Made by a program: the position numbers and the translations under genes
The notes under the pieces: model-generated
The model's input: only the letters and a program-made list of their open reading frames with translations
What the model was told of the DNA's origin: nothing
Database searches by the model: none
Assembly: GCA_018970425.1 (NCBI GenBank)
Contig: JAGWWK010000001.1
Span: 49,004-113,003, forward strand
Reading direction: 5' to 3'
Source: Patescibacteria group bacterium
GTDB lineage: Bacteria > Patescibacteriota > Minisyncoccia > Phycocordibacterales > Phycocordibacteraceae
DNA: 64,000 nucleotides
Shown here: one piece after another, positions 1 to 64,000 of the stretch
How the letters are laid out: every line of letters begins with the position of its first letter
Position numbering within the stretch: position 1 is the first letter of the stretch

Positions 1-1
1 C

Positions 2-697
2 GAGTTCCTCGGCTTTATTCTCGCAGAGGATGGGCGCAAAATGAGCAAGCGTTGGGCTAACGTTATAAATCCGAACGATGTGATAGACACGTTCGGTGCG
101 GATGCGTTTAGAACCTATGAGATGTTTATGGGTCCGTTTGAAAATACGATCGCTTGGTCGACCAATGGGCTCGTTGGTACGCGCAGGTTCATCGAGCGTC
201 TGTACCGCGCTCAGGAATACGTCGTGTCCGAGCATGTGCCTCAGCTTGATGTCGCGCTGAACGCCACTATCAAGAAGGTGGGTGATGACATTGCCGATTT
301 TAAATTCAACACAGCGGTGTCGCAGATGATGATTTTGCAAAACGAAATCGATACGATTAAGAAAATTGGAAAGGATCAGTACGCAACATATTTGAAGCTA
401 GTAGCACCATTTGCACCGCATGTTACTGAGGAGCTCTGGCACGAGCTCGGACACACAAGTTCGATACATCTCGAGCCTTGGCCTGAGTACGATGAGGCAA
501 AGCTGGTCTCAAATACGGTGACTATTGCAGTCCAGGTGGCAGGTAAGACACGCGGAACGGTGGCTCTCAGCCGTGGAGCAGGGGAGGAGGAGGTGCTTTC
601 AGCAATCTTCAGCGACCCGAAGCTCATGGTTCACGCTCCAGAAAAACCTACAAAAGTAGTCTTTGTCAAAGACCGAATCATCAACCTCATCCCATAG
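2..697 (+). CDS. leuS: Leucyl-tRNA synthetase, C-terminal part (5' end outside window)
   Basis: Frame is open from position 2. KMSKR (KMSKS-type) motif followed by GADAFRTYEMFMGP and the LeuRS C-terminal anticodon-binding region. Confidence 0.9.
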   Translation, partial: EFLGFILAEDGRKMSKRWANVINPNDVIDTFGADAFRTYEMFMGPFENTIAWSTNGLVGTRRFIERLYRAQEYVVSEHVPQLDVALNATIKKVGDDIADFKFNTAVSQMMILQNEIDTIKKIGKDQYATYLKLVAPFAPHVTEELWHELGHTSSIHLEPWPEYDEAKLVSNTVTIAVQVAGKTRGTVALSRGAGEEEVLSAIFSDPKLMVHAPEKPTKVVFVKDRIINLIP

Positions 698-728
698 TTG
701 CTCGGGGCTGTGGATAACTTTCAGGGTT

Positions 729-757
729 TTGACGGGGGAGTTGATTTGTGCTATAAA
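729..757 (+). promoter_or_regulatory. Sigma70-like promoter TTGACG-N17-TATAAA upstream of the 796 gene
   Basis: Hexamers with 17-nt spacing, read directly from the sequence. Confidence 0.35.
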
Positions 758-795
758 TATATGGTATAGTTTCATCGTTACTACACTAACTACTC

Positions 796-1836
796 ATGGC
801 CAAGCTTACATTCAAGCCAAAAGACGTCTCAAAGCGGCTCGTCGACATTCTCCCGGAGCGCTCTAAAGACGTCATCACTTCCCGCTATGGCCTATTGGGT
901 AAAAAGCAGTCTGAAACTCTCGACGCTATTGGCAAACGCTATGGTATTACACGCGAGCGCGTGCGACAGATCGAGAATCACGCCCTCAAACAGATTCAAG
1001 ACTCCCCTGTCCTAGTCAAAGAAACTGACTCTCTGACTCAACTTGAGGCAGCGATTCGCGAACTGGGTGCCGTGCTACCAGAACACACTATCCTCTCTGA
1101 GTTCGCAACAGACCCTGAAACCCAAAATCACCTCTATTTCCTTCTGGTTGTCGGCAAGCCGTTCGCTCATCGCAAGGAGGACGATCACTTCAAGCGACGC
1201 TGGTACGTCGACGAGTCAGTAGCAAAAGCCGTCGAGGATGCGCTGAAGACCGTCCATGGCAAGGTTAAGTCAACTGATGTCGTGACCGAGGATATGCTGG
1301 TCGACCATGTGCTCTCGTGCATGGAGCGCGTAAATATGAAGTATAAAAATGCGGAGACAGCGAAGCGCTGGCTGGAGCTCTCCTCATGCCTTATGCGTAA
1401 TCCTCTCGGCGAGTGGGGTCGCACTACTGCGCCTGGCATCAAGCTCAAGAATATCCGTGACCATGCGTACGTAGTCTTGAAGCGCCACGGCTCCCCTATG
1501 CACTTCCGTGAAGTCGCGAAGGCAATTGAAAAGACCTTTGGGAAAAAGGCTCATCAAGCTACGACGCACAACGAACTCATTAAGGATGCGGAGCGCTTTG
1601 TTCTTGTCGGGCGCGGGCTGTACGCCTTGAAGGAGTGGGGGTATCGCTCAGGACACGTCATCGACATCATCAAGGCAAATCTCGCGGAACATGGTCCAAT
1701 GACACAAGAGGCAATCATCAAGGCGGTAGGCAAGGAGCGACATGTAAAGCGTAACACCATACTTGTAAACCTTTTGAATAGTAAAGAGATACTCAAGCAG
1801 AAAGACGGAACGTACGCGCTCGCTACAAAACGCTAA
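796..1836 (+). CDS. DNA-binding protein with N-terminal sigma-70 region 4 HTH and C-terminal HARE-HTH winged helix
   Basis: N-terminal LGKKQSETLDAIGKRYGITRERVRQIENHALKQI is typical sigma region 4.2. C-terminal PMHFREVAKAIEKTFG...FVLVGRGLYALKEWGY matches the HARE-HTH of RpoE-delta. Confidence 0.7.
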   Translation: MAKLTFKPKDVSKRLVDILPERSKDVITSRYGLLGKKQSETLDAIGKRYGITRERVRQIENHALKQIQDSPVLVKETDSLTQLEAAIRELGAVLPEHTILSEFATDPETQNHLYFLLVVGKPFAHRKEDDHFKRRWYVDESVAKAVEDALKTVHGKVKSTDVVTEDMLVDHVLSCMERVNMKYKNAETAKRWLELSSCLMRNPLGEWGRTTAPGIKLKNIRDHAYVVLKRHGSPMHFREVAKAIEKTFGKKAHQATTHNELIKDAERFVLVGRGLYALKEWGYRSGHVIDIIKANLAEHGPMTQEAIIKAVGKERHVKRNTILVNLLNSKEILKQKDGTYALATKR

Positions 1837-1870
1837 GCCGACTCCCCTTGCGCTTTGGTATCATGCGCAT

Positions 1871-3109
1871 ATGCGATACCGAGCACTACTCCGCGCTCTG
1901 GCGTTGGGAATACCTACCGTCACACTTCTTCTCATTTACTTCGCGCCATACGTAGCGGCATTTCTCTACACGGTACTCGCCGCTCTCGCTCCGCTCTGGC
2001 TCCCAGTGCTCCTTTTGGTAGTGCTCTGGCCGCTGTGGTTGCGCACAGTGCGATCCCTCTACGTTTCGCGTATACGATATGTGACGCTCGAGCTTAAGCC
2101 CGGTGCGCAGACACCGCGATCTGCGCATCCGATGGAGCTCATTCTGTACTCGCTCTACTTCCGGACAGATGTGTCGCGGGCGAGCGCACTTTGGCGCGGC
2201 GTTGTCCGCGTGCCATGGTCGTTTGATGTGGTCGCAACGAACGGCTCAGTTCGTTTTTTTGTACATGTGCCGGAGAAGCATCGACCCGCTGTTGAGGGCC
2301 GTATCCGCGCAGAGTATCGCGACATAGATATTGACGAAGTGACTGACTATGCACGCGAAATACCATTTAGTCCGTTTGAATGGCGACTCGTGATGCGTGA
2401 GTACGCTCTTGAAAAAAGCGACGCGTATCCGATCCGCACATATGTTGCCGATGAGCATGGAAAAACTCGTAGAGACACATTCCTTGAGCTCGTTGAAGAG
2501 CTGTCGGGCCTCGGTCCTGAGGAACACATATGGATCTCGTACCTTATTCGGCCGCACCAAAGAGACTGGTCCCCGGGCTTTTGGGGCTTTCTTGAGGTTC
2601 CGCGGGATACGCTTCACGAGGATGCATCTCGGGCGATCGCTGCGATCATCGGTCCCTCCGGCGATATGCGCAAGCTTCCGCATTCACAGCAAGAGCTCAT
2701 TGAGCGCATTGAACATGCACTTTCTAAGCCATCGTTTGATACCGGCATTCGTGCAATGTACATCGCACGACGCAATGCGTTCGATGACCGGCGAGCAAGT
2801 ACACTTGATACCCTCTTTGATACGTTTGACGATCCGGTATTGAACGGTATTGCACCCTACGATCCGCGCGAGCGGGTCCCGTGGCCACTTTCTGATGTAT
2901 TTCGCGCTGTACCGATCCTAGATATGGAGTACTTTTTGTCACTGTATCGTCGTCGTGCGTTTTTCGCCCCGCCGTATTATGGTGCGCCGAGCATCTTTAA
3001 TACTGAAGAATTAGCGACTCTCTTCCATCTGCCGCGTGCTGGGAAAACAAGTTCTCTGTCACGAGCGGGCGGCTCTCTCCTTACGCCTCCTGACAATCTG
3101 CCGCTCTAG
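1871..3109 (+). CDS. Hypothetical membrane protein, 2-3 N-terminal TM helices plus a large soluble domain
   Basis: Long ORF with a hydrophobic N-terminus. Stop lies 1 nt before the mltG ATG. No recognised motif. Confidence 0.55.
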   Translation: MRYRALLRALALGIPTVTLLLIYFAPYVAAFLYTVLAALAPLWLPVLLLVVLWPLWLRTVRSLYVSRIRYVTLELKPGAQTPRSAHPMELILYSLYFRTDVSRASALWRGVVRVPWSFDVVATNGSVRFFVHVPEKHRPAVEGRIRAEYRDIDIDEVTDYAREIPFSPFEWRLVMREYALEKSDAYPIRTYVADEHGKTRRDTFLELVEELSGLGPEEHIWISYLIRPHQRDWSPGFWGFLEVPRDTLHEDASRAIAAIIGPSGDMRKLPHSQQELIERIEHALSKPSFDTGIRAMYIARRNAFDDRRASTLDTLFDTFDDPVLNGIAPYDPRERVPWPLSDVFRAVPILDMEYFLSLYRRRAFFAPPYYGAPSIFNTEELATLFHLPRAGKTSSLSRAGGSLLTPPDNLPL

Positions 3110-3110
3110 T

Positions 3111-4001
3111 ATGCGCGCGATTATTGGAACAGTAGTAATAGGAGTTGTCGCCTTCGGGTATCTTTTTGTGGTGAGCGCCCCGCTGCCGTATCCGGTCGGG
3201 GAGGTTCTCAAGGTCGAGCGCGGCCAGACTATTGCGTCAATTGAGCGCGAACTTATGGATCTGAGAGCGATTCGGACTCCCTATGTGTTTTCAGTATGTG
3301 CGCGATTTTTTGGCCCATCACGTGCGGGGTGGTACGCGCTTCATGCGCCAGAGGATGCGTGCATGCTCGCGTATCGCCTAGCGCGGGGAGATACACGACT
3401 CGCAGCACTCAGGATCACGATTCCTGAAGGCTACACTGCCCGTGAGATATCAGAACTCGTGGGTGGTCCCATCGATTCAAATCTTGAAGGATACCTGTTT
3501 CCAGATACGTATGTCATCATTCCCGGAACGCCAGTCGGGGAAATAGTCTCGCACCTGCGCGCGCGCTATGAAGAAGCAGTTGCTCCGCTCCGTCCTGAAA
3601 TACTCGCGAGCGGGCGTACGGAACAGGAAATTCTGACTATGGCATCGATTTTGGAAAAAGAAGCCCGGCTGCCGGAGACGCGACGCATTGTTGCAGGTAT
3701 CCTTTGGAAACGTCTTGATATGGGTATGCCACTTCAAGTTGATGCAGTCTTCGGATACATCCGCGGCATTGATACTTACAGCCCGTCCTTTGCAGACCTT
3801 GAAATTGACTCGCCATACAATACCTACAAAAATGCCGGACTACCACCTGGTCCTATTAATAATCCCGGTATCGATACTATCCGTGCTGCACTGGAGCCTG
3901 AGCCGTCACCATACCTCTACTACTTGACCGGTGCGGACGGGACCATGCACTATGCGCGAACGTTTACAGAACATGTCGCAAACCGTAAGTACTTACGCTA
4001 G
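3111..4001 (+). CDS. mltG: Endolytic murein transglycosylase MltG (YceG family)
   Basis: N-terminal TM, then C-terminal PYNTYKNAGLPPGPINNPG...YLYYL signature. Start chosen at the ATG at 3111 rather than the ORF-track start at 3036. Confidence 0.85.
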   Translation: MRAIIGTVVIGVVAFGYLFVVSAPLPYPVGEVLKVERGQTIASIERELMDLRAIRTPYVFSVCARFFGPSRAGWYALHAPEDACMLAYRLARGDTRLAALRITIPEGYTAREISELVGGPIDSNLEGYLFPDTYVIIPGTPVGEIVSHLRARYEEAVAPLRPEILASGRTEQEILTMASILEKEARLPETRRIVAGILWKRLDMGMPLQVDAVFGYIRGIDTYSPSFADLEIDSPYNTYKNAGLPPGPINNPGIDTIRAALEPEPSPYLYYLTGADGTMHYARTFTEHVANRKYLR

Positions 4002-4038
4002 TCGTTGTATTTTTTCCCGTGGAGCGTAGGATGCAGGC

Positions 4039-5040
4039 ATGGCACGGGTATTTGTAGGCCTATCCGGTGGCGTTGATAGCGCCGTCGCCGCACACCTTCT
4101 TATCGAGGAAGGACATGACGTTACTGGTGTGTTTATACGCGGGTGGGAGCCGGATTTTCTGGCGTGCAGTGGGGCTGCGGATCGCTTGAGCGCCATGCAG
4201 GTAGCCGCGCACCTAGGTATACCATTTCGAACCTATGACCTATCAGAGGAGTACAAAGCGTCAGTAGTCGATGCGTTTGTCGCTGAGTATCGCGCAGGAA
4301 GGACGCCGAATCCAGATGTCTTGTGTAATCGGTTCATAAAATTCGGCAGTGCATGGGAGCGTGCGCGCGCGGACGGAGCAGAGTATTTCGCGACAGGTCA
4401 TTACGCTGACACGAACGGTGCTGTGTTGCGCGCAGCGCGCGATGCAACAAAAAATCAAACGTACTTTCTTTGGACACTCACTCGAGCGGACCTTGAGCAC
4501 ACGCGTTTTCCGCTCGGGAAGATGTTGAAGACCGAAGTACGCGCGCTCGCTCGACGCGTGCGCCTGCCGAACGCCGCGCGTAAAGACTCGCAAGGTCTTT
4601 GTTTTCTCGGAGATGTCGACATGCACCGGTTTCTCAAGCGGTACTTGCCGAGTGAGCCGGGACCGATACTCTACAACGGAGCGACTATTGGCACACATGA
4701 CGGCTCTTGGTTTTACACTCTCGGCCAGCACGTTGCTGCCTCATCAAAAGAGCGCCTGTATGTGGTAGATAAGCGCGGCAATGAGCTGATCGTGAGCGAG
4801 ACGCCCGCTCCGCTCACGCAAGCGACCACGTGCACGCTTCTCAGCGAGAGCTATGTTTCAGGACAGCCTCCGCAGGGCATTGTTCGCGCCGAGTACCGGT
4901 ATCATGGGCCGCAGGTGCGGGCGACTGTAGATCAGTCGATCGTGACATTTGAAAAACCGGTTCTAGTAGCAAAAGGGCAGTCAGTCGTCTTTTACGATCA
5001 GCAGGGAGTGGTCTGCTACGGAGGCGGTATTGTTGCTTGA
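4039..5040 (+). CDS. mnmA: tRNA-specific 2-thiouridylase MnmA
   Basis: PP-loop SGGVDSAV, GHYA motif, KNQTYFLW. Confidence 0.9.
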   Translation: MARVFVGLSGGVDSAVAAHLLIEEGHDVTGVFIRGWEPDFLACSGAADRLSAMQVAAHLGIPFRTYDLSEEYKASVVDAFVAEYRAGRTPNPDVLCNRFIKFGSAWERARADGAEYFATGHYADTNGAVLRAARDATKNQTYFLWTLTRADLEHTRFPLGKMLKTEVRALARRVRLPNAARKDSQGLCFLGDVDMHRFLKRYLPSEPGPILYNGATIGTHDGSWFYTLGQHVAASSKERLYVVDKRGNELIVSETPAPLTQATTCTLLSESYVSGQPPQGIVRAEYRYHGPQVRATVDQSIVTFEKPVLVAKGQSVVFYDQQGVVCYGGGIVA

Positions 5041-5220
5041 CGCTCCGGCTCAGGGTGCTACTATCGACTCTTAACCTTAACAAGTGGTCACATGCTGCTG
5101 AGTAATCAGACCGAAGCGCCGAGCGCCTTCACGGAAAGTCCTTTCTGTTTTTTAACGCTTGCAGTCATAGCGGGTGCGCTCTTGTTTCTAAACCGCAACG
5201 GCGAATCGCCTCGCTAGTGA

Positions 5221-5226
5221 TATGAT
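5221..5226 (+). promoter_or_regulatory. -10 box TATGAT 6 nt upstream of the ATG at 5233 (leaderless architecture)
   Basis: TATGAT-ggcagt-ATG. Confidence 0.4.
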
Positions 5227-5232
5227 GGCAGT

Positions 5233-6054
5233 ATGCCAGAGATAGTTAAAGGCGACGGTTCTCGCGAGCTTTTTAACATCAACAAGCTCGCTGACTCGCT
5301 CATTCGATCAGGTGCTCCGCGCGACCTCGCCATCCGCGTTGCCGAGAACATCGGCTCGACGGTCATTGACGGGATGACGACGCAGGAGATTTACCGCGAC
5401 GCGTACCGCCTGCTCCACAAGGAAGAACGCACGGTAGCGGCCCGCTACTCGATGCGTCGAGCAATACTCGATCTCGGACCGTCCGGTTTCCCGTTTGAGG
5501 ATTACGTATCTGAGCTTATGCGCGCGCGAGGGTATGCCGTGCAAACGCGCGTTATGGTCCCGGGTAAGTGCGCTGATCACGAAGTGGATATCGTCATGCG
5601 CAAGGACAATCGTGTCATCGGTGCGGAGCTTAAGTTTCATAACGAGCCAGGGTACAAAACCGACATCAAGGTAGCGCTGTACGTGCGTGCGCGTTTTTCA
5701 GATATTGAAGCGCGAGGTGAGTCGAGCGGTGAGTCGCACATCCACGAGGGGTGGCTCATAACAAACACCAAGTTTACTGACAATGCTATTGCCTACGCCA
5801 AGTGCGCCGGCATCCATCTCCTTGGCTGGGACTACCCAGAGCGAGGAAATCTTGACGACATTGTGAAAGAAACAAGACTTTACCCCGTCACGGTACTGAC
5901 GTCGCTGACAAGCGCTGAAAAGACTCGCCTCCTCGCCGCGAACATGCCGCTGTGCCACACCGTGGTCGATCCAGAGGCGCTCCGCCGCGCCGGAATACCT
6001 GAGAAAAAGATTGCCGGAGTCATTGCGGAGAGTACGCGCATTTGCAGCATCTAA
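5233..6054 (+). CDS. ATP-cone domain fused to a Mrr-like (PD-(D/E)xK) restriction endonuclease domain
   Basis: N-terminal IVKGDGSRELFNINKL...AARYSMRRA matches the ATP-cone. Middle region has D-x-VDIV...AELKFHN (D/ExK) and a Mrr_cat-like TKFTDNAIAYAK tail. Confidence 0.7.
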   Translation: MPEIVKGDGSRELFNINKLADSLIRSGAPRDLAIRVAENIGSTVIDGMTTQEIYRDAYRLLHKEERTVAARYSMRRAILDLGPSGFPFEDYVSELMRARGYAVQTRVMVPGKCADHEVDIVMRKDNRVIGAELKFHNEPGYKTDIKVALYVRARFSDIEARGESSGESHIHEGWLITNTKFTDNAIAYAKCAGIHLLGWDYPERGNLDDIVKETRLYPVTVLTSLTSAEKTRLLAANMPLCHTVVDPEALRRAGIPEKKIAGVIAESTRICSI

Positions 6055-6057
6055 CGT

Positions 6058-6894
6058 ATGGCGTGGGCAAGCAAAACATTTGATCCGGGTGCGTCGGAGC
6101 CGTTCAAGTTAAGCCGGTCAAAACTGGACCTTTTTACCGACTGCCCACGCTGCGCGTACCTTGATTTGCGTCTCGGTGTGAAGCGCGTCTCCGGACCATC
6201 TTTCACGCTCAATAACGCGGTTGACGAGCTTCTAAAGCGTGAATTCGACGCGCATCGCGTGCGAGGGACCGTGCATCCGCTTGCTGCAGCTTATGGCGTC
6301 AATGCGCGCCCGTTCGATGATCCGCGTATGGAAGAGTGGCGCGATGCCCTGAGGCGAGGGATCGCTACGCATCATAAGCCATCCAACCTTATTCTGCGCG
6401 GCGGTGTGGATGATGTGTGGCAAACGGACGCAGGGGAGCTCATCATCGTAGACTATAAGGCCACATCTAAAAAAGAAGCGCCAAAAACTGCGGGCGATCT
6501 GTACGACTCATATAAAAAGCAGATTGAGATTTATCAGTGGCTATTTCGGCAAAACGGATTTTCCGTATCTCCGACTGCCTACTTTGTGTATGTTAACGGA
6601 CGATCCGATGCTGTGGCGTTCGACGCCAAGCTCGAATTTGATGTGAACTTGATCGCCTATACAGGTAACGACTCATGGGTCGATGATGCGCTCATGCGGC
6701 TGAAGGAAATGCTCATGAGTGAAGAGATTCCGAAAATGGGCACAGCATTCGGTGGGGGTCCATGCGACTTTTGTACCTATCGCGAGGCAGCTGGCAAAGC
6801 ACTTCTTGCGCAGCATGGCACGGTACGTGAGAGTAAGAAGAAAGAGGAAGAAAAACCGCGAAAGCCGGCTCTCGGGACCGGATCATTGTTCTAG
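6058..6894 (+). CDS. Cas4-like / RecB-family PD-(D/E)xK nuclease with four Cys (probable Fe-S cluster)
   Basis: N-terminal LFTDCPRCAYL, then IVDYK, QIEIYQWL (QxxxY), and C-terminal CDFC. Starts 3 nt after the upstream gene. Confidence 0.7.
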   Translation: MAWASKTFDPGASEPFKLSRSKLDLFTDCPRCAYLDLRLGVKRVSGPSFTLNNAVDELLKREFDAHRVRGTVHPLAAAYGVNARPFDDPRMEEWRDALRRGIATHHKPSNLILRGGVDDVWQTDAGELIIVDYKATSKKEAPKTAGDLYDSYKKQIEIYQWLFRQNGFSVSPTAYFVYVNGRSDAVAFDAKLEFDVNLIAYTGNDSWVDDALMRLKEMLMSEEIPKMGTAFGGGPCDFCTYREAAGKALLAQHGTVRESKKKEEEKPRKPALGTGSLF

Positions 6895-6926
6895 AGACGT
6901 AGAAACTGCAAGGAGCATGAGTCCTT

Positions 6927-7655
6927 CTACCGCCAGTCGATGGCGCCACGGCCGTGCGCTACTAAGTATTCATTAGCTCGCGCAAAGTGATTGTTACCGA
7001 AAAAGCCTCGATGCGCGGAGAGTGGTGACGGGTGCGCTGATTCAAGTATGAGGTGTTTAGTGCTATCGATGAGGTGAGCTTTTTTACGCGCGTACGACCC
7101 CCAGAGCAAAAAAACGACATGCTCCGCTGCGTCGGAAACTCCTTTGATCACGGCATCCGTAAACTGATGCCAGCCGTATTCTGCATGCGAGTTTGCTAAA
7201 CCGCTTTCGACCGAGAGTGATGCATTGAGAAGTAATACACCCTGTTCTGCGAAGCGAGTAAGATCCGGGTCATTGGCGGTAGCGAAGCCTTCTCGACGGA
7301 GCTCCTTAAAAATATTTGCGAGGGAGGGCGGGACGCGCGCGCCTGCGCGCGCCGAAAATGCGAGTCCGTCGGCGACGCCCGGGGTGTGGTACGGATCCTG
7401 ACCAAGGATCACTACGCGCACATCGGCAGGTGCAATCATGAACGCTCGCGCGAGATCTGCCCTATTGGGTAGTGCGGTACCGGCGCGGTACGCGCGCTCA
7501 ACTTTCTCTTGAAGTGCCAAGAAGTATGGCTTTTCAAATTCCGAGCTGAGGAGGCTCGTCCACTCCGGCCCAAGCGTCAGTGGTGCGGTACTCGGCCGAG
7601 AGGTGTCTGAGCTACCAGATGTGCGCACGTTTTTCCGGGGGGCGATAGAGAGCAT
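6927..7655 (-). CDS. ung: Uracil-DNA glycosylase (family 1)
   Basis: VVILGQDPYHTPGVADGLAFS and HPSPLSA motifs. Start is uncertain: the ORF overlaps the pepO 3' end by about 44 nt. Confidence 0.85.
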   Translation of the reverse strand: MLSIAPRKNVRTSGSSDTSRPSTAPLTLGPEWTSLLSSEFEKPYFLALQEKVERAYRAGTALPNRADLARAFMIAPADVRVVILGQDPYHTPGVADGLAFSARAGARVPPSLANIFKELRREGFATANDPDLTRFAEQGVLLLNASLSVESGLANSHAEYGWHQFTDAVIKGVSDAAEHVVFLLWGSYARKKAHLIDSTKHLILESAHPSPLSAHRGFFGNNHFARANEYLVAHGRGAIDWR

Positions 7656-9591
7656 CGCCTTCAGTCACGTTGTACGTGTCGTAAAAGCCCGGCACATGCG
7701 CGAGCGGTCCATTGATCCTAAACTCCGCGGGCGAGTGTGGGTCCGTGAGGATAGCCGTTTTCGCGAACTCAAGCCGTGACACTTCTTTTTCCTGCTGAGC
7801 GAAGCCAAGAAAGAAACGCTCTTCCGGCGTGAAGCCGCCTACGGTCGTGCGCCCGTGCTTGTCGAGCCACCGTTGGTATGCATCAAACGCGATGACTGCG
7901 CCGCCGAGGTCCGCAATATTTTCTCCAAGCGTCAGTTGGCCGTTCACCGGTACGCCATCGATCGAGAAACCACCGTACTGCTCGACAAGGAGGGCAGCCT
8001 TCGCTTCAAATCTGGCACGGTCCTCAGGAGTCCACCAGCTCTTCATGTTTCCTCGCTCATCAAATTTTGAGCCTTGGTCATCAAACGCGTGGGTAAGCTC
8101 GTGCCCGATCACTGAGCCGATGGCTCCAAAGTTCACACCCATATCGCCCTCGGGATCAAAAAACGGTGGCTGGAGAATTGCTGCAGGAAATACAATTTCA
8201 TTCAGGGAAAAGCTGCAGTATGCATTGACAGTCTGCGGCGTCATAAACCACTCGGTCCGGTCAACTTTTTTACCGAGCTTTTTAAGCTCGCGGCGATGCT
8301 CATATTCTGAGGAGCGTACGATATTGCCAAAGTAATCGTTAGGCGAGAGCTCAAGTCCTCGGTACGTGCGTCCTCGTTCTGGACTACCGATTTTTCGCTG
8401 CACTGCGCGCAGTTTGCGTACAGCGAATTTTTTTGTCTTTGGACTCATCCAGTCAAGCGTTCGCATCCGGCGCTCGTAAGCCTGAAACAAATCGTCTACG
8501 AGCTCATGCATGCGCGAGGCGGCGCGCTTTGTAAAGTGCGTGCGTACGTAGAGGCGCCCGAGCGCAAATCCTACGGTTCCGTTCACCGACGCGAGTGAGC
8601 GACGCCACAGCGGCTTCATTGACTTGAGTCCGTACAGAGTTTTGCCATAGAAGGCAAAGCTAGCACGAGCAATTCGTGGCGTAAGATATGGCGCCGCTTC
8701 GAGGAACAGGTGGAAGCGAACATAGGTCTTTATGTCATCTACCGGTACATCCGTAATGAGGCGAGCCGCTGCTTCAATAAAGTCGGGTTGCGCGACAATC
8801 GCGTAGTCGAGTGTTGTGACGCCGGCGTTACGCAGGTACGACTCGATAGGGAATGGTTTGCAGAGCGCAATAAGCTTTTTCAGCGTGAGCTTGTGATATG
8901 TTTTGTCAGCATCGCGCGCATCTTCTTTGCGCATACTTGCGCTTGCAAGAGCCGTTTCCACTTTAAGAACCGTGTCTCTCGCGCGCTCTGCGTCAGCCCG
9001 GGAGAGCCCCAGAAGCTGATGCATTGTTACAACGAAGTTTCGATACGCAGACCGAACGCGTTCAAACTCAGCACCTGACTCCAAGTAGTACTCACGATCT
9101 GGCATACCGAGACCTGACTGAAAGAAGTGGAGCGCATACCGTTCACTATTCCGCGCGTCCTGATCTATCGCAAACGCCCATGGTACGCCGATCCCAAAGC
9201 GTTCTAAGTCACCAAGCGTTCGAGCGAGTGAAGCGACATCGTGTATTGCGTCAATCTTCGCGAGATACGGGGCAAGTGGTCTAATGCCGAGCGCACGCCG
9301 TTTTGACTCATCCATACCGGAGCGATACATCGCCGCGACGAGCGCCTCGTCAGACCCCTTTTTAGGCCTAGAGCGAGCACATGCTTCAACTATCGCCCGA
9401 AGCTCATCATCAGTCCGGCGACGCAGAATGTTAAAGGACCCCCAGCGAGCCTCAGTGTGGGGGATTTTCGCGCTATCGACCCATGACCCTACAGCGTACC
9501 GATAAAAGTCGTCCTGCGGCCGTACTCCCCGGTTCATAGCTTTGAGGTCAAACCCCCACGATCGGTGCTTCATAGGGGCAGTGTAGCGCAT
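7612..9591 (-). CDS. pepO: M13 family zinc endopeptidase (PepO/neprilysin-like)
   Basis: VIGHELTHAFD (HExxH) and ENIADLGG motifs. Confidence 0.9.
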   Translation of the reverse strand: MRYTAPMKHRSWGFDLKAMNRGVRPQDDFYRYAVGSWVDSAKIPHTEARWGSFNILRRRTDDELRAIVEACARSRPKKGSDEALVAAMYRSGMDESKRRALGIRPLAPYLAKIDAIHDVASLARTLGDLERFGIGVPWAFAIDQDARNSERYALHFFQSGLGMPDREYYLESGAEFERVRSAYRNFVVTMHQLLGLSRADAERARDTVLKVETALASASMRKEDARDADKTYHKLTLKKLIALCKPFPIESYLRNAGVTTLDYAIVAQPDFIEAAARLITDVPVDDIKTYVRFHLFLEAAPYLTPRIARASFAFYGKTLYGLKSMKPLWRRSLASVNGTVGFALGRLYVRTHFTKRAASRMHELVDDLFQAYERRMRTLDWMSPKTKKFAVRKLRAVQRKIGSPERGRTYRGLELSPNDYFGNIVRSSEYEHRRELKKLGKKVDRTEWFMTPQTVNAYCSFSLNEIVFPAAILQPPFFDPEGDMGVNFGAIGSVIGHELTHAFDDQGSKFDERGNMKSWWTPEDRARFEAKAALLVEQYGGFSIDGVPVNGQLTLGENIADLGGAVIAFDAYQRWLDKHGRTTVGGFTPEERFFLGFAQQEKEVSRLEFAKTAILTDPHSPAEFRINGPLAHVPGFYDTYNVTEGDALYRPPEKRAHIW

Positions 9592-9624
9592 TCACATTCA
9601 AGAGAAAAATGGTACAGTATTTCT

Positions 9625-11406
9625 ATGACAGTGAGTGAAATTCGTCAAAAATATATTGATTTTTTCAAAGCGCGTGGCCATGCCGTTATTCCCGGTGTTC
9701 CGCTTGTTCCAGAAAATGATCCGACGACTCTGTTTGTCTCATCTGGTATGCAGCCACTCCTCCCGTACTTCCTTGGAGCGCCACATCCTAAGGGGACGCG
9801 TGTTGTAAATTCTCAACTATCATTCCGCGCGGGCGATATAGAGGAGATTGGTGACAACCGGCATACCACAACGTTCGAGATGCTTGGTAATTGGTCGTTC
9901 GGCGACTACTTTAAGCGCGAGCAAATCACCTGGCTACACGAGTTTCTTACCGCAGAGCTCAAGATCCCCTCCGATCGTTTGTGGGTCTCTTGCTTTGAGG
10001 GAGATGCGTCACTTGGTCTTGCGCGCGACACCGAATCCGCTGAAATTTGGAAATCCTTAGGGATCCGCGAGGCACACATAACATTCTACCCCGCTAAGAA
10101 AAACTGGTGGTCGCGCTCCGGTACGCCTGATCTTATGCCCGCGGGAGAGCCTGGAGGCACTGATACAGAAGTCTTCTATGACTTTGAGAGCGAGCATGAT
10201 TCGGCATTCGGTCCCGAGTGCCACCCGAACTGCGACTGCGGTCGCTTTATGGAGATAGGAAATTCCGTGTTTATGGAATTTCAGAAACAGGCGGATGGCA
10301 CGTTCGCGAGACTGCCATCCAGAAACGTAGATTTCGGTGGTGGGCTTGAGCGCCTCGCGGCGGCGACCCTGCATACGCCAGATGTCTTTCGAATTGATAC
10401 CCTCTGGCGCACGGTTGCGGCACTTCAGGCGCGAACTGGTGCAGCGTATGACAACGCACTTTTGACCCGTTCATTCCGTATCGTTGCAGACCATATCCGC
10501 GGCGCAGTATTTATGATCGGGGATGGTGTGATGCCGTCGAATACCGAGCAAGGGTATATTCTACGGCGCCTTATTCGTCGCGCAATAGAGCATGTTGACC
10601 GCATTTCTGCGCAAACAGTCTCGCTCATTGATCTTGTTGATACCGTTATAGAGCCGTACGCTGATGTCTACCCGCGCATTGCCGAGAAGCGTGACCAGAT
10701 ATGTACGACGGTTAAGGAAGAGGAAACTCGCTTTCGTAGAACACTCAAAGACGGTATGAAAGAATTTGAGAAGGGGACGGATCCATTCATCTTATTTACG
10801 ACGTACGGGTTTCCTATAGAGATGACTGAGGAGCTTGCGCTCGAGCGCGGGCGTTCCATAGACAAAGAAGCGTTCAAGCAGAAAATGGCGGAGCATCAGT
10901 CGCTCTCACGCAGGGGTGCGGAACAGAAGTTTAAAGGCGGCCTTGCCGACAGTGGAGAGGTTACCACTATGCTTCATACGGCGACACACCTGATGCTCGC
11001 GGGGCTGCGCACGTACCTGGGTGACCATGTGCACCAGGCCGGATCCAATATCACCGCAGAGCGATCACGGTTTGACTTTACGCATACGGAGAAGGTGCCG
11101 CGCGATATCCTCGACAAGGTCGAGGCCTACGTCAATGAGGCAATTCGTAAAGGGGCGGCAGTCCGCATTACGCAAATGCCGAAAGAGGAGGCCAAGGCGT
11201 CTGGAGTCGAAGGAAGTTTTTGGGAAAAGTATCCTGATGTCGTGAATGTCTATGAAATTCGCGCTGATGACGGAACAGTGTACAGCCGCGAACTCTGCGG
11301 CGGACCGCATGTGGAAACGACGACCGCGATACGCGGCACATTTCGCATAGAAAAAGAGGAAGCGTCGTCGGCAGGTGTGCGTCGCGTGCGCGCTGTGCTC
11401 TCCTGA
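9625..11406 (+). CDS. alaS: Alanyl-tRNA synthetase, short form lacking the C-terminal C-Ala domain
   Basis: N-terminal class II AlaRS catalytic core. Editing-domain HTATHLM...CGGPHV. Ends after SSAGVRRVRAV. Start placed at the ATG at 9625; TACAGT sits 6 nt upstream. Confidence 0.9.
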   Translation: MTVSEIRQKYIDFFKARGHAVIPGVPLVPENDPTTLFVSSGMQPLLPYFLGAPHPKGTRVVNSQLSFRAGDIEEIGDNRHTTTFEMLGNWSFGDYFKREQITWLHEFLTAELKIPSDRLWVSCFEGDASLGLARDTESAEIWKSLGIREAHITFYPAKKNWWSRSGTPDLMPAGEPGGTDTEVFYDFESEHDSAFGPECHPNCDCGRFMEIGNSVFMEFQKQADGTFARLPSRNVDFGGGLERLAAATLHTPDVFRIDTLWRTVAALQARTGAAYDNALLTRSFRIVADHIRGAVFMIGDGVMPSNTEQGYILRRLIRRAIEHVDRISAQTVSLIDLVDTVIEPYADVYPRIAEKRDQICTTVKEEETRFRRTLKDGMKEFEKGTDPFILFTTYGFPIEMTEELALERGRSIDKEAFKQKMAEHQSLSRRGAEQKFKGGLADSGEVTTMLHTATHLMLAGLRTYLGDHVHQAGSNITAERSRFDFTHTEKVPRDILDKVEAYVNEAIRKGAAVRITQMPKEEAKASGVEGSFWEKYPDVVNVYEIRADDGTVYSRELCGGPHVETTTAIRGTFRIEKEEASSAGVRRVRAVLS

Positions 11407-11423
11407 CGCGGTACAATACACGC

Positions 11424-12542
11424 GTGTCTACCCGTTGCGTAGTTGATCTTGATTCCGGCTCTGTTGGCGTGTGCTCTCTTGCACTCGAAGATACGCCACA
11501 TATCAGTGGTGTACTCCGTTTGCCATTCACGGCACAGCCGGGAGACCCGGGCGCGCTTGAAGTCGCACTCCTCGCGGCGCTCCGCACCGCGCTCGATTCT
11601 CTCAAAGACGTACCGGCGGATGCGCCGGTAGATGTTGTGGTGGCGTCGCCGTGGTTTGATGCATCTCTTATCGCGCTCGAAGGGCGACAGTCGGGCACTA
11701 TTTCTGAGTTGGAGCGCAGGCGGCTCATAGAAGAAGCAAGAGCTCAGTACCCGACAGCGCCTCACCTTGCATCGCTTGAAGAACTGTCAGTCGAAACGCG
11801 CGTTAACGGGCATGTAACTACACTTACCAATCCTGTTCATGGAGGCCAGCTATCTGTCCTTTTGTACCGAAGCGTGGCTGATGCATCGTTCATTACGCGC
11901 GTGCAGGATGTAATTCATGCGGCACGGCCGCATGCTCCGGTTTTTTGGCACACTACACCTACTGTGTACGCGGGAGCGCTTCGCGCTGTTCGGTCTGATG
12001 CATACACCATCATTGATGTGGGCAGTGAAGTGACTGATCTGGTACTCATGTCTCAAGGAGTGATCCGTGCGCTCAGATCTGTTCCAGCTGGCTATAGAAC
12101 CATCGCTCGCACTATCGCCCCGGACCGCCCCCTCGCAGACACGCTGTCCCGGCTGTCCATGCTTGCCCGAGCCGAACTCCGCGCCCCTGAAGCCGATGCG
12201 CTCCAAAGCCAACTCTCTCGCGCCGCACACGCGTTCGCCGATCCGCTTATCACTGCACTTAAAGATGCGGGAAATTCCGCTCCGTTCACACACCAAGTAC
12301 TGCTTATCGGTGACTCTGACGCGCTCGTATGGCTGCCGCAGGTTGTCGATTTAGTGCAGTTTGGTGGCCGTCCGCTTCAGAGTACGCTCGTCGACCACGA
12401 ACTCCTGCGAGGTCTTGCAACGTTCGGGGCGTCAGGTGTGTTTGATGCATCACTCGTAACCGCGTCGCTTTTTTTCCACACCACGAAGCATAAGTCCAGA
12501 AAAAAAAGTTGGATCGAGCGCGTGCTATACTCCACTCTATGA
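11424..12542 (+). CDS. Actin-fold (PilM/FtsA-like) ATPase, divergent
   Basis: N-terminal VVDLDSGSVGV. IIDVGSEVTDLVLMSQGVIRALRSVPAGYRTIARTIA resembles the phosphate-2/adenosine motifs of PilM/FtsA. Confidence 0.5.
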   Translation: MSTRCVVDLDSGSVGVCSLALEDTPHISGVLRLPFTAQPGDPGALEVALLAALRTALDSLKDVPADAPVDVVVASPWFDASLIALEGRQSGTISELERRRLIEEARAQYPTAPHLASLEELSVETRVNGHVTTLTNPVHGGQLSVLLYRSVADASFITRVQDVIHAARPHAPVFWHTTPTVYAGALRAVRSDAYTIIDVGSEVTDLVLMSQGVIRALRSVPAGYRTIARTIAPDRPLADTLSRLSMLARAELRAPEADALQSQLSRAAHAFADPLITALKDAGNSAPFTHQVLLIGDSDALVWLPQVVDLVQFGGRPLQSTLVDHELLRGLATFGASGVFDASLVTASLFFHTTKHKSRKKSWIERVLYSTL

Positions 12543-13783
12543 ACGGTCGCAGTATTCAAGACATTGTGCCACCGGCTCGTACAAAGCCCATACGGCCAGT
12601 CTCGAATCCGCCGCGCTTACCACCTGAATCACACATACCCATGGAACCACGCTCCGGCCTGCCATTCACTGCAATCGCGACTGCAGCAGTCGTTGTTGTA
12701 GGTATTGTTGTTTTTATCATGAGCACGGTATTTCATACGGCGCTCATCCGCGTACAGCTCTTCGAGCGGAGCATTGACGCGAGTCAGACCTATGAGGCAG
12801 GAGCTGAGAAGCTTATCGCATATGCACCCATCACTGTTTCTGCCGAGGCATCTCGAACTGTTCCTGCAACTGGTAGCGTAGAGGCAAAAGACCGAGCGAG
12901 CGGAACTATCGTAATCTCGAACACGCACAGTGCTCGGCCACAGCGTCTGATTACCAACACACGCTTTGCGACCGATGATGGGAAAGTCTATCGAATCCAT
13001 GCGCCAGTCACTGTCCCTGGCTATACAACGAGAAACGGAGAGCGTATTCCTGGCACCGCGGAGGCAATGGTGTATGCAGACGAGCCAGGTGAGGCATACA
13101 ACCGCGAGAGCGCGACTCTTAAACTCCCTGGCCTCAAGGGATCAGCGCAATACGATACGATTACCGCGACGACGAAGACTCCGCTAGCCGGCGGATTTTT
13201 GGGCATGCGCCCATCTGTTGAGAAGTCATTGCGCGACCAAACAGTTGCCGATTTAACAGCTGAGCTCGATCGCGTGCTGCGCGAAAAGCTCATTGCTGCG
13301 CTCCAACCGGAGTCAGTTGTCATTCCTGGCTCTATCGAGTTCACGTATACTGAAGGGCCGCTTAGCGCAGCTGACGATAAGGCGACGATTACGGTTACTG
13401 GTTCGGCAATTGCTCCCGCTCTGACAGCAGAGACTCTCGTACGGACCCTTGCGGCCAGTGCAAATGCACCCTCCGATATTCCGCTTGTATTAGGGAATCC
13501 GGAGTCTCTCGAGTTTGCAGCTATCGATATCGCAGGCCTCAAGGAGGGAAGGTCGATTAAGTTCTCCCTCTCGGGTACTGCAGAGCTCGAGGCTGCGTTT
13601 GACCCAAAGGCCTTTGCACTTGACCTTGCAGGCAAGGGGCGCGATGAAGCTGCGCAAGTACAGGCCTCGTACCGAGCGATTACCGGCCCTGTTACCATTA
13701 CAGTACGACCATTCTGGCGGTCATCCCTTCCTGCCAATCCGGAGCGTATAACGGTGGAGACCGTCCCACCCCTTGACCGATAG
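12539..13783 (+). CDS. Membrane-anchored hypothetical protein (N-terminal TM, large extracytoplasmic domain)
   Basis: ATGA start/stop overlap with the upstream gene. Hydrophobic helix AIATAAVVVVGIVVFIM. Confidence 0.5.
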   Translation: MNGRSIQDIVPPARTKPIRPVSNPPRLPPESHIPMEPRSGLPFTAIATAAVVVVGIVVFIMSTVFHTALIRVQLFERSIDASQTYEAGAEKLIAYAPITVSAEASRTVPATGSVEAKDRASGTIVISNTHSARPQRLITNTRFATDDGKVYRIHAPVTVPGYTTRNGERIPGTAEAMVYADEPGEAYNRESATLKLPGLKGSAQYDTITATTKTPLAGGFLGMRPSVEKSLRDQTVADLTAELDRVLREKLIAALQPESVVIPGSIEFTYTEGPLSAADDKATITVTGSAIAPALTAETLVRTLAASANAPSDIPLVLGNPESLEFAAIDIAGLKEGRSIKFSLSGTAELEAAFDPKAFALDLAGKGRDEAAQVQASYRAITGPVTITVRPFWRSSLPANPERITVETVPPLDR

Positions 13784-13828
13784 CGCACTCATACGCTATT
13801 ATCGATAGGCCCTCAACGGTCACACCGC

Positions 13829-14047
13829 ATGGGAAGCACGAACGGAGAAAGCAAGGAAGTAGCCGGTGCAGTCATCGAGGCGCTTCCTAATGCACTCTTT
13901 CGCGTACAGCTTGACGATGGAGCAGAGGTACTCTCATACCTCGCCGGTAAGATGCGCTTGCATCGAATCCGAGTGCTTGTCGGAGACAAGGTGACGCTAG
14001 TGCTCGATCCATACGGAGGCCGCGCACGTATCGTGCGTAGACACTAG
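13829..14047 (+). CDS. infA: Translation initiation factor IF-1
   Basis: [29 protein letters not shown]. Confidence 0.9.
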
Positions 14048-14057
14048 GGCACTATCC

Positions 14058-14174
14058 ATGAAAGTTCGCGCATCAGTCAAAAAGCAGCAAGCGGGGGACA
14101 TCATTGTTCGCCGCCGCGGACGCATCTATCGTATCAATAAAAAGAACCCCCGCCGGAAGGCACGCCAAGGATAA
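14058..14174 (+). CDS. rpmJ: Ribosomal protein L36, Cys-less (zinc-independent) variant
   Basis: MKVRASVKK...[23 protein letters not shown]. Sits at the expected position between infA and rpsM. All four canonical Zn ligands are replaced. Confidence 0.8.
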
Positions 14175-14176
14175 CT

Positions 14177-14557
14177 ATGCGTATTGCAGGAATAACACTA
14201 CCCGATTCAAAGCAGATTGCGTACGCGCTTACAGCGGTGTATGGCGTCGGCAGACCGCGTGCGCTCGCAATTCTCGCCGAGGCTGGCATTCCTGCGACGA
14301 AGAAGACTAAGGAAATTACTGCAGACGAGGAAACTAAGATCCGTTCGCTTGTCGAAAAGTTTACAATTGAAGGAGATCTGCGCCGCGAGGTTGCGAGCAA
14401 TGTCAAGCGATTGAAGGACATTAAGGCGTACCGCGGTATCCGCCACATGAAGGGTCTGCCAACGCGAGGTCAGCGCACCAAGACTAACTCTCGAACAGTC
14501 CGAGGTAACGTTCGTAAGACCATGGGCTCCGGTCGTCGTAAGCTAGAAAAGACCTAA
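14177..14557 (+). CDS. rpsM: Ribosomal protein S13
   Basis: MRIAGITLPDSKQIAYALTAVYGVG. Confidence 0.95.
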   Translation: MRIAGITLPDSKQIAYALTAVYGVGRPRALAILAEAGIPATKKTKEITADEETKIRSLVEKFTIEGDLRREVASNVKRLKDIKAYRGIRHMKGLPTRGQRTKTNSRTVRGNVRKTMGSGRRKLEKT

Positions 14558-14564
14558 ACACACT

Positions 14565-14999
14565 ATGGGTAAAAAGCGAGTAAATCGAATGCAGGGGAGC
14601 GGGGTTGACTCCGGAAAGCGCGACCGCGCATTGTCTAAGATTGCAAAGCGCAAACTTGAGTCTGCTGTCTTGTACATTGAGTCGACATTCAACAACACCA
14701 AGCTCACTCTCACCGATGAGACGGGTGCAACGGTCATGTGGTCCTCTGCAGGAGCGCTTGGCTTTACTGGCAACCGCAAAGCAACGCCGTTTGCAGCTGC
14801 CAAGGTTGGTGAAGTTGTTGGTGAGAAGGCAAGCGTTGTCGGTGTAAAGGAGGCAAAGGTTTTCATTAAGGGCGTTGGGGCAGGGCGTGAGTCAGCACTC
14901 CGAGCGTTTGCAGGTAAGGGTATTCAGGTTTCAGCAATTCACGATGTCACACCAGTCCCGCACAATGGTCCGAGACCGCCTAAGCCTCGCCGAGTCTAA
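14565..14999 (+). CDS. rpsK: Ribosomal protein S11
   Basis: Strong S11 similarity, including LESAVLYIESTFNNTKLTLTDETG. Confidence 0.95.
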   Translation: MGKKRVNRMQGSGVDSGKRDRALSKIAKRKLESAVLYIESTFNNTKLTLTDETGATVMWSSAGALGFTGNRKATPFAAAKVGEVVGEKASVVGVKEAKVFIKGVGAGRESALRAFAGKGIQVSAIHDVTPVPHNGPRPPKPRRV

Positions 15000-15017
15000 C
15001 CATTCTTATCTACTTCT

Positions 15018-15623
15018 ATGCGCATAGGACCAAAATATAAAATTTGTAAGCGTCTCGGTTCAAGCATTTTTGAAAAGTGCCAGACTAAGACGTTCGCTCT
15101 CCGTGCGCAAGCTGGGGATACAAAGAAGGGAGGCAAGCGCGCGGGCAGTGACTTCAAGCGCCAGCTTATTGAAAAGCAGAAGCTCCGCCTCATCTATTCA
15201 CTCACCGAGAAGCAGTTTTCTGGCTATGTTAAGGAGGCACTCGATTCAGGAGAGAATCCGTCACAGCACCTCTTCGCGCGTCTAGAGACTCGGCTCGACT
15301 CGTTCCTGTACCGAGCAGGTTTTGCGCAAACTCGCCGCGCTGCTCGCCAGATGGCCTCCCACGGCCACGCCACGGTTAATGGTCGCCGCGTCACTGTGCC
15401 GTCGTACCGTGTTTCCGTTGGGGATGTAGTCGCGCTACGCGCAGGCTCACAATCCGGTCCTCTGTTTGAAAAGCTTGCTGAAACTATGAAGGAAAAAAGT
15501 GTTCCATCATGGGTACAAGTCAATGCAGATGAGCGTTCCGCGACACTTTCAGCGCGCCCTGCCTGGGGCGAGCAGGACTCCATCGTTGATTTTGGCGCAG
15601 TGTTTGAATTCTACACGCGCTAA
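15018..15623 (+). CDS. rpsD: Ribosomal protein S4
   Basis: MRIGPKYKICKRLG, plus an S4 RNA-binding domain. Confidence 0.95.
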   Translation: MRIGPKYKICKRLGSSIFEKCQTKTFALRAQAGDTKKGGKRAGSDFKRQLIEKQKLRLIYSLTEKQFSGYVKEALDSGENPSQHLFARLETRLDSFLYRAGFAQTRRAARQMASHGHATVNGRRVTVPSYRVSVGDVVALRAGSQSGPLFEKLAETMKEKSVPSWVQVNADERSATLSARPAWGEQDSIVDFGAVFEFYTR

Positions 15624-15655
15624 AAAATTAATAACAAAGTAAATCTGATTGCGTT

Positions 15656-16600
15656 ATGGACTACTCAATAGTACTTCCCTCAAAGCCACGTGTCGTCTCT
15701 GAAGACGGTGCGTCCGGCGTATTCGAGATTGATGGGTTTTACCCGGGCTTTGGCCACACGATCGGCAATTCTCTACGCCGCATCATCCTTTCATCGATCC
15801 CGGGAGCGGCTATTACAGCCGTAAAGATCGATGGTGTACCGCACGAATTTTCTACTATCCCAGGCGTCAAAGAGGACGTTATCGCGATACTCCTCAACCT
15901 TAAGAAGGTGCGCATTCGCAGCATCGACGGCGAGTCGCACACGCTGACGCTCAAGAAGAAAGGTGTCGGTCCTGTGACTGCCGGCGACATCGAGGTACCT
16001 GGTCAGGTTGAGATTCTAAATCCGGGCCAGCACATCTGTGAAATTACTGAAAAAAGTGGCGTGGTCGAAATGGAGCTTACCGTCGACACTGGACTCGGAT
16101 ACGTTCCTAAGGAAATAATTCAGCGCGAGCGCGCGGAGATCGGAGCAATTGTGCTCGATGCTATCTTCACGCCCATTCGCCGTGCACACTACGAGGTTGA
16201 GAACATGCGAGTCGGCGACAAAACGAACTTCAATCGACTCCGCATCACGATTGAGACTGACGGTACACTCACAGCGCGCGAAGCACTCGAGCGTTCAATA
16301 ACGCTTATGATTCAGCAGCTTAAAGCGATCGTTGGCTTTAAGGAGGAGGAGGTCGCTGCAACGTCAGCAGAGCCGGAGCATGAAATGCATGAGGACAATA
16401 TGAAGACTCGGGTTGAGGATCTTGGAATCTCGACCCGAACTGCAAATGCCCTCACGGGAGCATCTATTCGCACCGTAGGCGGGCTAGTACGGAAAAGCGG
16501 TACCGACCTGATGTCTATTGAGGGAATAGGAGAGAAGGCAGTAGATGAAATTCGTGCCGCTCTTCGCACGCTCGGTCTGACTCTTAAAAAAGACGAATAA
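15656..16600 (+). CDS. rpoA: DNA-directed RNA polymerase alpha subunit
   Basis: N-terminal dimerisation domain GNSLRRIILSSIPGAAI and a C-terminal CTD. Confidence 0.95.
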   Translation: MDYSIVLPSKPRVVSEDGASGVFEIDGFYPGFGHTIGNSLRRIILSSIPGAAITAVKIDGVPHEFSTIPGVKEDVIAILLNLKKVRIRSIDGESHTLTLKKKGVGPVTAGDIEVPGQVEILNPGQHICEITEKSGVVEMELTVDTGLGYVPKEIIQRERAEIGAIVLDAIFTPIRRAHYEVENMRVGDKTNFNRLRITIETDGTLTAREALERSITLMIQQLKAIVGFKEEEVAATSAEPEHEMHEDNMKTRVEDLGISTRTANALTGASIRTVGGLVRKSGTDLMSIEGIGEKAVDEIRAALRTLGLTLKKDE

Positions 16601-16602
16601 GT

Positions 16603-16956
16603 ATGAGGCACCACGCTACAGGACGTACCTTCGGAAGAAAGCGCGGTGTTCGAGCGGCGCTCCTCTCGTCGCTTGCTGAAGCTCTTATTCTTAAGGAGCG
16701 CATTGTCACGACAGAGGCAAAAGCAAAAGAGCTTCGTACCGTAGTTGAGCCGCTTATTACTGCTGGTAAGAAAGAAACGCTTGCTGCTCGACGCCAAATC
16801 ATTTCGCGACTGCAGGGCCGCGAACGTGTCGCAAAGAAAGTGATGGATGTACTCGCACCAAGGTACAAAGACCGCGCCGGCGGGTACACGCGCATTACGA
16901 AGGTGTTTAAGCGCACCGCGGATGCACGTAAGCTCGCGCTTATTGAGTTTGTCTAA
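16603..16956 (+). CDS. rplQ: Ribosomal protein L17
   Basis: MRHHATGRTFGRKRGVRAALL. Confidence 0.95.
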   Translation: MRHHATGRTFGRKRGVRAALLSSLAEALILKERIVTTEAKAKELRTVVEPLITAGKKETLAARRQIISRLQGRERVAKKVMDVLAPRYKDRAGGYTRITKVFKRTADARKLALIEFV

Positions 16957-16965
16957 CGCAGTTCT

Positions 16966-17316
16966 ATGACGACCTACACCATTGACGCAACAGGAAAGAA
17001 GCTCGGACGCGTGGCAGCGCAGGCGGCAACGCTCCTCCGTGGAAAGAATTCGGCGCAGTATACCCCGCACCTCGCGCCGCAGGTTACGGTAAAAATTGAG
17101 AACGCGGCAAAGCTCTCGCTCACGGAGGCGAAAAAGACTGAGACTGTCTACAAGCGGTTTTCTGGTTACCAGGGCACAAAGCTCAAAATCGAGAACCTTG
17201 CGCACCTTGCGGCTCGAAAAGGATACCGAGAAGGTCTCCGTTATGCGATCCGCGGCATGCTTCCGAACAATAAGCTTCGTCCGCAACTATTAAAACGAGT
17301 AACAATTACGGACTAG
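16966..17316 (+). CDS. rplM: Ribosomal protein L13 (short form)
   Basis: ATGKKLGRVAAQAATLLRGK...YTPH...AIRGMLP. Confidence 0.9.
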   Translation: MTTYTIDATGKKLGRVAAQAATLLRGKNSAQYTPHLAPQVTVKIENAAKLSLTEAKKTETVYKRFSGYQGTKLKIENLAHLAARKGYREGLRYAIRGMLPNNKLRPQLLKRVTITD

Positions 17317-17317
17317 T

Positions 17318-17710
17318 ATGGCTACCGCACGATATACAGAAGCAGTTGGACGACGAAAAACCGCATCAGCACGCGTACGCCTTGTCCCGGCCGGCGCGCC
17401 GTCTGTTACGGTCAATGGCAAGAATGCGGATGTATACTTTCCGATCCCCGAGCATCAGGCACTCCTACGGGCACCACTCTCAGTAGCTACGGAGACCTAC
17501 GCAGTCACTGCGATTGTTCGAGGCGGCGGTATCGCTGCACAGGCTGAGGCAGTGCGTCACGGTATAGCGCGTGCGGTAGAGTCCCTACACGGCGGCGCGC
17601 GCGCGGATCTTAAGAAAGCGGGATACCTGAAGCGCGATCCGCGAGCAAAAGAGCGTAGAAAGCCAGGTCTTAAGAAGGCACGCAAGTCACCGCAGTGGTC
17701 GAAGCGCTAA
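17318..17710 (+). CDS. rpsI: Ribosomal protein S9
   Basis: GRRKTASARVRL...RDPRAKERRKPGLKKARKSPQWSKR. Confidence 0.95.
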   Translation: MATARYTEAVGRRKTASARVRLVPAGAPSVTVNGKNADVYFPIPEHQALLRAPLSVATETYAVTAIVRGGGIAAQAEAVRHGIARAVESLHGGARADLKKAGYLKRDPRAKERRKPGLKKARKSPQWSKR

Positions 17711-17714
17711 GCGC

Positions 17715-17969
17715 ATGAGCGGCAGGGAAGATTGGACTTCCTACGACACAGGGCTCGACATGTGCAAGACCAGCGGGCGCATGCGCAATACCGCGTGGCT
17801 TGCGACAGCAGCGTTCAGTTCGCTCTCCGTGCTGTTGTTTTTGCCGGACGAGCGGTGGCACATCTTCGGCTGGTCAGGTGTGTTGATAGGGTTAGTACTC
17901 GGTTGTGTCGCATTTCGCGATTTCCGCATTCTGCGTGGGTGGCGAGACGAGCTTTTAGAGAAATCCTAG
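17715..17969 (+). CDS. Small hypothetical membrane protein (2 TM)
   Basis: 84-aa ORF with two hydrophobic helices, immediately after rpsI. Confidence 0.4.
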   Translation: MSGREDWTSYDTGLDMCKTSGRMRNTAWLATAAFSSLSVLLFLPDERWHIFGWSGVLIGLVLGCVAFRDFRILRGWRDELLEKS

Positions 17970-17974
17970 GGTGT

Positions 17975-18223
17975 ATGAGCATTTTGATTCCTCACTGGCT
18001 AGAGCAGGCCGCGCGCTCGAATCGGCGACTTTCGGGGAGGACGGTCATGGCGCTTTCGCAGGCTGCGGTAGCATGCTTTTTGATTGCAGGAGCTGGAAAG
18101 CTCTGTAGTGATAACGTCGAGACTTTCAGAGAAGAGTTTTTTGTTTTCAGCGCGGGCAGTGCGGTTCTTGGTCTCATATTTCTCATATGGGCAATCCGCG
18201 AGCGGTCTCGTACGGCTAGATAG
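17975..18223 (+). CDS. Small hypothetical membrane protein (2 TM)
   Basis: ATG at 17975, inside the longer overlapping 17732 ORF. Two hydrophobic helices. Confidence 0.35.
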   Translation: MSILIPHWLEQAARSNRRLSGRTVMALSQAAVACFLIAGAGKLCSDNVETFREEFFVFSAGSAVLGLIFLIWAIRERSRTAR

Positions 18224-18246
18224 TTTTATTTTTTTCCGCGGCGATT

Positions 18247-18252
18247 TATACT
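18247..18252 (+). promoter_or_regulatory. -10 box TATACT 6 nt upstream of the grpE ATG
   Basis: TATACT-acgcgc-ATG. Confidence 0.4.
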
Positions 18253-18258
18253 ACGCGC

Positions 18259-18756
18259 ATGGATGACATCGACATAACACTCGAGACTGAGGATGGAGAG
18301 GGGTCGACTGGCACCCCCGAGCAAAAAATTAAAGCGCTCCGTGAAGCTCTGCGCAAAAGTAAAGCAGATGCGGCTGAGAACCTTGCCGGCTGGCAACGGT
18401 CAAAGGCTGACTACTTAAACCTGAGCCGTAGAGTGCGCGACGAGGAGTCTGGGCGCTCTGTGCAGCACATGGCGGCCGTAGTTGCGGAGCTCGCGCCAGT
18501 CTTTGATTCTATAGAGGCGAGCGGGCACGCGGCAATACTGAAGCAACTTGAGCAAACACTTGAGCGACTCGGAGTCTACCGCGTGCGCCCTGAGTCGGGC
18601 GAGCGCTTTGACCCCGCGCATCATGAAGCAGTGCAAGCTATTGCAACGGACGACGTTTCAAAGGATAATACAATTCACTCGGTCCTTCAGTCGGGATATC
18701 GATTGGAGGATCATCTTATCAGAGCAGCACGCGTAAGCGTCTATCATCAGGCATAA
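18259..18756 (+). CDS. grpE: Nucleotide exchange factor GrpE
   Basis: [14 protein letters not shown] and GrpE dimerisation/beta domains. Lies upstream of dnaK. Confidence 0.9.
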
Positions 18757-18758
18757 CT

Positions 18759-20591
18759 ATGGGAAAAATTCTTGGCATTGACCTTGGTACGACTAACTCC
18801 GCGATGGCTATTGTTGAGGCCGGTGAGCCGCGCATTGTTGAAAATGCGGAAGGTAACCGCACGACACCGTCGGTTATCGCGCTATCAAAAACCGGCGAGC
18901 GACTAGCAGGACTTATTGCGCGCAGACAAGCCGTAACAAATCCGAAAAACACCATTTACCAAATCAAGCGATTCATTGGACACACATTTGACGAGCCCGG
19001 TGTCGAGAAGGATCGAAAATCGGTACCGTTCGAACTGCGGAAAAGTGCTACAGGCGGTATTGAGGTTCTTATGGGTGAAAAGTGGTACACGCCTGAGGAG
19101 GCATCCGCGATGATCTTGTCAAAACTCAAGCGCGACGCTGAAGCGAAGCTTGGTGAGCCAATTACCGAGGCGGTTATCACGGTACCTGCGTACTTTAATG
19201 ACGCGCAGCGGCAGGCGACCAAAGACGCAGGCCGGATTGCTGGTCTCGACGTAAAGCGCATAATTCCAGAACCAACTGCGGCTGCTCTCGCATACGGATT
19301 CGACAAAAAGAAAGATGAAAAAATTGCCGTGTTCGACTTCGGAGGCGGAACCTTTGATATATCTATTTTGGAAGTGGGAGCGGATGTCATTGAAGTTAAA
19401 GCTGTTGATGGCGATGCGCACCTGGGCGGCAAGGATCTCGATCAAAAGATAATGGAGTGGCTCGCGTCGGAATTTAAAAAGGAGTCCGGTATAGACATTT
19501 TGACGGATCCACTCGCTCGGCAGCGTCTTGACGAAGCGGCAGAAAAAGCAAAGATTGAACTTTCAACTGCTGTTGACACAGAAGTCAACATTCCGTTCAT
19601 AACCTCAGATGCATCCGGTCCAAAACATCTCCTCATTAAGCTCTCGCGAGCGAAACTTGAGGAACTTGCTCGCGAGTACATTGACCGCGCGATGCTGATC
19701 ACTAAACGCGCGATGGAGGCGTCGCCGTTTAAAGTAGGAGACATTGACGAGGTTGTGCTCGTCGGAGGCCAGACGCGTATGCCGGCCTTGCAGCAGGCAG
19801 TGGAGCAATTTTTCGGAAAGAAGCCGCACATGGGTGTAAACCCAGATGAGGTAGTCGCAATCGGAGCCGCGATCCAGGGCGGGATCCTGCAGGGCGATGT
19901 TAAAGATGTACTTCTTCTTGATGTCATTCCGCTCTCCCTGGGAATTGAGACGATGGGCGGTGTGGCCACGAAGCTGATTGAACGCAACACCACCATACCG
20001 ACCTCACGCTCGCAGGCCTTTTCAACTGCGGCAGATAACCAGACTTCTGTTGAGATACATGTCATTCAGGGTGAGCGCGCGATGGCGAACGACAACAAGT
20101 CGCTCGGCCGCTTCCACCTTGATGGCATAGCACCCGCGCCGCGCGGCCTTCCGCAAATAGAGGTATCCTTTGACGTCGACGCCAACGGAATACTGAGCGT
20201 CAAGGCGAAAGACAAGGCAACCAATAAAGAACAATCGATACGCATTGAGGCACGGTCAGGACTCTCTGATGCGGATATTGAAAAGATGCGCGCTGATGCA
20301 GAAGCGCATGCTGACGCGGACCGAGCGGCTCGAGACTTAGCCGAAGCGCGAAACGCGGCAGATGCACTCCTCTACGCGGCGCAGAAGTCTCTTACTGATT
20401 CTGCAGACGCGGTACCGGCCGACATTCGGCAATCAGTCGAGAGCGCGATGAGCACGCTGCGCACCGCGCATGGCGGCACGGATAGCGAAGCAATACGCTC
20501 GGCGACCAACGCCCTGAACGCGGAGATGCAAAAGATCCCTAGGCGAGAAACCCCACCGGGAAGTGACGCAGCAAGTACGCCAGAGAAGTAA
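18759..20591 (+). CDS. dnaK: Chaperone DnaK (Hsp70)
   Basis: GIDLGTTNS and DLGGGTFD motifs. Confidence 0.97.
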
Positions 20592-21649
20592 TGGCACTCG
20601 ACTATTACCAAGTACTCGGCGTTGAGCGCTCCGCGTCGAAGGACGACATAAAGAAGGCGTTTAGAACGCTGGCGCATAAGTACCACCCAGATAAACCAGG
20701 CGGAGACGAGAAAAAATTCAAGGAGGTTAGTGAGGCATACGCGGTGCTGTCCGACGACAAGAAGCGTGCCGCGTATGACGCGTACGGTAGTGCGCACGGG
20801 GGTGGCGGATTTGATGGGTTCGACTTCTCTCAATTTTCCGGATTCCAGGGCGCACACGGGTTCAACGTCAACATCGACGATCTGTTTGGTGGATTTTCTG
20901 ATATGTTTGGCGGAAAGGGGAGGGAACGACGTGGTCGAGACATCTCGATCGACCTTCAGCTTTCATTTCGCGAGTCCGTGTTTGGTGCAGAGCGCACCGT
21001 CACTCTGACGCGAGATACGGCATGCGCGCGCTGCTCAGGCAATGGAGCAGAGCCGGGGTCAAAGCTCGTCACCTGCGCGACGTGCTCGGGGAAAGGTACA
21101 GTCATTGAGAGCCAGCGCTCGCCGTTCGGCGTATTCTCCCTGTCTCGTGCGTGCGGGAGTTGCTCAGGTCGCGGCACTATTCCTGAGAAGCCGTGTACTG
21201 CCTGTGCCGGCAGAGGGGTAACTCGAGGAAAGGGGGATGTGCATGTCAGGATTCCTGCCGGCATTGAAGACGGTCAGACCATTCGGATGAGTAAGTACGG
21301 AGAAGCGCTCCTCGGTGGTGCACCGGGCGACCTGTATGTAACAGTACATGTAGTCGCGGATCCTGCGTTTCGCCGCGAGGGATACCATCTCATAACAGAG
21401 CTCCCCATTAAAATTACTGACGCGCTTCTTGGGGGGACGCACACGGTTGCAACGCTAGACGGTCCCACAACTATTGACATCGAGCCGATGAAATCGACAG
21501 ATGAACTCGTGCGTATCAAAGGAAAAGGGGTCCCGCATGGTGCCGGACGTCGTGGCGACTTAGTCGTGCGTGTTCGAGTAGTACTACCCGAGAAGCGTTC
21601 CAAGGGCGCTATGGAACTGTTGAAAAAATTGCGTGATGAGGGAATGTAG
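20591..21649 (+). CDS. dnaJ: Chaperone DnaJ
   Basis: J domain with HPD, Gly-rich linker, and a CxxCxGxG zinc-finger repeat. Confidence 0.95.
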
Positions 21650-21670
21650 GGTATACTCCGCATAGTCCAC

Positions 21671-22168
21671 ATGGACACTGCAGTTTCACCAAACGTCAGT
21701 GCCGCTCTCAACCTAACAGCCGACTTTTTCCTTGCCTTCGGCTCCGATTTGTTTGTTTTCGGGACGCTGTGCGTCCTCGTGCTTCTATATGCGATGACCT
21801 ACGGGCGTGACCGCTTGGTTCCACTTGCGGCAGCACTCTACACGGGTCTCGTCGTCATGGCGTACTTCCCGTACGAGAGTATGTTCGGAGGGTCAGCCTA
21901 CATGGAGGCCGGCGCGTATATGGGTATTGTCTGTATTGGTACGGCGGCGTACTCGGGACTCTCAAGCTGGCTACCAAGCTCAGCGGGCAGCTTTGTGAAG
22001 ACCGCGCTTTTTTCTGGAGTGCTAGCGCTCTTTTTTGTAGCAATTGCAATCCACCTCTTTCCTGGCTTGTACTCATGGAGTCCAGCAACGCTCGCGCTTT
22101 TCAGTGAAGAACTGCTGTTTTGGTGGCTCCTCGCACCGCTTGCCGGCGCCCTTGCTTTCAGTAGATAA
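21671..22168 (+). CDS. Hypothetical polytopic membrane protein
   Basis: 165-aa ORF with 4-5 hydrophobic segments. Confidence 0.5.
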   Translation: MDTAVSPNVSAALNLTADFFLAFGSDLFVFGTLCVLVLLYAMTYGRDRLVPLAAALYTGLVVMAYFPYESMFGGSAYMEAGAYMGIVCIGTAAYSGLSSWLPSSAGSFVKTALFSGVLALFFVAIAIHLFPGLYSWSPATLALFSEELLFWWLLAPLAGALAFSR

Positions 22169-22229
22169 AGTCTATGCATAGCAGTTCACAACATCTTCCG
22201 GCCTGTCGTAGAACAGTCCTTGCGTTCTC

Positions 22230-22949
22230 ATGCGGATAAAGTACTACTCGATCCTCCCGTTCGTCTTTCAGTTTCTTTTTTGGCGCATGAGTATGCGCAT
22301 TTTTTTTAATTTTTTTGTGAGGCTAAGAGTCACAGGCATAGAACATCTTGCCGATGTCTCAGGTCCGGTGGTGTTTGCTCCTAATCACATGTCAGAAGTG
22401 GATGCACTTCTTCTCCCACTAGCGCTTCCCAAAATTTCTAAATTTTCACCAGTTTATTTTGTTGTGAAAGAACGGCGGTTTTACAACACTTCTACTTTTG
22501 GCTGGAGGCGTCACTTATATCAATCATGGATCTTTAGGATGCTCGGTGCATTTGCAGTACGGTCGGGATTACAGGACTATGAAACTGCTCTTAGTTCGCA
22601 TGTTGACCTTCTCAGACGCGGAGGCGCGGTTTGTATCTTTCCTGAGGGTCGAATGTCTAAGACTGGCACCCCGGGTCGAGCTCATGGCGGCATGGCGTAC
22701 CTAGCAGTGCGCTCGCCGGCTGCCGTTGTTCCTGTGCGGATTCATGGCACAGCGCATCTATCGCTCGTCCGCTTTTTTTTGCGTGCGCACTCTGTCTCAG
22801 TTGAATTTCTTCCGCCTCGCTCATTGGTCGTCCCAGCAGGCACCCCTGAAGACTACCGGCGCGCAGCACAAGGTGTACTTGACGAGGTATACCGGCCCGC
22901 GACCACTGAACTGACTGCATTTGCACACGTTCCTGCGCCTGCAGTATGA
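22230..22949 (+). CDS. plsC: Lysophospholipid (1-acyl-glycerol-3-phosphate) acyltransferase, PlsC family
   Basis: HxxxxD motif NHMSEVD, FPEGRMS motif. Confidence 0.8.
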   Translation: MRIKYYSILPFVFQFLFWRMSMRIFFNFFVRLRVTGIEHLADVSGPVVFAPNHMSEVDALLLPLALPKISKFSPVYFVVKERRFYNTSTFGWRRHLYQSWIFRMLGAFAVRSGLQDYETALSSHVDLLRRGGAVCIFPEGRMSKTGTPGRAHGGMAYLAVRSPAAVVPVRIHGTAHLSLVRFFLRAHSVSVEFLPPRSLVVPAGTPEDYRRAAQGVLDEVYRPATTELTAFAHVPAPAV

Positions 22950-24076
22950 AGACAGTCGGTCTTTTAATGGCCCTGTTTGGCGATCTTTTGATTCGGTTCT
23001 CCCCGCGGGCAGAACCTCTCACAGGATTTGCTTTTATCGTGCATCCGCGCTCACAATCTGACATACTTAAAAAGTATCCTTTCCTTAGGTATTTTCCGAA
23101 TTGGATTATTGACTCAATCATGCGCAGGCTCTGGCCTGTTACAGTGAGTCGCATAAGCGGACTGAAATCAATAGCTGGAGAAGAGGTATGTGGATTTGTG
23201 ATATCTATACCGCTTACTGCTCGCCAGATGCTGGAACACCGCTCTGCCGCGGTAGCAGCAGTACGCGCGGCTATAGATCTCGGCAAGGCTCGAGGGGTCA
23301 AAATGTTCGGGCTTGGCGGACTCACATCATCGGTTACCAAAGGAGGTATGGACCTACTAGATATACCAGAAATTGTTCTTACGACGGGTCACGCGTATAC
23401 CGGGGTGAATGTCACTCGTAACGTTTTTGAGATAATCAAAAGGCGACAGCAGGCAGTCGATCAGCAGACAATCGCGATTGTAGGGGCTGCAGGGTCTATA
23501 GGCTCAATATCTGCTCAAATCTTAGCTCGTGCAGGGGTACAACGGCTAATTCTTATAGATCTTGAGCGAAAAAAAGAGTTAGTAGAAGCATTAATTCCTG
23601 AACTTATGCGTCTGCAGCCGCTTCTCTGCATTGAGACAACTCACCATCTTTCAGACTTGAAAAAAGCGCACTATATCATAGCAGCTACAAATGCCCCAGA
23701 AGCTCTGATTCATGCAGATGATCTCTCGCCAGGAGCTGTTGTTGTAGATGATGCTCAGCCGTCAGATGTTGCAGACGATGTGCTAGAGCGAAGTGACGTG
23801 CTCGCTATTGAGGCGGGTGTCGTACATACGCCCGGAATTAGTGTAAATTTCGACATGGGGCTCAAGAATCGATATGACAATTTCTGTTGCTTGGCTGAAC
23901 TTTTGATTCTCGCATCCCGATCGTATTCAACGCACTACGTCATCAACCGACCATCACTCGCGCATGTCGATGAAATAGCTGCATGGGGTGATGCATTGGG
24001 TTTTAAGATTGCAAAGTTTCAAAATCGAAAAGCGATGCTGGAACGAGAGCACCTCCAGCGTTGTGGAGTACAATAA
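22946..24076 (+). CDS. Acyl-ACP reductase (AAR)-family NAD(P)-dependent oxidoreductase
   Basis: Blocks FAFIVHP, GLGGLTSS, TTGHAYTGVNVTRNV and IAIVGAAGSIGS align with cyanobacterial acyl-ACP reductase from memory. ATGA overlap with plsC. Confidence 0.65.
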   Translation: MKTVGLLMALFGDLLIRFSPRAEPLTGFAFIVHPRSQSDILKKYPFLRYFPNWIIDSIMRRLWPVTVSRISGLKSIAGEEVCGFVISIPLTARQMLEHRSAAVAAVRAAIDLGKARGVKMFGLGGLTSSVTKGGMDLLDIPEIVLTTGHAYTGVNVTRNVFEIIKRRQQAVDQQTIAIVGAAGSIGSISAQILARAGVQRLILIDLERKKELVEALIPELMRLQPLLCIETTHHLSDLKKAHYIIAATNAPEALIHADDLSPGAVVVDDAQPSDVADDVLERSDVLAIEAGVVHTPGISVNFDMGLKNRYDNFCCLAELLILASRSYSTHYVINRPSLAHVDEIAAWGDALGFKIAKFQNRKAMLEREHLQRCGVQ

Positions 24077-24093
24077 GGATATTCAAAACGACT

Positions 24094-25713
24094 ATGGAGA
24101 TAGATAGCATTAGCGTGCTTGTAGTTGCTGTAGCGGTTCTGAACATTTTGTATGGACTTGTCGTGTATGCACGCAATAGTCTTGATGGTACGAGTCGATC
24201 CTTTTTTATACTAACCATCTGCGTATCACTGTGGGGCGTCAGTATGGTCTCGCTCCGGGCATTTACTGACCCGATCATCGCTACTTGGAGCGCCAGGGCG
24301 CTGTATGCCAGTGCCGCAATGATACCGCTCGCGTCGCTTTACTTCGCGTACATGTTTCCTTCAGAGAGGCGACATATCCGACTTCTCTTGGGGGGATGTA
24401 TTGCGTTGCCTTTTCTGGCAGCATTTTTTATTTCTCTATGGGCCGATGGTTTGATTCAAGGGGTTACTATTGTGCACGGCGTTGAGCCCGTTATTCACTT
24501 CAACTTTGTATTGCATGCGGGGTACGTAGGCTACATTGTTTCTTACTTCCTAGCAGTATTTGTCGTACTGTTCTACAAATACGGAACGTCACGGGGGGTG
24601 CTGCGGGCTCAGATCGCCTATATTCTCGTCGGAACTCTCATAACAACAGGTACTGCTGTCGGTACAAATCTACTCTTGCCTTTTGCCGGAAACTATACAC
24701 TGAATTGGGTAGGTCAAGTTGGAACACTCGCGATGATCACGTCCATAATGTATGCGATCCTCAAGCATCACTTATTTAGTGTAAAAATCATCGGAACGGA
24801 AATTATCGTTTGCGCTCTTTGTCTCGTTCTATTCTCACAAATATTTGCGACCCCTAGCTTTGAAGACCGAGTTCTAGCGTCCCTTATTTTCGTCGCAGCA
24901 ATGATAATTGGGTACCTGCTCGTGAAAAGTGTAAGTCGGGAAGTAGGTCAACGTGAAGAAATAGAGCGACTGTACGAGAAGCTTGAGCGCACCAATGAGA
25001 GACTCACTGAGTTGGATCGGCTGAAATCGCAATTTCTGTCGATAGCGAGCCATGAGCTCCGTGCCCCTCTTACCATCGTGCGAAACTTTATGTCTATTAT
25101 GCTCGAGGGATCGTACGGCAAGATACCACCAGCCGCGGAGGAAGCTGGACGGCAGGTATTTGAGCGCGTGACCGATATGACGCGCGCGGTCGATACGTAC
25201 TTAAACGTATCTCGCATAGAGCAGGGGAAAATTACTTACGCCTTCGCTCCTGCCGATTTATCTGACCTCGTTACTCGAGCGGTAGCTGACATGCGGCCGC
25301 ACGCGGAGCGAAAAGGCCTCGAGCTCGAGTACCAGACCGCGCTACATGCAGACGCGATTCGCGCACGCGTCGATGCGCCTAAAATTACTGAAATTGTCAC
25401 GAATCTGATCGACAACGCTATTCGCTACACCCCGCGAGGATCAATCACGGTTTCGCTAGCAGTCCATGGCGGATCTGCGGTGCTTTCAGTGCAGGACACT
25501 GGCGTGGGTATGACACCACACACGCAGAAGCATCTATTCAAACTCTTTACGCCAGGGGAAAACGCTAAAACTATCAACCCGGCATCAACCGGCGTCGGAC
25601 TCTTTGTGTCGCGCGCGCATGCAGAGGCGCATCGCGGGACGCTTGTTGGTCGCTCGCGAGGGGTAGGGGAGGGATCCACATTTGTCCTCACGATACCGCT
25701 TGCCGGTAGGTAG
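24094..25713 (+). CDS. Sensor histidine kinase with a multi-TM N-terminal sensor domain
   Basis: H-box SHELRAPLT, N/G boxes (DNAIRYT, DTGVGM), 6-7 N-terminal TM helices. No response regulator nearby. Confidence 0.85.
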   Translation: MEIDSISVLVVAVAVLNILYGLVVYARNSLDGTSRSFFILTICVSLWGVSMVSLRAFTDPIIATWSARALYASAAMIPLASLYFAYMFPSERRHIRLLLGGCIALPFLAAFFISLWADGLIQGVTIVHGVEPVIHFNFVLHAGYVGYIVSYFLAVFVVLFYKYGTSRGVLRAQIAYILVGTLITTGTAVGTNLLLPFAGNYTLNWVGQVGTLAMITSIMYAILKHHLFSVKIIGTEIIVCALCLVLFSQIFATPSFEDRVLASLIFVAAMIIGYLLVKSVSREVGQREEIERLYEKLERTNERLTELDRLKSQFLSIASHELRAPLTIVRNFMSIMLEGSYGKIPPAAEEAGRQVFERVTDMTRAVDTYLNVSRIEQGKITYAFAPADLSDLVTRAVADMRPHAERKGLELEYQTALHADAIRARVDAPKITEIVTNLIDNAIRYTPRGSITVSLAVHGGSAVLSVQDTGVGMTPHTQKHLFKLFTPGENAKTINPASTGVGLFVSRAHAEAHRGTLVGRSRGVGEGSTFVLTIPLAGR

Positions 25714-25731
25714 TTGTGGTATAGTTCCCGC

Positions 25732-25812
25732 ATGATCACGCTCACAGCACTCGGAGGCCTTGCTCTCGGAACTGCGATTGGCGTATTTGTTACTGACGTT
25801 TGGATTCTTTAG
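25732..25812 (+). CDS. Hydrophobic micropeptide (26 aa)
   Basis: MITLTALGGLALGTAIGVFVTDVWIL. Confidence 0.25.
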   Translation: MITLTALGGLALGTAIGVFVTDVWIL

Positions 25813-25816
25813 AGAT

Positions 25817-25891
25817 ATGATTGGCTGGATCCTTTTGTGGATTCTAATCGGCGTGGGCATCGGCTACGCGGTGCGTAAATGGTTCTACTAG
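25817..25891 (+). CDS. Hydrophobic micropeptide (24 aa), YeaQ/YmgE-like
   Basis: MIGWILLWILIGVGIGYAVRKWFY. Confidence 0.3.
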   Translation: MIGWILLWILIGVGIGYAVRKWFY

Positions 25892-25913
25892 CCCCCTGTG
25901 CTACCATAGCGCT

Positions 25914-26855
25914 ATGTCAAAAAAGCGTCGCCTCACTGGACTTCAACCCTCCGGGAATCTCCACATTGGTAACTACTTTGGAGCACTGAAGCCATTTGTC
26001 GATGAGTACCGAAACTACGACAGTATTTTGATGGTCGTGGACTATCACGCGCTTACGTCACTTAAAGACGGCCCACAGCTCAGGGCACACATCCTCTCGG
26101 CAGTCCGCGACTATCTAGCAGTAGGCATAGATCCTAGCTCGCTCGTCCTCTTTAAGCAGTCAGATGTGCTTGAGCACACAGAGCTTGCGTGGATCCTTGA
26201 CTGCCTTGTCACGGTCCCGTTTCTTATGCAAGGGCACGCGTACAAAGATAAACTCGCGAAAGGACTTGAGGCAAATGCAGGACTTTTTACATATCCAATG
26301 CTCATGGCCGCCGACATTCTCCTGTATGACACAGAACTGGTACCCGTAGGCGAAGATCAGCGTCAACACGTCGAGTATGCGCGAGAAGCAGCAGCAAAGT
26401 TTAATTTGGCTTTCGGGCAGACGTTTCTTGAACCAAAGGAGCAAATTTCTGCGAATGTAGGAGTCGTCCCGGGTACAGACGGTCTAAAGATGAGTAAAAG
26501 CTACGGTAATACTATCCCACTTTTCGGCAACAGGGATGAGACCGCGCAGGCAGTAATGAGCATCGTGACAGATTCAGCTGGAGACGTCCCCGCTAACGTA
26601 TACGCCATACACAAACTCTACAAGACTGAAGCAGAGCTTGCGCCGCTCTATGAATCCAACAAGGGTAAGTACAAGGCACTAAAGGAGGCGCTGATAGAAG
26701 ATATAGAAGCGCATGTAGCACCTATGCGCGAGAAGCGTGCGTCGATCTCAGACGACGATGTGAAGCGCGTACTAGTCGAGGGTGCAGAAAAAGCGCGAGC
26801 GATTGCGAGCGCTAAGATGGCTGACGTTCGCCAAAAAATCGGCGTTGCGCTATAG
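25914..26855 (+). CDS. trpS: Tryptophanyl-tRNA synthetase
   Basis: GLQPSGNLHIGNYFG and KMSKS motifs. Confidence 0.95.
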   Translation: MSKKRRLTGLQPSGNLHIGNYFGALKPFVDEYRNYDSILMVVDYHALTSLKDGPQLRAHILSAVRDYLAVGIDPSSLVLFKQSDVLEHTELAWILDCLVTVPFLMQGHAYKDKLAKGLEANAGLFTYPMLMAADILLYDTELVPVGEDQRQHVEYAREAAAKFNLAFGQTFLEPKEQISANVGVVPGTDGLKMSKSYGNTIPLFGNRDETAQAVMSIVTDSAGDVPANVYAIHKLYKTEAELAPLYESNKGKYKALKEALIEDIEAHVAPMREKRASISDDDVKRVLVEGAEKARAIASAKMADVRQKIGVAL

Positions 26856-26862
26856 TAAAAAG

Positions 26863-28185
26863 ATGGCACGAACACTCATACGGGATCTCAAAAGCGCGGT
26901 AGGCAAAGAGGTAACGATCAAAGGCTGGGTCGATGTTCGGCGCGATCAGGGCAAACTAATCTTTTTCGACATTCGCGATCGCTCGGGGAAGGTACAAGCC
27001 GTTGTGCTCCCCAAGAGTCCTGCTCTGGACGTTGCAAAAGACGCAGGACTCGAGTATGCAGTTGAAGTCAAAGGCAAGGTAAATGCACGACCAGAAAAAA
27101 ACGTAAATGCAAAAGTTCTTAATGGAGATATTGAGCTTGAAGTCGCCGAAGTGACTGTGCTTGGAAAAGCCGAGCCGCTTCCGTTCGACATGTCAGCAGA
27201 TGGATTTAATCTTGACCTCACGACCGAGCTCGATCATCGTGCGCTCACTCTTCGTCATCCGCGTCTTCAGGCCATATTTAAAGTCAGCGCGGTCATTATT
27301 GACAGCTTCCGCGAGTTTATGAAGTCGCAGGACTTTTTTGAGTTCCAGGCTCCATCGATAGCCCCCGCGACCGCTGAAGGTGGAGCGGAAGTCTTCCAAG
27401 TTCAATATTTTGATAAAAAAGCGTATCTATCGCAGTCGCCGCAGCTCTACAAGCAAATTGTAATGACGGCGTTTGAGCGCGCATTCTCTGTAAACAAGGT
27501 CTTTCGTGCAGAGCCATCAGCTACGACTCGTCACCTCACTGAAATAGTCATGCTCGATGCTGAGATGGGCTTTATTGACTCGTGGACCGATGTTCGCGAC
27601 ATGGCTGAAGCTACAGTGCGCTACATCCTTACTCAAGTTGGCACAAAATGCAGTGCTGAACTCGAGTTTCTCGGGGCTACGCTACCGACAATGATCGATA
27701 AAACACCGACGTACTCGCTTAAGGAAGCGTTCGAAAAATTGGGCATACCTGAAGATAAGGATCTTAACCCTGAGCAAGAGCGTGCCTTGTGCGAAGTGGT
27801 AAAGAAGGAGACTGGCTCTGACTTCGTATTCGTTTGGGGCTATCCAACGAAAAAGAAGCCATTCTACGTGTATCCACACCCAGAAAATCCAGAAGTGAAC
27901 GAAGGTGTTGACCTGTTGTGTCGCGGCGTCGAGTGGCTCTCAGGTGGCCGACGTATAAATGACTACGAGCAGCTTATGAAGCATGTGAACGAGTGGCAGA
28001 TGGATCCAAAGAAGATAGAAATGTTCCTCGAGGCGTTCCGCTACGGTGTGCCACCTGAAGGCGGGTTTGCGTTCGGTGCAGAGCGCATGACCATGCAGAT
28101 ACTCGGACTTAAGAACATTCGCGAGGCAGCTATGTTCCCCCGCGACATGCACCGAATAGACCACCCGTTAAGTGCTCTGGACTAG
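26863..28185 (+). CDS. aspS: Aspartyl-tRNA synthetase, archaeal/eukaryotic type (class IIb); AsnRS not excluded
   Basis: N-terminal OB fold (VTIKGWVDVRRDQGKLIFFDIRDRSG) and a roughly 440-aa class II core. Confidence 0.8.
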   Translation: MARTLIRDLKSAVGKEVTIKGWVDVRRDQGKLIFFDIRDRSGKVQAVVLPKSPALDVAKDAGLEYAVEVKGKVNARPEKNVNAKVLNGDIELEVAEVTVLGKAEPLPFDMSADGFNLDLTTELDHRALTLRHPRLQAIFKVSAVIIDSFREFMKSQDFFEFQAPSIAPATAEGGAEVFQVQYFDKKAYLSQSPQLYKQIVMTAFERAFSVNKVFRAEPSATTRHLTEIVMLDAEMGFIDSWTDVRDMAEATVRYILTQVGTKCSAELEFLGATLPTMIDKTPTYSLKEAFEKLGIPEDKDLNPEQERALCEVVKKETGSDFVFVWGYPTKKKPFYVYPHPENPEVNEGVDLLCRGVEWLSGGRRINDYEQLMKHVNEWQMDPKKIEMFLEAFRYGVPPEGGFAFGAERMTMQILGLKNIREAAMFPRDMHRIDHPLSALD

Positions 28186-28216
28186 CACGCTACTTCTGCG
28201 CTCTTGCGTTCTGCGC

Positions 28217-30733
28217 TCATGCGGCGTACTCCTTGAGAAAACTGACCAGCTCCGGGCCATGATTTTTTCTCCAGGCAACGTGCATACGCACGGTCTCGAG
28301 GCATTGTGCTGCAGCCATTTTTGCGCCAGGAGCTTTGTGGGCAGATAGGAACTCTTTCACTTTTCGAGCGTCTTCAGTCGTGTTAAGCACATCAAGCGTA
28401 TGAATAAAGCGCGGCAGGTCATGCCCGCTTGTCCCGTATCGGTCAATAATGGTGGGCCAATGCTTCTCTAACACACCGAGCGCCTCGCGCGCCGCATGCA
28501 GGGTCCGTGATGCTCCGGCAAAAGCGACGCGTGTATCCTGTACGCGGACGGCCGTACTGAGCGCAAACTCAAGTACGCGAGCTGTGCCATGCGGCAAGCT
28601 ACTCAGCGCCGCGAGAATGCGATTTTTTTCCTCATGAAGCTCTACTTCCTTGTGGCGCGCCATCAGCGTTTCAAGACCGCCGGGTTCGCGACCAACCGCC
28701 GCGTACACTGCAAGTCGAAGATCAGGTGGCACGGTTTCGACATGTGGATAGAGAGACTGGAGGTCACTCGTGACTGTCGCGTCTCGGGCGTCCTGTAGCG
28801 CGAACGCGACCAATCCTCGTGTCAGTACATCTGTATACGATTCACCCTTCCGTGCGTGAAGCCCGACCCGTGCCAGTTGTGGGCCGAGCGTGTCTCGCAT
28901 GAATGCGTCGATGAGGCCCTCTTCGCGTTCAGCTTCTACAAATGGCTTGAGTTTTCTCACCGCAACGACGAACGTCCGGAGCACAGAAAAGTCTGTGTCA
29001 GCACGGATAAACGATGACAGTTGGAGTGCGTGAGCTATAGGGACGCGACCAGAAGCCGCAAGAGCAAATGCATCATCTACAAGACGCACGCGCTCGGCGG
29101 GAGTCAGAGTGCCCGCTCCTGCTGCAGCAGAAAGTTCGCTCATCAACCCCTCGTCGTAAGCTACTCGAAAGAATCCCGAGGCATCTGCGTTTAGATTTAT
29201 CACGCCTTTCTTGAGGGAGAGCGTGTCCGTACGTGCGCTCATAAGGTGCTCGCGAGCGTTCGTACCTCGCGTCGTGAGCGGTACGACCCACGGTCGCTCG
29301 TTCACTCGCTCGCCTGATGCGAGGAAACGCTCCTGGGAGAGACGGAGGTCGCCACGATGGCGCTCTGCAGTTATGACCGGATACCCTCCGCGCAGCGTGA
29401 AGTGGCGCATAAGCGTCGCAACGGGCTTACCACTCGAGGCGCTTAGGGCGGCCCACAAATCTTTAGTTTTCGCATTTCCGTACGCATGTGCTTTGAGGTA
29501 CGCGGTCAGCCCCCTGCGGAAGTCGCGCTCACCGAGATACGCAGTGAGCATGCGTATGACCGACGCGCCTTTTGCATAACTTACGGCATCGAAGATTTCA
29601 TTAATTTCAGACGGGTGCGCTACCTCTACCTGGATTGGATGGGTGGACTGAAGTGCATCAAGACGGAGCGCTTCTCCGGCATCGACTTCCACAAACTGCG
29701 TCCACATCTCCCACTCAGGGAATAGGTGGTTAAGTGCGACGTACTCGATATAGTTTGCAAATCCCTCATTCAGCCACAGGTCAGTCCACCACTCCATAGT
29801 CACTAGATTTCCAAACCATTGGTGCGCTAACTCGTGCGCAATCACGAGCGCGACGCGCTGCTTATTCTGGAGCGATGAATGCTGCGGGTCATAGAGAAGC
29901 GCTGTCTCTCTATAGGTGATTGCACCCCAGTTTTCCATTGCTCCTGCGGCAAAGTCCGGGATCGCTATATGGTCAACCTTTGTGAGCGGATAGGGGATGC
30001 GAAAATACTCCTCATAAAAATCAAGGCAACGCACCGCGGTGTCGAGCGCGAACGCGGCTTGCTGCTTCTTGCCTATGGGGGTGTACACGCGAGTGACTAC
30101 GCCGCGCTTTGAACGCCCTTCAAGATACTCAAGTTCTCCCACAACACAAGCGACGAGGTACGTAGACATCCGTGGAGTCGGCGCGAACGTTACAGTACGC
30201 GTACCCTCCGACACAGTTGACGACACTTCTTGCGTGTTAGAAATCGCGGAAAGGGATGCATCGACGACGAGCGTTATCTCGAACACTGCTTTCTTGTCCG
30301 GCTCGTCAAAGCAGGGAAACACCTGGCGCGCGAATGTTGACTCAAACTGAGTGACCGCGAGTACCTTCTCGACGCCATCTACGCGGTAGGTACTGCGGTA
30401 CAGTCCGCGCATCTTTTCCTGAATTGGCCCGGAAAAGACTATCTGAAGAGTGCCAGACCCCTTCGGCAGTGCCCGTGGGAAGGTGAGTGTCACCGTTTCT
30501 GACTTAGGGGAGAAGCGATGCGTACCCGCAAGCTCACCCACGGCACTGCGAACGCTCACACGGTCAATAGTGAGTCCCGAGGCATGCAGGACGAGTGTTT
30601 TAGATGCTTTAGTAAGTCGGTACGCAATGCGCACTGAGCCGCGAAAGGTATACGAGCGAAGGTCCGGCTCGAGCGTGAGCTCGTACCGTTCAGGAATACA
30701 GGTATTTGTAAGTCGAACAGAGTGTAAAGGCAT
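28217..30733 (-). CDS. pepN: Aminopeptidase N (M1 family)
   Basis: GAMEN motif and HELAHQWFGNLVTMEWWTDLWLNEGFA. Start set at the ATG at 30733; the ORF-track start at 30772 is a TTG. Confidence 0.9.
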   Translation of the reverse strand: MPLHSVRLTNTCIPERYELTLEPDLRSYTFRGSVRIAYRLTKASKTLVLHASGLTIDRVSVRSAVGELAGTHRFSPKSETVTLTFPRALPKGSGTLQIVFSGPIQEKMRGLYRSTYRVDGVEKVLAVTQFESTFARQVFPCFDEPDKKAVFEITLVVDASLSAISNTQEVSSTVSEGTRTVTFAPTPRMSTYLVACVVGELEYLEGRSKRGVVTRVYTPIGKKQQAAFALDTAVRCLDFYEEYFRIPYPLTKVDHIAIPDFAAGAMENWGAITYRETALLYDPQHSSLQNKQRVALVIAHELAHQWFGNLVTMEWWTDLWLNEGFANYIEYVALNHLFPEWEMWTQFVEVDAGEALRLDALQSTHPIQVEVAHPSEINEIFDAVSYAKGASVIRMLTAYLGERDFRRGLTAYLKAHAYGNAKTKDLWAALSASSGKPVATLMRHFTLRGGYPVITAERHRGDLRLSQERFLASGERVNERPWVVPLTTRGTNAREHLMSARTDTLSLKKGVINLNADASGFFRVAYDEGLMSELSAAAGAGTLTPAERVRLVDDAFALAASGRVPIAHALQLSSFIRADTDFSVLRTFVVAVRKLKPFVEAEREEGLIDAFMRDTLGPQLARVGLHARKGESYTDVLTRGLVAFALQDARDATVTSDLQSLYPHVETVPPDLRLAVYAAVGREPGGLETLMARHKEVELHEEKNRILAALSSLPHGTARVLEFALSTAVRVQDTRVAFAGASRTLHAAREALGVLEKHWPTIIDRYGTSGHDLPRFIHTLDVLNTTEDARKVKEFLSAHKAPGAKMAAAQCLETVRMHVAWRKNHGPELVSFLKEYAA

Positions 30734-30751
30734 ATACCAGTAAGCATACGG

Positions 30752-30757
30752 TATACT
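30752..30757 (+). promoter_or_regulatory. -10 box TATACT 6 nt upstream of the scpA ATG
   Basis: TATACT-tcgccc-ATG. Confidence 0.4.
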
Positions 30758-30763
30758 TCGCCC

Positions 30764-31486
30764 ATGAACCAAGGGTTTCTCGCAAAAACTGGCTCATTTG
30801 AGGGACCACTCGACCTACTTCTTTCACTCGTCGAGGAGCGCAAAATGCTCATTTCTGATGTATCACTCCGCGAGGTTGCGGACGACTTTATAGCATTTAT
30901 CTCGAGGCAAGATGCATACCCGGCGGAAGCGGCGGCACATTTTTTAGTTGTTGCCGCGACACTCTTACTTATTAAGTCGAAAGCGCTCCTCCCTGTACTC
31001 GAGCTCACTGACGAGGAGCAGGGAGACATTAAAGACCTCGAGCGGCGGCTTGCGATTCTCGCGGGCATTCGTGACGCTGCGCGAGGGCTGAGCTCGAGGG
31101 CGCGCTCTTATGTGGCTCCAGGACTTGTTATACGATCACCCTTGTTTATTCCCTCTGCGGACCTCAGCGTGGCTGCGCTCGTAGCGCACGCCGATGCAGT
31201 AGTTGCCGCGTTTCCGAAACCTGCCTCGCGGCCACTGGTCGCCGTTACTCCCGTGATGTCCCTCGATGAGATGATTCAGTCGATTTCGGCGCGGATTGAG
31301 CGCGCGATCAGGCTCTCATTTTCTGATGTAACAAGAGGAGCGCAGTCAGCGAAGGAGGTGGTAGTGAGCTTTCTCGCGCTCCTAGAGCTTGTTAAGCAGG
31401 GGAGGGCTCGTGCTGAACAAGGTGCGCATTTTGATGAAATTACGATAGAATATGCGGGTGACCTCAACGCTCCACGCTATGACTAA
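30764..31486 (+). CDS. scpA: Segregation and condensation protein A
   Basis: FEGPLDLLLSLVEERKMLISDVSL. Confidence 0.9.
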   Translation: MNQGFLAKTGSFEGPLDLLLSLVEERKMLISDVSLREVADDFIAFISRQDAYPAEAAAHFLVVAATLLLIKSKALLPVLELTDEEQGDIKDLERRLAILAGIRDAARGLSSRARSYVAPGLVIRSPLFIPSADLSVAALVAHADAVVAAFPKPASRPLVAVTPVMSLDEMIQSISARIERAIRLSFSDVTRGAQSAKEVVVSFLALLELVKQGRARAEQGAHFDEITIEYAGDLNAPRYD

Positions 31487-32015
31487 TGTACCCGTTTCAG
31501 TAGCTCTCGAAGCGATCCTTCTCTTCCGAGGTGGGGTAATGGATATCAAGGAACTCGCGAACGCGCTTGACCTCACCCCTGAGGACATTGAAGCGCATCT
31601 TACTGAACTAGGCGTATCTCTCACCGGTCGCGGCAGTGCGCTCATCAGGGAAGGACCACGAGTACTTCTCGGAACTGCTCCAGAGGCTCAGGAAGCTATC
31701 GACGCGCTACGAACGGCAGACCTTGAGGGACCCCTCGGAAAAGCCGGTCTCGAGACTCTTGCTATCGTACTGTACCTTGGACCGGTCTCGCGGTCGGACA
31801 TAGAGTATATTCGCGGTGTTCAGTCGTCATCTACTGTGCGGACACTTCTTATGCGCGGGCTTATAGAGCGCAATGAATCCGGCGGCAAAACTCGGTACCG
31901 TATAACGCCTGATGCTCTCGCGTATCTGGGCGCGCGCTCACTCAGCGACATTCCCGAATTTGCGAAGACGCAGGACTCACTTCGCGCTCTTATGCCACAA
32001 GAATCTGCCTCATGA
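31479..32015 (+). CDS. scpB: Segregation and condensation protein B
   Basis: LEAILLFRGGVMDIKELA, two winged helices. Overlaps the end of scpA. Confidence 0.85.
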   Translation: MTNVPVSVALEAILLFRGGVMDIKELANALDLTPEDIEAHLTELGVSLTGRGSALIREGPRVLLGTAPEAQEAIDALRTADLEGPLGKAGLETLAIVLYLGPVSRSDIEYIRGVQSSSTVRTLLMRGLIERNESGGKTRYRITPDALAYLGARSLSDIPEFAKTQDSLRALMPQESAS

Positions 32016-32914
32016 TATCGAAGAACGCCGGTGCATTGATTGTTGGTGCCGTAATCGGAACAGCAGGTCTTCTGCTTACGCTGCCAGAACCGAGCACGTA
32101 CGCTATGACACGTTCGCCTCAGTGTGCGGAAGCTCTGCAATCGCCGGAACTTCGTGCTCGAGCCGCGTATGTTGAGGATTTAACCACGGGCGCGGTACTG
32201 TACAAGCTGAATGATGAAACCCAGCTTCCTATCGCATCGCTCACTAAACTCCTCACGGTTCTCACTGCGCTACCATTGGTGCCGCAGTCAGTACCTATTG
32301 ATGCGCGAGCCCTTGCTGAGGACGGTGAGGACGGGCTGCGGGCAGGGGACCAATGGGTCGCAGTAGACCTGGCGCGTTTTGTACTCATTGAATCATCAAA
32401 CGACGGCGCAGCCGCGCTCGCGTTTGCGGCGGAACAGAATGGAAACGGTAAGGGAGCGTTTATCGCTGCGATGAACCGGCGCGCGCAGGCGCTCGAACTT
32501 CCGCAGACATTTGTGCTCAATGAAACCGGCCTCGACATGTCGAAAAGTATGGCAGGGGCGTATGGTTCCGCGCGTGACATGGCACACCTGATCGCTGCGG
32601 CAGTGCGGCTCGCGCCCGACGTGACTCAACGGTCTACCACTCGTGTCTGGGACGTGACCAGTGCAAGCGGTCGCGTGTATGCTGCACGCAATACCACGCC
32701 GCTCCCAAGCCAACTTTCCGGCGCTATCGCTTCTAAAACAGGCTATACGGACCTCGCAGGGGGCAATCTTGCGCTTGTGGTAGAGGTTTTACCAGGTCGC
32801 CCGGTGGCACTTGCGGTCCTCGGCTCTACGCGAGCAGGTCGCGAGACTGATGCACAGGCACTGATCGAGTACGCTACATTAGAACTTAAGCGGAGAGCCG
32901 CCTGCACACTATGA
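32012..32914 (+). CDS. dacA: D-alanyl-D-alanine carboxypeptidase (S11, PBP5/6-like)
   Basis: SLTK (SxxK), ESSND (SxN), KTGYT (KTG). Confidence 0.8.
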   Translation: MISKNAGALIVGAVIGTAGLLLTLPEPSTYAMTRSPQCAEALQSPELRARAAYVEDLTTGAVLYKLNDETQLPIASLTKLLTVLTALPLVPQSVPIDARALAEDGEDGLRAGDQWVAVDLARFVLIESSNDGAAALAFAAEQNGNGKGAFIAAMNRRAQALELPQTFVLNETGLDMSKSMAGAYGSARDMAHLIAAAVRLAPDVTQRSTTRVWDVTSASGRVYAARNTTPLPSQLSGAIASKTGYTDLAGGNLALVVEVLPGRPVALAVLGSTRAGRETDAQALIEYATLELKRRAACTL

Positions 32915-33972
32915 TTGACGTAATACGCATCTTACTCCCTGCGGTTGTCGCGTTCATCGTGGGCATTGCGCTCTCACCCGTGGTGACGCACTACCTCTAC
33001 AAGTACAAGGCATGGAAAAAGCATGGCGGAAAACGTGCACTCGATGGGACAGAGGCAACCGAATTTGCGCGACTGCATAAAGCTACTGAGACCAAAACAC
33101 CCCGAATGGGTGGGATTGTTATCTGGGGCTCGCTTGCGCTGACAGCGGCGGCGTTTTGGCTCGTGTCTATGCTTGCACCCAGTACAACAACCGAAAGTCT
33201 CAACTTCATCAATAGGAATCAGACTTGGATTCCACTCATGACACTTTTGGTAGGTGCCTTTGTTGGTCTCGTAAATGACATACTTGATGTTGTAGACAAA
33301 CCTCAGCCGCTTGGCCTGCCGCTCTCGGTACGACTCGCGATTATCACACTGCTCTCTCTTGGTATCGGCTGGTGGTTTTACACTAAGCTTGGCATCACCT
33401 CGATTGGTATTCCGTTTTTAGAGCCACTCCACCTCGGAGTATTCATAGTACCGCTCTTCATCGGCACCACACTCTTTGTATACGCTTCTGGCGTCATTGA
33501 TGGCATTGACGGGCTGTCAGGCGGTGTCTTTGCCTCGATATTTAGCGGATATGCATTCATTGCGTTTGCAAATGGCCAGTACGATCTCGCGGCATTCTGC
33601 GCCGCACTTGTTGGTGCACTACTCGCGTTTCTATGGTTTAACGTGCCTCCCGCTCGGTACTGGATGACTGAAACTGGCACGATGTCTCTCACACTGACTC
33701 TTGCCGCGATCGCGTTTCTTACTGATCTGAAGGGTGAGGGGAACGGGATCGCGGTACTCCCGGTCATTGGATTTCTCCTGGTAGCGACAGTGGCGTCAAA
33801 TGTGCTCCAGATCGGATGGAAACGTTTCTTTAAGCGAAAGCTCTTTCGCATCGCACCTCTCCACCACCACTTCGAGGCAATCGGCTGGTCGCAGCCAAAG
33901 GTGACGATGCGGTACTGGATCCTTTCTCTCATTTTGTGCATTTCCGGCGTCACACTCGCGCTCCTCGGTTAA
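32911..33972 (+). CDS. mraY: Phospho-N-acetylmuramoyl-pentapeptide transferase
   Basis: TPRMGGIVIW...APLHHHFE. Confidence 0.9.
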   Translation: MIDVIRILLPAVVAFIVGIALSPVVTHYLYKYKAWKKHGGKRALDGTEATEFARLHKATETKTPRMGGIVIWGSLALTAAAFWLVSMLAPSTTTESLNFINRNQTWIPLMTLLVGAFVGLVNDILDVVDKPQPLGLPLSVRLAIITLLSLGIGWWFYTKLGITSIGIPFLEPLHLGVFIVPLFIGTTLFVYASGVIDGIDGLSGGVFASIFSGYAFIAFANGQYDLAAFCAALVGALLAFLWFNVPPARYWMTETGTMSLTLTLAAIAFLTDLKGEGNGIAVLPVIGFLLVATVASNVLQIGWKRFFKRKLFRIAPLHHHFEAIGWSQPKVTMRYWILSLILCISGVTLALLG

Positions 33973-33973
33973 C

Positions 33974-35068
33974 ATGCGCGCCTCGATAGACAGAACACTT
34001 GTCGCGCTCATTGCAGTTATAGCCACTCTGGGTGTCATCGTCTTTTTTTCCGCTGCGCTCCCGCTTCTTGTTGAAGGTCCGCGAGCGTTCACCTCTGCGC
34101 TCATTTCACAGCTTGGCCTCGGACTGGTCGGCGGAAGCGTTGCCGCATATATGCTTGTTCGAGTTCCTCTGAGCGTGTACCGTACCTACGCCCCGCACAT
34201 TTTTGTAGCAGGAATTGTTCTAACCGCATTGGTATTTGCCCCGTACATTGGCGTATCCGCGAACGGGGCATCGCGCTGGATTGATCTCGGGTTCACCACA
34301 TTTCAGCCATCCGAGTTTTTAAAAATTGGCTACATTCTACTTGTCGCCGCGATCCTCGCTCGCGGGAAAGAACTCGGAGCAGATTATAGGCGGGGTGTTA
34401 TACCGGTTGCCGCAGTATCTATACTTGTTGCAGTCCTCTTACTCCTCCAGCCGGACACTGACACCCTTGTTCTCATGCTTGCGGCGAGCGGGGCGATGCT
34501 CTTCGCGTCTGGACTATCATATCGCGACATAGGGATCGGCATTGCGATCGTGGTCCTTGGAGTGGCGATCCTCGCCTCTCAACGCCCATACTTGCTCGAT
34601 CGATTTACCACCTACTGGAATCCATCTAATGACCCCCAGGGCGCCGGGTACCACGTTATCCAGTCCACGCTCGCTGTCGGGGCAGGTGAAGCGTTTGGGC
34701 GAGGATACGGCTTAAGCGTACAAAAGTTTACACACCTTCCCGAGGCAAGTTCCGATGCTATCTTCGCGGTCTACGCAGAAGAGTTCGGTTTTATTGGCTC
34801 GATTCTCCTTGTCGCGCTCATGAGCGGATTTATACTCCGCGGGTTATGGCTTGCGGCGCGAGCGCAAGAACTGTTTGGCGCTCTCACGGCGCTTGGCATT
34901 GTCACGCTCCTCGGGAGTCAAATGCTCCTCAACATAGCAGCAATGATAGGTCTCGTGCCGGTAGGAGGATTTCCGCTTCCGTTTGTCTCGCAGGGCGGTT
35001 CTGCCTTGTTTATGACTCTCGCGCTCTCAGGCATTCTTCTCGCTGTATCCAAAACCGTGCGGCGATAA
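33974..35068 (+). CDS. ftsW: SEDS-family peptidoglycan glycosyltransferase FtsW
   Basis: RWIDLGFTTFQPSEFLKIGYIL. Sits between mraY and murG. Confidence 0.85.
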   Translation: MRASIDRTLVALIAVIATLGVIVFFSAALPLLVEGPRAFTSALISQLGLGLVGGSVAAYMLVRVPLSVYRTYAPHIFVAGIVLTALVFAPYIGVSANGASRWIDLGFTTFQPSEFLKIGYILLVAAILARGKELGADYRRGVIPVAAVSILVAVLLLLQPDTDTLVLMLAASGAMLFASGLSYRDIGIGIAIVVLGVAILASQRPYLLDRFTTYWNPSNDPQGAGYHVIQSTLAVGAGEAFGRGYGLSVQKFTHLPEASSDAIFAVYAEEFGFIGSILLVALMSGFILRGLWLAARAQELFGALTALGIVTLLGSQMLLNIAAMIGLVPVGGFPLPFVSQGGSALFMTLALSGILLAVSKTVRR

Positions 35069-35077
35069 GCTTTTTGC

Positions 35078-35083
35078 TATACT
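35078..35083 (+). promoter_or_regulatory. -10 box TATACT 6 nt upstream of the murG ATG
   Basis: TATACT-acgggt-ATG. Confidence 0.4.
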
Positions 35084-35089
35084 ACGGGT

Positions 35090-36229
35090 ATGAAGATTGT
35101 CTTAACCGGGGGTGGTACAGGAGGACACTTCTATCCCATGCTCGCAGTCGCCGAGGCAATCCGCGACCTTGTTGCAGAGCGTAAGCTCCTCGAGCCGGAG
35201 CTCTATTTCTTCGGTCCAAATGTTCTTGATGAGCGTGCGCTGTTTGATCTCGACATTTCCTTCGTCAACACTCCCGCTGGAAAGGTACGCCGATACGCGT
35301 CGATACTCAATGTAACTGACGCACTTCAGACCGGCGTGGGTATTGTTTCCACCCTCATTCGCCTGTATCAACTCTACCCGGACGTAGTTTTTTCAAAGGG
35401 AGGATATGGTGCCGGCCCCACACTGATCGCGGCGCGGATCCTCGGTATACCGGTGGTCATACACGACTCTGACGCGGTTCCCGGACGCGCGACTCTGTTT
35501 GCCGCTCCGTTCGCGAGGCGCATTGCGCTCAGCTTTGACGGCGCGGCGGAACAGCTTCCTGTCCCTCTTCGCGGAAAGGTTGCGGTGACCGGTAACCCTA
35601 TCCGACGCGAACTACGCACACCGGCTCGCGAAGGAGCAAAGGAGTTTCTTGAGCTTACTGATCACGTGCCGACGCTTCTCATTCTTGGAGGTTCGCAGGG
35701 AGCGCAAGCTCTCAATAACGCAATCCTCGAGGCACTGCCGGAATTAGTCCAGCACTACAATGTCGTGCATCAAACCGGGGAGGGGAACCATGCTTCAGTC
35801 TTACAAACAGCGCAGGTAGTGCTCGATAAAAACGAGCGCCGATACCGCTACAAGGCGTTTCCATTTCTTTCGCCGCTTGCGCTTAAGATGGCTGCGGGTG
35901 CTGCTGATCTGGTCATCAGTCGCGCGGGGTCCGGAAGTATTTTTGAAATCGCTTCATGGAAGGCCGCATCTATTCTAGTTCCTCTACCGGGCTCCGCGCA
36001 GGACCACCAGCGCGCAAACGCATACGCGTACGCTCGAGCTGGAGCTTGTACCGTACTTGAGCAGGCAAATCTGACGCCGCACATTCTTGTAGCGGAAATA
36101 GAGCGGCTATTTACGAACCCTAAGGCGCGGTCTGATATGGGTGAGGCTGCGAGTCGCTTTGCGCGCCCAGACGCCTCTCGAGCGATCGCGGAAGCAGTCC
36201 TTGATGTTGCGCTCGAGCACGCCGCATAG
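35090..36229 (+). CDS. murG: UDP-GlcNAc:lipid I N-acetylglucosaminyltransferase MurG
   Basis: LTGGGTGGHFYPMLAV. Confidence 0.9.
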   Translation: MKIVLTGGGTGGHFYPMLAVAEAIRDLVAERKLLEPELYFFGPNVLDERALFDLDISFVNTPAGKVRRYASILNVTDALQTGVGIVSTLIRLYQLYPDVVFSKGGYGAGPTLIAARILGIPVVIHDSDAVPGRATLFAAPFARRIALSFDGAAEQLPVPLRGKVAVTGNPIRRELRTPAREGAKEFLELTDHVPTLLILGGSQGAQALNNAILEALPELVQHYNVVHQTGEGNHASVLQTAQVVLDKNERRYRYKAFPFLSPLALKMAAGAADLVISRAGSGSIFEIASWKAASILVPLPGSAQDHQRANAYAYARAGACTVLEQANLTPHILVAEIERLFTNPKARSDMGEAASRFARPDASRAIAEAVLDVALEHAA

Positions 36230-36256
36230 CCGATTGTTGCTCCTTTTCTCCCTTGC

Positions 36257-36262
36257 TATAGT
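36257..36262 (+). promoter_or_regulatory. -10 box TATAGT 6 nt upstream of the gltX ATG
   Basis: TATAGT-ggacct-ATG. Confidence 0.4.
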
Positions 36263-36268
36263 GGACCT

Positions 36269-37612
36269 ATGACCCCCGTCGTTACGCGTATAGCACCGAG
36301 CCCTACAGGGTTTCTCCACTTTGGTCTTGCGCGAACGGCTCTTTTTTCTTACCTGTTTGCCCGCAAGCACGGCGGGCGCTACATTCTGAGAATTGAAGAC
36401 ACCGACGTCGACCGAAGTAAGTCTGAATACCGCGAGGACATTGAGGCGCAGCTCACCTGGCTCGGTCTTGTGCCCGACGAGCGCTTTGTTCAGTCCGAGA
36501 ACCGGGAGCGACACACCGAATGCCTGAAAGCGCTACTCGCCTCGGGTCGTGCTTACGAAAGTGAGGAGCCTGCAAAAGACGATCCGAGCCGCACAGTTCG
36601 GGTTATTAGACTGAAAAATCCAGGCGAAACCGTAACATTCATAGACCTCATTCGGGGTGAAATTACCTTTGATACGACTGAGCTCGGTGATTTTGTCATC
36701 GCACGCTCAGTGACGGACCCTCTGTACCATCTCGCTGTTGTTGTCGATGATTTTGACGAAGGGGTGACGCATATTATTCGAGGCGACGACCATATTTCAA
36801 ACACTCCACGACACGTTCTGATTCAGCGCAGCCTCGGGTTTACGACACCGGCGTACGCGCACCTACCGCTCATTCTGATGCCTGATCGCACCAAGATGTC
36901 GAAGCGTAAGCATGAGACGGCTGTAAAGTCTTTCCGAGAGCGTGGATTTTTGCCCGGCGCGTTACTCAACTACCTTGCACTACTCGGCTGGAACCCGGGG
37001 ACACCGCAGGAATTCTTTTCTCTTCCTGAGCTGATTGAATCCTTCTCACTCGAGAAGTTGCATACCAGTGGAGCCGTGTTTGATGAGACAAAGCTCCTCT
37101 GGTTTAACCGCGAGTACATGCGGCAAATGTCTCCTGAGGCGTTCTGGGAGCACGCAGAGGAGTACCTGTCAGAGGAAACAGTTGCAATGCTCGACACTAC
37201 AAATATGTGGCGCGATGTCGTACCGCTTATGCGTGAACGCGCATCAACCTTCGGTGAAATTCGCGCAGCCGACGCGGCAGGGGAGTACCGATACTTCTAT
37301 ACTGCTCCAGTACTTGACCCTGCACTCCTTCCTTGGAAAGGCGCCGACCCGGCAGGCTGTGCCGCTCACCTTATGGCTGTGCTCGCGCTTCTTGAGGCGC
37401 ATATCGGGGATTGGACACACGACGCGATTAAAGCGATTCTCTGGGACTACGCAGATGAACACGGCAGGGGACAAGTGCTGTGGCCACTTCGCTACGCGCT
37501 CTCTGGCAAGGATAAGTCCCCTGACCCCTTCACTATCGCAGGTATTATAGGTAGAGATGAGACGCTTCGCCGCATTACTGGTGCTCTTGAGCTTGTGCGC
37601 GGTAAGCACTAG
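36269..37612 (+). CDS. gltX: Glutamyl-tRNA synthetase
   Basis: RIAPSPTGFLHFG and KMSKRK motifs. Confidence 0.9.
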   Translation: MTPVVTRIAPSPTGFLHFGLARTALFSYLFARKHGGRYILRIEDTDVDRSKSEYREDIEAQLTWLGLVPDERFVQSENRERHTECLKALLASGRAYESEEPAKDDPSRTVRVIRLKNPGETVTFIDLIRGEITFDTTELGDFVIARSVTDPLYHLAVVVDDFDEGVTHIIRGDDHISNTPRHVLIQRSLGFTTPAYAHLPLILMPDRTKMSKRKHETAVKSFRERGFLPGALLNYLALLGWNPGTPQEFFSLPELIESFSLEKLHTSGAVFDETKLLWFNREYMRQMSPEAFWEHAEEYLSEETVAMLDTTNMWRDVVPLMRERASTFGEIRAADAAGEYRYFYTAPVLDPALLPWKGADPAGCAAHLMAVLALLEAHIGDWTHDAIKAILWDYADEHGRGQVLWPLRYALSGKDKSPDPFTIAGIIGRDETLRRITGALELVRGKH

Positions 37613-38867
37613 CGCGTACGCGAACGAGGATATTCGCTCACGCATCGATGAGCAACAAAAAAAGATCCAAGCTCTCGAGCGTGAAATAGCACAGTACGAA
37701 GCGGCGCTCGCTGAAATAGGCAAAAGCAAGGCGACGCTTTCGAGCGAGGTTACGAGAATCGATACCTCGCGACGGAAGATAGCCGCGGACATTGCGCGAA
37801 CGCGTGAAACCATATCGGAGACATCACTCGAAATTGATCGTCTGACTTCGGAGATCGGTGATCGTACCACGCGAATTGCGCTTGGACGGCAAGGTATTGA
37901 ATCGACCCTCCGCGAGCTTGCCTATGCGCAAGACGCCACGCTCGTTGAACTCTATGCGTCTTCGGGCGGTCTCAGCGCATTCTGGGAGACAGTAGACTCC
38001 ATAGACGCGCTCCAGCGCGGCATTCGGGATGCCGCGACGACTCTCAAAAAAGAGCAGGAAGCCCTCGCTGAAGCGAGAAGCGGTGAATCTGCTCGAAAAG
38101 CGCGCCTCTCGTCTCTCGCTGAGGAGCTTTCAGGTCAAAAACAAGTTCTTGATGGTACGCGCAGTGAGCGGGCCGCTCTCCTTGCCTCAACGCGGCAAAG
38201 CGAAGCCGCTTTTGAGCGATTGCTAAAGGAAAAACAGGAGGCGCGACTCGCCTTTGAGCGAGAGCTCGAGTCATTTGAGGCACAGCTGAGCTACCAGGGA
38301 AATCTCAGCCTCCTGCCACCCGTCGGACGCGGAGTTTTGTCATGGCCCCTCGACCCCGCGTTTCTTGAACGCTGTGCCTCACGGTTTGCATCGCTTAAGA
38401 ATCGCTATTGTTTGACGCAGTACTTCGGTAATACTGAGTTTGCAAGAAGCGGTGCGTACCGCGGAGCCCCGCACAATGGCATAGACTTTGGTACACCAAC
38501 AGGCACTAAGGTGCTTGCCGCGGCAGCGGGCGAAGTTGTGGCCGTCGGTGACACAGACGCCTTCCGTGGTTGTTACAGCTACGGAAAGTGGATTTTGATA
38601 CGGCACCAGATCGGACTTACGACACTGTACGCACACCTCTCACACATTGGAGTACGCGCAGGCGATGTCGTCTCAAATAGCCAGTTCATTGGATACACCG
38701 GAAAAACCGGATACGCGACGGGACCGCACCTACATTTCACCGTGTTCGCTTCAGACGGCGTGCGAGTCGTCAGAATGGGCGAAATAAAAGAACGCACCAA
38801 GTGCGCTAATGCTACCGTTCCTGTAGCGCCGACTGGTGCATATCTCGACCCGATGACGTATCTCTAG
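37557..38867 (+). CDS. Coiled-coil M23 (LytM) murein endopeptidase, EnvC-like
   Basis: Signal peptide, long coiled coil, then C-terminal HNGIDFG...GPHLHF. Confidence 0.85.
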   Translation: MRRFAALLVLLSLCAVSTSAYANEDIRSRIDEQQKKIQALEREIAQYEAALAEIGKSKATLSSEVTRIDTSRRKIAADIARTRETISETSLEIDRLTSEIGDRTTRIALGRQGIESTLRELAYAQDATLVELYASSGGLSAFWETVDSIDALQRGIRDAATTLKKEQEALAEARSGESARKARLSSLAEELSGQKQVLDGTRSERAALLASTRQSEAAFERLLKEKQEARLAFERELESFEAQLSYQGNLSLLPPVGRGVLSWPLDPAFLERCASRFASLKNRYCLTQYFGNTEFARSGAYRGAPHNGIDFGTPTGTKVLAAAAGEVVAVGDTDAFRGCYSYGKWILIRHQIGLTTLYAHLSHIGVRAGDVVSNSQFIGYTGKTGYATGPHLHFTVFASDGVRVVRMGEIKERTKCANATVPVAPTGAYLDPMTYL

Positions 38868-38921
38868 ACTATACTTAGTGATAAAGGTCGAACATTAGAC
38901 GCATCTTTAAACGACTCACGC

Positions 38922-39125
38922 ATGAAATATTTACACTACGCAGCGCTTATCCTCGTCATTGTAGGAGGTCTTAATTGGGGCCTGTTCGCGTTCCAGTTGA
39001 ATCTGGTCAATATCCTCTTTGGAACTCTACCAGCCCTTGAGCAAGCGGTGTACCTCTTGGTAGCCCTTTCTGCTGTGTACCTTGCGTTCTCGCACTGGAA
39101 TGAGTGCAAGACGTGCTCCGTGTAA
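38922..39125 (+). CDS. DUF378-like small membrane protein
   Basis: ALILVIVGGLNWGLFAFQLNLV pattern. Confidence 0.6.
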   Translation: MKYLHYAALILVIVGGLNWGLFAFQLNLVNILFGTLPALEQAVYLLVALSAVYLAFSHWNECKTCSV

Positions 39126-39146
39126 AGCCGCACGAAGCCTGATTCA

Positions 39147-39172
39147 AAAACCCCGCGCTATGCGGGGTTTTT
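39147..39172 (+). terminator. Rho-independent terminator (CCCCGC-gctat-GCGGGG + TTTTT)
   Basis: GC stem-loop followed by a T-run, 20 nt after the stop of the 38922 gene. Confidence 0.6.
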
Positions 39173-39502
39173 GCTGTCACGTCATATGTTACAGAAAGAT
39201 CGACTCAGCGAGAAGTTTAAAAAGGGGAGTCAGACCAGTGCCGAGATCCGCTAGCGATGAATCCTCAGTGCGCCTCAAGGCGCGCACAGCCATACTTGCA
39301 ACAGATGCATGAATCCCGGTTTCATGTTCCTCGAGACTCTCAGCTACAGAATGCACTGGTGATTCTTTAGACATATAGGGCGCTCAACTGGCGGACACGC
39401 TACTACTAGTAGTACCTTGAGACTCTAAGTACAGTTACTTCGCAAAAGATATATTGTGCGAAGTATGCGTATACTACCCCCCCCTCGATCTGCACGACAA
39501 AG

Positions 39503-39523
39503 AAAAACCCCGCCGAAGCGGGG
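39503..39523 (-). terminator. Rho-independent terminator for the minus-strand gene 39536..39868
   Basis: On the minus strand CCCCGC-ttcg-GCGGGG is followed by TTTTT. Confidence 0.55.
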
Positions 39524-39535
39524 TTTCCTTGCTTA

Positions 39536-39868
39536 TCACCACTCGCCGTAGTAATAGTCGCGAACTGGGCGTGGACGAGCAAATAACGCAAGTAACACTG
39601 TGAGTACTGCTACGAGTTCGTATGCTATTACTACGCCGTTAGCATCATCGTATGTGTGCTGCAGTGCCTCAAGTGCTGTATGAGAAAGGTTAGGATCTGC
39701 CTGCCCTGCTACTAATGCGATTTTAGCGCCTTCTGCAACCTCTTGCGCATCAGTAAATTTGGGCCAAACGAATACGTACACAACACCACCAAGTACCCCC
39801 ATAAGCCCGAGCTTACCGAATTGCTCGGTTCGATTGTCACGTGCTTCGAAAACTTTATTGTCTGCCAT
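39536..39868 (-). CDS. Small hypothetical membrane protein (110 aa)
   Basis: ORF with one or two hydrophobic helices, flanked by an AT-rich upstream region and a terminator. Confidence 0.4.
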   Translation of the reverse strand: MADNKVFEARDNRTEQFGKLGLMGVLGGVVYVFVWPKFTDAQEVAEGAKIALVAGQADPNLSHTALEALQHTYDDANGVVIAYELVAVLTVLLALFARPRPVRDYYYGEW

Positions 39869-40159
39869 ATAAACTTTTTTTTATAAGACAACCGGCTAAA
39901 GTGCGGCTGTATATATAAATACTATCATATAAATACTCTTTGTCAAGACACTTGGTTACATACGTAAAAAACCCCGCCATATGTTACTCGGTAAGCAATG
40001 AGATCAGAACTGCCGCTCCGAGGCACCCCACACCCAAGGTTAGTAGATCGCCTACTACGGAAAGCCTACGCCCAGATAGCCCTCCGGGGCTTATATCACC
40101 ACGACCACTTAATATTTCCGGCACTTCATTATTTGACGACATAGTACGCTGGAACTCTG

Positions 40160-40528
40160 CTACGCGCCCAAGTCTCGGGCTTCTCTAGCACGTTGCCGAG
40201 ATGTGTTTGCTCGCTGACGATTCACGCTCGCTTCGCCTGAGTGAATTCGCGCCGCAGAGCTCGTCATTTGAGCGAGTACTAAAGCCGCAACCCCTCCCAC
40301 AAAGAATGCCCCGTCAAGGGTAAGAAAATTGTGAAGGTCTTCCAAATTTAAGGTGCCATCTCTTAAGCTCAGTTCGGCAACATTGTAGAGGCCGTACACT
40401 GCTGCGATCAAGCCAGCATAGCCGAAAACTCCAGCCATTGATCTCGCAGATGAAGCATTACCTTCATGTGCTGATGCCTCGGCTCTATACGAACGTGCAT
40501 CCTCCCGATACGACCCGCTCAAGCTCAT
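40160..40528 (-). CDS. Small hypothetical membrane protein (122 aa), possible paralog of the 39536 gene
   Basis: Similar layout; G-x-FG-x-xGL...VYG segment resembles its neighbour. Confidence 0.4.
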   Translation of the reverse strand: MSLSGSYREDARSYRAEASAHEGNASSARSMAGVFGYAGLIAAVYGLYNVAELSLRDGTLNLEDLHNFLTLDGAFFVGGVAALVLAQMTSSAARIHSGEASVNRQRANTSRQRAREARDLGA

Positions 40529-40618
40529 ATTTTTAGGAATTACTTTTAACTAATACTTACACTCTACGCTAAAAAAGAAAGCTTGTCAATATCTGCACGA
40601 GTTGCGAATCTCTTTGGA

Positions 40619-41074
40619 TTACTTGGCGGTCGCGTACTTACCCCAGCACGGGCGACTTGAGTTCCAGGGCTTGGTTCCCTCCCTCTCGTGCAGGTAGCGC
40701 GCGTACTCGAGGTTACCGTCAAGCGAGTACAAGTCGATACCGAGCTCGTCGGCAGCTTCCTCGTGGTAGTACGTATTAATCTGCATCACGCCGATGTCGC
40801 TCTTATTCACCTTTCCGCGAATAATGTCGCCATTAGGTGCAAGGTGGCGAAACCTTGACTCACACTTGGCAATCTCGGCCATGATGGGCTGGTCCGCGAA
40901 GTACTCGCGCACGTACGCACCCATAGTCTCCGGATTGCGAGAGAGTTCAAACTCGCTCGTAGAAGTAAGCGCGACCGGGGCGGTCATGGCAGCGCTCGCT
41001 AGTAGAATGATGACTGGTAGCATAGGCAATAAAAAAAGCCGCCACAAACGGCGACTTGATGTAGATGTTAGCAC
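40619..41074 (-). CDS. Secreted lysozyme-like / lytic transglycosylase-like protein
   Basis: Signal peptide, then IAKCESRF...IGVMQIN (E-S...GxMQ catalytic region of the GH23/Rpf-like fold). Confidence 0.5.
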   Translation of the reverse strand: MLTSTSSRRLWRLFLLPMLPVIILLASAAMTAPVALTSTSEFELSRNPETMGAYVREYFADQPIMAEIAKCESRFRHLAPNGDIIRGKVNKSDIGVMQINTYYHEEAADELGIDLYSLDGNLEYARYLHEREGTKPWNSSRPCWGKYATAK

Positions 41075-41142
41075 TTGACGGACCCCCTGTCAAGCCCGCA
41101 CAATGCTTTTATACCCTTTGTACGGCTCTACAGAGCCATAAA

Positions 41143-41865
41143 TTAGCATTTTACGCGTTTCAGTATTTCCTCGTATGCTTCGTCCACCGAGTCGACGATG
41201 ACCACCAGGTCTAGATCGCTCTCATCTATCGCCCGCTGGACTTTATAGAGCATATCTTCAACCAGAGAAAGAAGCGGGGCCCAGAAATCGCGCCCGTAGA
41301 GCACTATGGGGATACGCTTTATCTTCTTGGTTTGCACCAGCGTAATGATTTCAAAGAACTCATCCAAGGTACCGAACCCTCCTGGAAAGAAGATATACAC
41401 CTCCGAAGCGAAGGTCAGCATGACCCGTCGAGTGAAGAAGTAGTTGAACATCATTTCTTCCGTGAGGTAGGGGTTACTCAACTGCTCGAACGGTAGCTTG
41501 ATGTTAAGTCCTACCGACTCCCCTCCCGCGGTAAACGCCCCCTTAGATGCCGCCCCCATAATGCCGTGTGCCCCGCCCGTAATGATGGCAAAGTTAGAAA
41601 TGGCGAGGCGCCGAGCCAGCTCTTCGGCATCTTCGTACATGCGAGGATCTCTCAGGGTTGACCGTGCCGAGCCGAAGAACGATGCTGCGAGCTTATACTT
41701 TTTGAGGATCTCAAAGCCGCGGACTAGCTCGTCCATAATCTTTAAAATGCGCCAGCTCTCCATAGGGCGCGTATGATCAACCTTTAGAGGGTCGCACACC
41801 TTAAGCTCGCCCTCCATACGGTGGACGCGAGGGGTGAGTATGCTCCTATTGGGATCTGCTACCAC
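41143..41865 (-). CDS. LOG-family Rossmann-fold nucleotide-binding protein (TIGR00730-like)
   Basis: GGAHGIMGA and FPGGFGTLDEFFE motifs. Confidence 0.85.
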   Translation of the reverse strand: MVADPNRSILTPRVHRMEGELKVCDPLKVDHTRPMESWRILKIMDELVRGFEILKKYKLAASFFGSARSTLRDPRMYEDAEELARRLAISNFAIITGGAHGIMGAASKGAFTAGGESVGLNIKLPFEQLSNPYLTEEMMFNYFFTRRVMLTFASEVYIFFPGGFGTLDEFFEIITLVQTKKIKRIPIVLYGRDFWAPLLSLVEDMLYKVQRAIDESDLDLVVIVDSVDEAYEEILKRVKC

Positions 41866-41879
41866 AGGTCAATTGTACC

Positions 41880-42488
41880 CTACTGAATCTTGTGCACAGT
41901 CCACGGAACGGGAAAAACTGTGAAGTCGTCAAGCAGTCCCCGTCCGTAGAGTAGTCGATGTGCCACCTCAGCATGACAGAGTGCGCCGGTGAGCGCGTTG
42001 TGCGGCGCGGGCTCCTCGGGGATGCCGCAGTAGCGCAGTGCGCCGTCCATGTTGAGCGCAGAGCGCCTGCGGGCCGTGTCAAATGGCGGTGGTATCCCCC
42101 GCTCCGTCATATGCATAAACGCGAGCGAGTGAATGTCTATCGAACGGTGCGGTAGGGGGAAGTCGAGGTGGCCCCGTCGGCACGCCGCCTCAATGAAGCG
42201 CACATCAAACGAAGGGTTTTGCCCAACCGTTGTGAGGTCTCGTTGGTCATGCGTCCATGCAAGAAACGCGCGGACGAGCTCGGCTTCGCTTTGACGAGAC
42301 TCGTCGAGTACAGACTCTCGACTAAAACCGTTAACTTCAAGCGCGCGGTCCTCAATATGAGCCCCGGGAAACGCCCGGCACTCGCCATAAAACTGCTCGG
42401 TTGGTGAAAACAGCGACACAGCTCCGATTGAGAGTATGGAGTGCTTCTCAAAGTCAGTTCCCGTCGTTTCTACGTCAAGGGCGATCAT
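41880..42488 (-). CDS. DnaQ-like 3'-5' exonuclease (DEDD family)
   Basis: MIALDVETTG...ILSIGAV Exo I motif. Start taken at the ATG at 42488; the ORF-track ORF extends to 42575. Confidence 0.7.
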   Translation of the reverse strand: MIALDVETTGTDFEKHSILSIGAVSLFSPTEQFYGECRAFPGAHIEDRALEVNGFSRESVLDESRQSEAELVRAFLAWTHDQRDLTTVGQNPSFDVRFIEAACRRGHLDFPLPHRSIDIHSLAFMHMTERGIPPPFDTARRRSALNMDGALRYCGIPEEPAPHNALTGALCHAEVAHRLLYGRGLLDDFTVFPVPWTVHKIQ

Positions 42489-42656
42489 AGCGTGTAAATG
42501 AAAAGCCGGTCCCGCAGGCATCTGTAGCCGATAGCTGGCCCATAAAGTAGGCCGCAAAAAGGGCTGCCGAGACAAGCACTACCGTTCCGATATCGACAGA
42601 GTGCATCACGAAGAATGCCTTGATTTTGTCCCCCATACAGGGTAGTATAGCAAGGT

Positions 42657-42929
42657 ATGGCAACAAAAAAGGCCGCCGGCTCCGCGAAAAATATTTCGTA
42701 TAACAACCCGCAATACCTGGGTATCAAGCTCTATGCGGGCGAGGAGGCAAAAATCGGCAATATCATCGTCCGCCAGCGCGGTACGCGTTACATGGCAGGT
42801 AAAAACACTGCTGTCGCTAAGGACCACACAATTTTCGCGATGAAAGACGGTACGGTAGCCTACCGATCGGTCCGCAAGACCAAGTTCGACGGCTCAACTG
42901 TTCGGCGCCAGAAGGTAGACGTTCTTTAA
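42657..42929 (+). CDS. rpmA: Ribosomal protein L27
   Basis: IIVRQRGTRYMAGKNTAVAKDHTIFA. Confidence 0.95.
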   Translation: MATKKAAGSAKNISYNNPQYLGIKLYAGEEAKIGNIIVRQRGTRYMAGKNTAVAKDHTIFAMKDGTVAYRSVRKTKFDGSTVRRQKVDVL

Positions 42930-43363
42930 CCGATTTCTAGCACAAGACGCGCGCGCTTATCGCCCGCTACCACCGGCACTTCATGGGTGCCGGTGTGTTT
43001 TATTGGGCTCGGTAGTACAAGCGCTGTTTCCGCTAATTCGACGCCTAATTCTGTCTTGATCGCTGCCACTATGTCGCGCGCGGTCAGCGCCTTAAAGAGA
43101 GTCCCTGTCGGCCCAGACTTTACCGGAATTGTGATCGTTCTCTGATCTAGTGCAGCGAGGAGAGCTTCCGCCTCCGCGCGAGACGCGTCTGAGCGACGCT
43201 CGGTCGCCGCACGGCTGCGCTCGTGTTTCTTAAGATTTTCTGGCGTCGCGAGGATTGCTTTCTTTTGCGGGATGAGGACATTGAGGGCGTACCCATCCGC
43301 AACGGTAAGCACGCTCCCCCGCTGCCCCACTTTTTTAACGTCTGCTATAAGTATGACCTTCAT
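42926..43363 (-). CDS. rplI: Ribosomal protein L9
   Basis: MKVILIADVKKVGQRGSVLTVADGYALN. Confidence 0.9.
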   Translation of the reverse strand: MKVILIADVKKVGQRGSVLTVADGYALNVLIPQKKAILATPENLKKHERSRAATERRSDASRAEAEALLAALDQRTITIPVKSGPTGTLFKALTARDIVAAIKTELGVELAETALVLPSPIKHTGTHEVPVVAGDKRARLVLEIG

Positions 43364-44622
43364 TACGAACCAGTATTGAGGAACGTCAGTGCGCGGTCAA
43401 GCGTGGGGTCTTGCCCTTCTTTCAGATCTTCTGGAACTTTGACCTCGATGTCCGGCGTAAGACCCTGGTGCGAGATCGATACTCCTTTCGGCGTGAGCCA
43501 GCGGGCGATGGTGATCTTGACCTGCGTTTTGTCAGTCACATCGAATACTTGCTGTACAGACCCTTTGCCGAAAGACTGCTGGCCTATGATAGTTGCTCTG
43601 CCGTGGTCACGGAGCGCTCCCGCAAATATTTCAGATGCAGAAGCCGAGCCGCCATTCAGGAGTACTACTATGCGAGCGCCCGGGAACCCATCACCGGTCC
43701 CCGATGATCGGAACACCAAATCTTCAGACTGCCGTTTGGACGCCTGCGTTACCACTACGAGTCCAGACTTCAGAAAGTGACTTGCCATGTCAGTTGCGGC
43801 CTCCATATATCCGCCGGGGTTGTTGCGGAGGTCCACGACTAGCTTACTCGTTTGAGACCGGCGGAATGCCTGGAGCGCTTCCGCAAACTTGTCTGGTGCC
43901 TGCTTGTTAAACATATAGACGTGTATGACAAATGCGCCATCTTTAATAGTGTAGTCGACTGTCGGGAGCTCAATGGTGTCGCGCTGAATGGTGAGGTCAA
44001 ATGGCTGTGCTCCATCCTCATCTGGGCGCGCAAGCGTCAGTGTAATGCTGGTGCCCTTTGGGCCGCGGATCTTTTTAACCGCGGCCTCGACTGTCATAGC
44101 GTTCGTCGACTCTCCGTCAATTTTTACAATGATGTCACCCGCTCGCACACCGGCACGGTACGCAGGTGTATCCTTAATCGGCGCAATCACTTTCAGAATA
44201 CCGTCGCGCCGCCCGACCTCCATACCGACTCCTGTAAAGTCTCCAGCTACTTGCGTGTTGAAGATTTCTGCCTCTGCCGGTGGCATGAAGAGCGTGTAGT
44301 CATCTCCGTATGAAGCGGCAAGTCCAACCGCAGCGCCCCACACGCGCTCTTCCGAAGTCGTGGTTGCTTCTTTTTCTGGCACAAAGTGTTCTTCAAGCAG
44401 AGTCCATGTTTTAAAGAGCGGCGCGAGGTCAGCGTCTAGAGGTGCTCGCGGATCATATACCGGTGCTGAAGCGGCGAAAATGGGATGCCTATCGAACGCC
44501 CCTCCGGCAAAAAACGCCACTCCCGCAAGTACAAGAGCTGCAGCAAAAAGCTGTGGGACCGTGAGTGTAACGGCAGAGTGCGACCAGTGTCGCGTGAGTT
44601 TTAACATAAGTTGTTCGCGCAT
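43363..44622 (-). CDS. ctpA: Carboxy-terminal processing protease (S41)
   Basis: PDZ domain and DLRNNPGGY motif. Confidence 0.9.
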   Translation of the reverse strand: MREQLMLKLTRHWSHSAVTLTVPQLFAAALVLAGVAFFAGGAFDRHPIFAASAPVYDPRAPLDADLAPLFKTWTLLEEHFVPEKEATTTSEERVWGAAVGLAASYGDDYTLFMPPAEAEIFNTQVAGDFTGVGMEVGRRDGILKVIAPIKDTPAYRAGVRAGDIIVKIDGESTNAMTVEAAVKKIRGPKGTSITLTLARPDEDGAQPFDLTIQRDTIELPTVDYTIKDGAFVIHVYMFNKQAPDKFAEALQAFRRSQTSKLVVDLRNNPGGYMEAATDMASHFLKSGLVVVTQASKRQSEDLVFRSSGTGDGFPGARIVVLLNGGSASASEIFAGALRDHGRATIIGQQSFGKGSVQQVFDVTDKTQVKITIARWLTPKGVSISHQGLTPDIEVKVPEDLKEGQDPTLDRALTFLNTGS

Positions 44623-44639
44623 AGAGGTATAATAGCACT

Positions 44640-45554
44640 ATGCTTACTCGGTATGAACACAAAGGAACGGTCTGGATTGACTGCGAGCGTCCTACCGTTG
44701 AGGAGATCGAATCCCTTGTAGAAGAGTTTCAGCTAGGGGCATTTGTTGAACGCGAATTGCTCTCACCTTCTCCAAAGCCGCGTATCGACCTCTTCCCAAA
44801 CTTTATTTACACAGTACTCCACTTCCCAGCATCACGGGACACGCGCGGCACACTCCAGAGTCGCGAAGTAGATCTCATAATCCTGAAGAGCGCCGTCATT
44901 ACCGTGCACTACGAGTCCGTACCCGCCATCCACGACTTTGCACGATCATTCGAGTCCTCACTACTCATGAAGCGTGCCGTGAAAGAGCTCCATTCCGGCC
45001 ACATTGTGTTTGAGCTTTCGAGTCGCCTGTACCGCGCGGTTGAGGACGAGCTTGATGCGAGTGAAGATGCAGTCAATAAAATTGAGTCGGACATTTTTAG
45101 TCGCCGTGAGCGCGAGCTCGTCCGCCCAATATCTGAGCTCACGCGCGAGGTTTTGAACCACAAGCGGACTATCGCCGGACAAGACGACGTCCTGCGCGAG
45201 CTTGAAATCGCCGCTACAGCGCTGTTTGGCTCCGAGTACAAAGCATTTGTTGCGTCCATGTCAGCGCTTCAGTTCCGTGTGTCGACGCGAGCACAGCTCC
45301 TCCTTGATGTCTTGCGTGCACTCGCAGACACAAACAACGCACTACTCTCCACGCGCCAAAATGAAATCATGAAGAATCTCACCGTCATGGCGTCCATCAT
45401 GCTGCCGCTCTCCCTCGTATCGTCACTGTTCGGCATGAACACGGTCGATAACCCGATTGTCGGCTCGCCAAACGATTTTTGGATCATTCTTCTGATTCTT
45501 GCCGCGGTTGGCGTCGTGTGCGCGTGCTACTTCTGGATCAAGCGCTGGTTCTGA
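44640..45554 (+). CDS. corA: CorA-family Mg2+/Co2+ transporter
   Basis: C-terminal TM hairpin with a GMN motif (SLFGMNTVD). Confidence 0.85.
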   Translation: MLTRYEHKGTVWIDCERPTVEEIESLVEEFQLGAFVERELLSPSPKPRIDLFPNFIYTVLHFPASRDTRGTLQSREVDLIILKSAVITVHYESVPAIHDFARSFESSLLMKRAVKELHSGHIVFELSSRLYRAVEDELDASEDAVNKIESDIFSRRERELVRPISELTREVLNHKRTIAGQDDVLRELEIAATALFGSEYKAFVASMSALQFRVSTRAQLLLDVLRALADTNNALLSTRQNEIMKNLTVMASIMLPLSLVSSLFGMNTVDNPIVGSPNDFWIILLILAAVGVVCACYFWIKRWF

Positions 45555-45632
45555 CCAGCTCGTGTATAACCTGTAGAAAACGGAAGAAACGCCTTATGCA
45601 TGGCTCGTTTTTTCGAGTGCGCGCTGAGGCGG

Positions 45633-45638
45633 TACAAT
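45633..45638 (+). promoter_or_regulatory. -10 box TACAAT 6 nt upstream of the dnaB ATG
   Basis: TACAAT-aggtac-ATG. Confidence 0.4.
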
Positions 45639-45644
45639 AGGTAC

Positions 45645-47027
45645 ATGTCCGCAAGCGGCCGAGTGCCACCTCAGTCCTTAGATGCAGAGCGCGCGCTCCT
45701 TGGCGCGATTATGCTGAAGCCCGAGGGTATCCACGAGGTCACGGACCTCATATCCTCGGACTCGTTCTATGCTGAAAAACACCGCGCCATCTACCGCGCG
45801 ATGGTCGCGCTTGTTGCCGCAGGCTCGCCCATTGACCTCCTGTCAATCTCTAACTACCTCACCGAGCAGGGCGAGCTCGAGCGTGCAGGCGGTAACGCCT
45901 ACCTCGCAGACCTCGTAAATGCCGTCCCTACTACTGCAAATCTCAAGCACTACGCGCAAATCGTCCAAAAGAAGTCGGTGATGCGCGGTCTTATCGAGGC
46001 GGCCTCGGACATTGCCTCAATGGGTTATGACGAAAGCCAAGATGTTGAAACGGTAGTTGACCAAGCTGAAAAGCGTCTGGGTGAGGCAACCTCAAACCCG
46101 ACAATGCGCAAGTTTGTCGCGATTGGTGAAGAGCTCAAGGGTGCGTGGGAGCGCTTTGACCTGCTCTCAAAGGGCGACCAGGGGACGCGCGGGATACCAA
46201 CCGGCTTTGCGGGACTCGACAGCATGCTCGCGGGCTTTCAGCGCTCGGACCTTATCATTCTTGCCGCCCGCCCATCGATGGGTAAGACATCGCTCGCGCT
46301 CGACATCGCGCGCCAGTCCGCGGTCAAGTTTGGCACGCCGGTCGGCATTTTCTCTCTTGAAATGTCAGCACAGCAGCTTGTGGACCGCATGCTCGCCGCC
46401 GAGGCGCGCGTGAACGCATGGAAGTTGCGCACTGGAAAAATTGATACTGACGAAGAGTTTGAACAGATCAGAGACGCTATGGAGCGGCTATCAAAGGCAC
46501 CGATCTACATTGACGACCAGCCGGCTAACAACGCGCTCATCATGCGCTCTGTTGCCCGCCGACTAAAACGCGAGAATGGCATCGGGCTCATTATCGTGGA
46601 CTACCTCCAGCTTATGGCTCCTACCACCGCGCGCTCGTCTGACTCGCTTGTGCAGCAGGTTACTGAAATATCCCGCTCGCTAAAACAGCTCGCGCGAGAA
46701 ATAGATGTCCCCGTACTTGCGCTCTCACAGCTCTCTCGCGCGGTCGAGCAGCGCCGCGGCCGACCGCGCCTTTCAGACCTCCGCGACTCAGGATCAATTG
46801 AGCAAGACGCTGATGTTGTTATGTTCATTCACCGTGAGGACAGAATGAGCGAGTCAGCAGAGCGGAACAACATTGCGGAAATCTTGATTGAAAAGCACCG
46901 TAACGGCCCGGTGGGCAAGGTCGATCTCTACTTTGATGAAAAGCGTACCACCTTCCTGCCGATCGAGAGCTCCGACTTCGGCGCGGGCATTTCAGCGGCT
47001 GCGCCGGCGGTGCAGGACGATTTTTAA
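45645..47027 (+). CDS. dnaB: Replicative DNA helicase DnaB
   Basis: N-terminal SLDAERALLGAIM, Walker A ARPSMGKTS, RecA-like core. Confidence 0.9.
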   Translation: MSASGRVPPQSLDAERALLGAIMLKPEGIHEVTDLISSDSFYAEKHRAIYRAMVALVAAGSPIDLLSISNYLTEQGELERAGGNAYLADLVNAVPTTANLKHYAQIVQKKSVMRGLIEAASDIASMGYDESQDVETVVDQAEKRLGEATSNPTMRKFVAIGEELKGAWERFDLLSKGDQGTRGIPTGFAGLDSMLAGFQRSDLIILAARPSMGKTSLALDIARQSAVKFGTPVGIFSLEMSAQQLVDRMLAAEARVNAWKLRTGKIDTDEEFEQIRDAMERLSKAPIYIDDQPANNALIMRSVARRLKRENGIGLIIVDYLQLMAPTTARSSDSLVQQVTEISRSLKQLAREIDVPVLALSQLSRAVEQRRGRPRLSDLRDSGSIEQDADVVMFIHREDRMSESAERNNIAEILIEKHRNGPVGKVDLYFDEKRTTFLPIESSDFGAGISAAAPAVQDDF

Positions 47028-47032
47028 ACGGC

Positions 47033-47623
47033 ATGTCTCTTTCTGAGCTCACTGATGTACTCACCTCCCTGCCCGGTCTTGGCCCTCGCCAAGCACGCCG
47101 CGTAGTTGAGTACCTGTTACGGAAAGACTCTGCGTACCGTGAACGCCTCGCGGCGCTGATTGCGGGCGCACGGCTCGAGGTTTCCGAGTGTACGCGTTGC
47201 TTCAGGTTTGATGCACCCAGCGCATCGGGCCTCTGCCGCACATGCGCGGACGGCTCGCGAGACGCGTCGCTCCTTATGGTGGTTGAGCACGATGTCGACA
47301 TAGACGCCATCGAGGCAGCTCTCACCTATCGCGGCTACTACTTTGTGCTCGGAGGACTCCTTAACCTAGTCAAACAGCGCAAAGATAAAATACTCCGCAC
47401 CCGAGAGCTATTAGAGCGCATTACACCAGAGGTGCGTGAGGTGATATGTGCGCTCGCCGCTACACCAGAGGGTGACTACACAGCCAAGGAGCTCATGACC
47501 CAGATTCGCGCCGCGCGCCCCGGGGTCGCGGTGTCAGTCCTTGGACGCGGCCTCTCCGTAGGAGCGGAGCTTGAATATGCCGACCCGGAAACACTCCGGA
47601 GCGCACTCAAAAACCGCGGTTAG
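47033..47623 (+). CDS. recR: Recombination protein RecR
   Basis: HhH domain, C4 zinc finger CTRC...CRTC, Toprim domain. Confidence 0.9.
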   Translation: MSLSELTDVLTSLPGLGPRQARRVVEYLLRKDSAYRERLAALIAGARLEVSECTRCFRFDAPSASGLCRTCADGSRDASLLMVVEHDVDIDAIEAALTYRGYYFVLGGLLNLVKQRKDKILRTRELLERITPEVREVICALAATPEGDYTAKELMTQIRAARPGVAVSVLGRGLSVGAELEYADPETLRSALKNRG

Positions 47624-47658
47624 GCCGCGAGGTACTTAAGTCCTGTATACTTTCAGGT

Positions 47659-47904
47659 ATGGAGTGTGACGATGCGCCAGATCCAAATTGCATCAAAGAG
47701 TCGTATTCCAAGTATCGGGTACGCCGCGCCCTTGCGTGGGCACTTATTGCGGCAGGCTCGGTGTGGACGGCAGTCTCTCTCACTACGCTCAGCGTTTCAG
47801 CGGTTGTGAGTGCTGGGCTCGGCGTACTTGCGATTATCAGCGGACTGCTGTTCAAATCATACGCGTACTCTCAACTTGATACGCACCTGAAGGACGACGC
47901 ATAA
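47659..47904 (+). CDS. Small hypothetical membrane protein (81 aa)
   Basis: Two hydrophobic helices, followed by a terminator. Confidence 0.4.
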   Translation: MECDDAPDPNCIKESYSKYRVRRALAWALIAAGSVWTAVSLTTLSVSAVVSAGLGVLAIISGLLFKSYAYSQLDTHLKDDA

Positions 47905-47913
47905 AGGTTTACT

Positions 47914-47942
47914 AAAAACTGCCGCGTGAGCGGCAGTTTTTT
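47914..47942. terminator. Bidirectional Rho-independent terminator (ACTGCCGC-gtga-GCGGCAGT, flanked by an A-run and a T-run)
   Basis: Perfect 8-bp stem. TTTTT lies on the plus side and AAAAA on the other, giving TTTTT for minus-strand rplU. Confidence 0.6.
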
Positions 47943-47959
47943 ACTGTTCGTGAGTAGGA

Positions 47960-48268
47960 TTAGATCGAGTCGATCATCACCTTCATGTAGGGTTGGCGAT
48001 GACCCTTTTTCTTGAAGTAGCGGCTCTTCTGCTTGTAGCGGATCACCACTTTCTTGTCGTCCTTACCTGCTTCGAGCACAGTGCCCGTAACCGGTGTTCC
48101 GGTAGTCGGCATACCCACCTGAACGGATGAGCCAGTGTCTTTAAAAAGGACTTGGTCAAAGGTGACTTTCGCACCTACCTCCGCACCAGGGATTTTCTCT
48201 ACCTCTAAAAATCTGCCCTGCTCTACGAGGTACTGTTTCCCCCCGGTTTTGATTACTGCAAATGCCAT
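47960..48268 (-). CDS. rplU: Ribosomal protein L21
   Basis: MAFAVIKTGGKQY... TAGAGT -10 sits 6 nt upstream of the ATG. Confidence 0.95.
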   Translation of the reverse strand: MAFAVIKTGGKQYLVEQGRFLEVEKIPGAEVGAKVTFDQVLFKDTGSSVQVGMPTTGTPVTGTVLEAGKDDKKVVIRYKQKSRYFKKKGHRQPYMKVMIDSI

Positions 48269-48309
48269 GGCCCTACTCTACCGCGTCTTTATCAATTATT
48301 CAAGCCCTT

Positions 48310-48753
48310 CTATTGGCAGGGATGTCCGTATTTTTGCTTCAAGCTGGCTAGCTTTTTATACTCTGCATTTCTTTGTTTCACAAGCTCGTTGTATTTTTGT
48401 TCCCACCATGCTTCATTTTCGTCGCCGTAATTCCCTATTCTCCCTTCGTTAGCAATTCGTATACCTTTCTCAAGATCGTCAATTCGAGCTTGAACTCTGC
48501 CAATTTCAGCTCTTCCCCAAAGGATTTCTTGTACGTTGGGGTCACCTGGATTAATGTTGCAGTCAGCGGTCTGCGGCAGATTGTTACGGCCTCCAGCTAT
48601 GTCATCACTCGTACCTGACATTTGCAGGATATCGTCTATGATGCCTGCATTGTATGCGTACGCTAGAAGGACCAGAGTAAAAGTGCCTGCAAACAGTGCA
48701 ATGGGTGCTATTGCGCCCCCTTCGGCAGGGCCTTCTGCGGTGATTGCGCTCAT
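48310..48753 (-). CDS. Hypothetical membrane-anchored secreted protein (147 aa)
   Basis: N-terminal TM, then a polar domain ending in a coiled-coil-like tail. Confidence 0.45.
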   Translation of the reverse strand: MSAITAEGPAEGGAIAPIALFAGTFTLVLLAYAYNAGIIDDILQMSGTSDDIAGGRNNLPQTADCNINPGDPNVQEILWGRAEIGRVQARIDDLEKGIRIANEGRIGNYGDENEAWWEQKYNELVKQRNAEYKKLASLKQKYGHPCQ

Positions 48754-48810
48754 ATAGCGAGCAATTGTACTTGCTCAAGGAGATTTGTCAAGTATGTACT
48801 GAATCAGCTT

Positions 48811-49839
48811 TTACTCTCGAGTAGGAGCGTCTACCAGCGCCGTTTCTACCCCCATAGAGGCGCCCGCGATCTTCAGGACGTCCTTATCTATCTTTTTGAA
48901 CTCTTTTTCGGTCGCATTAAAGTGGTTCACCACCGTGCCAAGCGCATTGCCGAGCTTTGTCTGGTACTCGCGGTATGCCCCAAGATGCTTTGAAAGCTCA
49001 CCCACGTTCTTTACTACGTCTTGTATCTTTTCCTCTATTTGCAAAGACTTGAGTCCCTGGAGCACGGTCTGGAGGTACGCAAGGAACGATGTGGGTGAGA
49101 CAATAATCACCTTTTTACTGAACGCATACTCAATAAGGTCTCGCGTATTCGTCTTTACCGTGCCCACTTGGTTAATGAGGAGGTCGTAGTAAATACCTTC
49201 AGACGGGATAAACATAAAGGCAAAATCCACCGTCCCCTCCGCCGGACGCACATACTTACTGGTCTCGTCGATCCGGTTCTTTAGGTCTCGCTTAAACGCT
49301 TGCTCAAGCTGCGCGCGCTCAGTGGGCTCGCGACTTTCAAGAATGCGGTTGTAGTTTTCAAGACTAAACTTACTATCGATGGGAATGATCTTGTCTTTCA
49401 CAAAGACAACGGCGTCGACGATTTCTCCATTCGGAAAACCGTACTGCATCTCAAAGGAGCCCGGTGGCATCACATTTTGAAGCACAGTCTCCAGGTAATA
49501 CTCGCCTAAAATGCCTCGCTGCTTAGGGTTTTTCAGAATGTCTTGCAGGTTCTGAAGCTGGTCGGCAAACGACACCACTTGCCTGTTGGTCTCATCGAGC
49601 TTCGTGAGGCCTTCCGTCACGTCGCGCACCACGCGGAGCGTGTCAGAAAGTTGCCGCTGAACCGTGTCTTGCACGCGATTAGTAGACTCGCCCACCGCGC
49701 GCTGTAGCTCTGCTATTCGCTCGCTCATGAGATGGAGTCCCTCACCGCCGGCTTGGGGCTTTTGGTTGACAATTACGTACGCGACAAACCCGACGAGGCC
49801 AATGAGTATGATGAGGAGCAGTACGAGAAATAGTTCCAT
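48811..49839 (-). CDS. rmuC: DNA recombination protein RmuC
   Basis: N-terminal TM, coiled coil, C-terminal RmuC nuclease-like region (DSKFSLENY, FMFIPSEGIYY). TATAAT sits 6 nt upstream of the ATG at 49839. Confidence 0.8.
   Translation of the reverse strand: MELFLVLLLIILIGLVGFVAYVIVNQKPQAGGEGLHLMSERIAELQRAVGESTNRVQDTVQRQLSDTLRVVRDVTEGLTKLDETNRQVVSFADQLQNLQDILKNPKQRGILGEYYLETVLQNVMPPGSFEMQYGFPNGEIVDAVVFVKDKIIPIDSKFSLENYNRILESREPTERAQLEQAFKRDLKNRIDETSKYVRPAEGTVDFAFMFIPSEGIYYDLLINQVGTVKTNTRDLIEYAFSKKVIIVSPTSFLAYLQTVLQGLKSLQIEEKIQDVVKNVGELSKHLGAYREYQTKLGNALGTVVNHFNATEKEFKKIDKDVLKIAGASMGVETALVDAPTRE
49697..49754. repeat. 58-bp direct repeat copy 1, inside rmuC codons
   Basis: 56/58 identical to 50241..50298. 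Confidence 0.8.
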
Positions 49840-49845
49840 AGTGCA

Positions 49846-49851
49846 ATTATA
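49846..49851 (-). promoter_or_regulatory. -10 box TATAAT 6 nt upstream of the rmuC ATG
   Basis: Minus strand reads TATAAT-tgcact-ATG. Confidence 0.45.
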
Positions 49852-49869
49852 ACGTAGCAGTGTGGAGTA

Positions 49870-49898
49870 TTGACAAATTACTAATTGTAAATTATAAT
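49870..49898 (+). promoter_or_regulatory. Consensus sigma70 promoter TTGACA-N17-TATAAT, 6 nt upstream of the ATG at 49905
   Basis: Both hexamers perfect and spacer 17 nt, read directly. Confidence 0.6.
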
Positions 49899-49904
49899 GT
49901 TTGC

Positions 49905-50213
49905 ATGTATACAAATCCCGAAGCAAAAAAGAACGCTACTGAGCGCATTACAAATGCTGACTTTTTGAAACGAAGTGGGCTCACAGTCATTGCAGTCTCC
50001 GTGCTTACCGGTATCGGTGCACTCTCCGAAATTTTTGAAGCGACGGATTTGATTGATTTCACTGTAGCTCTTGGTCTCAAAACGAGTCCTATCGACCTAG
50101 AGTATATAGCTGGTGGTGCATCTGTTTTAGGCATTCTCATCGGTGGGCTTATAATGCGGTTCGCATCTAACGGCGCACGCAGATGGAAACAAGTGCGTGA
50201 CAGCTACAATTAG
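49905..50213 (+). CDS. Small hypothetical membrane protein (102 aa)
   Basis: Two hydrophobic helices. Consensus promoter immediately upstream. A hairpin GACGGAC...GTCCGTC follows the stop. Confidence 0.45.
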   Translation: MYTNPEAKKNATERITNADFLKRSGLTVIAVSVLTGIGALSEIFEATDLIDFTVALGLKTSPIDLEYIAGGASVLGILIGGLIMRFASNGARRWKQVRDSYN

Positions 50214-50240
50214 GACGGACGCGCATGTCGAGTCCGTCAT

Positions 50241-50298
50241 GCGCGCTGTAGCTCTGCTATTCGCTCGCTCATGAGCTGGAGTCCTTCACCGCCGGCTT
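50241..50298. repeat. 58-bp direct repeat copy 2, intergenic, preceded by a hairpin at 50214..50238
   Basis: gcgcgctgtagctctgctattcgctcgctcatgagCtggagtccTtcaccgccggctt. Confidence 0.8.
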
Positions 50299-50353
50299 AG
50301 TGATGAGGAGCACTAAAAGAGCGATATCCATAGATGCGATTGTAGCATCATGC

Positions 50354-50359
50354 TACACT
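50354..50359 (+). promoter_or_regulatory. -10 box TACACT 6 nt upstream of the ATG at 50366
   Basis: TACACT-tgctgc-ATG. Confidence 0.4.
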
Positions 50360-50365
50360 TGCTGC

Positions 50366-50818
50366 ATGTTGCAGGATCAAATAGGCGCCGACCTTGTCGC
50401 CGCAATGAAAGCAAAAGACGCGCTCCGCGTAGAAGTTTTTCGCGGCCTAAAGGCGGCGTTCGTAAATGAGCTCGTCGCTACAAAGCGCATGCCGACTGAT
50501 CCTCTACCTGACGAGGATGCTGTCACGGTACTTAAACGCGAGGTTAAAAAGCGCAAGGAGGCCGCTGACGCGTTTCGCGGCGGTAACCGAGCTGAACTTG
50601 CCGCTAAGGAAGACGCCGAACGAGTGATCCTAGAGGCCTACCTTCCGGAAACAATGCCGAAGGCCGAGATACTCAAGTTTGCACTGGCAAAGAAGCTCGA
50701 GCTCGGCCTCACTGATAAAAAAGAAATGGGTAAGTTTATGGGCCTTATCATGAAGGAGCTGGGCGGAAAAGCAGATGGTGCCGATGTCCGCGATGTCGTG
50801 GCAGGACTTTTTCTCTAG
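50366..50818 (+). CDS. GatB/YqeY domain protein
   Basis: KDALRVEVFRGLKAA...REVKKRKEAADAFRGGNRAELAAKEDAE...MGKFMGLIMKELGGKADG. Confidence 0.8.
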   Translation: MLQDQIGADLVAAMKAKDALRVEVFRGLKAAFVNELVATKRMPTDPLPDEDAVTVLKREVKKRKEAADAFRGGNRAELAAKEDAERVILEAYLPETMPKAEILKFALAKKLELGLTDKKEMGKFMGLIMKELGGKADGADVRDVVAGLFL

Positions 50819-50877
50819 TACAAGCATCTACTCTGTCGTTCCGTCGTTCGATTCCCTGCATAGTGCCAGTGGGTACT

Positions 50878-50900
50878 AAAAACCAGAGATGCTCTGGTTT
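50878..50900 (-). terminator. Rho-independent terminator downstream of tRNA-Glu
   Basis: Minus strand reads AAACCAGAG-cat-CTCTGGTTT, followed by TTTAG. Confidence 0.5.
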
Positions 50901-50910
50901 AGTGAATCCA

Positions 50911-50982
50911 TGACCCTACAGGGAATCGAACCCTGGTTTTAGCCTTGAGAAGGCCACGTCCTAGCCGCTAGACGATAGGGCC
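50911..50982 (-). tRNA. tRNA-Glu (anticodon CUC), CCA not encoded
   Basis: Folded by hand. Acceptor GGCCCTA/TAGGGTC, D-arm GTCT/GGAC, anticodon stem TGGCC/GGCTA with loop TTCTCAA, T-arm CAGGG-TTCGATT-CCCTG. Confidence 0.8.
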
Positions 50983-51078
50983 GCAGTTTTTTTATAGCAC
51001 AAACTGGGAGCTGTTGCCATAGGACTTGAAGAAAAGCCGAGGAATGTGAGTGTCTGTTTGTTAATGGCTACGAAGCCG

Positions 51079-52368
51079 CTACCGCACAAGCCACTCAGCG
51101 TCCTGGCGGCAGACGAGCTCTTTCGCACGCTCGGGCTCTGCCATCAGCGCCTTGACGACGCGTTCCATCCGCATGCCTTGCGAACCCTTCGCGAGCACAA
51201 TGTCCCCTGCCCCAACCATGCGCTCAAGGTGCTGCGCCGCGTCGAGTGCCGTATCAAATGAAAGCACGCTCTCTGGCGCCATACCTGAAGCGCGAGCGGC
51301 ATCCGCTATTTTCCGCGCGCGTACACCAACCGTGAGCACTATGTCAGCGGACCGCGCAGCGAGTGCGCCGGCTTTCTCATGTTCATCCGGGGAGTACGCG
51401 CCAAGTTCAAGCATGTCGGCAAGTACTGCAATGCGCCGTCCCGTGTGCGGAATTTCGGCAAGCGTTTCAAGCGCAGCAGTTACCGCCGCGGGCGAGGCGT
51501 TGTAAGTGTCGTCAATCAGCATACTGCCGTGCACGCCTTCAATGAGACGCATACGGCTCGGTGGCTCCTCGTACTCTGCTAGGCCACGCGCCGCGACCTC
51601 GAGTGGCACTTCAGCGGCAAGGGCTCCTGCTATGGCACCAAGGGCAGCGTACGCATGTCCGCGGCCAGTGACTCCCGGGAGTACGACATGCACCTTTTCC
51701 CCAAGAAATGAAACATCAAATGAAATACCGCGCGGAAGCCTGTCCTCCGTGAGTGTTTTAAACCGGGACGCACGCACATGCGCTTTGGGATGAAACCCGT
51801 AGGTCAGGCGATCGACGCCGTCCGCGAGGGGTACGGCTATAACAGATTCGTCATCAGCGTTAACGACTGCAACCCCTCCAGGGAGGAGCCATGAAAGCGG
51901 CGCCAACTCCTCGGCGCGTACCGCCTCGGGTGAATCATAGAACTCAACATGGACTGGTACCGCGGGAAAGCGAGTCGCCACTACGATGCGCGGTCGGAGC
52001 CACGCAAGCGATGTGGTGATGTCGCCTGGTCGGTCAGCGCCTACCTCGACAATCAGCCACTCTGGGTACGGCGCCCGGATAAGGACGAGGAGCGCGCCCT
52101 CAATCATATTGCGGATCCAGCGGAGCGGATTGCCCCACCCGTTCGGGACTCCGAGAACTGCGAGCGGTACCCCAATGTCTGAATTAAAGCTTTTCTGGCT
52201 CTTCCGCACGAAGAACTTTGGCTTCATAGTGGCGAAGAGCGCGTCCTTGGTGCTTGTTTTGCCCACCGAGCCAGTAACGAGTATGATGCGTGGCTGGTAC
52301 CTGCGCACAACCGCACGCGCAAGCATGGTCATAACTGTAACTACTGCGCGCCTGATTAGATCTTTCAT
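51079..52368 (-). CDS. murF: UDP-MurNAc-tripeptide:D-Ala-D-Ala ligase MurF
   Basis: Mur ligase P-loop GSVGKTSTKD and C-terminal IDDTYNASPAAV. Confidence 0.9.
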   Translation of the reverse strand: MKDLIRRAVVTVMTMLARAVVRRYQPRIILVTGSVGKTSTKDALFATMKPKFFVRKSQKSFNSDIGVPLAVLGVPNGWGNPLRWIRNMIEGALLVLIRAPYPEWLIVEVGADRPGDITTSLAWLRPRIVVATRFPAVPVHVEFYDSPEAVRAEELAPLSWLLPGGVAVVNADDESVIAVPLADGVDRLTYGFHPKAHVRASRFKTLTEDRLPRGISFDVSFLGEKVHVVLPGVTGRGHAYAALGAIAGALAAEVPLEVAARGLAEYEEPPSRMRLIEGVHGSMLIDDTYNASPAAVTAALETLAEIPHTGRRIAVLADMLELGAYSPDEHEKAGALAARSADIVLTVGVRARKIADAARASGMAPESVLSFDTALDAAQHLERMVGAGDIVLAKGSQGMRMERVVKALMAEPERAKELVCRQDAEWLVR

Positions 52369-54110
52369 AGTGTCGACACCGGCGTTGTGGTCGCGCGATC
52401 ATACGGAACGCCGTAGTAGGTCATAAGAAATGTTGTCAAATTAAAGAATGGGTCAGTCCATGTCTCTGAAGCGTACTTGGCTCCTTGTGGCTCAACAGAA
52501 TACAGAAAGACGAGGAACCGCGCATCGTATGCAGGAAAGTAGCCGAAGAACGAGTGCAAGTACCTGTCCGCATAGTACCCTCCGCGTTCAGGGTCAGCAA
52601 TCTGTGCTGTCCCCGTTTTTGCGGCAACCGAAAGCTCAGGAATTTTTTTTCCACCGCCGCGGAGCGCAGTGTCTACCACTTTAACCAGCATAGTAGTAAC
52701 CTCATGCGCGCTTTCTTGCCGGATGGCCTGCCGTGGCGGCGCCCACCCAAGAGGTTTTGAAATGCCGCCCGGATACTCAAGTGAAACCGCGACGTGCGGC
52801 TGTGGCACCTGGCCGCGATTAGCGAGGGTTGCGAGCGCGCGAGTCATCGCTATGGGACTAATGGCGACTCCCTGGCCGTACCCAGCCGTTATGTACTCCA
52901 CGATTCGCGGCGACTCAAGGTTACGGACGAGCGGCGTCGCTTCGCTCGGCAGATCAATACCTGTCTCCTCCGTGATGCCGAACCGCTGCAGGTAGTCGCG
53001 CATAGTAGTCGGCCCCATTTTCTCAACAATGTGCGCGATGCCGATGTTCAGCGATTGACTCAAGACTTCCTGCATAGGTACAACTCCTCGCGCTTTTCCG
53101 TCAAAGTTCCGAATGGTTTTCTTGTCTATCGTGAGGATTCCCGTGTCATTGTACGTTGTCTCCGGAGTCACGACGTTTGCGTCGAGCGCCGCTGCCATCG
53201 TTATTGGCTTCATCGTCGATCCGAACTCTAAAACGCTACTAACCAGCGGGTTAGTAAGCGCATTAGGATCTGCGTTCTTGATGTCATTAGGATCATAGGT
53301 CGGCAACGATGCCATCGCGAGAATTGCACCAGTCTGCGGATCCATAATGATGCCGCCCAGCGTCCGCGGCTGCCACGCCTCAGCATACGCTTTCAGCGTG
53401 TCCTCAAGGTAGCGCTGCACCGTTGGCTCTAGCGCAGTCACTACGTCCCCGCCCGCCTCGCGTCCAGCTGGCGTGAGTCGCTTAGACACATCAGACACGA
53501 GATCTGCCACGAAGCTTCGCGACTTTGCAGCGTCAGCGCGAGAAAGGACTGGGTCATAGGTGCGCTCTAGGCCGTAGCGTCCTTCAAATGTTCTTCCATC
53601 CTCCGCGTATCCGAGAAAGCCGATTTCATGCGCCGCAAGCGTGCCTGCGGGGTAAAAGCGCCACCGATCCCTGACAGGTAAAACTCCGCGTACCTCGAGC
53701 GCGCTTAACGCCTGACCGGCTTCTTCATCAACGCGGCGCGAGATCTCCTCATAGGTGTCGCGCGAGCGCGCAGCAGCGGCCAGGAACTGCTCGCGGTCGA
53801 TAGCCGGAAGCACAGACTGCACGCGAGTGTATGCCAGATTCGCGTCCTCAATGAATGCGGGCTGAATAGCGAGCGTGTAGCCACTCTGGAGCGTCGCGAC
53901 AGGAATGCGCGTACCGTCTTTCTGCGTAAAATAAATGGTACCGCGGTGGAGCGCAGAGCCCACTGGAGCTACATTTTGATCATCGACCTGAGTGCGGAGC
54001 TCACTCCCATGCAAAATCTGCAGCGTGTACAGCTTCGCGACGATGACGAGCGCGAGCGCCATCAGCGCGAGCGCGATAATCCTAATGCGAAATCGAAATT
54101 TAGCGCGCAT
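52365..54110 (-). CDS. ftsI: Division transpeptidase PBP3/FtsI
   Basis: N-terminal TM, GSTMKP (SxxK), SQSLN (SxN), KTGTA. Lies between ftsL and murF. Start set at the ATG at 54110; the ORF-track start is 54146. Confidence 0.88.
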   Translation of the reverse strand: MRAKFRFRIRIIALALMALALVIVAKLYTLQILHGSELRTQVDDQNVAPVGSALHRGTIYFTQKDGTRIPVATLQSGYTLAIQPAFIEDANLAYTRVQSVLPAIDREQFLAAAARSRDTYEEISRRVDEEAGQALSALEVRGVLPVRDRWRFYPAGTLAAHEIGFLGYAEDGRTFEGRYGLERTYDPVLSRADAAKSRSFVADLVSDVSKRLTPAGREAGGDVVTALEPTVQRYLEDTLKAYAEAWQPRTLGGIIMDPQTGAILAMASLPTYDPNDIKNADPNALTNPLVSSVLEFGSTMKPITMAAALDANVVTPETTYNDTGILTIDKKTIRNFDGKARGVVPMQEVLSQSLNIGIAHIVEKMGPTTMRDYLQRFGITEETGIDLPSEATPLVRNLESPRIVEYITAGYGQGVAISPIAMTRALATLANRGQVPQPHVAVSLEYPGGISKPLGWAPPRQAIRQESAHEVTTMLVKVVDTALRGGGKKIPELSVAAKTGTAQIADPERGGYYADRYLHSFFGYFPAYDARFLVFLYSVEPQGAKYASETWTDPFFNLTTFLMTYYGVPYDRATTTPVSTL

Positions 54111-54468
54111 GCTCCGCGTACGAGAGCGTCGCCGGAGCTTGTACAAAGACCCGATCCGTCACTGGCTGAAAGCCGAGCGAGCGCGCGTACTCTTCAGTTA
54201 TACCACTCCGAGCCGCGAGCACGCTGCCCTCAAGGGAGGCTCGCTCCGCGCTCAAGAGCTGTACCGAGCTCTGAGCCGATTCGCGAAAAGATCCCTCCGC
54301 GATAGATGAAACAATTGCATAGCCATAGAGGACGCACGACAAAAGTATGAACGCTCCGGCCGTACACACCGCGATTCGCTCGCGCTTTAAAGGGTCTGCA
54401 ATCGGCCGAGCGACTGCAGTGAACGGTAACTGCTTCTGAGCGAATGACACCTTGGTACGACTAGGCAT
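54100..54468 (-). CDS. ftsL: FtsL-like small bitopic division protein
   Basis: Single TM plus coiled coil. Sits between rsmH and ftsI. Confidence 0.6.
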   Translation of the reverse strand: MPSRTKVSFAQKQLPFTAVARPIADPLKRERIAVCTAGAFILLSCVLYGYAIVSSIAEGSFRESAQSSVQLLSAERASLEGSVLAARSGITEEYARSLGFQPVTDRVFVQAPATLSYAEHAR

Positions 54469-55354
54469 GTTTTTGAAATATTCTTAATTTTGCTGACCGT
54501 GCGCGCGGATTCTCGCGGGCTTCTCCGCGAGTCGGCACGATCGGCGACTTTGTAATAATCGAGCCTCGCCCCGCGAGCGCCGCCGCTTTGAAGGCGTGCT
54601 TCACGATACGATCCTCGTTCGAATGAAAGCTGATGATGGCAACGCGTCCTCCCGGCGCAAGCAGGTCAAGCGCGGCAGCAATACCATCCTGAAGCGCACC
54701 CAACTCATCATTGACCGCGACGCGGAGTGCTTGAAACACTTTAGTCGCGGGGTGTATCCGGCCCCGGCGCGCGAGCGCGGGTACAGCCGCCCACACGATC
54801 TCCGCTAGTTGCTTTGCGGTCTCTATCGCATGCACCTTTCGAGCTTCAACAATCGCGCGCGCAATGCGGCCGGGAAAGCGCTCGCCGTTCTCTTTAAAGA
54901 GCGCGGCAAGCTCCGCTTCTTTCATATCGCGGACGATGTCTCGCGCCGTCAGCTGGTATGCCTCGGGTGCAGCGTTCAGCGTCATGAGGAGCGGCGCATC
55001 TTCCTTGAAGGAAAGTCCGCGGCCTGAGTCGAGCTGTCCCGCATGCCATCCGAGGTCAAAAAGTATGCCGTCCGCACTGGTGATACCCGCGCGTTCAGCG
55101 TGTTCTTTGAGTGCGCGAAAGTTTCCGTTCACAAAAATGAGATGCGCCGGCGCTCCGGCGGTTGCCTCGCGAGCGCGCGTGATCGATGCCGGGTCAGCGT
55201 CGAGCGCGAGTACCGTTCCGCGCTCGCCTACGGCCTCGGCAAGTGCGCGAGTATGTCCACCCTGCCCCGCCGTTGCGTCGATGACAACCGCTTTCTGCTT
55301 GAGCTCGAGCCCCTTGATCGATTCCTGCATAAGAACGGTTGTGTGGCGCTCCAT
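54461..55354 (-). CDS. rsmH: 16S rRNA m4C1402 methyltransferase RsmH (MraW)
   Basis: HTTVLMQESI...DATAGQGGH. Confidence 0.95.
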   Translation of the reverse strand: MERHTTVLMQESIKGLELKQKAVVIDATAGQGGHTRALAEAVGERGTVLALDADPASITRAREATAGAPAHLIFVNGNFRALKEHAERAGITSADGILFDLGWHAGQLDSGRGLSFKEDAPLLMTLNAAPEAYQLTARDIVRDMKEAELAALFKENGERFPGRIARAIVEARKVHAIETAKQLAEIVWAAVPALARRGRIHPATKVFQALRVAVNDELGALQDGIAAALDLLAPGGRVAIISFHSNEDRIVKHAFKAAALAGRGSIITKSPIVPTRGEARENPRARSAKLRIFQKHA

Positions 55355-55358
55355 ACGG

Positions 55359-55793
55359 TTATAGCGCGCCTACCGCGCTCAGTCTCTCGGCCATCTGCTC
55401 ACCCTCGCCTTCAATACGCTTTGTGTACTTGGTCCAGGCCGCATGGTCCCACACCTCAACACGGTCACCGACACCTGCAAACACCACCTTGCTTGAAAGC
55501 TGGGCAAATTGCTTGAGATGCTCTGGGATCAGGACTCTGCCTGAAGCATCAGCCGCGAGCGGTGCCGCGCCTGAGAGAAGAAAACGAACAAATCCACGCG
55601 AGTCGCCTGCTCCCATTGATAGCGTGGCAGTTTTTGCAAGGATCGCCTTCCATGAAGCTGCGGAGTAGATGCACAAGCATTGATCAAGGCCGCGTGTAAT
55701 CACCGCACCTTTCCCAAGCTGTGTACGGAAGGACGCGGGGAGCGACAGTCTCTTTTTCTCGTCGAGCGTGTGCGTGTACTCGCCGATCAGCAT
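55359..55793 (-). CDS. mraZ: Transcriptional regulator MraZ
   Basis: MLIGEYTHTLDEKKRLSLPA, tandem MraZ domains. Confidence 0.9.
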   Translation of the reverse strand: MLIGEYTHTLDEKKRLSLPASFRTQLGKGAVITRGLDQCLCIYSAASWKAILAKTATLSMGAGDSRGFVRFLLSGAAPLAADASGRVLIPEHLKQFAQLSSKVVFAGVGDRVEVWDHAAWTKYTKRIEGEGEQMAERLSAVGAL

Positions 55794-55799
55794 GTTTCT

Positions 55800-55851
55800 A
55801 GTATATCCCACTTTATCCCACTTCGTGCCACGAACCGCCACTTATCCCCAG
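55800..55851 (-). promoter_or_regulatory. mraZ leaderless promoter with an MraZ-box array: five 10-bp-phased GTGGN repeats overlapping TATACT
   Basis: Minus strand reads GTGGCGGTTC GTGGCACGAA GTGGGATAAA GTGGGATATA CT-agaaac-ATG. Confidence 0.6.
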
Positions 55852-55933
55852 AAATATGCCACTCTTTCCCAATACAAAAACGCCTGTCTACCGCAGACCG
55901 CCTCGAAGCGCGATTCGCGCGCCAAATACTCAG

Positions 55934-57481
55934 CTAGATATTCAAAAGTTCTTTAACCCGCTGACGATCAACAGCCCAGAGGAACGTGCCAAGCCGCGGA
56001 CCAGTGTCTTGCCCTATGAGTAGCCTATATACGTCTTTAAAAAATGCCCGTTGCTCCTTTTTTAGGATTGCCTCATCTATGCCGGAGCGCTTCGGTATAT
56101 CGTAGACCAATACCTCAAGGTCACGGATAGACTCGCTGCCGGCATCACGAAGGGATTCGCGCAGTTTCAGAATTCTCGCTTTTTGCTCTTCTGACAGCGT
56201 GGTTGCATACGCGCTCTGCACTGACGCACAGAGCTCAACGCGCTCGTCGGGGTTGTACTTGGTGAGCCAGTTGCGTGCCAGTGAGAGGCGTCGCGAGACA
56301 CTCAGCACATCGTAGTTTAGATCCATTCCAGCAAGAAGATCCGCTAACTTAGTCGGCTGCCATTGCACAATCTGACCGAACCCCACTGCCTGGCGAAACG
56401 GGATCGGGTTTCCTGTATGGAGCGCGTCATACTCGTCGTACTGCCGGTAGATTTCGGTATCGAACGCAAGCTGAAACGCATGGTCGGGAGACCGCCTGAG
56501 GTAGAGCCAGGTAAGGAGTTCTGGCTCATAAATTTCAAGCAGCTCTAGTGGAGACACCGCATTTCCTTTTGAACCGGACATTTTAGCTCCGAGCCCCTGG
56601 AGACCGACAAACTTGTATTCAACAAATGTGGGAGCCGGGTACTTAAAAATGCGAGGTGCGATTGTAGACGCGACGTCGTAACTTCCGCCCGGAGATGCGT
56701 GATCATGCCCGCCAGGCTCAAATACAACTGATTCGTGCTTCCAACGCATCGGCCAATCCACCTTCCACGCAAGCTTTGCGATTCGCTCTTTAGAAAGGTC
56801 TACGGTGTCCGTCTTTCCAGTGTCGATACAGTAGTATGTGACGGTTGAAGCGCCGTCGTACGACTGAATCTTCGTGGTGTCTTTTCCCGTAAACCGCGAG
56901 TAGAGCGCGATCGGGTAGTACGTAGCGCGGAACTCACTCGGCTCGATACCCTTTTCTGACTTTCCTTTTTCAGTCATAAAAGAGAGGAGAATATCTGCGA
57001 TTACTTCCCGATTCTGTAGTGCGTGCGTAATTGCGGCATCATATGCTCCAGACTCGTACGCCTCTGTCTGATTGCGGTACTCTATGGGCATCGATAATTG
57101 CCGCATCGCCTCTTCAAATGGCGCCTCAAAATGCTGCGCGTATGAGGCGTGGCATCCAAACGGATCAGGAATCTTAGACAGCGGCTTGCCAATGTGCTCC
57201 GCAAACGACTCAGGCACGCCAGCTGGCACTTTTCTCAGCCGATCAAAGTTGTCCCAAGAAAATAGGAGTCGCGCTTTTTTTCCCTTCTCAGTTAACGCGC
57301 GGTACACCTCGTACGATGTACTGATGTCGCGAAAATTGCCGAAGTGTACTACCCCGGACGGACTGATCCCTGCGGCGCAGGTGTACTCTAACGCATCGGG
57401 ATGCGCGGTGATAATGACATCAGCAACGGCACTGCCCCAGTGAATTCCGTGAGGTACTTGGCTGAGATCAAATCGCGCCAT
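55934..57481 (-). CDS. lysK: Lysyl-tRNA synthetase, class I (archaeal type)
   Basis: GISPSGVVHFGNFRD (HIGH-type) and KMSGSKGN (KMSKS) motifs. Roughly 515-aa LysRS-I layout. Confidence 0.88.
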   Translation of the reverse strand: MARFDLSQVPHGIHWGSAVADVIITAHPDALEYTCAAGISPSGVVHFGNFRDISTSYEVYRALTEKGKKARLLFSWDNFDRLRKVPAGVPESFAEHIGKPLSKIPDPFGCHASYAQHFEAPFEEAMRQLSMPIEYRNQTEAYESGAYDAAITHALQNREVIADILLSFMTEKGKSEKGIEPSEFRATYYPIALYSRFTGKDTTKIQSYDGASTVTYYCIDTGKTDTVDLSKERIAKLAWKVDWPMRWKHESVVFEPGGHDHASPGGSYDVASTIAPRIFKYPAPTFVEYKFVGLQGLGAKMSGSKGNAVSPLELLEIYEPELLTWLYLRRSPDHAFQLAFDTEIYRQYDEYDALHTGNPIPFRQAVGFGQIVQWQPTKLADLLAGMDLNYDVLSVSRRLSLARNWLTKYNPDERVELCASVQSAYATTLSEEQKARILKLRESLRDAGSESIRDLEVLVYDIPKRSGIDEAILKKEQRAFFKDVYRLLIGQDTGPRLGTFLWAVDRQRVKELLNI

Positions 57482-57485
57482 GAGT

Positions 57486-57968
57486 TTAGGCGATATCGAC
57501 TATCGTGTACTCCTGCCTGCCGTTTGGTGTCGTAAAGGTAAACGTCTCCCCTTTTTTCTTATTCATGAGTGCCTCTCCCATGGGCGAGAGATGGCTTATT
57601 TTCTTTTCACGCATATCTGCCTCCTCACTCCCTACTATCGTGTAGGTATGGTCCGCCTTGTCACCCTTCTTGCGTATGGTCACCTTTGATCCGAAACCAA
57701 CAACGCCCTTCTTTTTTTCTGAAATGATGACCGCAGACTTTACTAGGCCCTCAAGGCGCCGAATGCGCTCCTCCGTAGCCGCCTGGAGCTCGCGCGCCGC
57801 ATGGTACTCGGCGTTCTCTGAGAGATCGCCGAGAGAGCGTGCGTATTCGAGAGACTCTGCAATTTCTTTTCGCGCCACCGTTATGAGCTCGTTGAGCTCG
57901 GTTTTGAGTTCATCAAATTTCTCCTGCGTCAGCATGTGATCAGACGCATCAGATTTTTTTTGTACCAT
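57486..57968 (-). CDS. greA: Transcription elongation factor GreA
   Basis: Coiled-coil N-terminal domain with the acidic tip GDLSENAEY, plus an FKBP-like C-terminal domain. Confidence 0.9.
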   Translation of the reverse strand: MVQKKSDASDHMLTQEKFDELKTELNELITVARKEIAESLEYARSLGDLSENAEYHAARELQAATEERIRRLEGLVKSAVIISEKKKGVVGFGSKVTIRKKGDKADHTYTIVGSEEADMREKKISHLSPMGEALMNKKKGETFTFTTPNGRQEYTIVDIA

Positions 57969-57998
57969 CGCGCTATTGTACCAAGTGTAGTATGCGGG

Positions 57999-59681
57999 TC
58001 AATCAGCGCGTAGCATCTGAGGACGGTGGACGGCAATCCACTCAAGGATGGCGCGCATCGCAGCCGGAGCGCCTTGCATAGTACCTGCCGGCGCGCGCTC
58101 GAGCACAACCGCAAACGCGAACTTAGGTGCATCAAACGGGAAAAAACCGATAATAAGGGAGTTTATAAATTCCTTTCGCACACCTGTTTCAGCTGTTCCT
58201 GTTTTGGCGGCTATCTCTGCACCTGAAATGATGAGAGCTTTCGCGGTGCCATCAGTTACCGCGTCGCGCATCCCCTCATTTACTACGCGAAGATACTCCG
58301 GGCGGAGTGAAATAGTTGTTGCTTCAGTAGGCGCATCTCGGAGAATGGTTGGCGTCAGGAGTGTACCGCCGTTCGCAAGAGCCGCGGTCGCGCGCAGGGA
58401 TTGTAGGAGCGTTACCTGCCAACCATACTGACCGATGGAAGTGTTGTACGTATCACCGACGCGCCATACATCTTCCCCAAACACATCTGCCTTCCACGCA
58501 GGCGTAGGGACAACGCCTGCGGGTTCATCCTCAAGTGGAAACCCTGTCTTCGAGCCGAAGCCAAACAGCGCCGCATATCGGTCGATGGCAGAAATACCGA
58601 GCCCACGATGCGATTCGAATCCACCACCGATGATATAAAAATAGACATCGGATGAAACGGCGATCGCGCGCCTCATATCAGTTGCGCCGTGAGCTCGCCA
58701 GTCTTTAAAAATTGTCGGCTTCGATGGATCGTAGGGATTAGGAATAACCAGCTTTCCCGTAGAGACATACGTAGTTTGCGGGGTAGCAACTCCCTCCTGA
58801 AGCGCCGCGAGCGCTAAGAACGGCTTTACGATTGATCCTGGGGTGTAGAGACCAGAAATAGCACGATCAACAAACGGGCCACGCGCATCTTGTAGATACG
58901 CGGCTATGATCTCGCGCGGCTCGCCGGCGGAGAGAACTTTTGGGTCGTACGATGGGTAGCTTGCGAGCGCGTACAGTTCACCAGTCTCGACATCCATAAT
59001 CGCCGCCGCTCCGCCCTTAAACGATGCGTCTACGCGATCTTTGATTGCGGAAAATACGGCGGATTGCAGTTCGGCGTCAATCGACAGGGCAAGGTCATCG
59101 CCTGGAATAGCAGGTCGAACGATTGCACCTGATGTGCTCTTTCCGGTCGCATCGAGTTCGTGAAGCATTGAACCGTTTTTCCCGCGTAATCGATCGTTGT
59201 ACAACGCTTCAACGCCACCGAGTCCGATCATCTCGTCTTGGAACCAAAAGCCCTTCGCATCCTTCTTAGGGTATGACACGTACCCTGTTACATGAGCCGC
59301 TGCCTCGCCTAGCACATACCTGCGCTCTACTTTCTCGCTTGAGGTTCCTACGTTCTCAACAAGCGGAGCACCGCTACGATCCGTTATAATTCCGCGATCC
59401 GCAAGAATCGTATGCGCCTCAAGGCGATTATCCAAGGCCCATGCTGCGTAGAAATCGTGACGCGCAACCGAAAGCATAAATGTCTGAATGAGGACAGCCG
59501 CAGCAAGCACAGTTGCTGCTGCGAGGACGGCCTTGTATACGCGTTTTGAGAGCGGTTTTTCAATGCGACCCTCAAGGTGCGCAGCATCAAACGCAGGCAG
59601 ATTAGCCGACTCAATGAGAATCTCGTCCGGCTCGACCGCTGAGTACTTTTTCGCCCTAAATGAAGGTAGGCCGCGACGCAT
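57999..59681 (-). CDS. mrdA: Elongasome transpeptidase PBP2 (MrdA)
   Basis: GSIVKPF (SxxK), SSD (SxN), KTGTA. Lies downstream of mreBCD. ATG at 59681 is 1 nt after the mreD stop. Confidence 0.85.
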   Translation of the reverse strand: MRRGLPSFRAKKYSAVEPDEILIESANLPAFDAAHLEGRIEKPLSKRVYKAVLAAATVLAAAVLIQTFMLSVARHDFYAAWALDNRLEAHTILADRGIITDRSGAPLVENVGTSSEKVERRYVLGEAAAHVTGYVSYPKKDAKGFWFQDEMIGLGGVEALYNDRLRGKNGSMLHELDATGKSTSGAIVRPAIPGDDLALSIDAELQSAVFSAIKDRVDASFKGGAAAIMDVETGELYALASYPSYDPKVLSAGEPREIIAAYLQDARGPFVDRAISGLYTPGSIVKPFLALAALQEGVATPQTTYVSTGKLVIPNPYDPSKPTIFKDWRAHGATDMRRAIAVSSDVYFYIIGGGFESHRGLGISAIDRYAALFGFGSKTGFPLEDEPAGVVPTPAWKADVFGEDVWRVGDTYNTSIGQYGWQVTLLQSLRATAALANGGTLLTPTILRDAPTEATTISLRPEYLRVVNEGMRDAVTDGTAKALIISGAEIAAKTGTAETGVRKEFINSLIIGFFPFDAPKFAFAVVLERAPAGTMQGAPAAMRAILEWIAVHRPQMLRAD

Positions 59682-59682
59682 G

Positions 59683-59931
59683 TCAGGTGAGAAGACGGGA
59701 CTGAATGGCCGCTGCGCCCACACTCATCGCGGTGCACAGCGCCGTGTAGACGATAGGGACCCCTCCCGCGGAAAATGGGGTGCCGAACGTCGCGTCGAGG
59801 AGTACCCCGCCGAGGATAGCAACGAGTGATCCGTACGGAAGACAAACGACATATACCGCAAGCAGCATACTTACCCAGGCGGGTACTACAAACACGGAAA
59901 CTATAAATGCCACGAACACGGCGTAGTTCAT
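59683..59931 (-). CDS. mreD: MreD-like small membrane protein (82 aa)
   Basis: Three hydrophobic helices. Position between mreC and pbp2. Confidence 0.5.
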   Translation of the reverse strand: MNYAVFVAFIVSVFVVPAWVSMLLAVYVVCLPYGSLVAILGGVLLDATFGTPFSAGGVPIVYTALCTAMSVGAAAIQSRLLT

Positions 59932-60668
59932 GGTGCTCGAACAAATGAAACAATACGGATTGCATTCGGCGCGATCGGGAGCGCGATGTACGCGACAGCT
60001 TCAGCATCGGTATCGCGACTCGCGACCAATGTCACAACGCCGAGCACCGCGTCAGTTCGCATATCGCGCACTATCGCACCCGCCTCTAGAACGAGGTCGC
60101 GCGGTACGCGCGCAGTGAACGATCCCCCACCGGTCCCCCGCGCGAGGATAATGCCCTGCTCCTCGCCAATGCGCACATCACGCTCAGAGCCGGGCGATGA
60201 AAAGAGCTGCACGAGAGCGGTCGAATCGCGTACTTCAGTTACCGTACCGAGGGCAAGCGTGTCAGCAAACACAGTGTCACCAATCATGACATCTCGCGCA
60301 TCAGATAGTGATACAAGTAACGTATCGTAGTGCGTGCGCGGCGGAGCCGCGATTACGCGTGCGGAGCCGGTAGCGTCCATGCGCCGGAGCCCGAGATCAC
60401 GCTGAAGACGCGAGTTTTCTACAAGTGCCGCCTCATAGAGCACGGTCTGATAGCGCGTGCGTAAAAGCTCGGTTTCGAGCGTATCGATCCGCTCAACAAG
60501 TGCGCTCCGAGGCATGAGCGCGTCGGCATTCGGTATCGCACCCATGAACCATCCCGCGACACTGCCAATGTCACTTCTAAAGAGTATGCCGAGCGCAATC
60601 ATACAAAACGCTACGCCGGCGAGAACCACCGGCGGGGGCAATTTAAAACGGCGTCGTGCTCTCATCAT
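59928..60668 (-). CDS. mreC: Rod shape-determining protein MreC
   Basis: N-terminal TM, coiled coil, beta-domain. Confidence 0.85.
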   Translation of the reverse strand: MMRARRRFKLPPPVVLAGVAFCMIALGILFRSDIGSVAGWFMGAIPNADALMPRSALVERIDTLETELLRTRYQTVLYEAALVENSRLQRDLGLRRMDATGSARVIAAPPRTHYDTLLVSLSDARDVMIGDTVFADTLALGTVTEVRDSTALVQLFSSPGSERDVRIGEEQGIILARGTGGGSFTARVPRDLVLEAGAIVRDMRTDAVLGVVTLVASRDTDAEAVAYIALPIAPNAIRIVSFVRAP

Positions 60669-61704
60669 CTTCTAGTAGCATACCGCGATGCTTCGCGAGA
60701 TCCTCAAGAACGATACCGGTGCCGCGTACCACGGTCGTGAGCGGATCATCAACAATATGTATCGGTACGCGAAGCTCTTCCGCCATCCGCTCAGGCAAGC
60801 CACGTAGGAGCGCTCCACCGCCCGTTACATACATGCCGAGACGCATTACATCGGCAACCACTTCAGGTGGCGCGGTCTCGAGCACCTCTTTGATCGCTTC
60901 AAGAATAGACTGGATTGACGCACCAATCGCCTCGCGCACATCGGTGTCAGTAACAACTATTTCACGCGGGAGACCAGTCACTAGATCGCGCCCGCGAATA
61001 GTGGCCTGGAGTGGTTGTGCGGGCTTTAGCGCGGTACCGACAGCAATCTTTACATCTTCTGCCGTTCGCTCGCCGATCAGGATTTTAAATTCACTGCGCA
61101 CATACCCGGCAATGTCTTGGTTCAGTGTATCGCCCGCGATGCGCAGATTCTTTGAGCGGACGATTCCTCCCATGGAGAGGAGCGCAATGTCTGTCGTCCC
61201 ACCACCGATGTCTACAATCATGGTACCGACCGGTTCACTAATCGGGAGCTTAGCGCCAAGAGCGGCGGCCATCGGCTCCTCAATAATGTGTACCTCCCGC
61301 GCGCCGGCATTGCGCGCAGCATCGCGCACCGCGCGTGTCTCAACGGTCGTCAGACCGCTTGGCACCCCAATAACCACACGCGGACCAAGTGGTGTTTTTT
61401 CGAGCTGCGCCTTCTGCATCAAGTACGCGAGCATTTCCTCAGTTACTTCAAAGTCTGATACTACACCCTCAACAAGGGGGCGAACCGCGGCAATGTGGCC
61501 AGGAGTTCGTCCGAGCATATCTTTCGCCTGCTGGCCGATTGCGACAACTTGTCCTGTTTTTTGATTCACCGCGACAACTGACGGCTCCGTTACCACTATG
61601 CCCTTTCCTTTTAGGTAGACAAGCGTGTTAGCCGTTCCGAGATCAATCCCAATATCGCGACTGAATCGTGCAGTGATTGATGACGGTAGAGTCAAAAGTG
61701 CCAT
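60643..61704 (-). CDS. mreB: Rod shape-determining protein MreB
   Basis: IGIDLGTANTLVY, DIGGGTTDIALL. Confidence 0.95.
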   Translation of the reverse strand: MALLTLPSSITARFSRDIGIDLGTANTLVYLKGKGIVVTEPSVVAVNQKTGQVVAIGQQAKDMLGRTPGHIAAVRPLVEGVVSDFEVTEEMLAYLMQKAQLEKTPLGPRVVIGVPSGLTTVETRAVRDAARNAGAREVHIIEEPMAAALGAKLPISEPVGTMIVDIGGGTTDIALLSMGGIVRSKNLRIAGDTLNQDIAGYVRSEFKILIGERTAEDVKIAVGTALKPAQPLQATIRGRDLVTGLPREIVVTDTDVREAIGASIQSILEAIKEVLETAPPEVVADVMRLGMYVTGGGALLRGLPERMAEELRVPIHIVDDPLTTVVRGTGIVLEDLAKHRGMLLEDDESTTPF

Positions 61705-62939
61705 GCACCTTTCAGTATCGCATCGCGCGAGACTTTCGTCACGGTACCGTCCTTGCGCCGTACGACTTCTATACTGTCGGGCGTTGACTGCTTGCCAATA
61801 ACAATGCGGAATGGAATTCCGATGAGATCTGAATCGGCAAACTTCTCACCCGCGCGGAGATCTCTGTCATCGTAGAGCACATCCGTACCCGCGCGCAGAA
61901 GGTCGCTGTAGAGCGCCTCTACAAACTCTTTCTTATCTGAATCGGATCCGGATAGATCTACGAGATGCACTGCAAACGGAGCAACGCTCTCTGGCCAGAC
62001 GATTCCGGCGGCATCCGCATGCTTTTCAACTATGACGCCCATCGTGCGCGTCGTTCCAAAACCAAAACATCCGACAATCGGGTACTGCGCCTCGCCGTGC
62101 GCGTCAGTAAAGGTAAAGTCGAACGCTTTCGGGTACTTCTGTCCAAGATCGAACACATTTCCAACTTCTGAGGCGCGTGCCTTCTTGAGCGTGCTCTGGC
62201 CGCATTTTGTACAAAGATCACCTTCAGCCTCAGATGAAACCTCGACATTGGCGCAGTGAGAGCAAGTATCGCAGTACACGATGTCGTCTTCTCCCGCGTC
62301 AGTAAGGACCATGAACTCATACGACAACTTTTCGCTAAAGCTGCCGCCAGACGCTTCCGTGGCCTTGGCGATGAGTCCGCACTCGCTAAAGGCGCGGAAG
62401 TACGCCTCTTGTACCACACGGTAGTATCGATCAAAGTCTTCCTGTGTTGCGTGAAAGCTGTATAAATCTTTCATCCCGAACTCGCGACCGCGCATAATGC
62501 CGCTTTTCGCGCGGAGCTCGTCACGGTACTTCTGGCCGATTTGATAAATCGCGAGTGGGAGGTCTTTGTACGAGAGCGCATACTCTTTTGCGATCGGCGT
62601 GGCTATCTCCTCTTCACTTTGTCCGAGCGCATACTCCTTTTCCGTACGGCTCATAATTTTAAATAGTACGTCTACCCCGTCCCACGCGCCGGTCTGCTTC
62701 CACGGCTCGGACGGGTGCAGTGTTGCGAAGCGATTTTCCTGGGCGCCGATCGCGTTCATTTCACGGCGGATTATGCCTTCAATCTTTGAAAGCACGCGTA
62801 CGCCGAGCGGGAGGTAGGAGTACACTCCCGCCATTTCCTTGTGGACGAATCCGGCGCGTATGAGGAGCTGAGCATTTTTAGACACCTCATCCGCGGGTGC
62901 TTCTTTTCTCGTTTTTGTGAATAGGTGTGATTGCCGCAT
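61692..62939 (-). CDS. proS: Prolyl-tRNA synthetase, short form without an INS editing domain
   Basis: MRQSHLFTKTRKEAPADEVSKNAQLLIRAGF... class II core. About 415 aa. Confidence 0.88.
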   Translation of the reverse strand: MRQSHLFTKTRKEAPADEVSKNAQLLIRAGFVHKEMAGVYSYLPLGVRVLSKIEGIIRREMNAIGAQENRFATLHPSEPWKQTGAWDGVDVLFKIMSRTEKEYALGQSEEEIATPIAKEYALSYKDLPLAIYQIGQKYRDELRAKSGIMRGREFGMKDLYSFHATQEDFDRYYRVVQEAYFRAFSECGLIAKATEASGGSFSEKLSYEFMVLTDAGEDDIVYCDTCSHCANVEVSSEAEGDLCTKCGQSTLKKARASEVGNVFDLGQKYPKAFDFTFTDAHGEAQYPIVGCFGFGTTRTMGVIVEKHADAAGIVWPESVAPFAVHLVDLSGSDSDKKEFVEALYSDLLRAGTDVLYDDRDLRAGEKFADSDLIGIPFRIVIGKQSTPDSIEVVRRKDGTVTKVSRDAILKGAWHF

Positions 62940-62983
62940 GTATCAAAGTATACGGTGAAACGCGGCCCCACGGAAGCAGGAGT

Positions 62984-64000
62984 TTACGAGCCGAGTACGC
63001 GAAGTATGTCGTTCCAGGTCACCACCACCATAAGAACGATGAGGATGCTGAACCCGAGCGCATTCAACAGCTGAGCAGTCTCTGTGCGCACCTCCCGGCC
63101 GCGCGCCGCCTCGTATCCGATCACCGCGAGTCGTCCTCCGTCGAGCGCAGGAAACGGTAGTAAATTGAGGATGCCGAGATTGAGCGATATGAGCGCCATA
63201 AACGCAAGCACCTGCCCAACGCCAAACTGAAGCGCTGTACCGGTCATCGACGCAATGCCAACGGGCCCGGCAACGCTCTCGAGCGATGCACTGCCGACAA
63301 ACGCTCCGTACACGAGAGAGCCGAAGCCCACAACTATCGCGCCCATGCTTGAGAGTGTTGCCTCCGCAGCGCGTACGAGTGCGGTGAGGGGGTCATACGC
63401 AACGAGCCCAAGACGCACGGTCATAACGCCGATAGCCGGTAGCTCTGGCTCATCTTGGACTATGCCGGTTTCTGGCGTTAGCGCATACGTATACGGCATC
63501 CCATCGCGCACTCCGGTAAGCTCAATTGGAGCACCGCGCATCACCGCGTCGGAAAGATCTGTCGGTCGCTCAAGGGGAACTGTAAAGCCGCCCTGCGTAA
63601 CCGACTGAAGCGTGTCACCCGCGCGCACACCCGCGAGCGCCGCAGGGCTTCCCGGAAGCACCGCGGTCACCACAATCGCAGGATTTGTAACTCCATGCGG
63701 CGGCGCTTCAGATTCCGGAGTCGGAATGCCGACCATAAACGCAATCCAAAACGCTATGAACGCGATGACAATGTTCGCGGCAGGGCCCGCGACAATCACA
63801 CCGGCCTGTGCGAGCTTTGACTTCTGTCGGAATGCGCTCGGATGCGTAGCATCACCGTCCTCGCCCTCAATACGCACGAATCCTCCGAACAAAAATGCGT
63901 TCACCGAGTACTCAGTTCGTCCGATGACCGTGCTCCAAAGTTTAGGAGGAAATCCTATTCCGAATTCCGGAACACTCATGCCGGCCCGCTTTGCCGCGAG
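62984..64000 (-). CDS. rseP: RseP-family site-2 zinc metalloprotease (N-terminus beyond window end)
   Basis: The reverse complement of the window end reads ...LAAKRAGM, the tail of the HExxH helix. PDZ region and C-terminal TM follow. Confidence 0.85.
   Translation of the reverse strand, partial: LAAKRAGMSVPEFGIGFPPKLWSTVIGRTEYSVNAFLFGGFVRIEGEDGDATHPSAFRQKSKLAQAGVIVAGPAANIVIAFIAFWIAFMVGIPTPESEAPPHGVTNPAIVVTAVLPGSPAALAGVRAGDTLQSVTQGGFTVPLERPTDLSDAVMRGAPIELTGVRDGMPYTYALTPETGIVQDEPELPAIGVMTVRLGLVAYDPLTALVRAAEATLSSMGAIVVGFGSLVYGAFVGSASLESVAGPVGIASMTGTALQFGVGQVLAFMALISLNLGILNLLPFPALDGGRLAVIGYEAARGREVRTETAQLLNALGFSILIVLMVVVTWNDILRVLGS

Follow-up and report, generated by a model that had tools for sequence, protein, structure and literature searches.

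Several described systems couple sequence-specific DNA binding to a hexameric membrane ATPase of the VirD4/FtsK type, as in the pairs TraM-TraD, TrwA-TrwB and PcfF-PcfC, and in the recognition of KOPS by the gamma domain of FtsK. Accessory proteins of the TraM, TrwA and PcfF type are ribbon-helix-helix or single winged-helix proteins, and they are found on plasmids and ICEs that also carry relaxases. HARE-HTH domains are general DNA-binding modules that occur in restriction and defence enzymes. In the VirB4 protein TrwK, the N-terminal domain spans residues 15-400, and VirB3, a protein with two transmembrane helices, wraps around it (PMC9259494). A survey of type IV secretion systems (T4SS) in CPR bacteria (Patescibacteria) identified homologues of VirD4-type coupling proteins in 2,918 of 3,035 genomes, almost all of them encoded far from virB4 and perhaps adopted for other roles, and described no VirB3-VirB4 fusions (bioRxiv 10.1101/2025.01.22.634366).

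A chromosomal locus that may belong with these systems lies near the start of the 64-kb window, by which we mean the whole stretch of patescibacterial DNA analysed here. Its first gene (796..1836, + strand) encodes a complete protein of 346 aa, referred to below as the sigma-4/HARE protein, and the second encodes a DUF8128 membrane protein. We propose, with a probability of roughly 0.4, that the sigma-4/HARE protein is coupled to a membrane ATPase scaffold, as the subunit that binds DNA sequence-specifically. No study of the sigma-4/HARE family, of DUF8128 (PF26449) or of the pair was found in a literature search.

The sigma-4/HARE protein opens with a sigma region 4 domain comprising 4.1 and 4.2 (aa 8-70; 817..1005, +), whose recognition helix runs from T52 to E60 (TRERVRQIE), and to which the Pfam Sigma70_r4 profile aligns over aa 17-68 with an E-value of 1.6e-13 and 50.3 bits, against a cutoff of 24.1. 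A linker helix (aa 71-92) leads on to two middle modules (aa 93-139 and 140-214; 1006..1437, +, with the linker), which are followed by a HARE-HTH winged helix (aa 221-281; 1456..1638, +; PF05066, E 3.5e-9, 37.4 bits against a gathering cutoff of 25.9) and a C-terminal winged-helix-like module (aa 288-342; 1657..1821, +). The original prediction, made from the sequence alone, had recognised both the region 4.2 helix-turn-helix near the N-terminus and the HARE-HTH domain; both profiles score above their cutoffs, and the motif letters that it quoted are found in the sequence as given. It had also taken the HARE-HTH to end the protein, which is incorrect in that the winged-helix-like module of about 55 aa comes after it. 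This last module is modelled by AF2 as three helices and two strands with a pLDDT of about 90, and has a weak Pfam match to a winged-helix dimerisation domain (E 0.0096). The middle modules, modelled as mixed helix and strand with pLDDT above 90, match no Pfam family above its gathering cutoff and are the least conserved parts of the protein in an alignment of 79 sequences; over the HARE wing, AF2 gave a poor model (pLDDT about 50, aa 250-280). Comparison of the five modules with hhalign gave no internal repeats (all probabilities below 5%), and the winged helices therefore did not arise by recent duplication of one another. The pI is about 10 in each of the sigma-4, HARE and C-terminal modules (HARE 10.1, C-terminal 9.9), and the whole protein is basic (pI 9.6) and lacks an acidic tail. 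By its sequence, then, this is a full-length, basic, multi-module protein that is predicted to bind DNA, and it is not a sigma factor.

The closest relatives of the sigma-4 module are the group-1 or primary sigma factors (sigma-70/SigA), which it resembles in fold and sequence throughout 4.1 and 4.2 and even in the short tail past 4.2; identity to the SigA proteins of Taq and S. coelicolor is 30-35%, and GITRERVRQIE of the family aligns with GVTRERIRQIE, so that the TRERIRQIE found there reads TRERVRQIE here. Unlike the sigma-70 family, however, the protein has no regions 1.2, 2 or 3 and therefore can neither join the core enzyme in the manner of a sigma factor nor read a -10 element. The absence of regions 2 and 3 had been noted beforehand and is borne out by Pfam, which finds neither Sigma70_r2 (none at E<=1) nor Sigma70_r3, and by the NCBIfam sigma models, which align to the protein through their last ~60 positions (their region-4 ends) only and reach about 50 bits where the cutoffs are 240-800. 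In addition, domain 4 is C-terminal in sigma factors, as opposed to its N-terminal place here, where it heads an array of winged helices. A region 4 that occurs without regions 2 and 3 could in principle be the C-terminal remnant of a full-length sigma factor gene that has been disrupted, and this is the one point in favour of such an origin. Against it, the upstream neighbour is leuS, the 3' end of which (1..697, +; Pfam Anticodon_1 and tRNA-synt_1; the full LeuS of 759 aa is seen on identical contigs) lies 98 nt before the ORF, with nothing sigma-like in front of the ORF and no region 2-like sequence anywhere within the 64-kb window; region 4 is N-terminal and is followed by 275 more conserved residues; and the homologues listed nearly all share a length of 330-380 aa, the domain layout and a conserved FKPK N-terminus. 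With a complete CDS, leuS upstream and homologues of the same length and layout, a gene fragment has been ruled out, its probability being negligible.

Within the searches made here, homologues of the sigma-4/HARE protein were found in Patescibacteria only, where they are present in at least 567 species genomes in fixed housekeeping neighbourhoods. Their length is nearly always 330-380 aa, both among the 120 matches listed of 7,999 significant ones and among the best 150 of 713 representative clusters (E<=1e-30); all of the 120 homologues listed carry a Sigma70_r4 annotation, and nearly all of them a HARE-HTH annotation as well. In the 79-sequence alignment, in which overall identity falls to 33%, the recognition helix TRERVRQI is nearly invariant: T52-I59, together with R30, T41, L42 and G46, are conserved at 97% or above, as are 17 positions of the HARE module.

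The gene that follows the sigma-4/HARE gene encodes a protein of 412 aa (1871..3109, +), which had been described as a membrane protein with no recognisable motifs. This proved mistaken as regards the motifs, because an identical 412-aa protein and its homologues carry a precomputed PF26449/DUF8128 match on record and the fold is predicted to resemble that of the VirB4 N-terminal domain. The pairing of the two genes itself holds well beyond this genome, and in both directions. DUF8128 is encoded among the next three ORFs after the sigma-4/HARE gene in 65 of 70 genome loci, and a sigma-4/HARE gene lies directly upstream of DUF8128 in 58 of 61 loci that were fetched independently from metagenomes. 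The housekeeping neighbours (leuS, mltG and mnmA, or secDF, pgk and alaS) vary while the pair stays, such that among the 33 loci below 42% identity DUF8128 is kept in 27, leuS in 1 and mltG in 2. In the window, the two CDSs are separated by 34 nt with no terminator-like site on the + strand between them, and the TAG stop of the DUF8128 gene (3107-3109) is 1 nt from the ATG of mltG/YceG at 3111, as originally stated (3111..4001, +; Pfam YceG, E 2e-62). The mltG gene probably shares a transcript with the pair in this lineage, but it is not part of the conserved pair: it follows DUF8128 in 31 of 57 and 47 of 58 loci, and an ATPase gene takes its place in others. Gene order and the upstream sequence suggest, tentatively, that the sigma-4/HARE gene is the first gene of an operon with its own consensus-type promoter, and that DUF8128 is its second gene and constant partner.

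The DUF8128 protein begins with a membrane hairpin of two long hydrophobic helices with Arg-rich ends (aa 2-66; 1874..2068, +), modelled by AF2 at aa 2-38 and 40-66, and Kyte-Doolittle windows exceed 1.6 at aa 4-60 only. A soluble alpha/beta domain (aa 67-390; 2069..3040, +) and a disordered C-terminal tail (3041..3106, +; pLDDT below 50) complete the protein, and in the conserved ...R...PPxNLP motif of this tail, members that share no more than 23-30% identity still have R398, P407 and P411 without exception and L410 almost always. By two methods, the predicted fold of the soluble domain, which would face the cytoplasm, is most like the VirB4 N-terminal domain, the part of VirB4 that forms a scaffold, and next most like EccE of type VII secretion; the structure matches listed include full-length TrwK chains only, with no TrwB chain and no VirB4 chain consisting of the ATPase domain only. 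Identity to VirB4 is 8-11%, and the likeness rests on predicted structure, apart from a match to the family PHROG 5156; a profile search of the PDB with DUF8128 returned noise only. DUF8128 differs from VirB3-VirB4 and from EccE in that it has no ATPase domain, no sequence likeness to the solved structures and no place in a T4SS cluster. The protein ends after the part that resembles the N-terminal domain, so that the C-terminal ATPase domain of VirB4 is missing, and no P-loop was found either as a Pfam or NCBIfam match or as a conserved GxxxxGK[ST] in the alignments. DNA-binding proteins are not known as ligands of the VirB4 N-terminal domain itself, and this counts against the coupling to a membrane scaffold proposed here.

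A possible motor is seen in related loci, where the third gene encodes a VirD4/TrwB-like ATPase (24 of 57 loci). This ATPase, which carries a CxxC-x17-CxxC pattern, matches T4SS-DNA_transf, TrwB_AAD_bind (51.4 bits against a cutoff of 20.5) and TraG-D_C, the TraM-recognition domain; the last two matches are features shared with the coupling proteins described above. All NCBIfam equivalog models score below their cutoffs. In most members its Walker A motif begins at about aa 33-39, and neither a transmembrane segment nor a hydrophobic N-terminus was detected. The system thus differs from those of TraM, TrwA and PcfF in its sigma-4 array, in its chromosomal housekeeping context, where no relaxase was seen, and in an ATPase that has no membrane anchor and whose coupling is inferred from gene order alone. 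A tblastn search with 27 family members found no homologue of the ATPase within the 64-kb window, and its gene is absent from the flanks across the whole mltG-type clade, so that the motor may lie outside the core unit.

Our preferred reading, a DNA-binding subunit on a membrane ATPase scaffold, could then work as follows. The sigma-4 head would read one fixed hexamer of the TTGACA type, and the adjacent DNA would be held by the HARE and C-terminal winged helices, both of which are basic. The sigma-4/HARE protein would dock onto the DUF8128 scaffold at the membrane, and this docking would tether specific DNA sites, or present them, to a membrane-bound motor of the VirD4 type, which in the lineage of the window may be encoded elsewhere or be absent. 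Such a role would be analogous to that of TraM, TrwA or PcfF with their coupling proteins, or to that of the FtsK gamma domain.

The same domains could instead serve transcription. In one such alternative, which goes back to the original prediction of a promoter-specific accessory factor or anti-sigma mimic and which we consider rather unlikely, the protein is an RNA polymerase accessory factor or sigma-4 mimic that binds the beta-flap tip, the -35 element or both, and competes or cooperates with the primary sigma factor, the HARE domain adding a delta-like contact and DUF8128 sequestering the protein in the manner of a membrane anti-sigma factor. The likeness of the sigma-4 module to primary sigma factors and its nearly invariant -35-reading helix speak for this possibility, as does the invariance of the residues aligned with what we take to be R584, E585, R588 and Q589 of sigma-70; in addition, Y/F31 and L33 align with F563 and I565. 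However, helix 4.1, which would contact the flap, is far less conserved than the DNA-reading helix. The HARE-HTH is the fold of the N-terminal domain of the RNA polymerase delta subunit (RpoE of Firmicutes), and the protein has a weak match to the delta model TIGR04567 (E 3e-6); of the delta likeness that was originally drawn, the fold stands, but the comparison with the subunit is weak, since the protein scores 27.2 bits where the cutoff is 42, carries its HARE domain internally and not at the N-terminus, and is basic with no acidic tail. DUF8128 matches no anti-sigma domain among the families of the Pfam and NCBIfam libraries searched, a sigma factor gene is near the pair in 1 of 160 loci only, and an accessory factor would leave the partner's resemblance to the VirB4 N-terminal domain and the frequent VirD4-like ATPase unexplained. 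Further in favour is P0390, an uninterrupted ORF of 766 aa seen on two contigs, in which a family member is fused to a complete RpoD/RpoS-like sigma factor, but this fusion is a single divergent case with no adjoining DUF8128. P0390 was also considered as a cellular Rosetta stone beside DUF8128 and rejected, as the 441-aa protein encoded downstream is not DUF8128; the ORFs that neighbour P0390 have no Pfam or PHROG match.

The region upstream of the sigma-4/HARE gene bears on a further transcriptional role. The site TTGACG-N17-TATAAA that had been reported at 729..757 is read there in the sequence (P1, + strand; TTGACG at 729-734, TATAAA at 752-757), and TG at 749-750 makes it an extended -10 promoter-like site. 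It matches the family consensus TTGACt-N17-TGnTATAAT, which is present upstream of 75 of 77 homologous genes. A scanner places a second promoter-like site, P2, so as to overlap P1 (741..770, +; TTGATT at 741, an 18-nt spacer and TATAGT, with TG at 762-763), and the same double arrangement is visible in a locus that is 86% identical (L001). Counts of consensus promoter and terminator sites in 500-4200 are not above those of shuffled controls, so the promoter call rests on comparative conservation; no known RNA elements were found in 1-6000. For 72 of 75 homologous genes the intergenic stretch upstream contains an exact TTGAC, as compared to 15-22% of other intergenic or divergent upstream regions, these controls being defined by crude ORF calls, and 59 of the 75 have a 17-nt spacer to a -10-like hexamer. 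Together with the position of the gene at the head of its operon, this box could indicate an ordinary operon regulator, in which the sigma-4-type helix-turn-helix binds the TTGAC of its own promoter and autoregulates the operon of the membrane complex. We regard this as unlikely, because TTGAC is the -35 core expected of any strong promoter, and because a helix that is invariant down to 33% identity, in a protein of five modules and 346 aa, would be unusual for a repressor with one operator. Two or more TTGAC boxes are present in 26 of 75 upstream regions, but the excess over controls is small (35% versus 16% of box-containing controls) and the spacing irregular, and tandem -35 boxes were dropped as a candidate operator on these grounds. 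It was also observed that the P0390 sigma fusion and the near-universal -35 box point at least as much to transcription as to a membrane-coupled role.

The pair could also be imagined as a component of anti-phage defence or of a mobile element, since restriction, BREX and MZA systems often contain HARE-HTH modules and helix-turn-helix modules of the sigma type. VirB4 and VirD4 parts in general stem from conjugative elements, a PHROG family matches DUF8128, the ATPase of related loci weakly matches the mad8 and HerA models, and the best NCBIfam and PADLOC matches of the sigma-4/HARE protein by E-value are to MzaA. MzaA, the sigma-70 family protein of the MZA anti-phage system, and BrxL, in which sigma-HTH modules have been described (PMC12839542), do share with this family a region-4-type helix-turn-helix outside a canonical sigma factor. 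The match to MzaA, however, covers its region-4 end only (51 bits against a cutoff of 800), and the pair has no defence context here: a nuclease or methylase domain is absent, DUF8128 has no PADLOC match, a phage collection of 50,697 records holds no full-length homologue of the sigma-4/HARE protein, and the housekeeping neighbourhoods are fixed across the many species genomes noted above. As PADLOC returned region-4 matches and weak ATPase matches only, a defence system was rejected, and a role in defence or in a mobile element is considered highly improbable.

A large part of bacterial diversity belongs to the tiny Patescibacteria, whose regulation and cell biology are almost unknown. In this family, region 4 of sigma factors, the best understood DNA-reading module of bacteria, has been reused in a non-sigma protein with its base-contacting residues frozen, and this protein is tied to a membrane protein that seems to derive from parts of a secretion ATPase. 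A more far-reaching and quite speculative possibility is a chromosomal machine for DNA handling, not described before, in which Parcubacteria-type Patescibacteria would combine the sigma-4/HARE protein, DUF8128 and the anchor-less ATPase. It would be a split membrane motor resembling VirB3-VirB4/VirD4, and a domesticated copy of the -35-reading head of a sigma factor would pick its substrate DNA. In that case promoter-like TTGACA hexamers would have a second use as signals for loading or tethering, whether DNA is to be imported, exported, segregated or passed on to the type IV secretion system of CPR bacteria. As the predicted DNA target is known in advance, a role at promoters or at a membrane motor can be tested directly with recombinant proteins. 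If -35-like hexamers are read, the protein may act at promoters in competition or cooperation with the housekeeping sigma factor; if true, this would add a new level of global control in bacteria that have very few regulators. A link between DNA sites and a motor, if true, would explain what the 'orphan' VirD4 homologues reported from about 96% of CPR genomes are for.

The sigma-4/HARE protein is encoded by a 346-aa open reading frame at 796-1836 on the plus strand, preceded by the 3' end of leuS, which ends at 697, and followed directly by a 412-aa ORF (1871-3109, plus strand). The profile scan proposed with the original prediction places both a Sigma70_r4 domain (aa 17-68; Pfam, E 1.6e-13, 50.3 bits vs a gathering score of 24.1) and a HARE-HTH domain (aa 221-281; E 3.5e-9, 37.4 bits vs 25.9) above their gathering scores, and sigma regions 2 and 3 were not found by Pfam in this protein, in agreement with what had been claimed. 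With NCBIfam sigma models, it aligned only to the last ~60 positions at scores far under the cutoffs; the low-GC delta subunit model scored 27 bits (cutoff 42), and tblastn detected no sigma region 2 within the whole 64-kb window. An origin from a broken sigma factor gene was excluded because the N-terminus is conserved and leuS lies upstream, and we regard it as having next to no probability. The window is a housekeeping chromosome stretch from Patescibacteria (alaS, dnaK, dnaB, penicillin-binding proteins and aminoacyl-tRNA synthetases), and a defence role for the protein is very improbable. The same stretch carries a class I lysyl-tRNA synthetase (tRNA-synt_1f) plus a class II Asp/Asn/Lys-type synthetase (55934-57481, minus strand, and 26782-28185, plus strand), and a histidine kinase whose N-terminal sensor region is of the 7TM type (HisKA_7TM; 24061-25713, plus strand), signalling proteins being otherwise few here.

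In the AF2 model (mean pLDDT 85.7), sigma region 4 (aa 8-70) is followed by a linker helix, two helix/strand modules without family assignment (aa 93-214), a weakly modelled HARE-HTH (pLDDT about 50 at aa 250-280) and an extra winged-helix-like module at aa 288-342. The HARE domain that had been predicted is present, but is thus not the end of the protein. The whole protein is basic (pI 9.6, and about 10 in each of the sigma-4, HARE and C-terminal modules), whereas the delta subunit is acidic. Among 79 sequences with overall identity down to 33%, positions conserved at ≥97% gather in the sigma-4 part (recognition helix T52-I59, plus R30, T41, L42 and G46) and in the HARE core, with much greater variability in helix 4.1 and the middle modules. 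R53, E54, R57 and Q58 are presumably the equivalents of the -35 base contacts R584, E585, R588 and Q589 of sigma-70. The protein is complete and multi-module, and in its primary-sigma-type region 4 the reading helix is frozen.

The family is large. Of 7,999 significant matches in the homology search, the best 120 are 279-354 aa long (nearly all 338-354), all with Sigma70_r4 annotation and nearly all also with HARE-HTH, and every named source among these 120 is Patescibacteria; where NCBI gives a name, it is 'sigma factor-like helix-turn-helix DNA-binding protein'. Among 1.84 billion representative proteins, a profile search recovered 713 clusters at E≤1e-30, with lengths in the best 150 nearly all 330-380 aa. 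The phylogenetic distribution of the fusion, also put forward as a check, was addressed with one genome from each species, a scan that confirmed at least 567 relatives; those named among the ones listed include Kaiser-, Taylor-, Nomura-, Campbell-, Niyogi-, Staskawicz-, Yanofsky-, Uhr-, Moran-, Nealson- and Buchananbacteria as well as Paceibacterota. Three loci deposited as Thermodesulfobacteriota, Spirochaetaceae and Gammaproteobacteria MAGs (L019, L036 and L055) have the Patescibacteria-type gene order around the gene, probably through mis-binning of these contigs. Parcubacteria-type synteny was likewise found under many 'uncultured Candidatus Saccharibacteria' labels.

A consensus -35 core is near-universal before these genes. 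The predicted promoter is present in the window (TTGACG at 729-734, a 17-nt spacer, TATAAA at 752-757 and TG at 749-750), and an exact TTGAC occurs within 200 nt upstream of 75/77 homologous genes, against a base-composition expectation of 0.2 per region. The box lies at a median of 74 nt from the start codon, and a -10-like hexamer, usually with TG, follows 17 nt after it in 59/75. The promoter thus gains comparative support, since, within the intergenic stretch alone, TTGAC was found for 72/75 genes versus 15-22% of other intergenic or divergent-gene upstream regions in the same loci, ORF calls in these controls being crude. A scanner also matched an overlapping TTGATT-N18-TGgTATAGT; at 729-770 of the window, and also in a close relative (L001), two extended -10 promoters overlap, offset by about 12 nt. 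Two or more boxes occur in 26/75 upstream regions with irregular spacing, which is insufficient for an operator to be claimed. A plain autoregulator would explain the TTGAC box, but would leave both the deep invariance and the size of the protein unexplained, and is rather unlikely.

The pairing with a large membrane protein, as originally noted, has been conserved in both directions and outlasts all other synteny. That neighbour, whose stop lies 1 nt from the mltG/YceG ATG as stated, had been described as lacking recognisable motifs; precomputed annotation assigns it to Pfam DUF8128 (PF26449). In 70 loci with enough sequence, from 80 species genomes fetched by the sigma-4/HARE profile, DUF8128 lies within the next three same-strand ORFs in 65 and is the immediate next ORF in 63 (median gap 76 nt), and at 33 loci below 42% identity it is kept in 27, as opposed to leuS in 1 and mltG in 2. 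Conversely, among 80 metagenome loci fetched by a DUF8128 motif, 61 of which had upstream room, the sigma-4/HARE gene is immediately upstream in 58. DUF8128 is modelled with a membrane hairpin and a VirB4-N-terminal-domain-like fold, and no P-loop was found in it. Its aa 66-234 (ORF at 1871-3106) match positions 24-189 of the 824 in phrog_5156 (E 3e-11), a phage/plasmid family without known function; this points to longer, unsplit relatives, and phrog_5156 may be one that includes an ATPase half. The disordered C-terminal tail (3041-3106) ends in R...PPxNLP, conserved even at 23-30% identity between members, and resembles a short peptide for docking to some partner.

Two gene orders occur: leuS, sigma-4/HARE, DUF8128, mltG and mnmA, as in the window's clade (31/57 and 47/58 loci), and secD, secF, sigma-4/HARE, DUF8128 and an ATPase (24/57 and 6/58 loci). 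After mnmA, 21 related loci share with the window a protein of 273 aa (5233-6054) that weakly matches ATP-cone and Mrr_cat (restriction-endonuclease-like), followed in the window by a PDDEXK_1 nuclease-family protein (6058-6894). The third gene in many lineages is a VirD4-like ATPase that lacks a membrane anchor, no transmembrane segment having been found in it; it matches TrwB_AAD_bind (51 bits; cutoff 20.5) and also TraG-D_C and T4SS-DNA_transf, as well as a treble-clef zinc finger, and its Walker A begins at about aa 35. No homologue occurs in the 64-kb window. The family is large and well conserved, under the names 'type IV secretion system DNA-binding domain-containing protein' or 'CxxC-x17-CxxC domain-containing protein'. 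The ATPase at L047:8210-10042 and 26 other loci (cluster c5) combines a CxxC-x17-CxxC treble-clef zinc finger with a long Lys/Pro-rich tail, and at 50-66% identity is much better conserved than the preceding DUF8128 gene, which the ATPase gene sometimes overlaps. In a CPR-wide survey, VirD4-type homologues were present in 2,918/3,035 genomes, with 148/5,713 near virB4 and no VirB3-VirB4 fusions, and were proposed to be possibly co-opted for other functions (bioRxiv 10.1101/2025.01.22.634366).

Rare fusions among the representatives serve as leads and not as evidence, because each is a single cluster. P0390 (L164:5001-7301; two contigs, 35% GC) is one uninterrupted 766-aa ORF in which a full RpoD/RpoS-like sigma factor, with regions 2, 3 and 4, is fused to a family member, and would therefore carry two -35-reading heads. 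The gene after it is not DUF8128, and Pfam and PHROG matches around it were limited to one RNase III and one DUF3761 protein. In P0371 the sigma-4/HARE protein comes with a zinc ribbon and DnaA domain IV, P0263 is apparently a read-through fusion from secF, and in P0256 AAA_14 replaces sigma-4 and the linker region; these three could be assembly or gene-calling artefacts. An RNA polymerase accessory factor or sigma-4 mimic would account for the likeness to sigma factors and for the sigma fusion, yet leaves the DUF8128 partner unexplained, and we consider it a doubtful, if possible, reading.

No paper was found on the domain combination, DUF8128 or the gene pair. The individual modules are known already and the sigma-4 plus HARE combination is catalogued in databases; what is undescribed is the combination of modules, its restriction to Patescibacteria and its operon with secretion-ATPase-derived parts. 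Most observations would be accounted for if the protein were a DNA-binding subunit, recognising a TTGACA-like hexamer and acting on a membrane scaffold that serves a VirD4-type motor, a reading to which we give a probability of roughly 40%.

Follow-up and report, generated by a model that had tools for sequence, protein, structure and literature searches.

Genes A and B, two neighboring genes in the window (the whole 64,000-nucleotide stretch of Patescibacteria DNA analyzed here), encode an ATP-cone-containing PD-(D/E)XK nuclease and a Cas4/RecB-superfamily nuclease, and both belong to the core gene set of Paceibacteria and are inherited vertically. Their catalytic residues and the residues of the ATP-cone are intact, and in other lineages gene A is recurrently paired with exonucleases and nucleotide-salvage genes. 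In our preferred reading, to which we assign a probability of roughly 0.38, the two proteins would carry out a nucleotide-controlled breakdown of DNA for nucleotide recycling, in which an adenine-nucleotide-gated endonuclease works together with an exonuclease. De novo synthesis of nucleotides is generally absent from CPR bacteria, which rely on salvage instead. Since they must import nucleotides, a nucleotide-gated, DNA-degrading pair could be a missing regulated step of this lifestyle.

A preliminary description of this DNA had reported the two reading frames with B starting 3 nt behind A, and both frames were recovered on the plus strand with exactly this spacer (stop of A at 6054, start of B at 6058, Table 1). 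The spacer is weak evidence for a link, as these genomes are compact and their genes generally lie close together. All neighbors within ±5 kb are housekeeping genes (Sigma70_r4/HARE-HTH, YceG/MltG, MnmA, M13 peptidase, and AlaRS), and genes for a methyltransferase, a helicase, or Cas proteins are absent from this range, which agrees with the preliminary description. The ung gene was likewise found convergent just downstream of B, as had been noted. The GC content of the pair equals that of its flanks. A regulatory RNA upstream of A was ruled out, as Rfam gave no match in 4800–7200; the whole window contains one tRNA only. A scan for promoters and terminators gave no signal above chance.

Table 1. 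Coordinates of genes A and B, their domains and motifs, and two flanking genes in the window.
Feature	Position	Strand	Basis or remark
mnmA, most conserved upstream neighbor of A	4039..5040	+	Pfam tRNA_Me_trans
Gene A, ATP-cone / AF1548-type PD-(D/E)XK nuclease / (HhH)2 protein, 273 aa	5233..6054	+	ORF
ATP-cone domain of A, residues 3–77, β-hairpin then four-helix bundle	5239..5463	+	
Conserved linker LGPSGFPFE of A, residues 80–89, from ATP-cone to nuclease core	5470..5499	+	
PD-(D/E)XK (Mrr_cat) nuclease core of A, E117/D119 and E132-x-K134	5485..5823	+	
C-terminal AF1548-like (HhH)2-type domain of A, residues 217–270	5881..6042	+	
Gene B, Cas4/RecB-superfamily PD-(D/E)XK nuclease, 278 aa	6058..6894	+	ORF; PF12705
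N-terminal CPRC of B (C29, C32)	6142..6153	+	invariant in 67 homologs; start of helix 30–39
Catalytic motifs of B, GGVDD (D118/D119), IVDYK (D132, K134), QxxxY (Q155, Y159)	6409..6534	+	invariant
C-terminal CDFC of B (C236, C239)	6763..6774	+	invariant; start of last helix, 237–265
Lys/Pro-rich C-terminal tail of B, terminal GSLF (6883–6891 = SLF)	6784..6891	+	low pLDDT
ung, family-1 uracil-DNA glycosylase, convergent with B	6927..7655	-	Pfam UDG; GQDPYH and HPSPLS motifs

Protein A takes on a three-domain architecture that is already named in databases. Its N-terminus matches the ATP-cone profile (PF03477, 29.2 bits versus a cut-off of 25.8) and shows the β-hairpin over a four-helix bundle by which the ATP-cone fold is recognized; most A homologs carry PF03477 in precomputed annotations as well. 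The following nuclease core matches Mrr_cat (PF04471, 34.7 bits versus 21, residues 85–197). The fusion of an ATP-cone with a Mrr-type PD-(D/E)XK core that had been proposed earlier is thus upheld, and the strings on which it was based, IVKGDGSRELFNINKL, AARYSM, HEVDIV, and AELKF, are present in A. In the core, D119, E132, and K134 are invariant in two homolog sets (n = 52 and n = 21) that extend from CPR to Archaea. In the ATP-cone, K6, G9, K18, and T50 are conserved across homologs, with a KGDG motif in CPR members versus the canonical KRDG in archaeal members. In the linker that connects the two domains, G82, P83, G85, F88, and E89 are invariant in CPR, other bacterial, and archaeal members. 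The linker may serve as an allosteric relay. The pLDDT of the predicted model falls to ∼60 at residues 61–80. The C-terminal domain scores slightly below the cut-off of AF1548-like_C (21.5 versus 23.9 bits) and resembles the N-terminal (HhH)2 domain of RAD51 in structure comparison. Residues 91–270 align with AF1548 (PDB-ID: 1Y88) at E = 3e-32 in phmmer, and both sequence and fold place the nuclease and C-terminal domains of A in the AF1548 family (1Y88; PF22357). The (HhH)2 domain, the AF1548-family identity, and the database-named architecture had been missed in the preliminary description.

The A family is large, old, widespread, and uncharacterized. It comprises 446 clusters at 50% identity from Archaea and Bacteria, belongs to the core genes in Paceibacteria, and has further members in many archaeal phyla, Bacteroidota, and Chlamydiota. 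AF1548 from Archaeoglobus fulgidus, the namesake of PF22357 (AF1548-like_C), is a structural-genomics “protein of unknown function.” Unlike A, the deposited 199-aa chain of 1Y88 is devoid of an ATP-cone, whereas a 265-aa protein that is 99% identical to AF1548 contains the domain, as do nearly all archaeal homologs. The gene model of 1Y88 is therefore most likely N-terminally truncated, and, as a practical correction, the structure should be regarded as probably missing its regulatory domain. Full-text searches for an ATP-cone fused to a nuclease, also in the contexts of restriction endonucleases, AMP phosphorylase, and CPR, returned no paper on the family except the 2007 GOS paper, in which AF1548 was predicted to be a restriction endonuclease. 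No published function was found for the gene pair, as the preliminary description had stated.

The domains of A can be compared with several known systems. ATP-cones are classic allosteric switches of nucleotide metabolism that have been characterized in ribonucleotide reductases (RNRs) and NrdR, where the binding of ATP or dATP alters oligomeric state and activity. By profile (PF03477) and fold, A contains the same sensor with matching Lys, Gly, Lys, and Thr positions, but the output domain is a nuclease instead of a reductase (RNR) or a Zn-ribbon repressor (NrdR). If the ATP-cone controls the nuclease, the known outputs of this well-studied sensor would be joined by a new one. With Mrr and the Type IV restriction endonucleases, A has the catalytic fold and the D...(D/E)xK motif in common. 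The Mrr_N winged-helix domain for modified-DNA recognition is absent (no Pfam match), and the ATP-cone takes its place at the N-terminus. In contrast to the patchy, mobile, and defense-island-associated Mrr-type Type IV enzymes, A is inherited vertically in fixed synteny. A cognate methyltransferase, as expected for restriction-modification, was found neither within ±5 kb nor in the gene-called related CPR loci. Can2, Card1, and Cdn1 combine a nuclease with a CARF sensor for cyclic oligoadenylate in a CRISPR type III context, whereas A has an ATP-cone with ATP/dATP as the presumed ligand and a housekeeping context. A has neither the N-terminal domain of NucS/EndoMS nor a sequence-level relationship to it, and the tail motif is found on B rather than A.

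Protein B matches PDDEXK_1 (PF12705, 47.9 bits versus a cut-off of 22, residues 18–243). C29-x2-C32, C236-x2-C239, D118/D119, D132-Y-K134, and Q155-x3-Y159 are invariant in 67 homologs, which bears out the earlier assignment as a Cas4/RecB-like nuclease with four cysteines, IVDYK, and QxxxY. The two cysteine pairs constitute a putative 2+2 metal or Fe-S site. The best Foldseek matches of the AF2 model (pLDDT 88) are Cas4 (7mi5, 4ic1), EXO5, the AdnAB nuclease domain, RecE, and MGME1, all with a probability of 1.0. Structurally, B matches Cas4 best (SSO0001, PDB-ID: 4IC1; Cas4-Cas1-Cas2, 7MI5), with TM-scores of just 0.33 to 0.44, and both have RecB motifs II and III, QxxxY, and cysteines on the N- and C-terminal helices in common. 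A true Cas4 is nevertheless ruled out. The equivalog TIGR00372 reaches 27.6 bits versus a cut-off of 65, and its match is limited to residues 116–196; the region of the catalytic motifs is the part that Cas4 profiles match. Additionally, the cysteines follow a CxxC...CxxC (2+2) instead of the C...Cx2Cx5C (1+3) pattern of Cas4, and neither cas genes nor CRISPR were found in the neighborhood of the window's pair or in the gene-called related loci. B is thus Cas4-like at the superfamily level only. The nuclease domains of AddB/AdnAB, eukaryotic EXO5, MGME1, and RecE/lambda Exo belong to the same fold clade (Foldseek probability 1.0). Cas4-clade exonucleases process DNA ends in the 5′-3′ direction, and some of them contain Fe-S clusters. 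B differs from them in being small and stand-alone, in lacking a helicase partner, and in having its own arrangement of cysteines and an LF tail at the C-terminus.

This tail is lacking in approximately two-thirds of the B homologs. In the species-level loci of both B subtypes, LF (±2 residues) stands at the end of 30 of 30 genuine long tails, and a terminal LF is also present in 34 of the 120 closest B homologs. The one apparent exception, a B-UDG fusion in locus L078 that seemed to provide Rosetta-stone evidence, arose artificially from a stretch of masked Ns, which appear as X in the translation. The tail ends in ...[ST]-[LM]-F, which agrees with the clamp consensus QL[SD]LF solely in the S-L-F part; docking of the tail to the β-clamp may be proposed on this likeness.

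In 80 of 80 species-level relatives, the genes occupy a fixed position in a housekeeping block consisting of a sigma-like gene, DUF8128, mltG, mnmA, A, B, MGMT-like/ung, M13 peptidase, and alaS. The divergence of A tracks that of its neighbors (rho = 0.68 for the sigma-like gene, 0.56 for alaS), and the identities of B and A are not correlated (rho 0.26). In 68 of 72 loci, mnmA precedes A on the same strand at a distance of no more than 2 kb. Among 77 informative Paceibacteria species, A and B are adjacent in 36 and at most 2 kb apart in 54, and their link is weaker than that between mnmA and A. Spacers of 2 to 40 nt separate the two genes in 34 species, unrelated membrane-protein genes split them in 19 species, and 22 Paceibacteria species, mostly Yonathbacteria-like, have A loci without B. 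Two divergent B subtypes (∼50% identical) fill the same slot behind A irrespective of genome relatedness, which suggests selection for a nuclease of the B type in this place. B has more homologs than A (>7127 versus 3495) and is more conserved (67–70% versus 56% identity at rank 120). The pairing is lineage-specific and was absent from every non-CPR lineage of the A family examined. Of the two-gene module that had been proposed, the recurrent proximity within Paceibacteria thus stands, but it is looser than the mnmA-A link and does not extend beyond this lineage.

Outside CPR, A is found next to other partners. In one bacterial branch, a β-CASP nuclease (Beta-Casp and RMMBL) is encoded directly 3′ of A in 28 to 29 of the 58 loci with sufficient downstream sequence. 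This operon extends to an AMP/thymidine-phosphorylase-family gene (assigned by TIGR02645 at its cut-off) and a ribose-phosphate diphosphokinase gene on plasmids of Pontibacter and Criblamydia as well as in ∼9 metagenome loci. In Bathyarchaeia, A overlaps the 3′ end of an AMP phosphorylase gene (TIGR03327, cut-off reached) that is preceded by a gene for ribose-1,5-bisphosphate (R15P) isomerase (TIGR00511, cut-off reached). In eight of the nine archaeal lineages examined, A stands alone in varied and unrelated contexts. The β-CASP, phosphorylase, and isomerase neighbors indicate that A recurrently pairs with some family of exonuclease and with NMP-recycling enzymes. As the β-CASP partner contains an “RNA specificity” domain, the substrate of the A family could also be RNA.

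In the proposed recycling mechanism, A would be a stand-alone DNA endonuclease that is gated by the adenine-nucleotide pool. Its ATP-cone would bind ATP or dATP, as in ribonucleotide reductase and NrdR, and would toggle the AF1548-type PD-(D/E)XK core via the invariant LGPxGFxFE linker or by altering the oligomeric state, while the (HhH)2 domain would grip DNA without sequence specificity. B would act as an exonuclease of the Cas4/RecB type, bearing a putative four-cysteine metal or Fe-S site, and would resect the ends made by A to mononucleotides. This breakdown would run while nucleotides are scarce and stop once the pool is full. The invariance of active site and linker from CPR to Archaea and the nearest folds of B, which are 5′-3′ DNA exonucleases, speak for recycling, as do the RAD51-like (HhH)2 domain, the housekeeping-type inheritance of the pair, the exonuclease and NMP-recycling partners of A in other lineages, the slot shared by the two B subtypes, and the reliance of CPR bacteria on salvage. 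Against it stand the A-B link that is less conserved than mnmA-A, the insertions between the genes, the loci without B, the solitary A genes of most archaeal lineages, the possible RNA substrate, and KGDG in place of KRDG in the CPR ATP-cone. Salvage genes are also missing from the CPR loci, where no AMP phosphorylase, R15P isomerase, or PRPP synthetase gene was found within ±8 kb.

A broader and more doubtful proposal concerns the whole family, which may represent the first nuclease that is allosterically set by the ATP/dATP pool and a regulated entry to the recycling of nucleic acids to nucleotides. CPR members would partner with the Cas4-like exonuclease, members from other bacteria with a β-CASP exonuclease, and those of some lineages with AMP phosphorylase plus R15P isomerase or PRPP synthetase. 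If true, ATP-cone control would extend from dNTP synthesis (RNR, NrdR) to the supply of dNTPs and NMPs by nucleic-acid degradation, and it would be explained how nucleotide-auxotrophic, ultra-small bacteria throttle their scavenging of DNA.

The main rival to the recycling reading is a dNTP-gated pair for excision repair or recombination, which we consider somewhat unlikely. Here, A would be an endonuclease that specifically recognizes lesions, mismatches, or DNA structures in the manner of NucS/EndoMS or Hjc, and B would be a 5′-3′ excision or resection exonuclease. The ATP-cone would license incision solely when dNTPs are available for resynthesis, and the C-terminal LF motif would bring B to DNA, for example via the β sliding clamp. 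This rival is favored by the DNA-repair genes that neighbor the pair in CPR (ung and MGMT-like with a PCHR motif). In relatives, the genes form a tight, co-directional A-B-MGMT-like-orf-UDG operon with spacers of 2 to 8 nt, and in the window ung abuts B. The fold neighbors of B include repair and replication exonucleases, its conserved terminal [ST]-L-F on a disordered linker resembles the clamp-binding motif, and (HhH)2 domains are typical of DNA-repair proteins. The neighborhood is weak evidence, however, because the block also holds the unrelated housekeeping genes mnmA, mltG, M13 peptidase, and alaS. Outside CPR, the A family is tied to nucleotide-recycling genes and a β-CASP RNase-type nuclease and not to repair genes, and the many tailless B homologs also count against this rival, with clamp docking being putative. 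A dNTP-regulated repair nuclease had been offered as an option in the preliminary description; in the wider form of a nucleotide-regulated nuclease of repair or metabolism, it is compatible with the evidence.

Alternatively, A and B may be independent and neighbors by conserved synteny alone, which we regard as unlikely. B would then serve in replication or repair as an exonuclease that evolves very slowly and occurs across CPR, and A would be an autonomous nucleotide-gated nuclease, as in most Archaea. The larger number and higher conservation of B homologs, the occurrence of A without B in Paceibacteria and in every non-CPR lineage examined, the uncorrelated identities, the inserted genes, and the tighter mnmA-A link are in line with independence. 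On the other side, both B subtypes hold the slot directly after A and short spacers occur in 34 species. The arrangement of an endonuclease with an exonuclease also recurs, as A is accompanied by a different exonuclease family in about half of the loci of another bacterial branch.

The compact anti-phage or anti-MGE system that had been suggested earlier, in which a nucleotide-pool-sensing, restriction-like endonuclease would act with a Cas4-like accessory nuclease, is highly improbable and was rejected. Mrr-type and Cas4-type folds are common in defense systems, and the fold of A resembles the ligand-activated defense nucleases Can2, Card1, Cap4, and NucC, but the weak PADLOC matches to Cas4 and CARF-nuclease models are generic to the nuclease core, and no system-specific model of PADLOC-DB was matched by A or B. 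The fixed housekeeping position in all 80 species, vertical inheritance, slow divergence that tracks the neighbors, normal GC content, the absence of mobile-element, defense, or methyltransferase neighbors, and the metabolic operons around the plasmid homologs of A all stand against defense. Neither protein had a match among 50,697 records of a phage collection, and A had none in IMG/VR. The gene-neighborhood survey that had been called for showed the pair to recur in Paceibacteria, beside conserved housekeeping genes instead of in defense islands. The pair should therefore not be counted as a candidate defense system. Five IMG/VR contigs contain a B2-type gene; in the one inspected, it lies beside large methyltransferase-like and ATPase-like ORFs, but the contig also holds CPR chromosomal-type genes such as mltG and looks like a CPR chromosomal fragment.

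In some relatives, a small ORF with a signal-peptide-like product, which is absent from the window and unrelated to the pair, is located between mnmA and A.

Genes A and B are housekeeping genes in Paceibacteria (CPR). The preliminary description had read them as an anti-phage or anti-MGE system or a dNTP-regulated repair nuclease; its observations stand and its interpretation holds in part, with a housekeeping pair in place of a defense system. Two co-directional ORFs separated by a 3-nt spacer are found in the window, all motifs that it quoted are present, and a convergent ung lies just downstream (Table).

Table. Positions of the genes in the window and in the related loci compared
Feature	Record	Position	Strand	Remark
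Start of conserved block	Window	796-3109		Sigma70_r4/HARE-HTH protein (346 aa), then 412-aa protein
Gene A	Window	5233-6054	+	ORF, 273 aa
Part missing from AF1548 chain	Window	5233-5500		Chain P0241
Gene B	Window	6058-6894	+	ORF, 278 aa
B C-terminal tail	Window	6784-6891	+	Two C-terminus kinds among homologues P0121-P0240, loci L006-L085
ung	Window	6927-7655	-	Convergent with gene B
M13 peptidase ORF	Window	7612-9591	-	3′ end overlaps annotated ung start by 44 nt (7612-7655)
A-B-MGMT-like-orf-UDG operon	L181	4162-7032
Same operon	L001	6001-9324
Plasmid operon	L086, Pontibacter NZ_CP021236	1972-6597
Plasmid operon	L087, Criblamydia NZ_LK031773	6998-11605
Bathyarchaeia gene cluster	L091/L092	3463-6873
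B-like nuclease	L088, Flagellatimonas plasmid NZ_CP092105	6965-7969		334 aa
B2-type nuclease and two large ORFs	L177	9-5717		Large ORFs of 716 and 948 aa
B-UDG fusion ORF, rejected	L078	9600-9720		414 aa

Protein A is a predicted PD-(D/E)XK nuclease in which both the nuclease core and the ATP-cone are intact and which has an (HhH)2 domain as well. The ATP-cone and the Mrr-type core are confirmed by Pfam matches over cut-off (ATP-cone, residues 3-77; Mrr_cat, residues 85-197) and by the catalytic residues D119, E132, and K134, which are invariant in alignments of 52-67 homologues (A and B sets together). AF1548-like_C matches residues 217-270 slightly under cut-off, and in a sequence search against solved structures residues 91-270 match AF1548 from Archaeoglobus fulgidus (PDB 1Y88, E = 3e-32). 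The AF2 model (pLDDT 85.7) consists of three parts. Its lowest-confidence stretch adjoins LGPSGFPFE, the segment that links the ATP-cone to the core and is invariant from CPR to Archaea in the homologue alignment.

Protein B is an intact Cas4-clade nuclease, as predicted from a PDDEXK_1 match across residues 18-243 and from the motifs D118/D119, D132-x-K134, and Q155-x3-Y159, which are invariant in the same alignments, as are the four cysteines C29, C32, C236, and C239. The description of B as a Cas4-like nuclease holds for this match and for the CxxC...CxxC and catalytic motifs, but the Cas4 equivalog profile scores far under its cut-off (27.6 versus 65 bits). The AF2 model of B (pLDDT 88) finds Cas4 (7mi5, 4ic1), EXO5, the AdnAB nuclease domains, RecE, and MGME1 as top PDB matches with probability 1.0, yet with TM-scores of just 0.3-0.44; judged from this model, B is a remote member of the Cas4/RecB/lambda-Exo clade. 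Its assignment as a Cas4 orthologue is ruled out by the equivalog score and the low TM-scores. The cysteines lie at the start of an N-terminal helix and of the last helix, which are the topological places of the Cas4/AddB cluster ligands, but they are arranged 2+2 rather than 1+3 and form a putative Fe-S or Zn site. Among the 120 closest homologues of B, 34 carry a long Lys/Pro/Thr-rich tail, a low-complexity linker of 25-60 aa with a terminal [ST]-[LM]-F, and in most of the remaining 86 a short poly-Lys stretch forms the C-terminus. Of the species-level loci, 30 have a genuine long tail, and all 30 tails close with LF plus or minus 2 residues, across the B1 and B2 subtypes of the gene (for example EQSLFS, TGSLF, and DLGLFG). 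The terminal motif looks like a conserved docking peptide and, being akin to the beta-clamp motif QL[SD]LF, possibly docks to the beta-clamp. One apparent exception to the LF ending (L078) and the B-UDG fusion ORF at the same locus are artefacts of masking, where the stored contig has a run of N.

Homologues number 3495 for A and more than 7127 for B in a 90%-identity database, and the close ones come almost entirely from MAGs of Patescibacteria/CPR. Their NCBI names are “ATP cone domain-containing protein”, “restriction endonuclease”, or “PD-(D/E)XK nuclease family protein”. Among 50%-identity representatives, searched exhaustively, 446 clusters of the A family reach E ≤ 1e-30, nearly all of 265-295 aa and matching A from end to end. 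The crystallized AF1548 chain (1Y88, 2004) comprises 199 aa and is without an ATP-cone. Since a 99%-identical protein has 265 aa with an ATP-cone, which is also carried by nearly all AF1548 homologues (Archaeoglobi, Korarchaeota, Bathyarchaeia, Aenigmarchaeota, Nanoarchaeota, and Altiarchaeales), N-terminal truncation is likely both for the 1Y88 entry and for the old gene model. The architecture of A is thus ancient, widespread, and already named in databases. Full-text literature searches found no functional study of the A family and no experimental characterization of an ATP-cone combined with a nuclease; the sole mention found is a GOS paper in which AF1548 is a predicted restriction endonuclease. 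A belongs to a large uncharacterized family, of kinds already known from ligand-gated PD-(D/E)XK nucleases and ATP-cone allostery.

Outside CPR, full-length A homologues (37-40% identity) are found on plasmid records of Pontibacter (Bacteroidota) and Criblamydia (Chlamydiota). In both, A comes first and is followed by an MBL-fold hydrolase, which profile searches identify as a beta-CASP nuclease with an RMMBL domain, a phosphorylase of the archaeal-type AMP/thymidine phosphorylase family (over the TIGR02645 cut-off), and a ribose-phosphate diphosphokinase (over its profile cut-off). In a metagenome scan that started from this branch, 80 loci were recovered, and a B-like gene is absent from all of them. 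Of the 58 loci with enough downstream sequence, 28-29 have a beta-CASP gene directly 3′ of A, and phosphorylase and kinase then follow in about nine; L099, L102, L116, L117, and others carry the four-gene operon too. An AAA_28/dNK-like kinase lies 3′ of A in four scan loci and a Usp protein 5′ of A in eight. Present in unrelated bacteria, the operon appears to be an undescribed cassette that recycles nucleic acid to PRPP. In Bathyarchaeia, ribose-1,5-bisphosphate isomerase (TIGR00511) and AMP phosphorylase (TIGR03327), both over cut-off, precede A, which overlaps the phosphorylase 3′ end by 11 nt; this arrangement ties the A family to AMP degradation by the archaeal pentose-bisphosphate pathway. 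Eight further archaeal lineages have A by itself in unrelated contexts. A can thus stand alone; its conserved partner, where present, is an exonuclease-type enzyme from one of two unrelated families, and in three lineages the operon reaches into NMP-phosphorylase/PRPP chemistry. On a Flagellatimonas plasmid, a B-like nuclease (41% identical) lies amid hypothetical genes, with a nucleotide-kinase-domain gene and a helicase-related gene 3-4 kb off on either side, an apparent mobile-element setting for the wider B family outside CPR.

We tentatively favor, with a probability of roughly 0.4, a role of A and B in recycling nucleic acid under nucleotide-pool control. If the cone of A works as in RNR and NrdR, its occupancy by ATP or dATP would gate cleavage. 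The partner exonuclease would turn the fragments into mononucleotides. Such recycling would fit nucleotide-auxotrophic CPR cells.

The main rival, dNTP-licensed excision repair, is favored by the ung and MGMT neighbors, NucS-like fold similarity, and the B tail motif; we consider it rather unlikely. Some Paceibacteria have a tight A-B-MGMT-like-orf-UDG operon (spacers of 2-8 nt in L181), whose MGMT-like proteins (85-93 aa) retain the PCHR active site. Compared with these relatives, ung is inverted in the window and the MGMT-like gene is missing. The true start of ung may be an internal ATG. Further neighbors in the window are a Sigma70_r4/HARE-HTH protein, a DUF8128-like protein, MltG/YceG, MnmA, M13 peptidase, and AlaRS. 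The DUF8128 counterpart is the 412-aa protein, here without a Pfam match; it and the Sigma70_r4/HARE-HTH protein are syntenic throughout Paceibacteria, and both are uncharacterized.

A third possibility, functional independence of the two neighboring genes, is unlikely as well and ranks behind repair.

The description of the pair as a two-gene module fits only part of 80 CPR loci (one genome per species, all Paceibacteria: Kaiser-, Yonath-, Taylor-, and Adlerbacteria-like). The common block reads sigma-like, DUF8128, mltG, mnmA, A, (B), (MGMT-like), (ung), (M13 peptidase), alaS. Among the 77 informative loci, 36 have a co-directional B less than 300 nt 3′ of A, and 54 have it no more than 2 kb away. 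In 22 loci, mostly Yonathbacteria-like, no B is found for at least 3 kb. Unrelated genes for an MgtC-like membrane protein (by eye) and a small uncharacterized protein separate the two in 19 loci. Since the control pair mnmA-A is tighter (within 300 nt in 45/72 loci, within 2 kb in 68/72), adjacency and short spacers are weak evidence of a dedicated module in such compact genomes. A is inherited vertically at housekeeping rates, as its identity follows that of the sigma-like gene (rho 0.68) and alaS (rho 0.56) across L006-L085. The identity of B is uncoupled from that of A (rho 0.26; A 83% and B 53% in L006, A 47% and B 75% in L082) because B1 (window-like, 65-83% identity) and B2 (~50%) alternate in the slot after A irrespective of genome relatedness. 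This alternation points to in situ replacement or transfer of B, which hints at selection for a nuclease of its type at this position.

A defense system is very improbable given the housekeeping synteny, the absence of matches to A or B among 50,697 phage records, and the lack of defense context. No methyltransferase, mobile-element signature, or compositional anomaly was found for the pair, whose GC content does not differ from that of its flanks, and no Rfam element was found in or around it. PADLOC and PHROGs return generic nuclease-core matches only. IMG/VR holds no relatives of A and five loci with B; L177, the locus inspected among these, is on a contig filed as viral but has genes of CPR chromosomal type, mltG among them. 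There, a B2-type nuclease lies directly 3′ of two large ORFs that by eye resemble a methyltransferase and an ATPase of restriction/defense type; B can thus sit beside a probable defense insert without belonging to one.

Follow-up and report, generated by a model that had tools for sequence, protein, structure and literature searches.

What could an acyltransferase, a reductase and a sensor kinase, encoded one after another, do in an ultrasmall bacterium of the Patescibacteria? CPR genomes generally lack fatty-acid synthesis, enzymes of lipid synthesis and those using ACP appear to be absent from them, and acyl-ACP and acyl-CoA, the usual acyl donors, are possibly missing from CPR cells (PMC7242380). 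The genes lie in a 64-kb stretch of DNA, referred to below as the window. Its preliminary description proposed a membrane-lipid remodelling and sensing module that also comprised two micropeptides. Part of this proposal is retained here, backed by the adjacency of the kinase, by acyltransferase fusions and by FadL and lipase-like neighbours; the micropeptides, the resemblance to DesK and orthology to AAR are not.

Gene order at the locus

Open reading frames at positions 21671–25713 encode a membrane protein of unknown family, the acyltransferase, the reductase and the kinase, all on the + strand and at the positions originally reported. The first product, TM165 (21671–22168, 165 aa), is hydrophobic and has no match in Pfam or NCBIfam. 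The next gene encodes an acyltransferase of the PlsC/LPLAT superfamily (22230–22949, 239 aa) and overlaps by 4 nt, ATGA at 22946–22949, the gene of the reductase AARL (22946–24076, 376 aa). The latter is separated by 17 nt from the ATG of the sensor histidine kinase (24094–25713, 539 aa from this ATG); both the overlap and the spacing had been read correctly. The four-gene cluster is embedded in a grpE-dnaK-dnaJ ... trpS-aspS array running in one direction. Long co-directional arrays of this kind are frequent in small genomes, so that co-transcription by itself is weak support for a link.

Most of the larger ORFs in the window were annotated with Pfam and proved to be housekeeping genes only; fab, plsX/plsY and cds were not among them. 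A phmmer search of the window with CheY, PhoB, OmpR, Spo0F and E. coli ACP as queries detected neither a receiver domain nor an ACP, in line with the previously noted absence of a response regulator; most CPR loci likewise contain no regulator linked to the kinase.

The 200-nt spacer downstream of the kinase gene contains two hydrophobic mini-ORFs (25732–25891, + strand), of 26 aa (25732–25812) and 24 aa (25817–25891). The frames are open, as stated when they were first listed as micropeptides of the operon, but they have no homologues in 68 related genome loci, and a lax tblastn search of seven further contigs, including that of the closest long relative, gave chance-level matches only. No small hydrophobic ORF is present in the spacer of the 15 relatives in which the kinase gene is followed within less than 150 nt by that of TrpRS or AspRS, and neither mini-ORF is among the genes called in the source assembly. 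With no support in any relative, the micropeptides were not retained as members of the module.

The upstream membrane protein and the acyltransferase

Homologues of TM165 detected by jackhmmer are encoded between dnaJ and the acyltransferase gene in about 11 related loci, and in the three nearest relatives (L070, L071 and L076) the stop codon of the TM165 gene overlaps the acyltransferase start. Only residues G45, F144 and W152 are conserved. TM165 is an upstream, lineage-restricted component of the operon.

The acyltransferase, initially named plsC, contains the HX4D motif in the form HMSEVD (H53–D58; 22386–22403, + strand) and FPEGR (residues 137–141; 22638–22652, + strand), both read directly from the sequence, and it matches PF01553 with 70.5 bits. 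The name itself fits less well: the score against the NCBIfam PlsC domain TIGR00530 is 34.6 bits, under the cut-off of 102.95 bits, and the top NCBIfam matches (61–68 bits) are to the acyl-ACP:lysophospholipid acyltransferase domain of Aas. With both PlsC and this domain the protein shares the PF01553 fold, the HX4D and FPEGxR motifs and a hydrophobic N-terminus; it is nearer to the lysophospholipid-reacylation domain of Aas, but without the acyl-ACP synthetase half. Its gene precedes that of the reductase, in the same orientation, in 46 of 69 loci, and in 37 the distance is 150 nt or less. Natural fusions of PF01553 with the reductase, known from five representatives, support a functional link that may join the two enzymes.

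The reductase

Assignment of AARL to the AAR family had been based on four conserved blocks, FAFIVHP and GLGGLTSS among them, and all four are present. In NCBIfam the highest score is that with PigE (NF053554, 133.6 bits), and among PDB profiles the values are 2.8e-31 for 4ppm and 1.1e-21 for 6jzq. The AF2 model of AARL (pLDDT 93) matches the TAD of carmabin and AAR in Foldseek, with TM values of 0.72–0.83. Residue C315 (codon at 23888–23890, + strand), the predicted catalytic Cys, aligns with C294 of AAR, on which the acyl-Cys294 intermediate is formed (PMC7089970), and both C314 and C315 are invariant among 34 AARL homologues. AARL groups with AAR, with PigE-N, which is a thioester reductase (PMC8341465), and with the carmabin TAD, and not with shikimate dehydrogenase or GluTR, which match it weakly and through the Rossmann region only. 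Judged by its sequence, AARL is a member of the AAR/PigE-N thioester-reductase superfamily, and the profile and fold matches together with the invariant Cys point to thioester reductase as its probable enzyme class. The original assignment stands at the level of the superfamily, with the catalytic Cys and the dinucleotide loop conserved and the model matching AAR in fold; orthology to AAR was rejected, as AARL reaches 52.2 bits with TIGR04058 against a cut-off of 449.7 bits.

AAR (EC 1.2.1.80; PDB 6JZQ/6JZU) has in common with AARL the three-domain fold (TM 0.74–0.83), the GxxGxxG loop (GAAGSIG in AARL; 23483–23503, + strand) and the nucleophilic Cys within the same FxC(F/L)AE helix. Two of the three Arg residues of its NADPH 2'-phosphate pocket are matched, R189 and R314 by R208 and R335, whereas R193 is replaced by L212; an Asp, D205, is inserted after β-2 of AARL. 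The identity is only 26%, and AAR does not have the 25-residue N-terminal helix of AARL. Further differences are that a gene for aldehyde-deformylating oxygenase was neither detected in the window nor noticed among the loci examined, the partners of AARL being the acyltransferase and the kinase, and that AARL occurs in organisms believed to have no ACP. The best sequence match, the N-terminal thioester-reductase domain of PigE (prodigiosin; PDB 4PPM) and its KecF relatives, shares the catalytic Cys and the overall domain, but the match spans only the first 350 of the 837 positions of the PigE model. The PigE and KecF domains serve secondary metabolism in fusion with a PLP aminotransferase; an aminotransferase was neither detected in the window nor noticed among the loci examined here. 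The top structural match is the TAD of the carmabin NRPS (PDB 9E4S–9E56; Foldseek E ~1e-21, TM 0.72–0.78), a megasynthase domain only 16–18% identical to AARL, the PDB entries of which contain bound NAD/NADH and a reactive Cys.

The kinase

Pfam recognizes HisKA_7TM, HisKA and HATPase_c in the kinase, with His320 of HisKA encoded at 25051–25053 (+ strand), which agrees with the 7TM type proposed earlier. The membrane domain, as judged by Pfam, hydropathy and the AF2 model, has about nine predicted TM helices rather than 6–7, and residues 121–136 form a short conserved β-hairpin on the predicted outer face. In the AF2 model TM9 is continuous with the DHp helix. The catalytic core resembles those of HK853-type kinases, and no HAMP, PAS or receiver domain is present. 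Conserved polar residues (E131, N192, N204, W205 and Q208) are located in loops predicted to face outwards.

The suggested similarity to DesK of the Bacillus DesK/DesR system is an analogy only. In both cases the sensor consists almost entirely of TM helices and is tied to an acyl-chain-modifying enzyme, but DesK has a HisKA_3 DHp domain instead of HisKA (PF00512), five helices instead of about nine, an adjacent regulator where none lies beside the kinase described here, and a desaturase, not a reductase, as the partner enzyme.

Conservation of the reductase–kinase pair and its neighbourhoods

A gene for a multi-TM kinase adjoins that of the reductase, or overlaps it, in 61 of 64 informative genome loci, and in most of them the two overlap or are separated by 25 nt or less; the kinase gene was found directly downstream by tblastn in 59 loci and by Pfam in two more (L065 and L067). 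The same adjacency is seen in 54 of 56 metagenome loci. Loci with the pair include one from Margulisbacteria (Margulisiibacteriota, L065) and others from unassigned soil and sediment bacteria. A kinase is also encoded 3' of reductase fusion proteins in L073, L079 and L080, and the TM domains of these and of the metagenome-linked kinases align with that of the kinase described here. A kinase is missing from three informative genome loci (L042, L063 and L064) and two strong metagenome loci. More than 100 loci from several phyla carry the pairing, no published description of which was found in the literature. This adjacency, near-universal across phyla and often with start/stop overlap, supports a functional link that probably joins the kinase to the reductase. 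The recurrence of the pair thus suggests a hitherto undescribed candidate system for lipid sensing or processing in organisms that do not make their own lipids.

The lipid theme is supported by the neighbours: a FadL/TodX gene adjoins the pair in 16 metagenome loci as well as in L075 and L077, and in L063, which has the PlsC–reductase pair without a kinase, a 1753-aa LCAT/lipase-like protein is encoded downstream. In 35 of 72 loci a PilZ domain is fused to the reductase; REC-HD-GYP is encoded directly 3' of the kinase in L074, L130 and L137, and stand-alone receivers adjoin the cluster in five other loci. Outside Patescibacteria, the pair is flanked by FadL transporters and by REC or REC-HD-GYP regulators. 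The PilZ fusions and REC-HD-GYP neighbours support the view that the reductase may be under signalling control; the loci concerned belong to other phyla, and what holds there need not apply to Patescibacteria.

Possible function

The locus can best be considered a module for fatty-acyl reduction and re-acylation that is linked to a kinase and tied to lipid of exogenous origin, a reading to which we assign a probability of about 0.5. From the protein families, the conserved Cys, the gene coupling, the fusions and the neighbourhoods we infer the substrate, the direction of the reaction, the cue of the kinase and which partner controls the other, as follows. The reductase would bind an acyl group in thioester linkage at Cys315 and, with NAD(P)H, release a long-chain aldehyde, and the acyltransferase would transfer acyl groups to or from a lysolipid acceptor. 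The nine-helix kinase, translated right after the reductase, would read a hydrophobic cue in the bilayer, either the pool of substrate or product or else lipid arriving from outside, and by setting reductase activity would close a feedback loop. Outside Patescibacteria this loop appears to run from the kinase through REC-HD-GYP and c-di-GMP to the reductase-fused PilZ domain; in Patescibacteria the partners would touch directly, or a receiver protein with its gene at another site would connect them. Where lipids have to be obtained from a host, the module would adjust the processing of acyl chains to the amount supplied. If this is true, organisms without lipid synthesis of their own possess a conserved membrane-associated acyl-handling module with a dedicated sensor kinase.

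Unlikely, though credible, is a signal synthase paired with its receptor, in which the reductase would make a membrane-permeant long-chain aldehyde or derivative perceived by the kinase, as in RpfF/RpfC/RpfG (DSF, Xanthomonas) or CqsA/CqsS (CAI-1, Vibrio). There, too, an enzyme acting on fatty-acyl thioesters stands beside a multi-TM kinase without a periplasmic domain, and some relatives of the present pair have the REC-HD-GYP regulator, which is of RpfG architecture, and PilZ receptors. The lack of a regulator in most loci, the polar residues in the outward-facing loops and the FadL neighbours, which could admit a hydrophobic signal, are also compatible with such a pair. However, RpfC and CqsS are hybrid kinases and the kinase described here is not, the Rpf and Cqs enzymes have a crotonase or PLP fold non-homologous to that of AARL, and nothing indicates that the product exits the cell. 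The PilZ fusion suits a regulated effector equally well as a synthase, and the acyltransferase fusion would be unexpected in a simple signal synthase.

It is improbable that the reaction runs in reverse, with AARL as an acylating aldehyde dehydrogenase passing incoming long-chain aldehyde through acyl-Cys315 and the acyltransferase to a lysolipid, with no ACP, CoA or ATP. The fusions place both active sites in one polypeptide, D205 hints at NAD(H) instead of NADPH, and FadL/TodX-type channels carry hydrophobic compounds in general; yet no source of long-chain aldehyde is known, and no PlsC-type enzyme is known to take a protein-bound thioester as donor. The apparent lack of ACP-dependent enzymes in CPR genomes, and the finding that the lipids correlating with CPR organisms in one lipidomic study are lysolipids (PMC7242380), would suit such a route, but all characterised relatives work reductively (PMC7089970, PMC8341465).

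No more probable is the synthesis of ether, alkyl or wax-type lipids, as by ElbD in myxobacteria or FAR and GNPAT in animals, with the kinase merely co-transcribed. Known ether-lipid routes do pair a reductase with a PlsC-family acyltransferase, and the kinase-less pairs of L042 and L063 come from Planctomycetota and Acidobacteriota-labelled genomes. Against this, no feature of the module is conserved as strongly as the adjacency of the kinase, neither alkyl-DHAP synthase nor any other enzyme that forms ethers was detected in the window or noticed at any locus inspected, and the CPR-correlated lipids mentioned above are lysolipids.

That AARL has a non-lipid substrate, either as a dehydrogenase of amino acids or semialdehydes or as a GluTR-like enzyme that takes an aminoacyl ester, appears highly improbable. 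The homologues bear the automatic JGI name 'predicted amino acid dehydrogenase' and tRNA synthetase genes follow downstream, but these are missing from many loci in which the pair is retained; the weak GluTR and shikimate dehydrogenase matches do not extend to the full-length fold, which is that of thioester reductases, and the acyltransferase fusion and FadL neighbours indicate acyl chains. Finally, inherited synteny of a functionally unlinked reductase and kinase, to which the partly conserved housekeeping array (dnaK-dnaJ upstream, trpS-aspS downstream) might point, is already very unlikely, since the pair survives at 31–35% reductase identity with both flanks changed, in Margulisiibacteriota and a distinct metagenomic clade, where quite other genes adjoin it, and after fusion of the reductase with other domains.

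Gene Organization of the Locus

The core of the locus consists of four genes read in one direction and located where the preliminary description had placed them. The first (21671-22168, +) encodes TM165, a hydrophobic protein of 165 aa without a family match. It is followed by the genes of a 239-aa acyltransferase of the PlsC superfamily (22230-22949, +), a 376-aa reductase whose start codon (22946, +) lies inside an ATGA overlap with the acyltransferase gene, and a 539-aa sensor histidine kinase with its ATG at 24094 (+), 17 nt past the reductase stop; the overlap and the gap were both read in the sequence as claimed. The reductase is identical to an NCBI entry, and a Logan contig matches the window with the same gene order. 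A promoter and terminator scan of positions 20500-26900 gave counts not above those of shuffled sequence, so that it is silent on transcript boundaries.

The naming of the acyltransferase as plsC agrees with its HX4D (HMSEVD) and FPEGR motifs and with a PF01553 match of 70.5 bits, but the PlsC model TIGR00530 reached only 34.6 bits against a cut-off of 102.95; within NCBIfam the lysophospholipid-acyltransferase domain of Aas scores this protein higher (61-68 bits). The gene caller of the assembly took an alternative ATG at 22293, while the lengths of the orthologues, 231-242 aa, favour the longer version starting at 22230. A GC-rich hairpin with a T-run (22283-22307), located within the first 25 acyltransferase codons, spans the alternative ATG. 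Among the genome loci compared, the acyltransferase gene is found upstream of the reductase gene on the same strand in 46, at a distance of at most 150 nt in 37. Homologues of TM165 are present between dnaJ and the acyltransferase gene in about 11 loci, and in the nearest relatives their stop codon overlaps the acyltransferase start; an alignment of 15 orthologues contained almost no conserved residues and pointed to no family.

The two putative micropeptides of 26 and 24 aa encoded 3' of the kinase gene do correspond to open frames, but they have no homologue support and were dropped from the module. No homologue was detected by phmmer among all small ORFs of 68 related genome loci, and a permissive tblastn search of seven further contigs, among them L076, the closest long relative (kinase 59% identical), gave matches at chance level only. 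In 15 relatives the spacer between the kinase and synthetase genes either lacks the length for these ORFs or is too empty to contain them; the gene caller of the assembly also skipped them.

The Reductase Represents a Separate Clade Related to AAR

The reductase had been assigned to the family of the cyanobacterial acyl-ACP reductase (AAR). It is 26% identical to an S. elongatus AAR sequence that agrees with the PDB alignment, yet with 52.2 bits it misses the cut-off of the AAR equivalog TIGR04058 (449.7 bits). In NCBIfam the best full-length match of the protein (residues 64-370, 133.6 bits) is to the N-terminal portion of PigE. A profile of 34 homologues compared with the PDB retrieved PigE (4ppm, 2.8e-31), AAR (1.1e-21), and the TAD domain of the carmabin NRPS (2e-19), whereas the match to glutamyl-tRNA reductase (GluTR), 3.8e-06, covered the Rossmann part only. 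The Pfam match is likewise confined to the Rossmann region (Shikimate_DH, PF01488, residues 163-285, 32.7 bits), as are those of the GluTR models (residues 152-287). In a Foldseek search with the confident AlphaFold model (pLDDT 93.2), the only full-length structural neighbours were TAD (9E4S-9E56) and AAR (6JZQ-6JZZ), with TM scores of 0.72-0.83; all other matches scored below 0.4. Identity as a shikimate dehydrogenase or GluTR was rejected, with TM scores of 0.31-0.36 and a Rossmann-limited sequence match. Since the full-length fold is that of TAD and AAR, the AAR-type assignment stands, and the grouping with shikimate dehydrogenase or GluTR that the preliminary description had named as speaking against it was not observed. 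From sequence and model, the reductase is a member of the AAR/PigE-N/TAD thioester-reductase superfamily, in a clade separate from AAR. This clade comprises 826 representatives (50%-identity clusters) at E ≤ 1e-30 and has an additional N-terminal helix with an invariant Asp13.

Cys315 of the reductase aligns with AAR Cys294, which carries the acyl-enzyme thioester (PMC7089970). It is invariant in the 34 homologues, and its equivalent is kept in fusion proteins (FTCLGE in Margulisiibacteriota, FTCLAE in locus L067). The homologous domain of PigE is a thioester reductase (PMC8341465), and that of KecF is predicted to be one (PMC6498172). Thus, the catalytic Cys and the fold uphold membership in the superfamily, and the TIGR04058 score separates the protein from AAR itself. 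The dinucleotide loop GAAGSIG is present. In AAR the pocket for the NADPH 2'-phosphate is formed by R189, R193, and R314 (PMC7089970); R208 and R335 of the reductase align with the first and the last of these, the position of R193 is taken by L212, and beta-2 is followed by an inserted Asp205. Judged by its sequence, the cofactor pocket of the clade is ambiguous. Asp205 might suggest specificity for NADH, but two phosphate-pocket arginines are retained.

AAR uses acyl-ACP as its substrate and is partnered by an aldehyde-deformylating oxygenase (ADO), whereas a search of the window for ACP gave no match. No ADO-like gene was noticed in the Pfam annotation of the window or in the reading of the related loci.

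Conservation of the Reductase-Kinase Pair

A scan limited to a single genome for each species returned 68 loci, in 59 of which a homologous kinase gene followed the reductase gene on the same strand (tblastn); five of the others end at a contig edge. The two genes usually overlap by 1-20 nt or are separated by at most 25 nt. In L065 (Margulisiibacteriota) and L067 the reductase is the C-terminal part of a longer protein (803 or 888 aa), and the gene downstream encodes a kinase with HisKA_7TM and GAF domains; these two bring the number of informative genome loci with an adjacent kinase to 61 of 64. The kinase-less exceptions are labelled Planctomycetota, Acidobacteriota, and Verrucomicrobiia, and two of them keep the acyltransferase. 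On this comparative evidence the kinase is a putative obligate partner of the reductase. Many Patescibacteria lineages conserve the module, under the labels Paceibacterota, Kaiserbacteria, Nomurabacteria, Zambryskibacteria, Portnoybacteria, and Doudnabacteria. In five Patescibacteria loci (L012, L045, L052, L055, and L060) a stand-alone receiver adjoins the cluster.

In the fusion genes of L065 (2370-4781) and L067 (60-2726; from an unclassified bacterium), the N-terminal region preceding the reductase comprises about 430-500 aa and has no Pfam match. In L063, the kinase-less locus from an Acidobacteriota-labelled MAG, a gene at 8368-13629, directly after the acyltransferase-reductase pair, encodes a protein of 1753 aa that combines PKD repeats with an alpha/beta-hydrolase domain of LCAT/lipase type. 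The conserved array tolerates insertions: in L076 the genes of a 23S rRNA intervening-sequence protein, a ParE-type toxin, and a Y1 transposase are inserted around it (697-1053, 2163-2589, and 9693-10379) and the four-gene core is intact. A 61-aa ORF without a Pfam family lies just upstream of the toxin gene.

Fusions were surveyed among the best 150 of the 826 reductase representatives, about 20 of which are longer than the rest. The 20 proteins scanned included five fusions of a PF01553 acyltransferase and seven of a PilZ domain to the reductase. Wherever the sequence continues (L073, L079, and L080), a HisKA_7TM kinase is again encoded next after the fusion gene, and this domain is also matched by the partner kinases of L065, L067, L073, L074, L079, and L080. 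When the PilZ fusions were used as seeds for a metagenome scan, 72 loci were obtained, 35 of them with PilZ fused to the reductase. In 56 loci the reductase match was strong and was followed by 300 nt or more of sequence; in 54 of these a multi-TM kinase gene abuts or overlaps the reductase stop, and several of the kinases can be aligned with the membrane part of the window kinase or match HisKA_7TM.

Beside the pair, a gene of a FadL/TodX outer-membrane channel was found in 16 loci (among L087-L137), as well as in L075 (1-936; PF03349, 5.1e-49) and L077 (2-496; 2.4e-28), which implies a diderm host lineage. In this non-CPR clade it is mostly divergent to the pair. Receiver proteins are encoded in 14 metagenome-scan loci. 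A REC-HD-GYP protein directly follows the kinase in L074, L130, and L137, where the PilZ-fused reductase, a 7TM-GAF kinase, and the REC-HD-GYP phosphodiesterase stand in a row (380-6274 in L074; approximately 7000-12300 in L130 and L137), an arrangement suggestive of a self-contained c-di-GMP circuit with an acyl reductase at its centre.

The HisKA_7TM Kinase

Pfam recognizes HisKA_7TM (PF16927, residues 10-230, 33.7 bits against a gathering threshold of 28.6), HisKA, and HATPase_c in the kinase. The all-helical membrane sensor of the preliminary description was recovered, but with nine helices by hydropathy and in the AlphaFold model, not six or seven; the ninth runs on into the DHp helix without a HAMP domain. 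The predicted outer face bears a short beta-hairpin (residues 121-136), and the residues conserved across orthologues (E131, N192, P196, N204, W205, G207, and Q208) cluster in outward loops. A single-sequence search with the TM region gave nine matches only. The fold search with the kinase model returned cytoplasmic kinase cores only, so that no solved relative of the 7TM fold was detected, and the catalytic core resembles HK853-type kinases. The suggested resemblance to DesK is therefore one of analogy and not of membership: DesK has a HisKA_3 DHp domain, four or five TM helices, and an adjacent DesR-type regulator, whereas this kinase has a PF00512 DHp domain, nine helices, and no receiver in the window. 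No ligand of HisKA_7TM is known (PMC5847659, PMC6944256). Two or three HisKA_7TM paralogues lie near the reductase gene in four Patescibacteria loci (L005, L027, L036, and L072), and such genomes may have HisKA_7TM as their principal type of sensor.

Possible Function of the Module

The reductase is a putative Cys-dependent acyl-thioester/aldehyde oxidoreductase. The natural fusions indicate that acyltransferase and reductase would act on one molecule, and the FadL and lipase-like neighbours point to acyl groups that are long-chain and probably exogenous. With a probability of roughly 0.2, the pair may be a new, phylogenetically wide lipid-aldehyde signalling unit: the reductase would turn an acyl chain from the host or environment into a long-chain aldehyde in the membrane, and HisKA_7TM would be the first receptor recognized for such molecules, by which Patescibacteria could detect host contact or lipid flow. 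The simplest reading of the PilZ-reductase, 7TM kinase, and REC-HD-GYP architecture is a loop in which the kinase would set c-di-GMP and c-di-GMP the activity of the reductase; this favours putative control of the enzyme by the kinase, close to the idea of the preliminary description. By analogy with DSF or CAI-1 systems, the adjacent genes might be read as a signal synthase, the reductase, and its receptor, the kinase, which we consider unlikely. That the acyltransferase and the reductase constitute a carrier-free acylation route is quite improbable.

The module bears on the acquisition, processing, and monitoring of membrane lipids by Patescibacteria. According to reviews, no mechanism of lipid uptake or breakdown has been identified in these bacteria (PMC11665869), and ACP-using enzymes are missing (PMC7242380). 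The module joins lipid-related enzymes to a dedicated sensor and is a concrete candidate for lipid handling, and HisKA_7TM, an uncharacterised sensor domain, gains its first consistent functional partner. The non-CPR relatives with FadL, PilZ, and HD-GYP may be easier to study experimentally. The parts belong to known families; their conserved combination is apparently undescribed, as literature searches on Patescibacteria reductase, PilZ with AAR, HisKA_7TM, COG5322, and CPR gene clusters found no account of the reductase clade, its kinase partner, or the fusions.

Other Features of the Window

Pfam annotation, which covered the majority of the larger ORFs in the 64-kb window, identified ribosomal proteins, tRNA synthetases, GrpE-DnaK-DnaJ, cell-wall and division proteins, and peptidases. 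Among the annotated ORFs the acyltransferase and the reductase are the sole lipid-related enzymes, with no fatty-acid synthesis, ACP, PlsX/PlsY, CDP-diglyceride enzyme, or response regulator. Phmmer searches of all ORFs of at least 50 aa with four receiver domains and the E. coli ACP gave zero matches, in line with the earlier remark that no response regulator is near. An Rfam scan found one tRNA and nothing else.

An unannotated 163-aa ORF without a Pfam match (17732-18223, +) lies between rpsI and grpE. Another unannotated ORF (38922-39125, +) encodes a 67-aa two-helix membrane protein with the motif GGLNWGL, which we take to be that of DUF378 proteins. The lysyl-tRNA synthetase (PF01921; 55934-57481, -) is of class I, the rarer type in bacteria. 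Two large zinc metallopeptidases are encoded in this very small genome at 7612-9591 (-) and 28217-30772 (-), one resembling M13 neprilysin and the other, which has a C-terminal domain of the ERAP1 type, resembling M1 aminopeptidase N; they may be linked to peptide scavenging.
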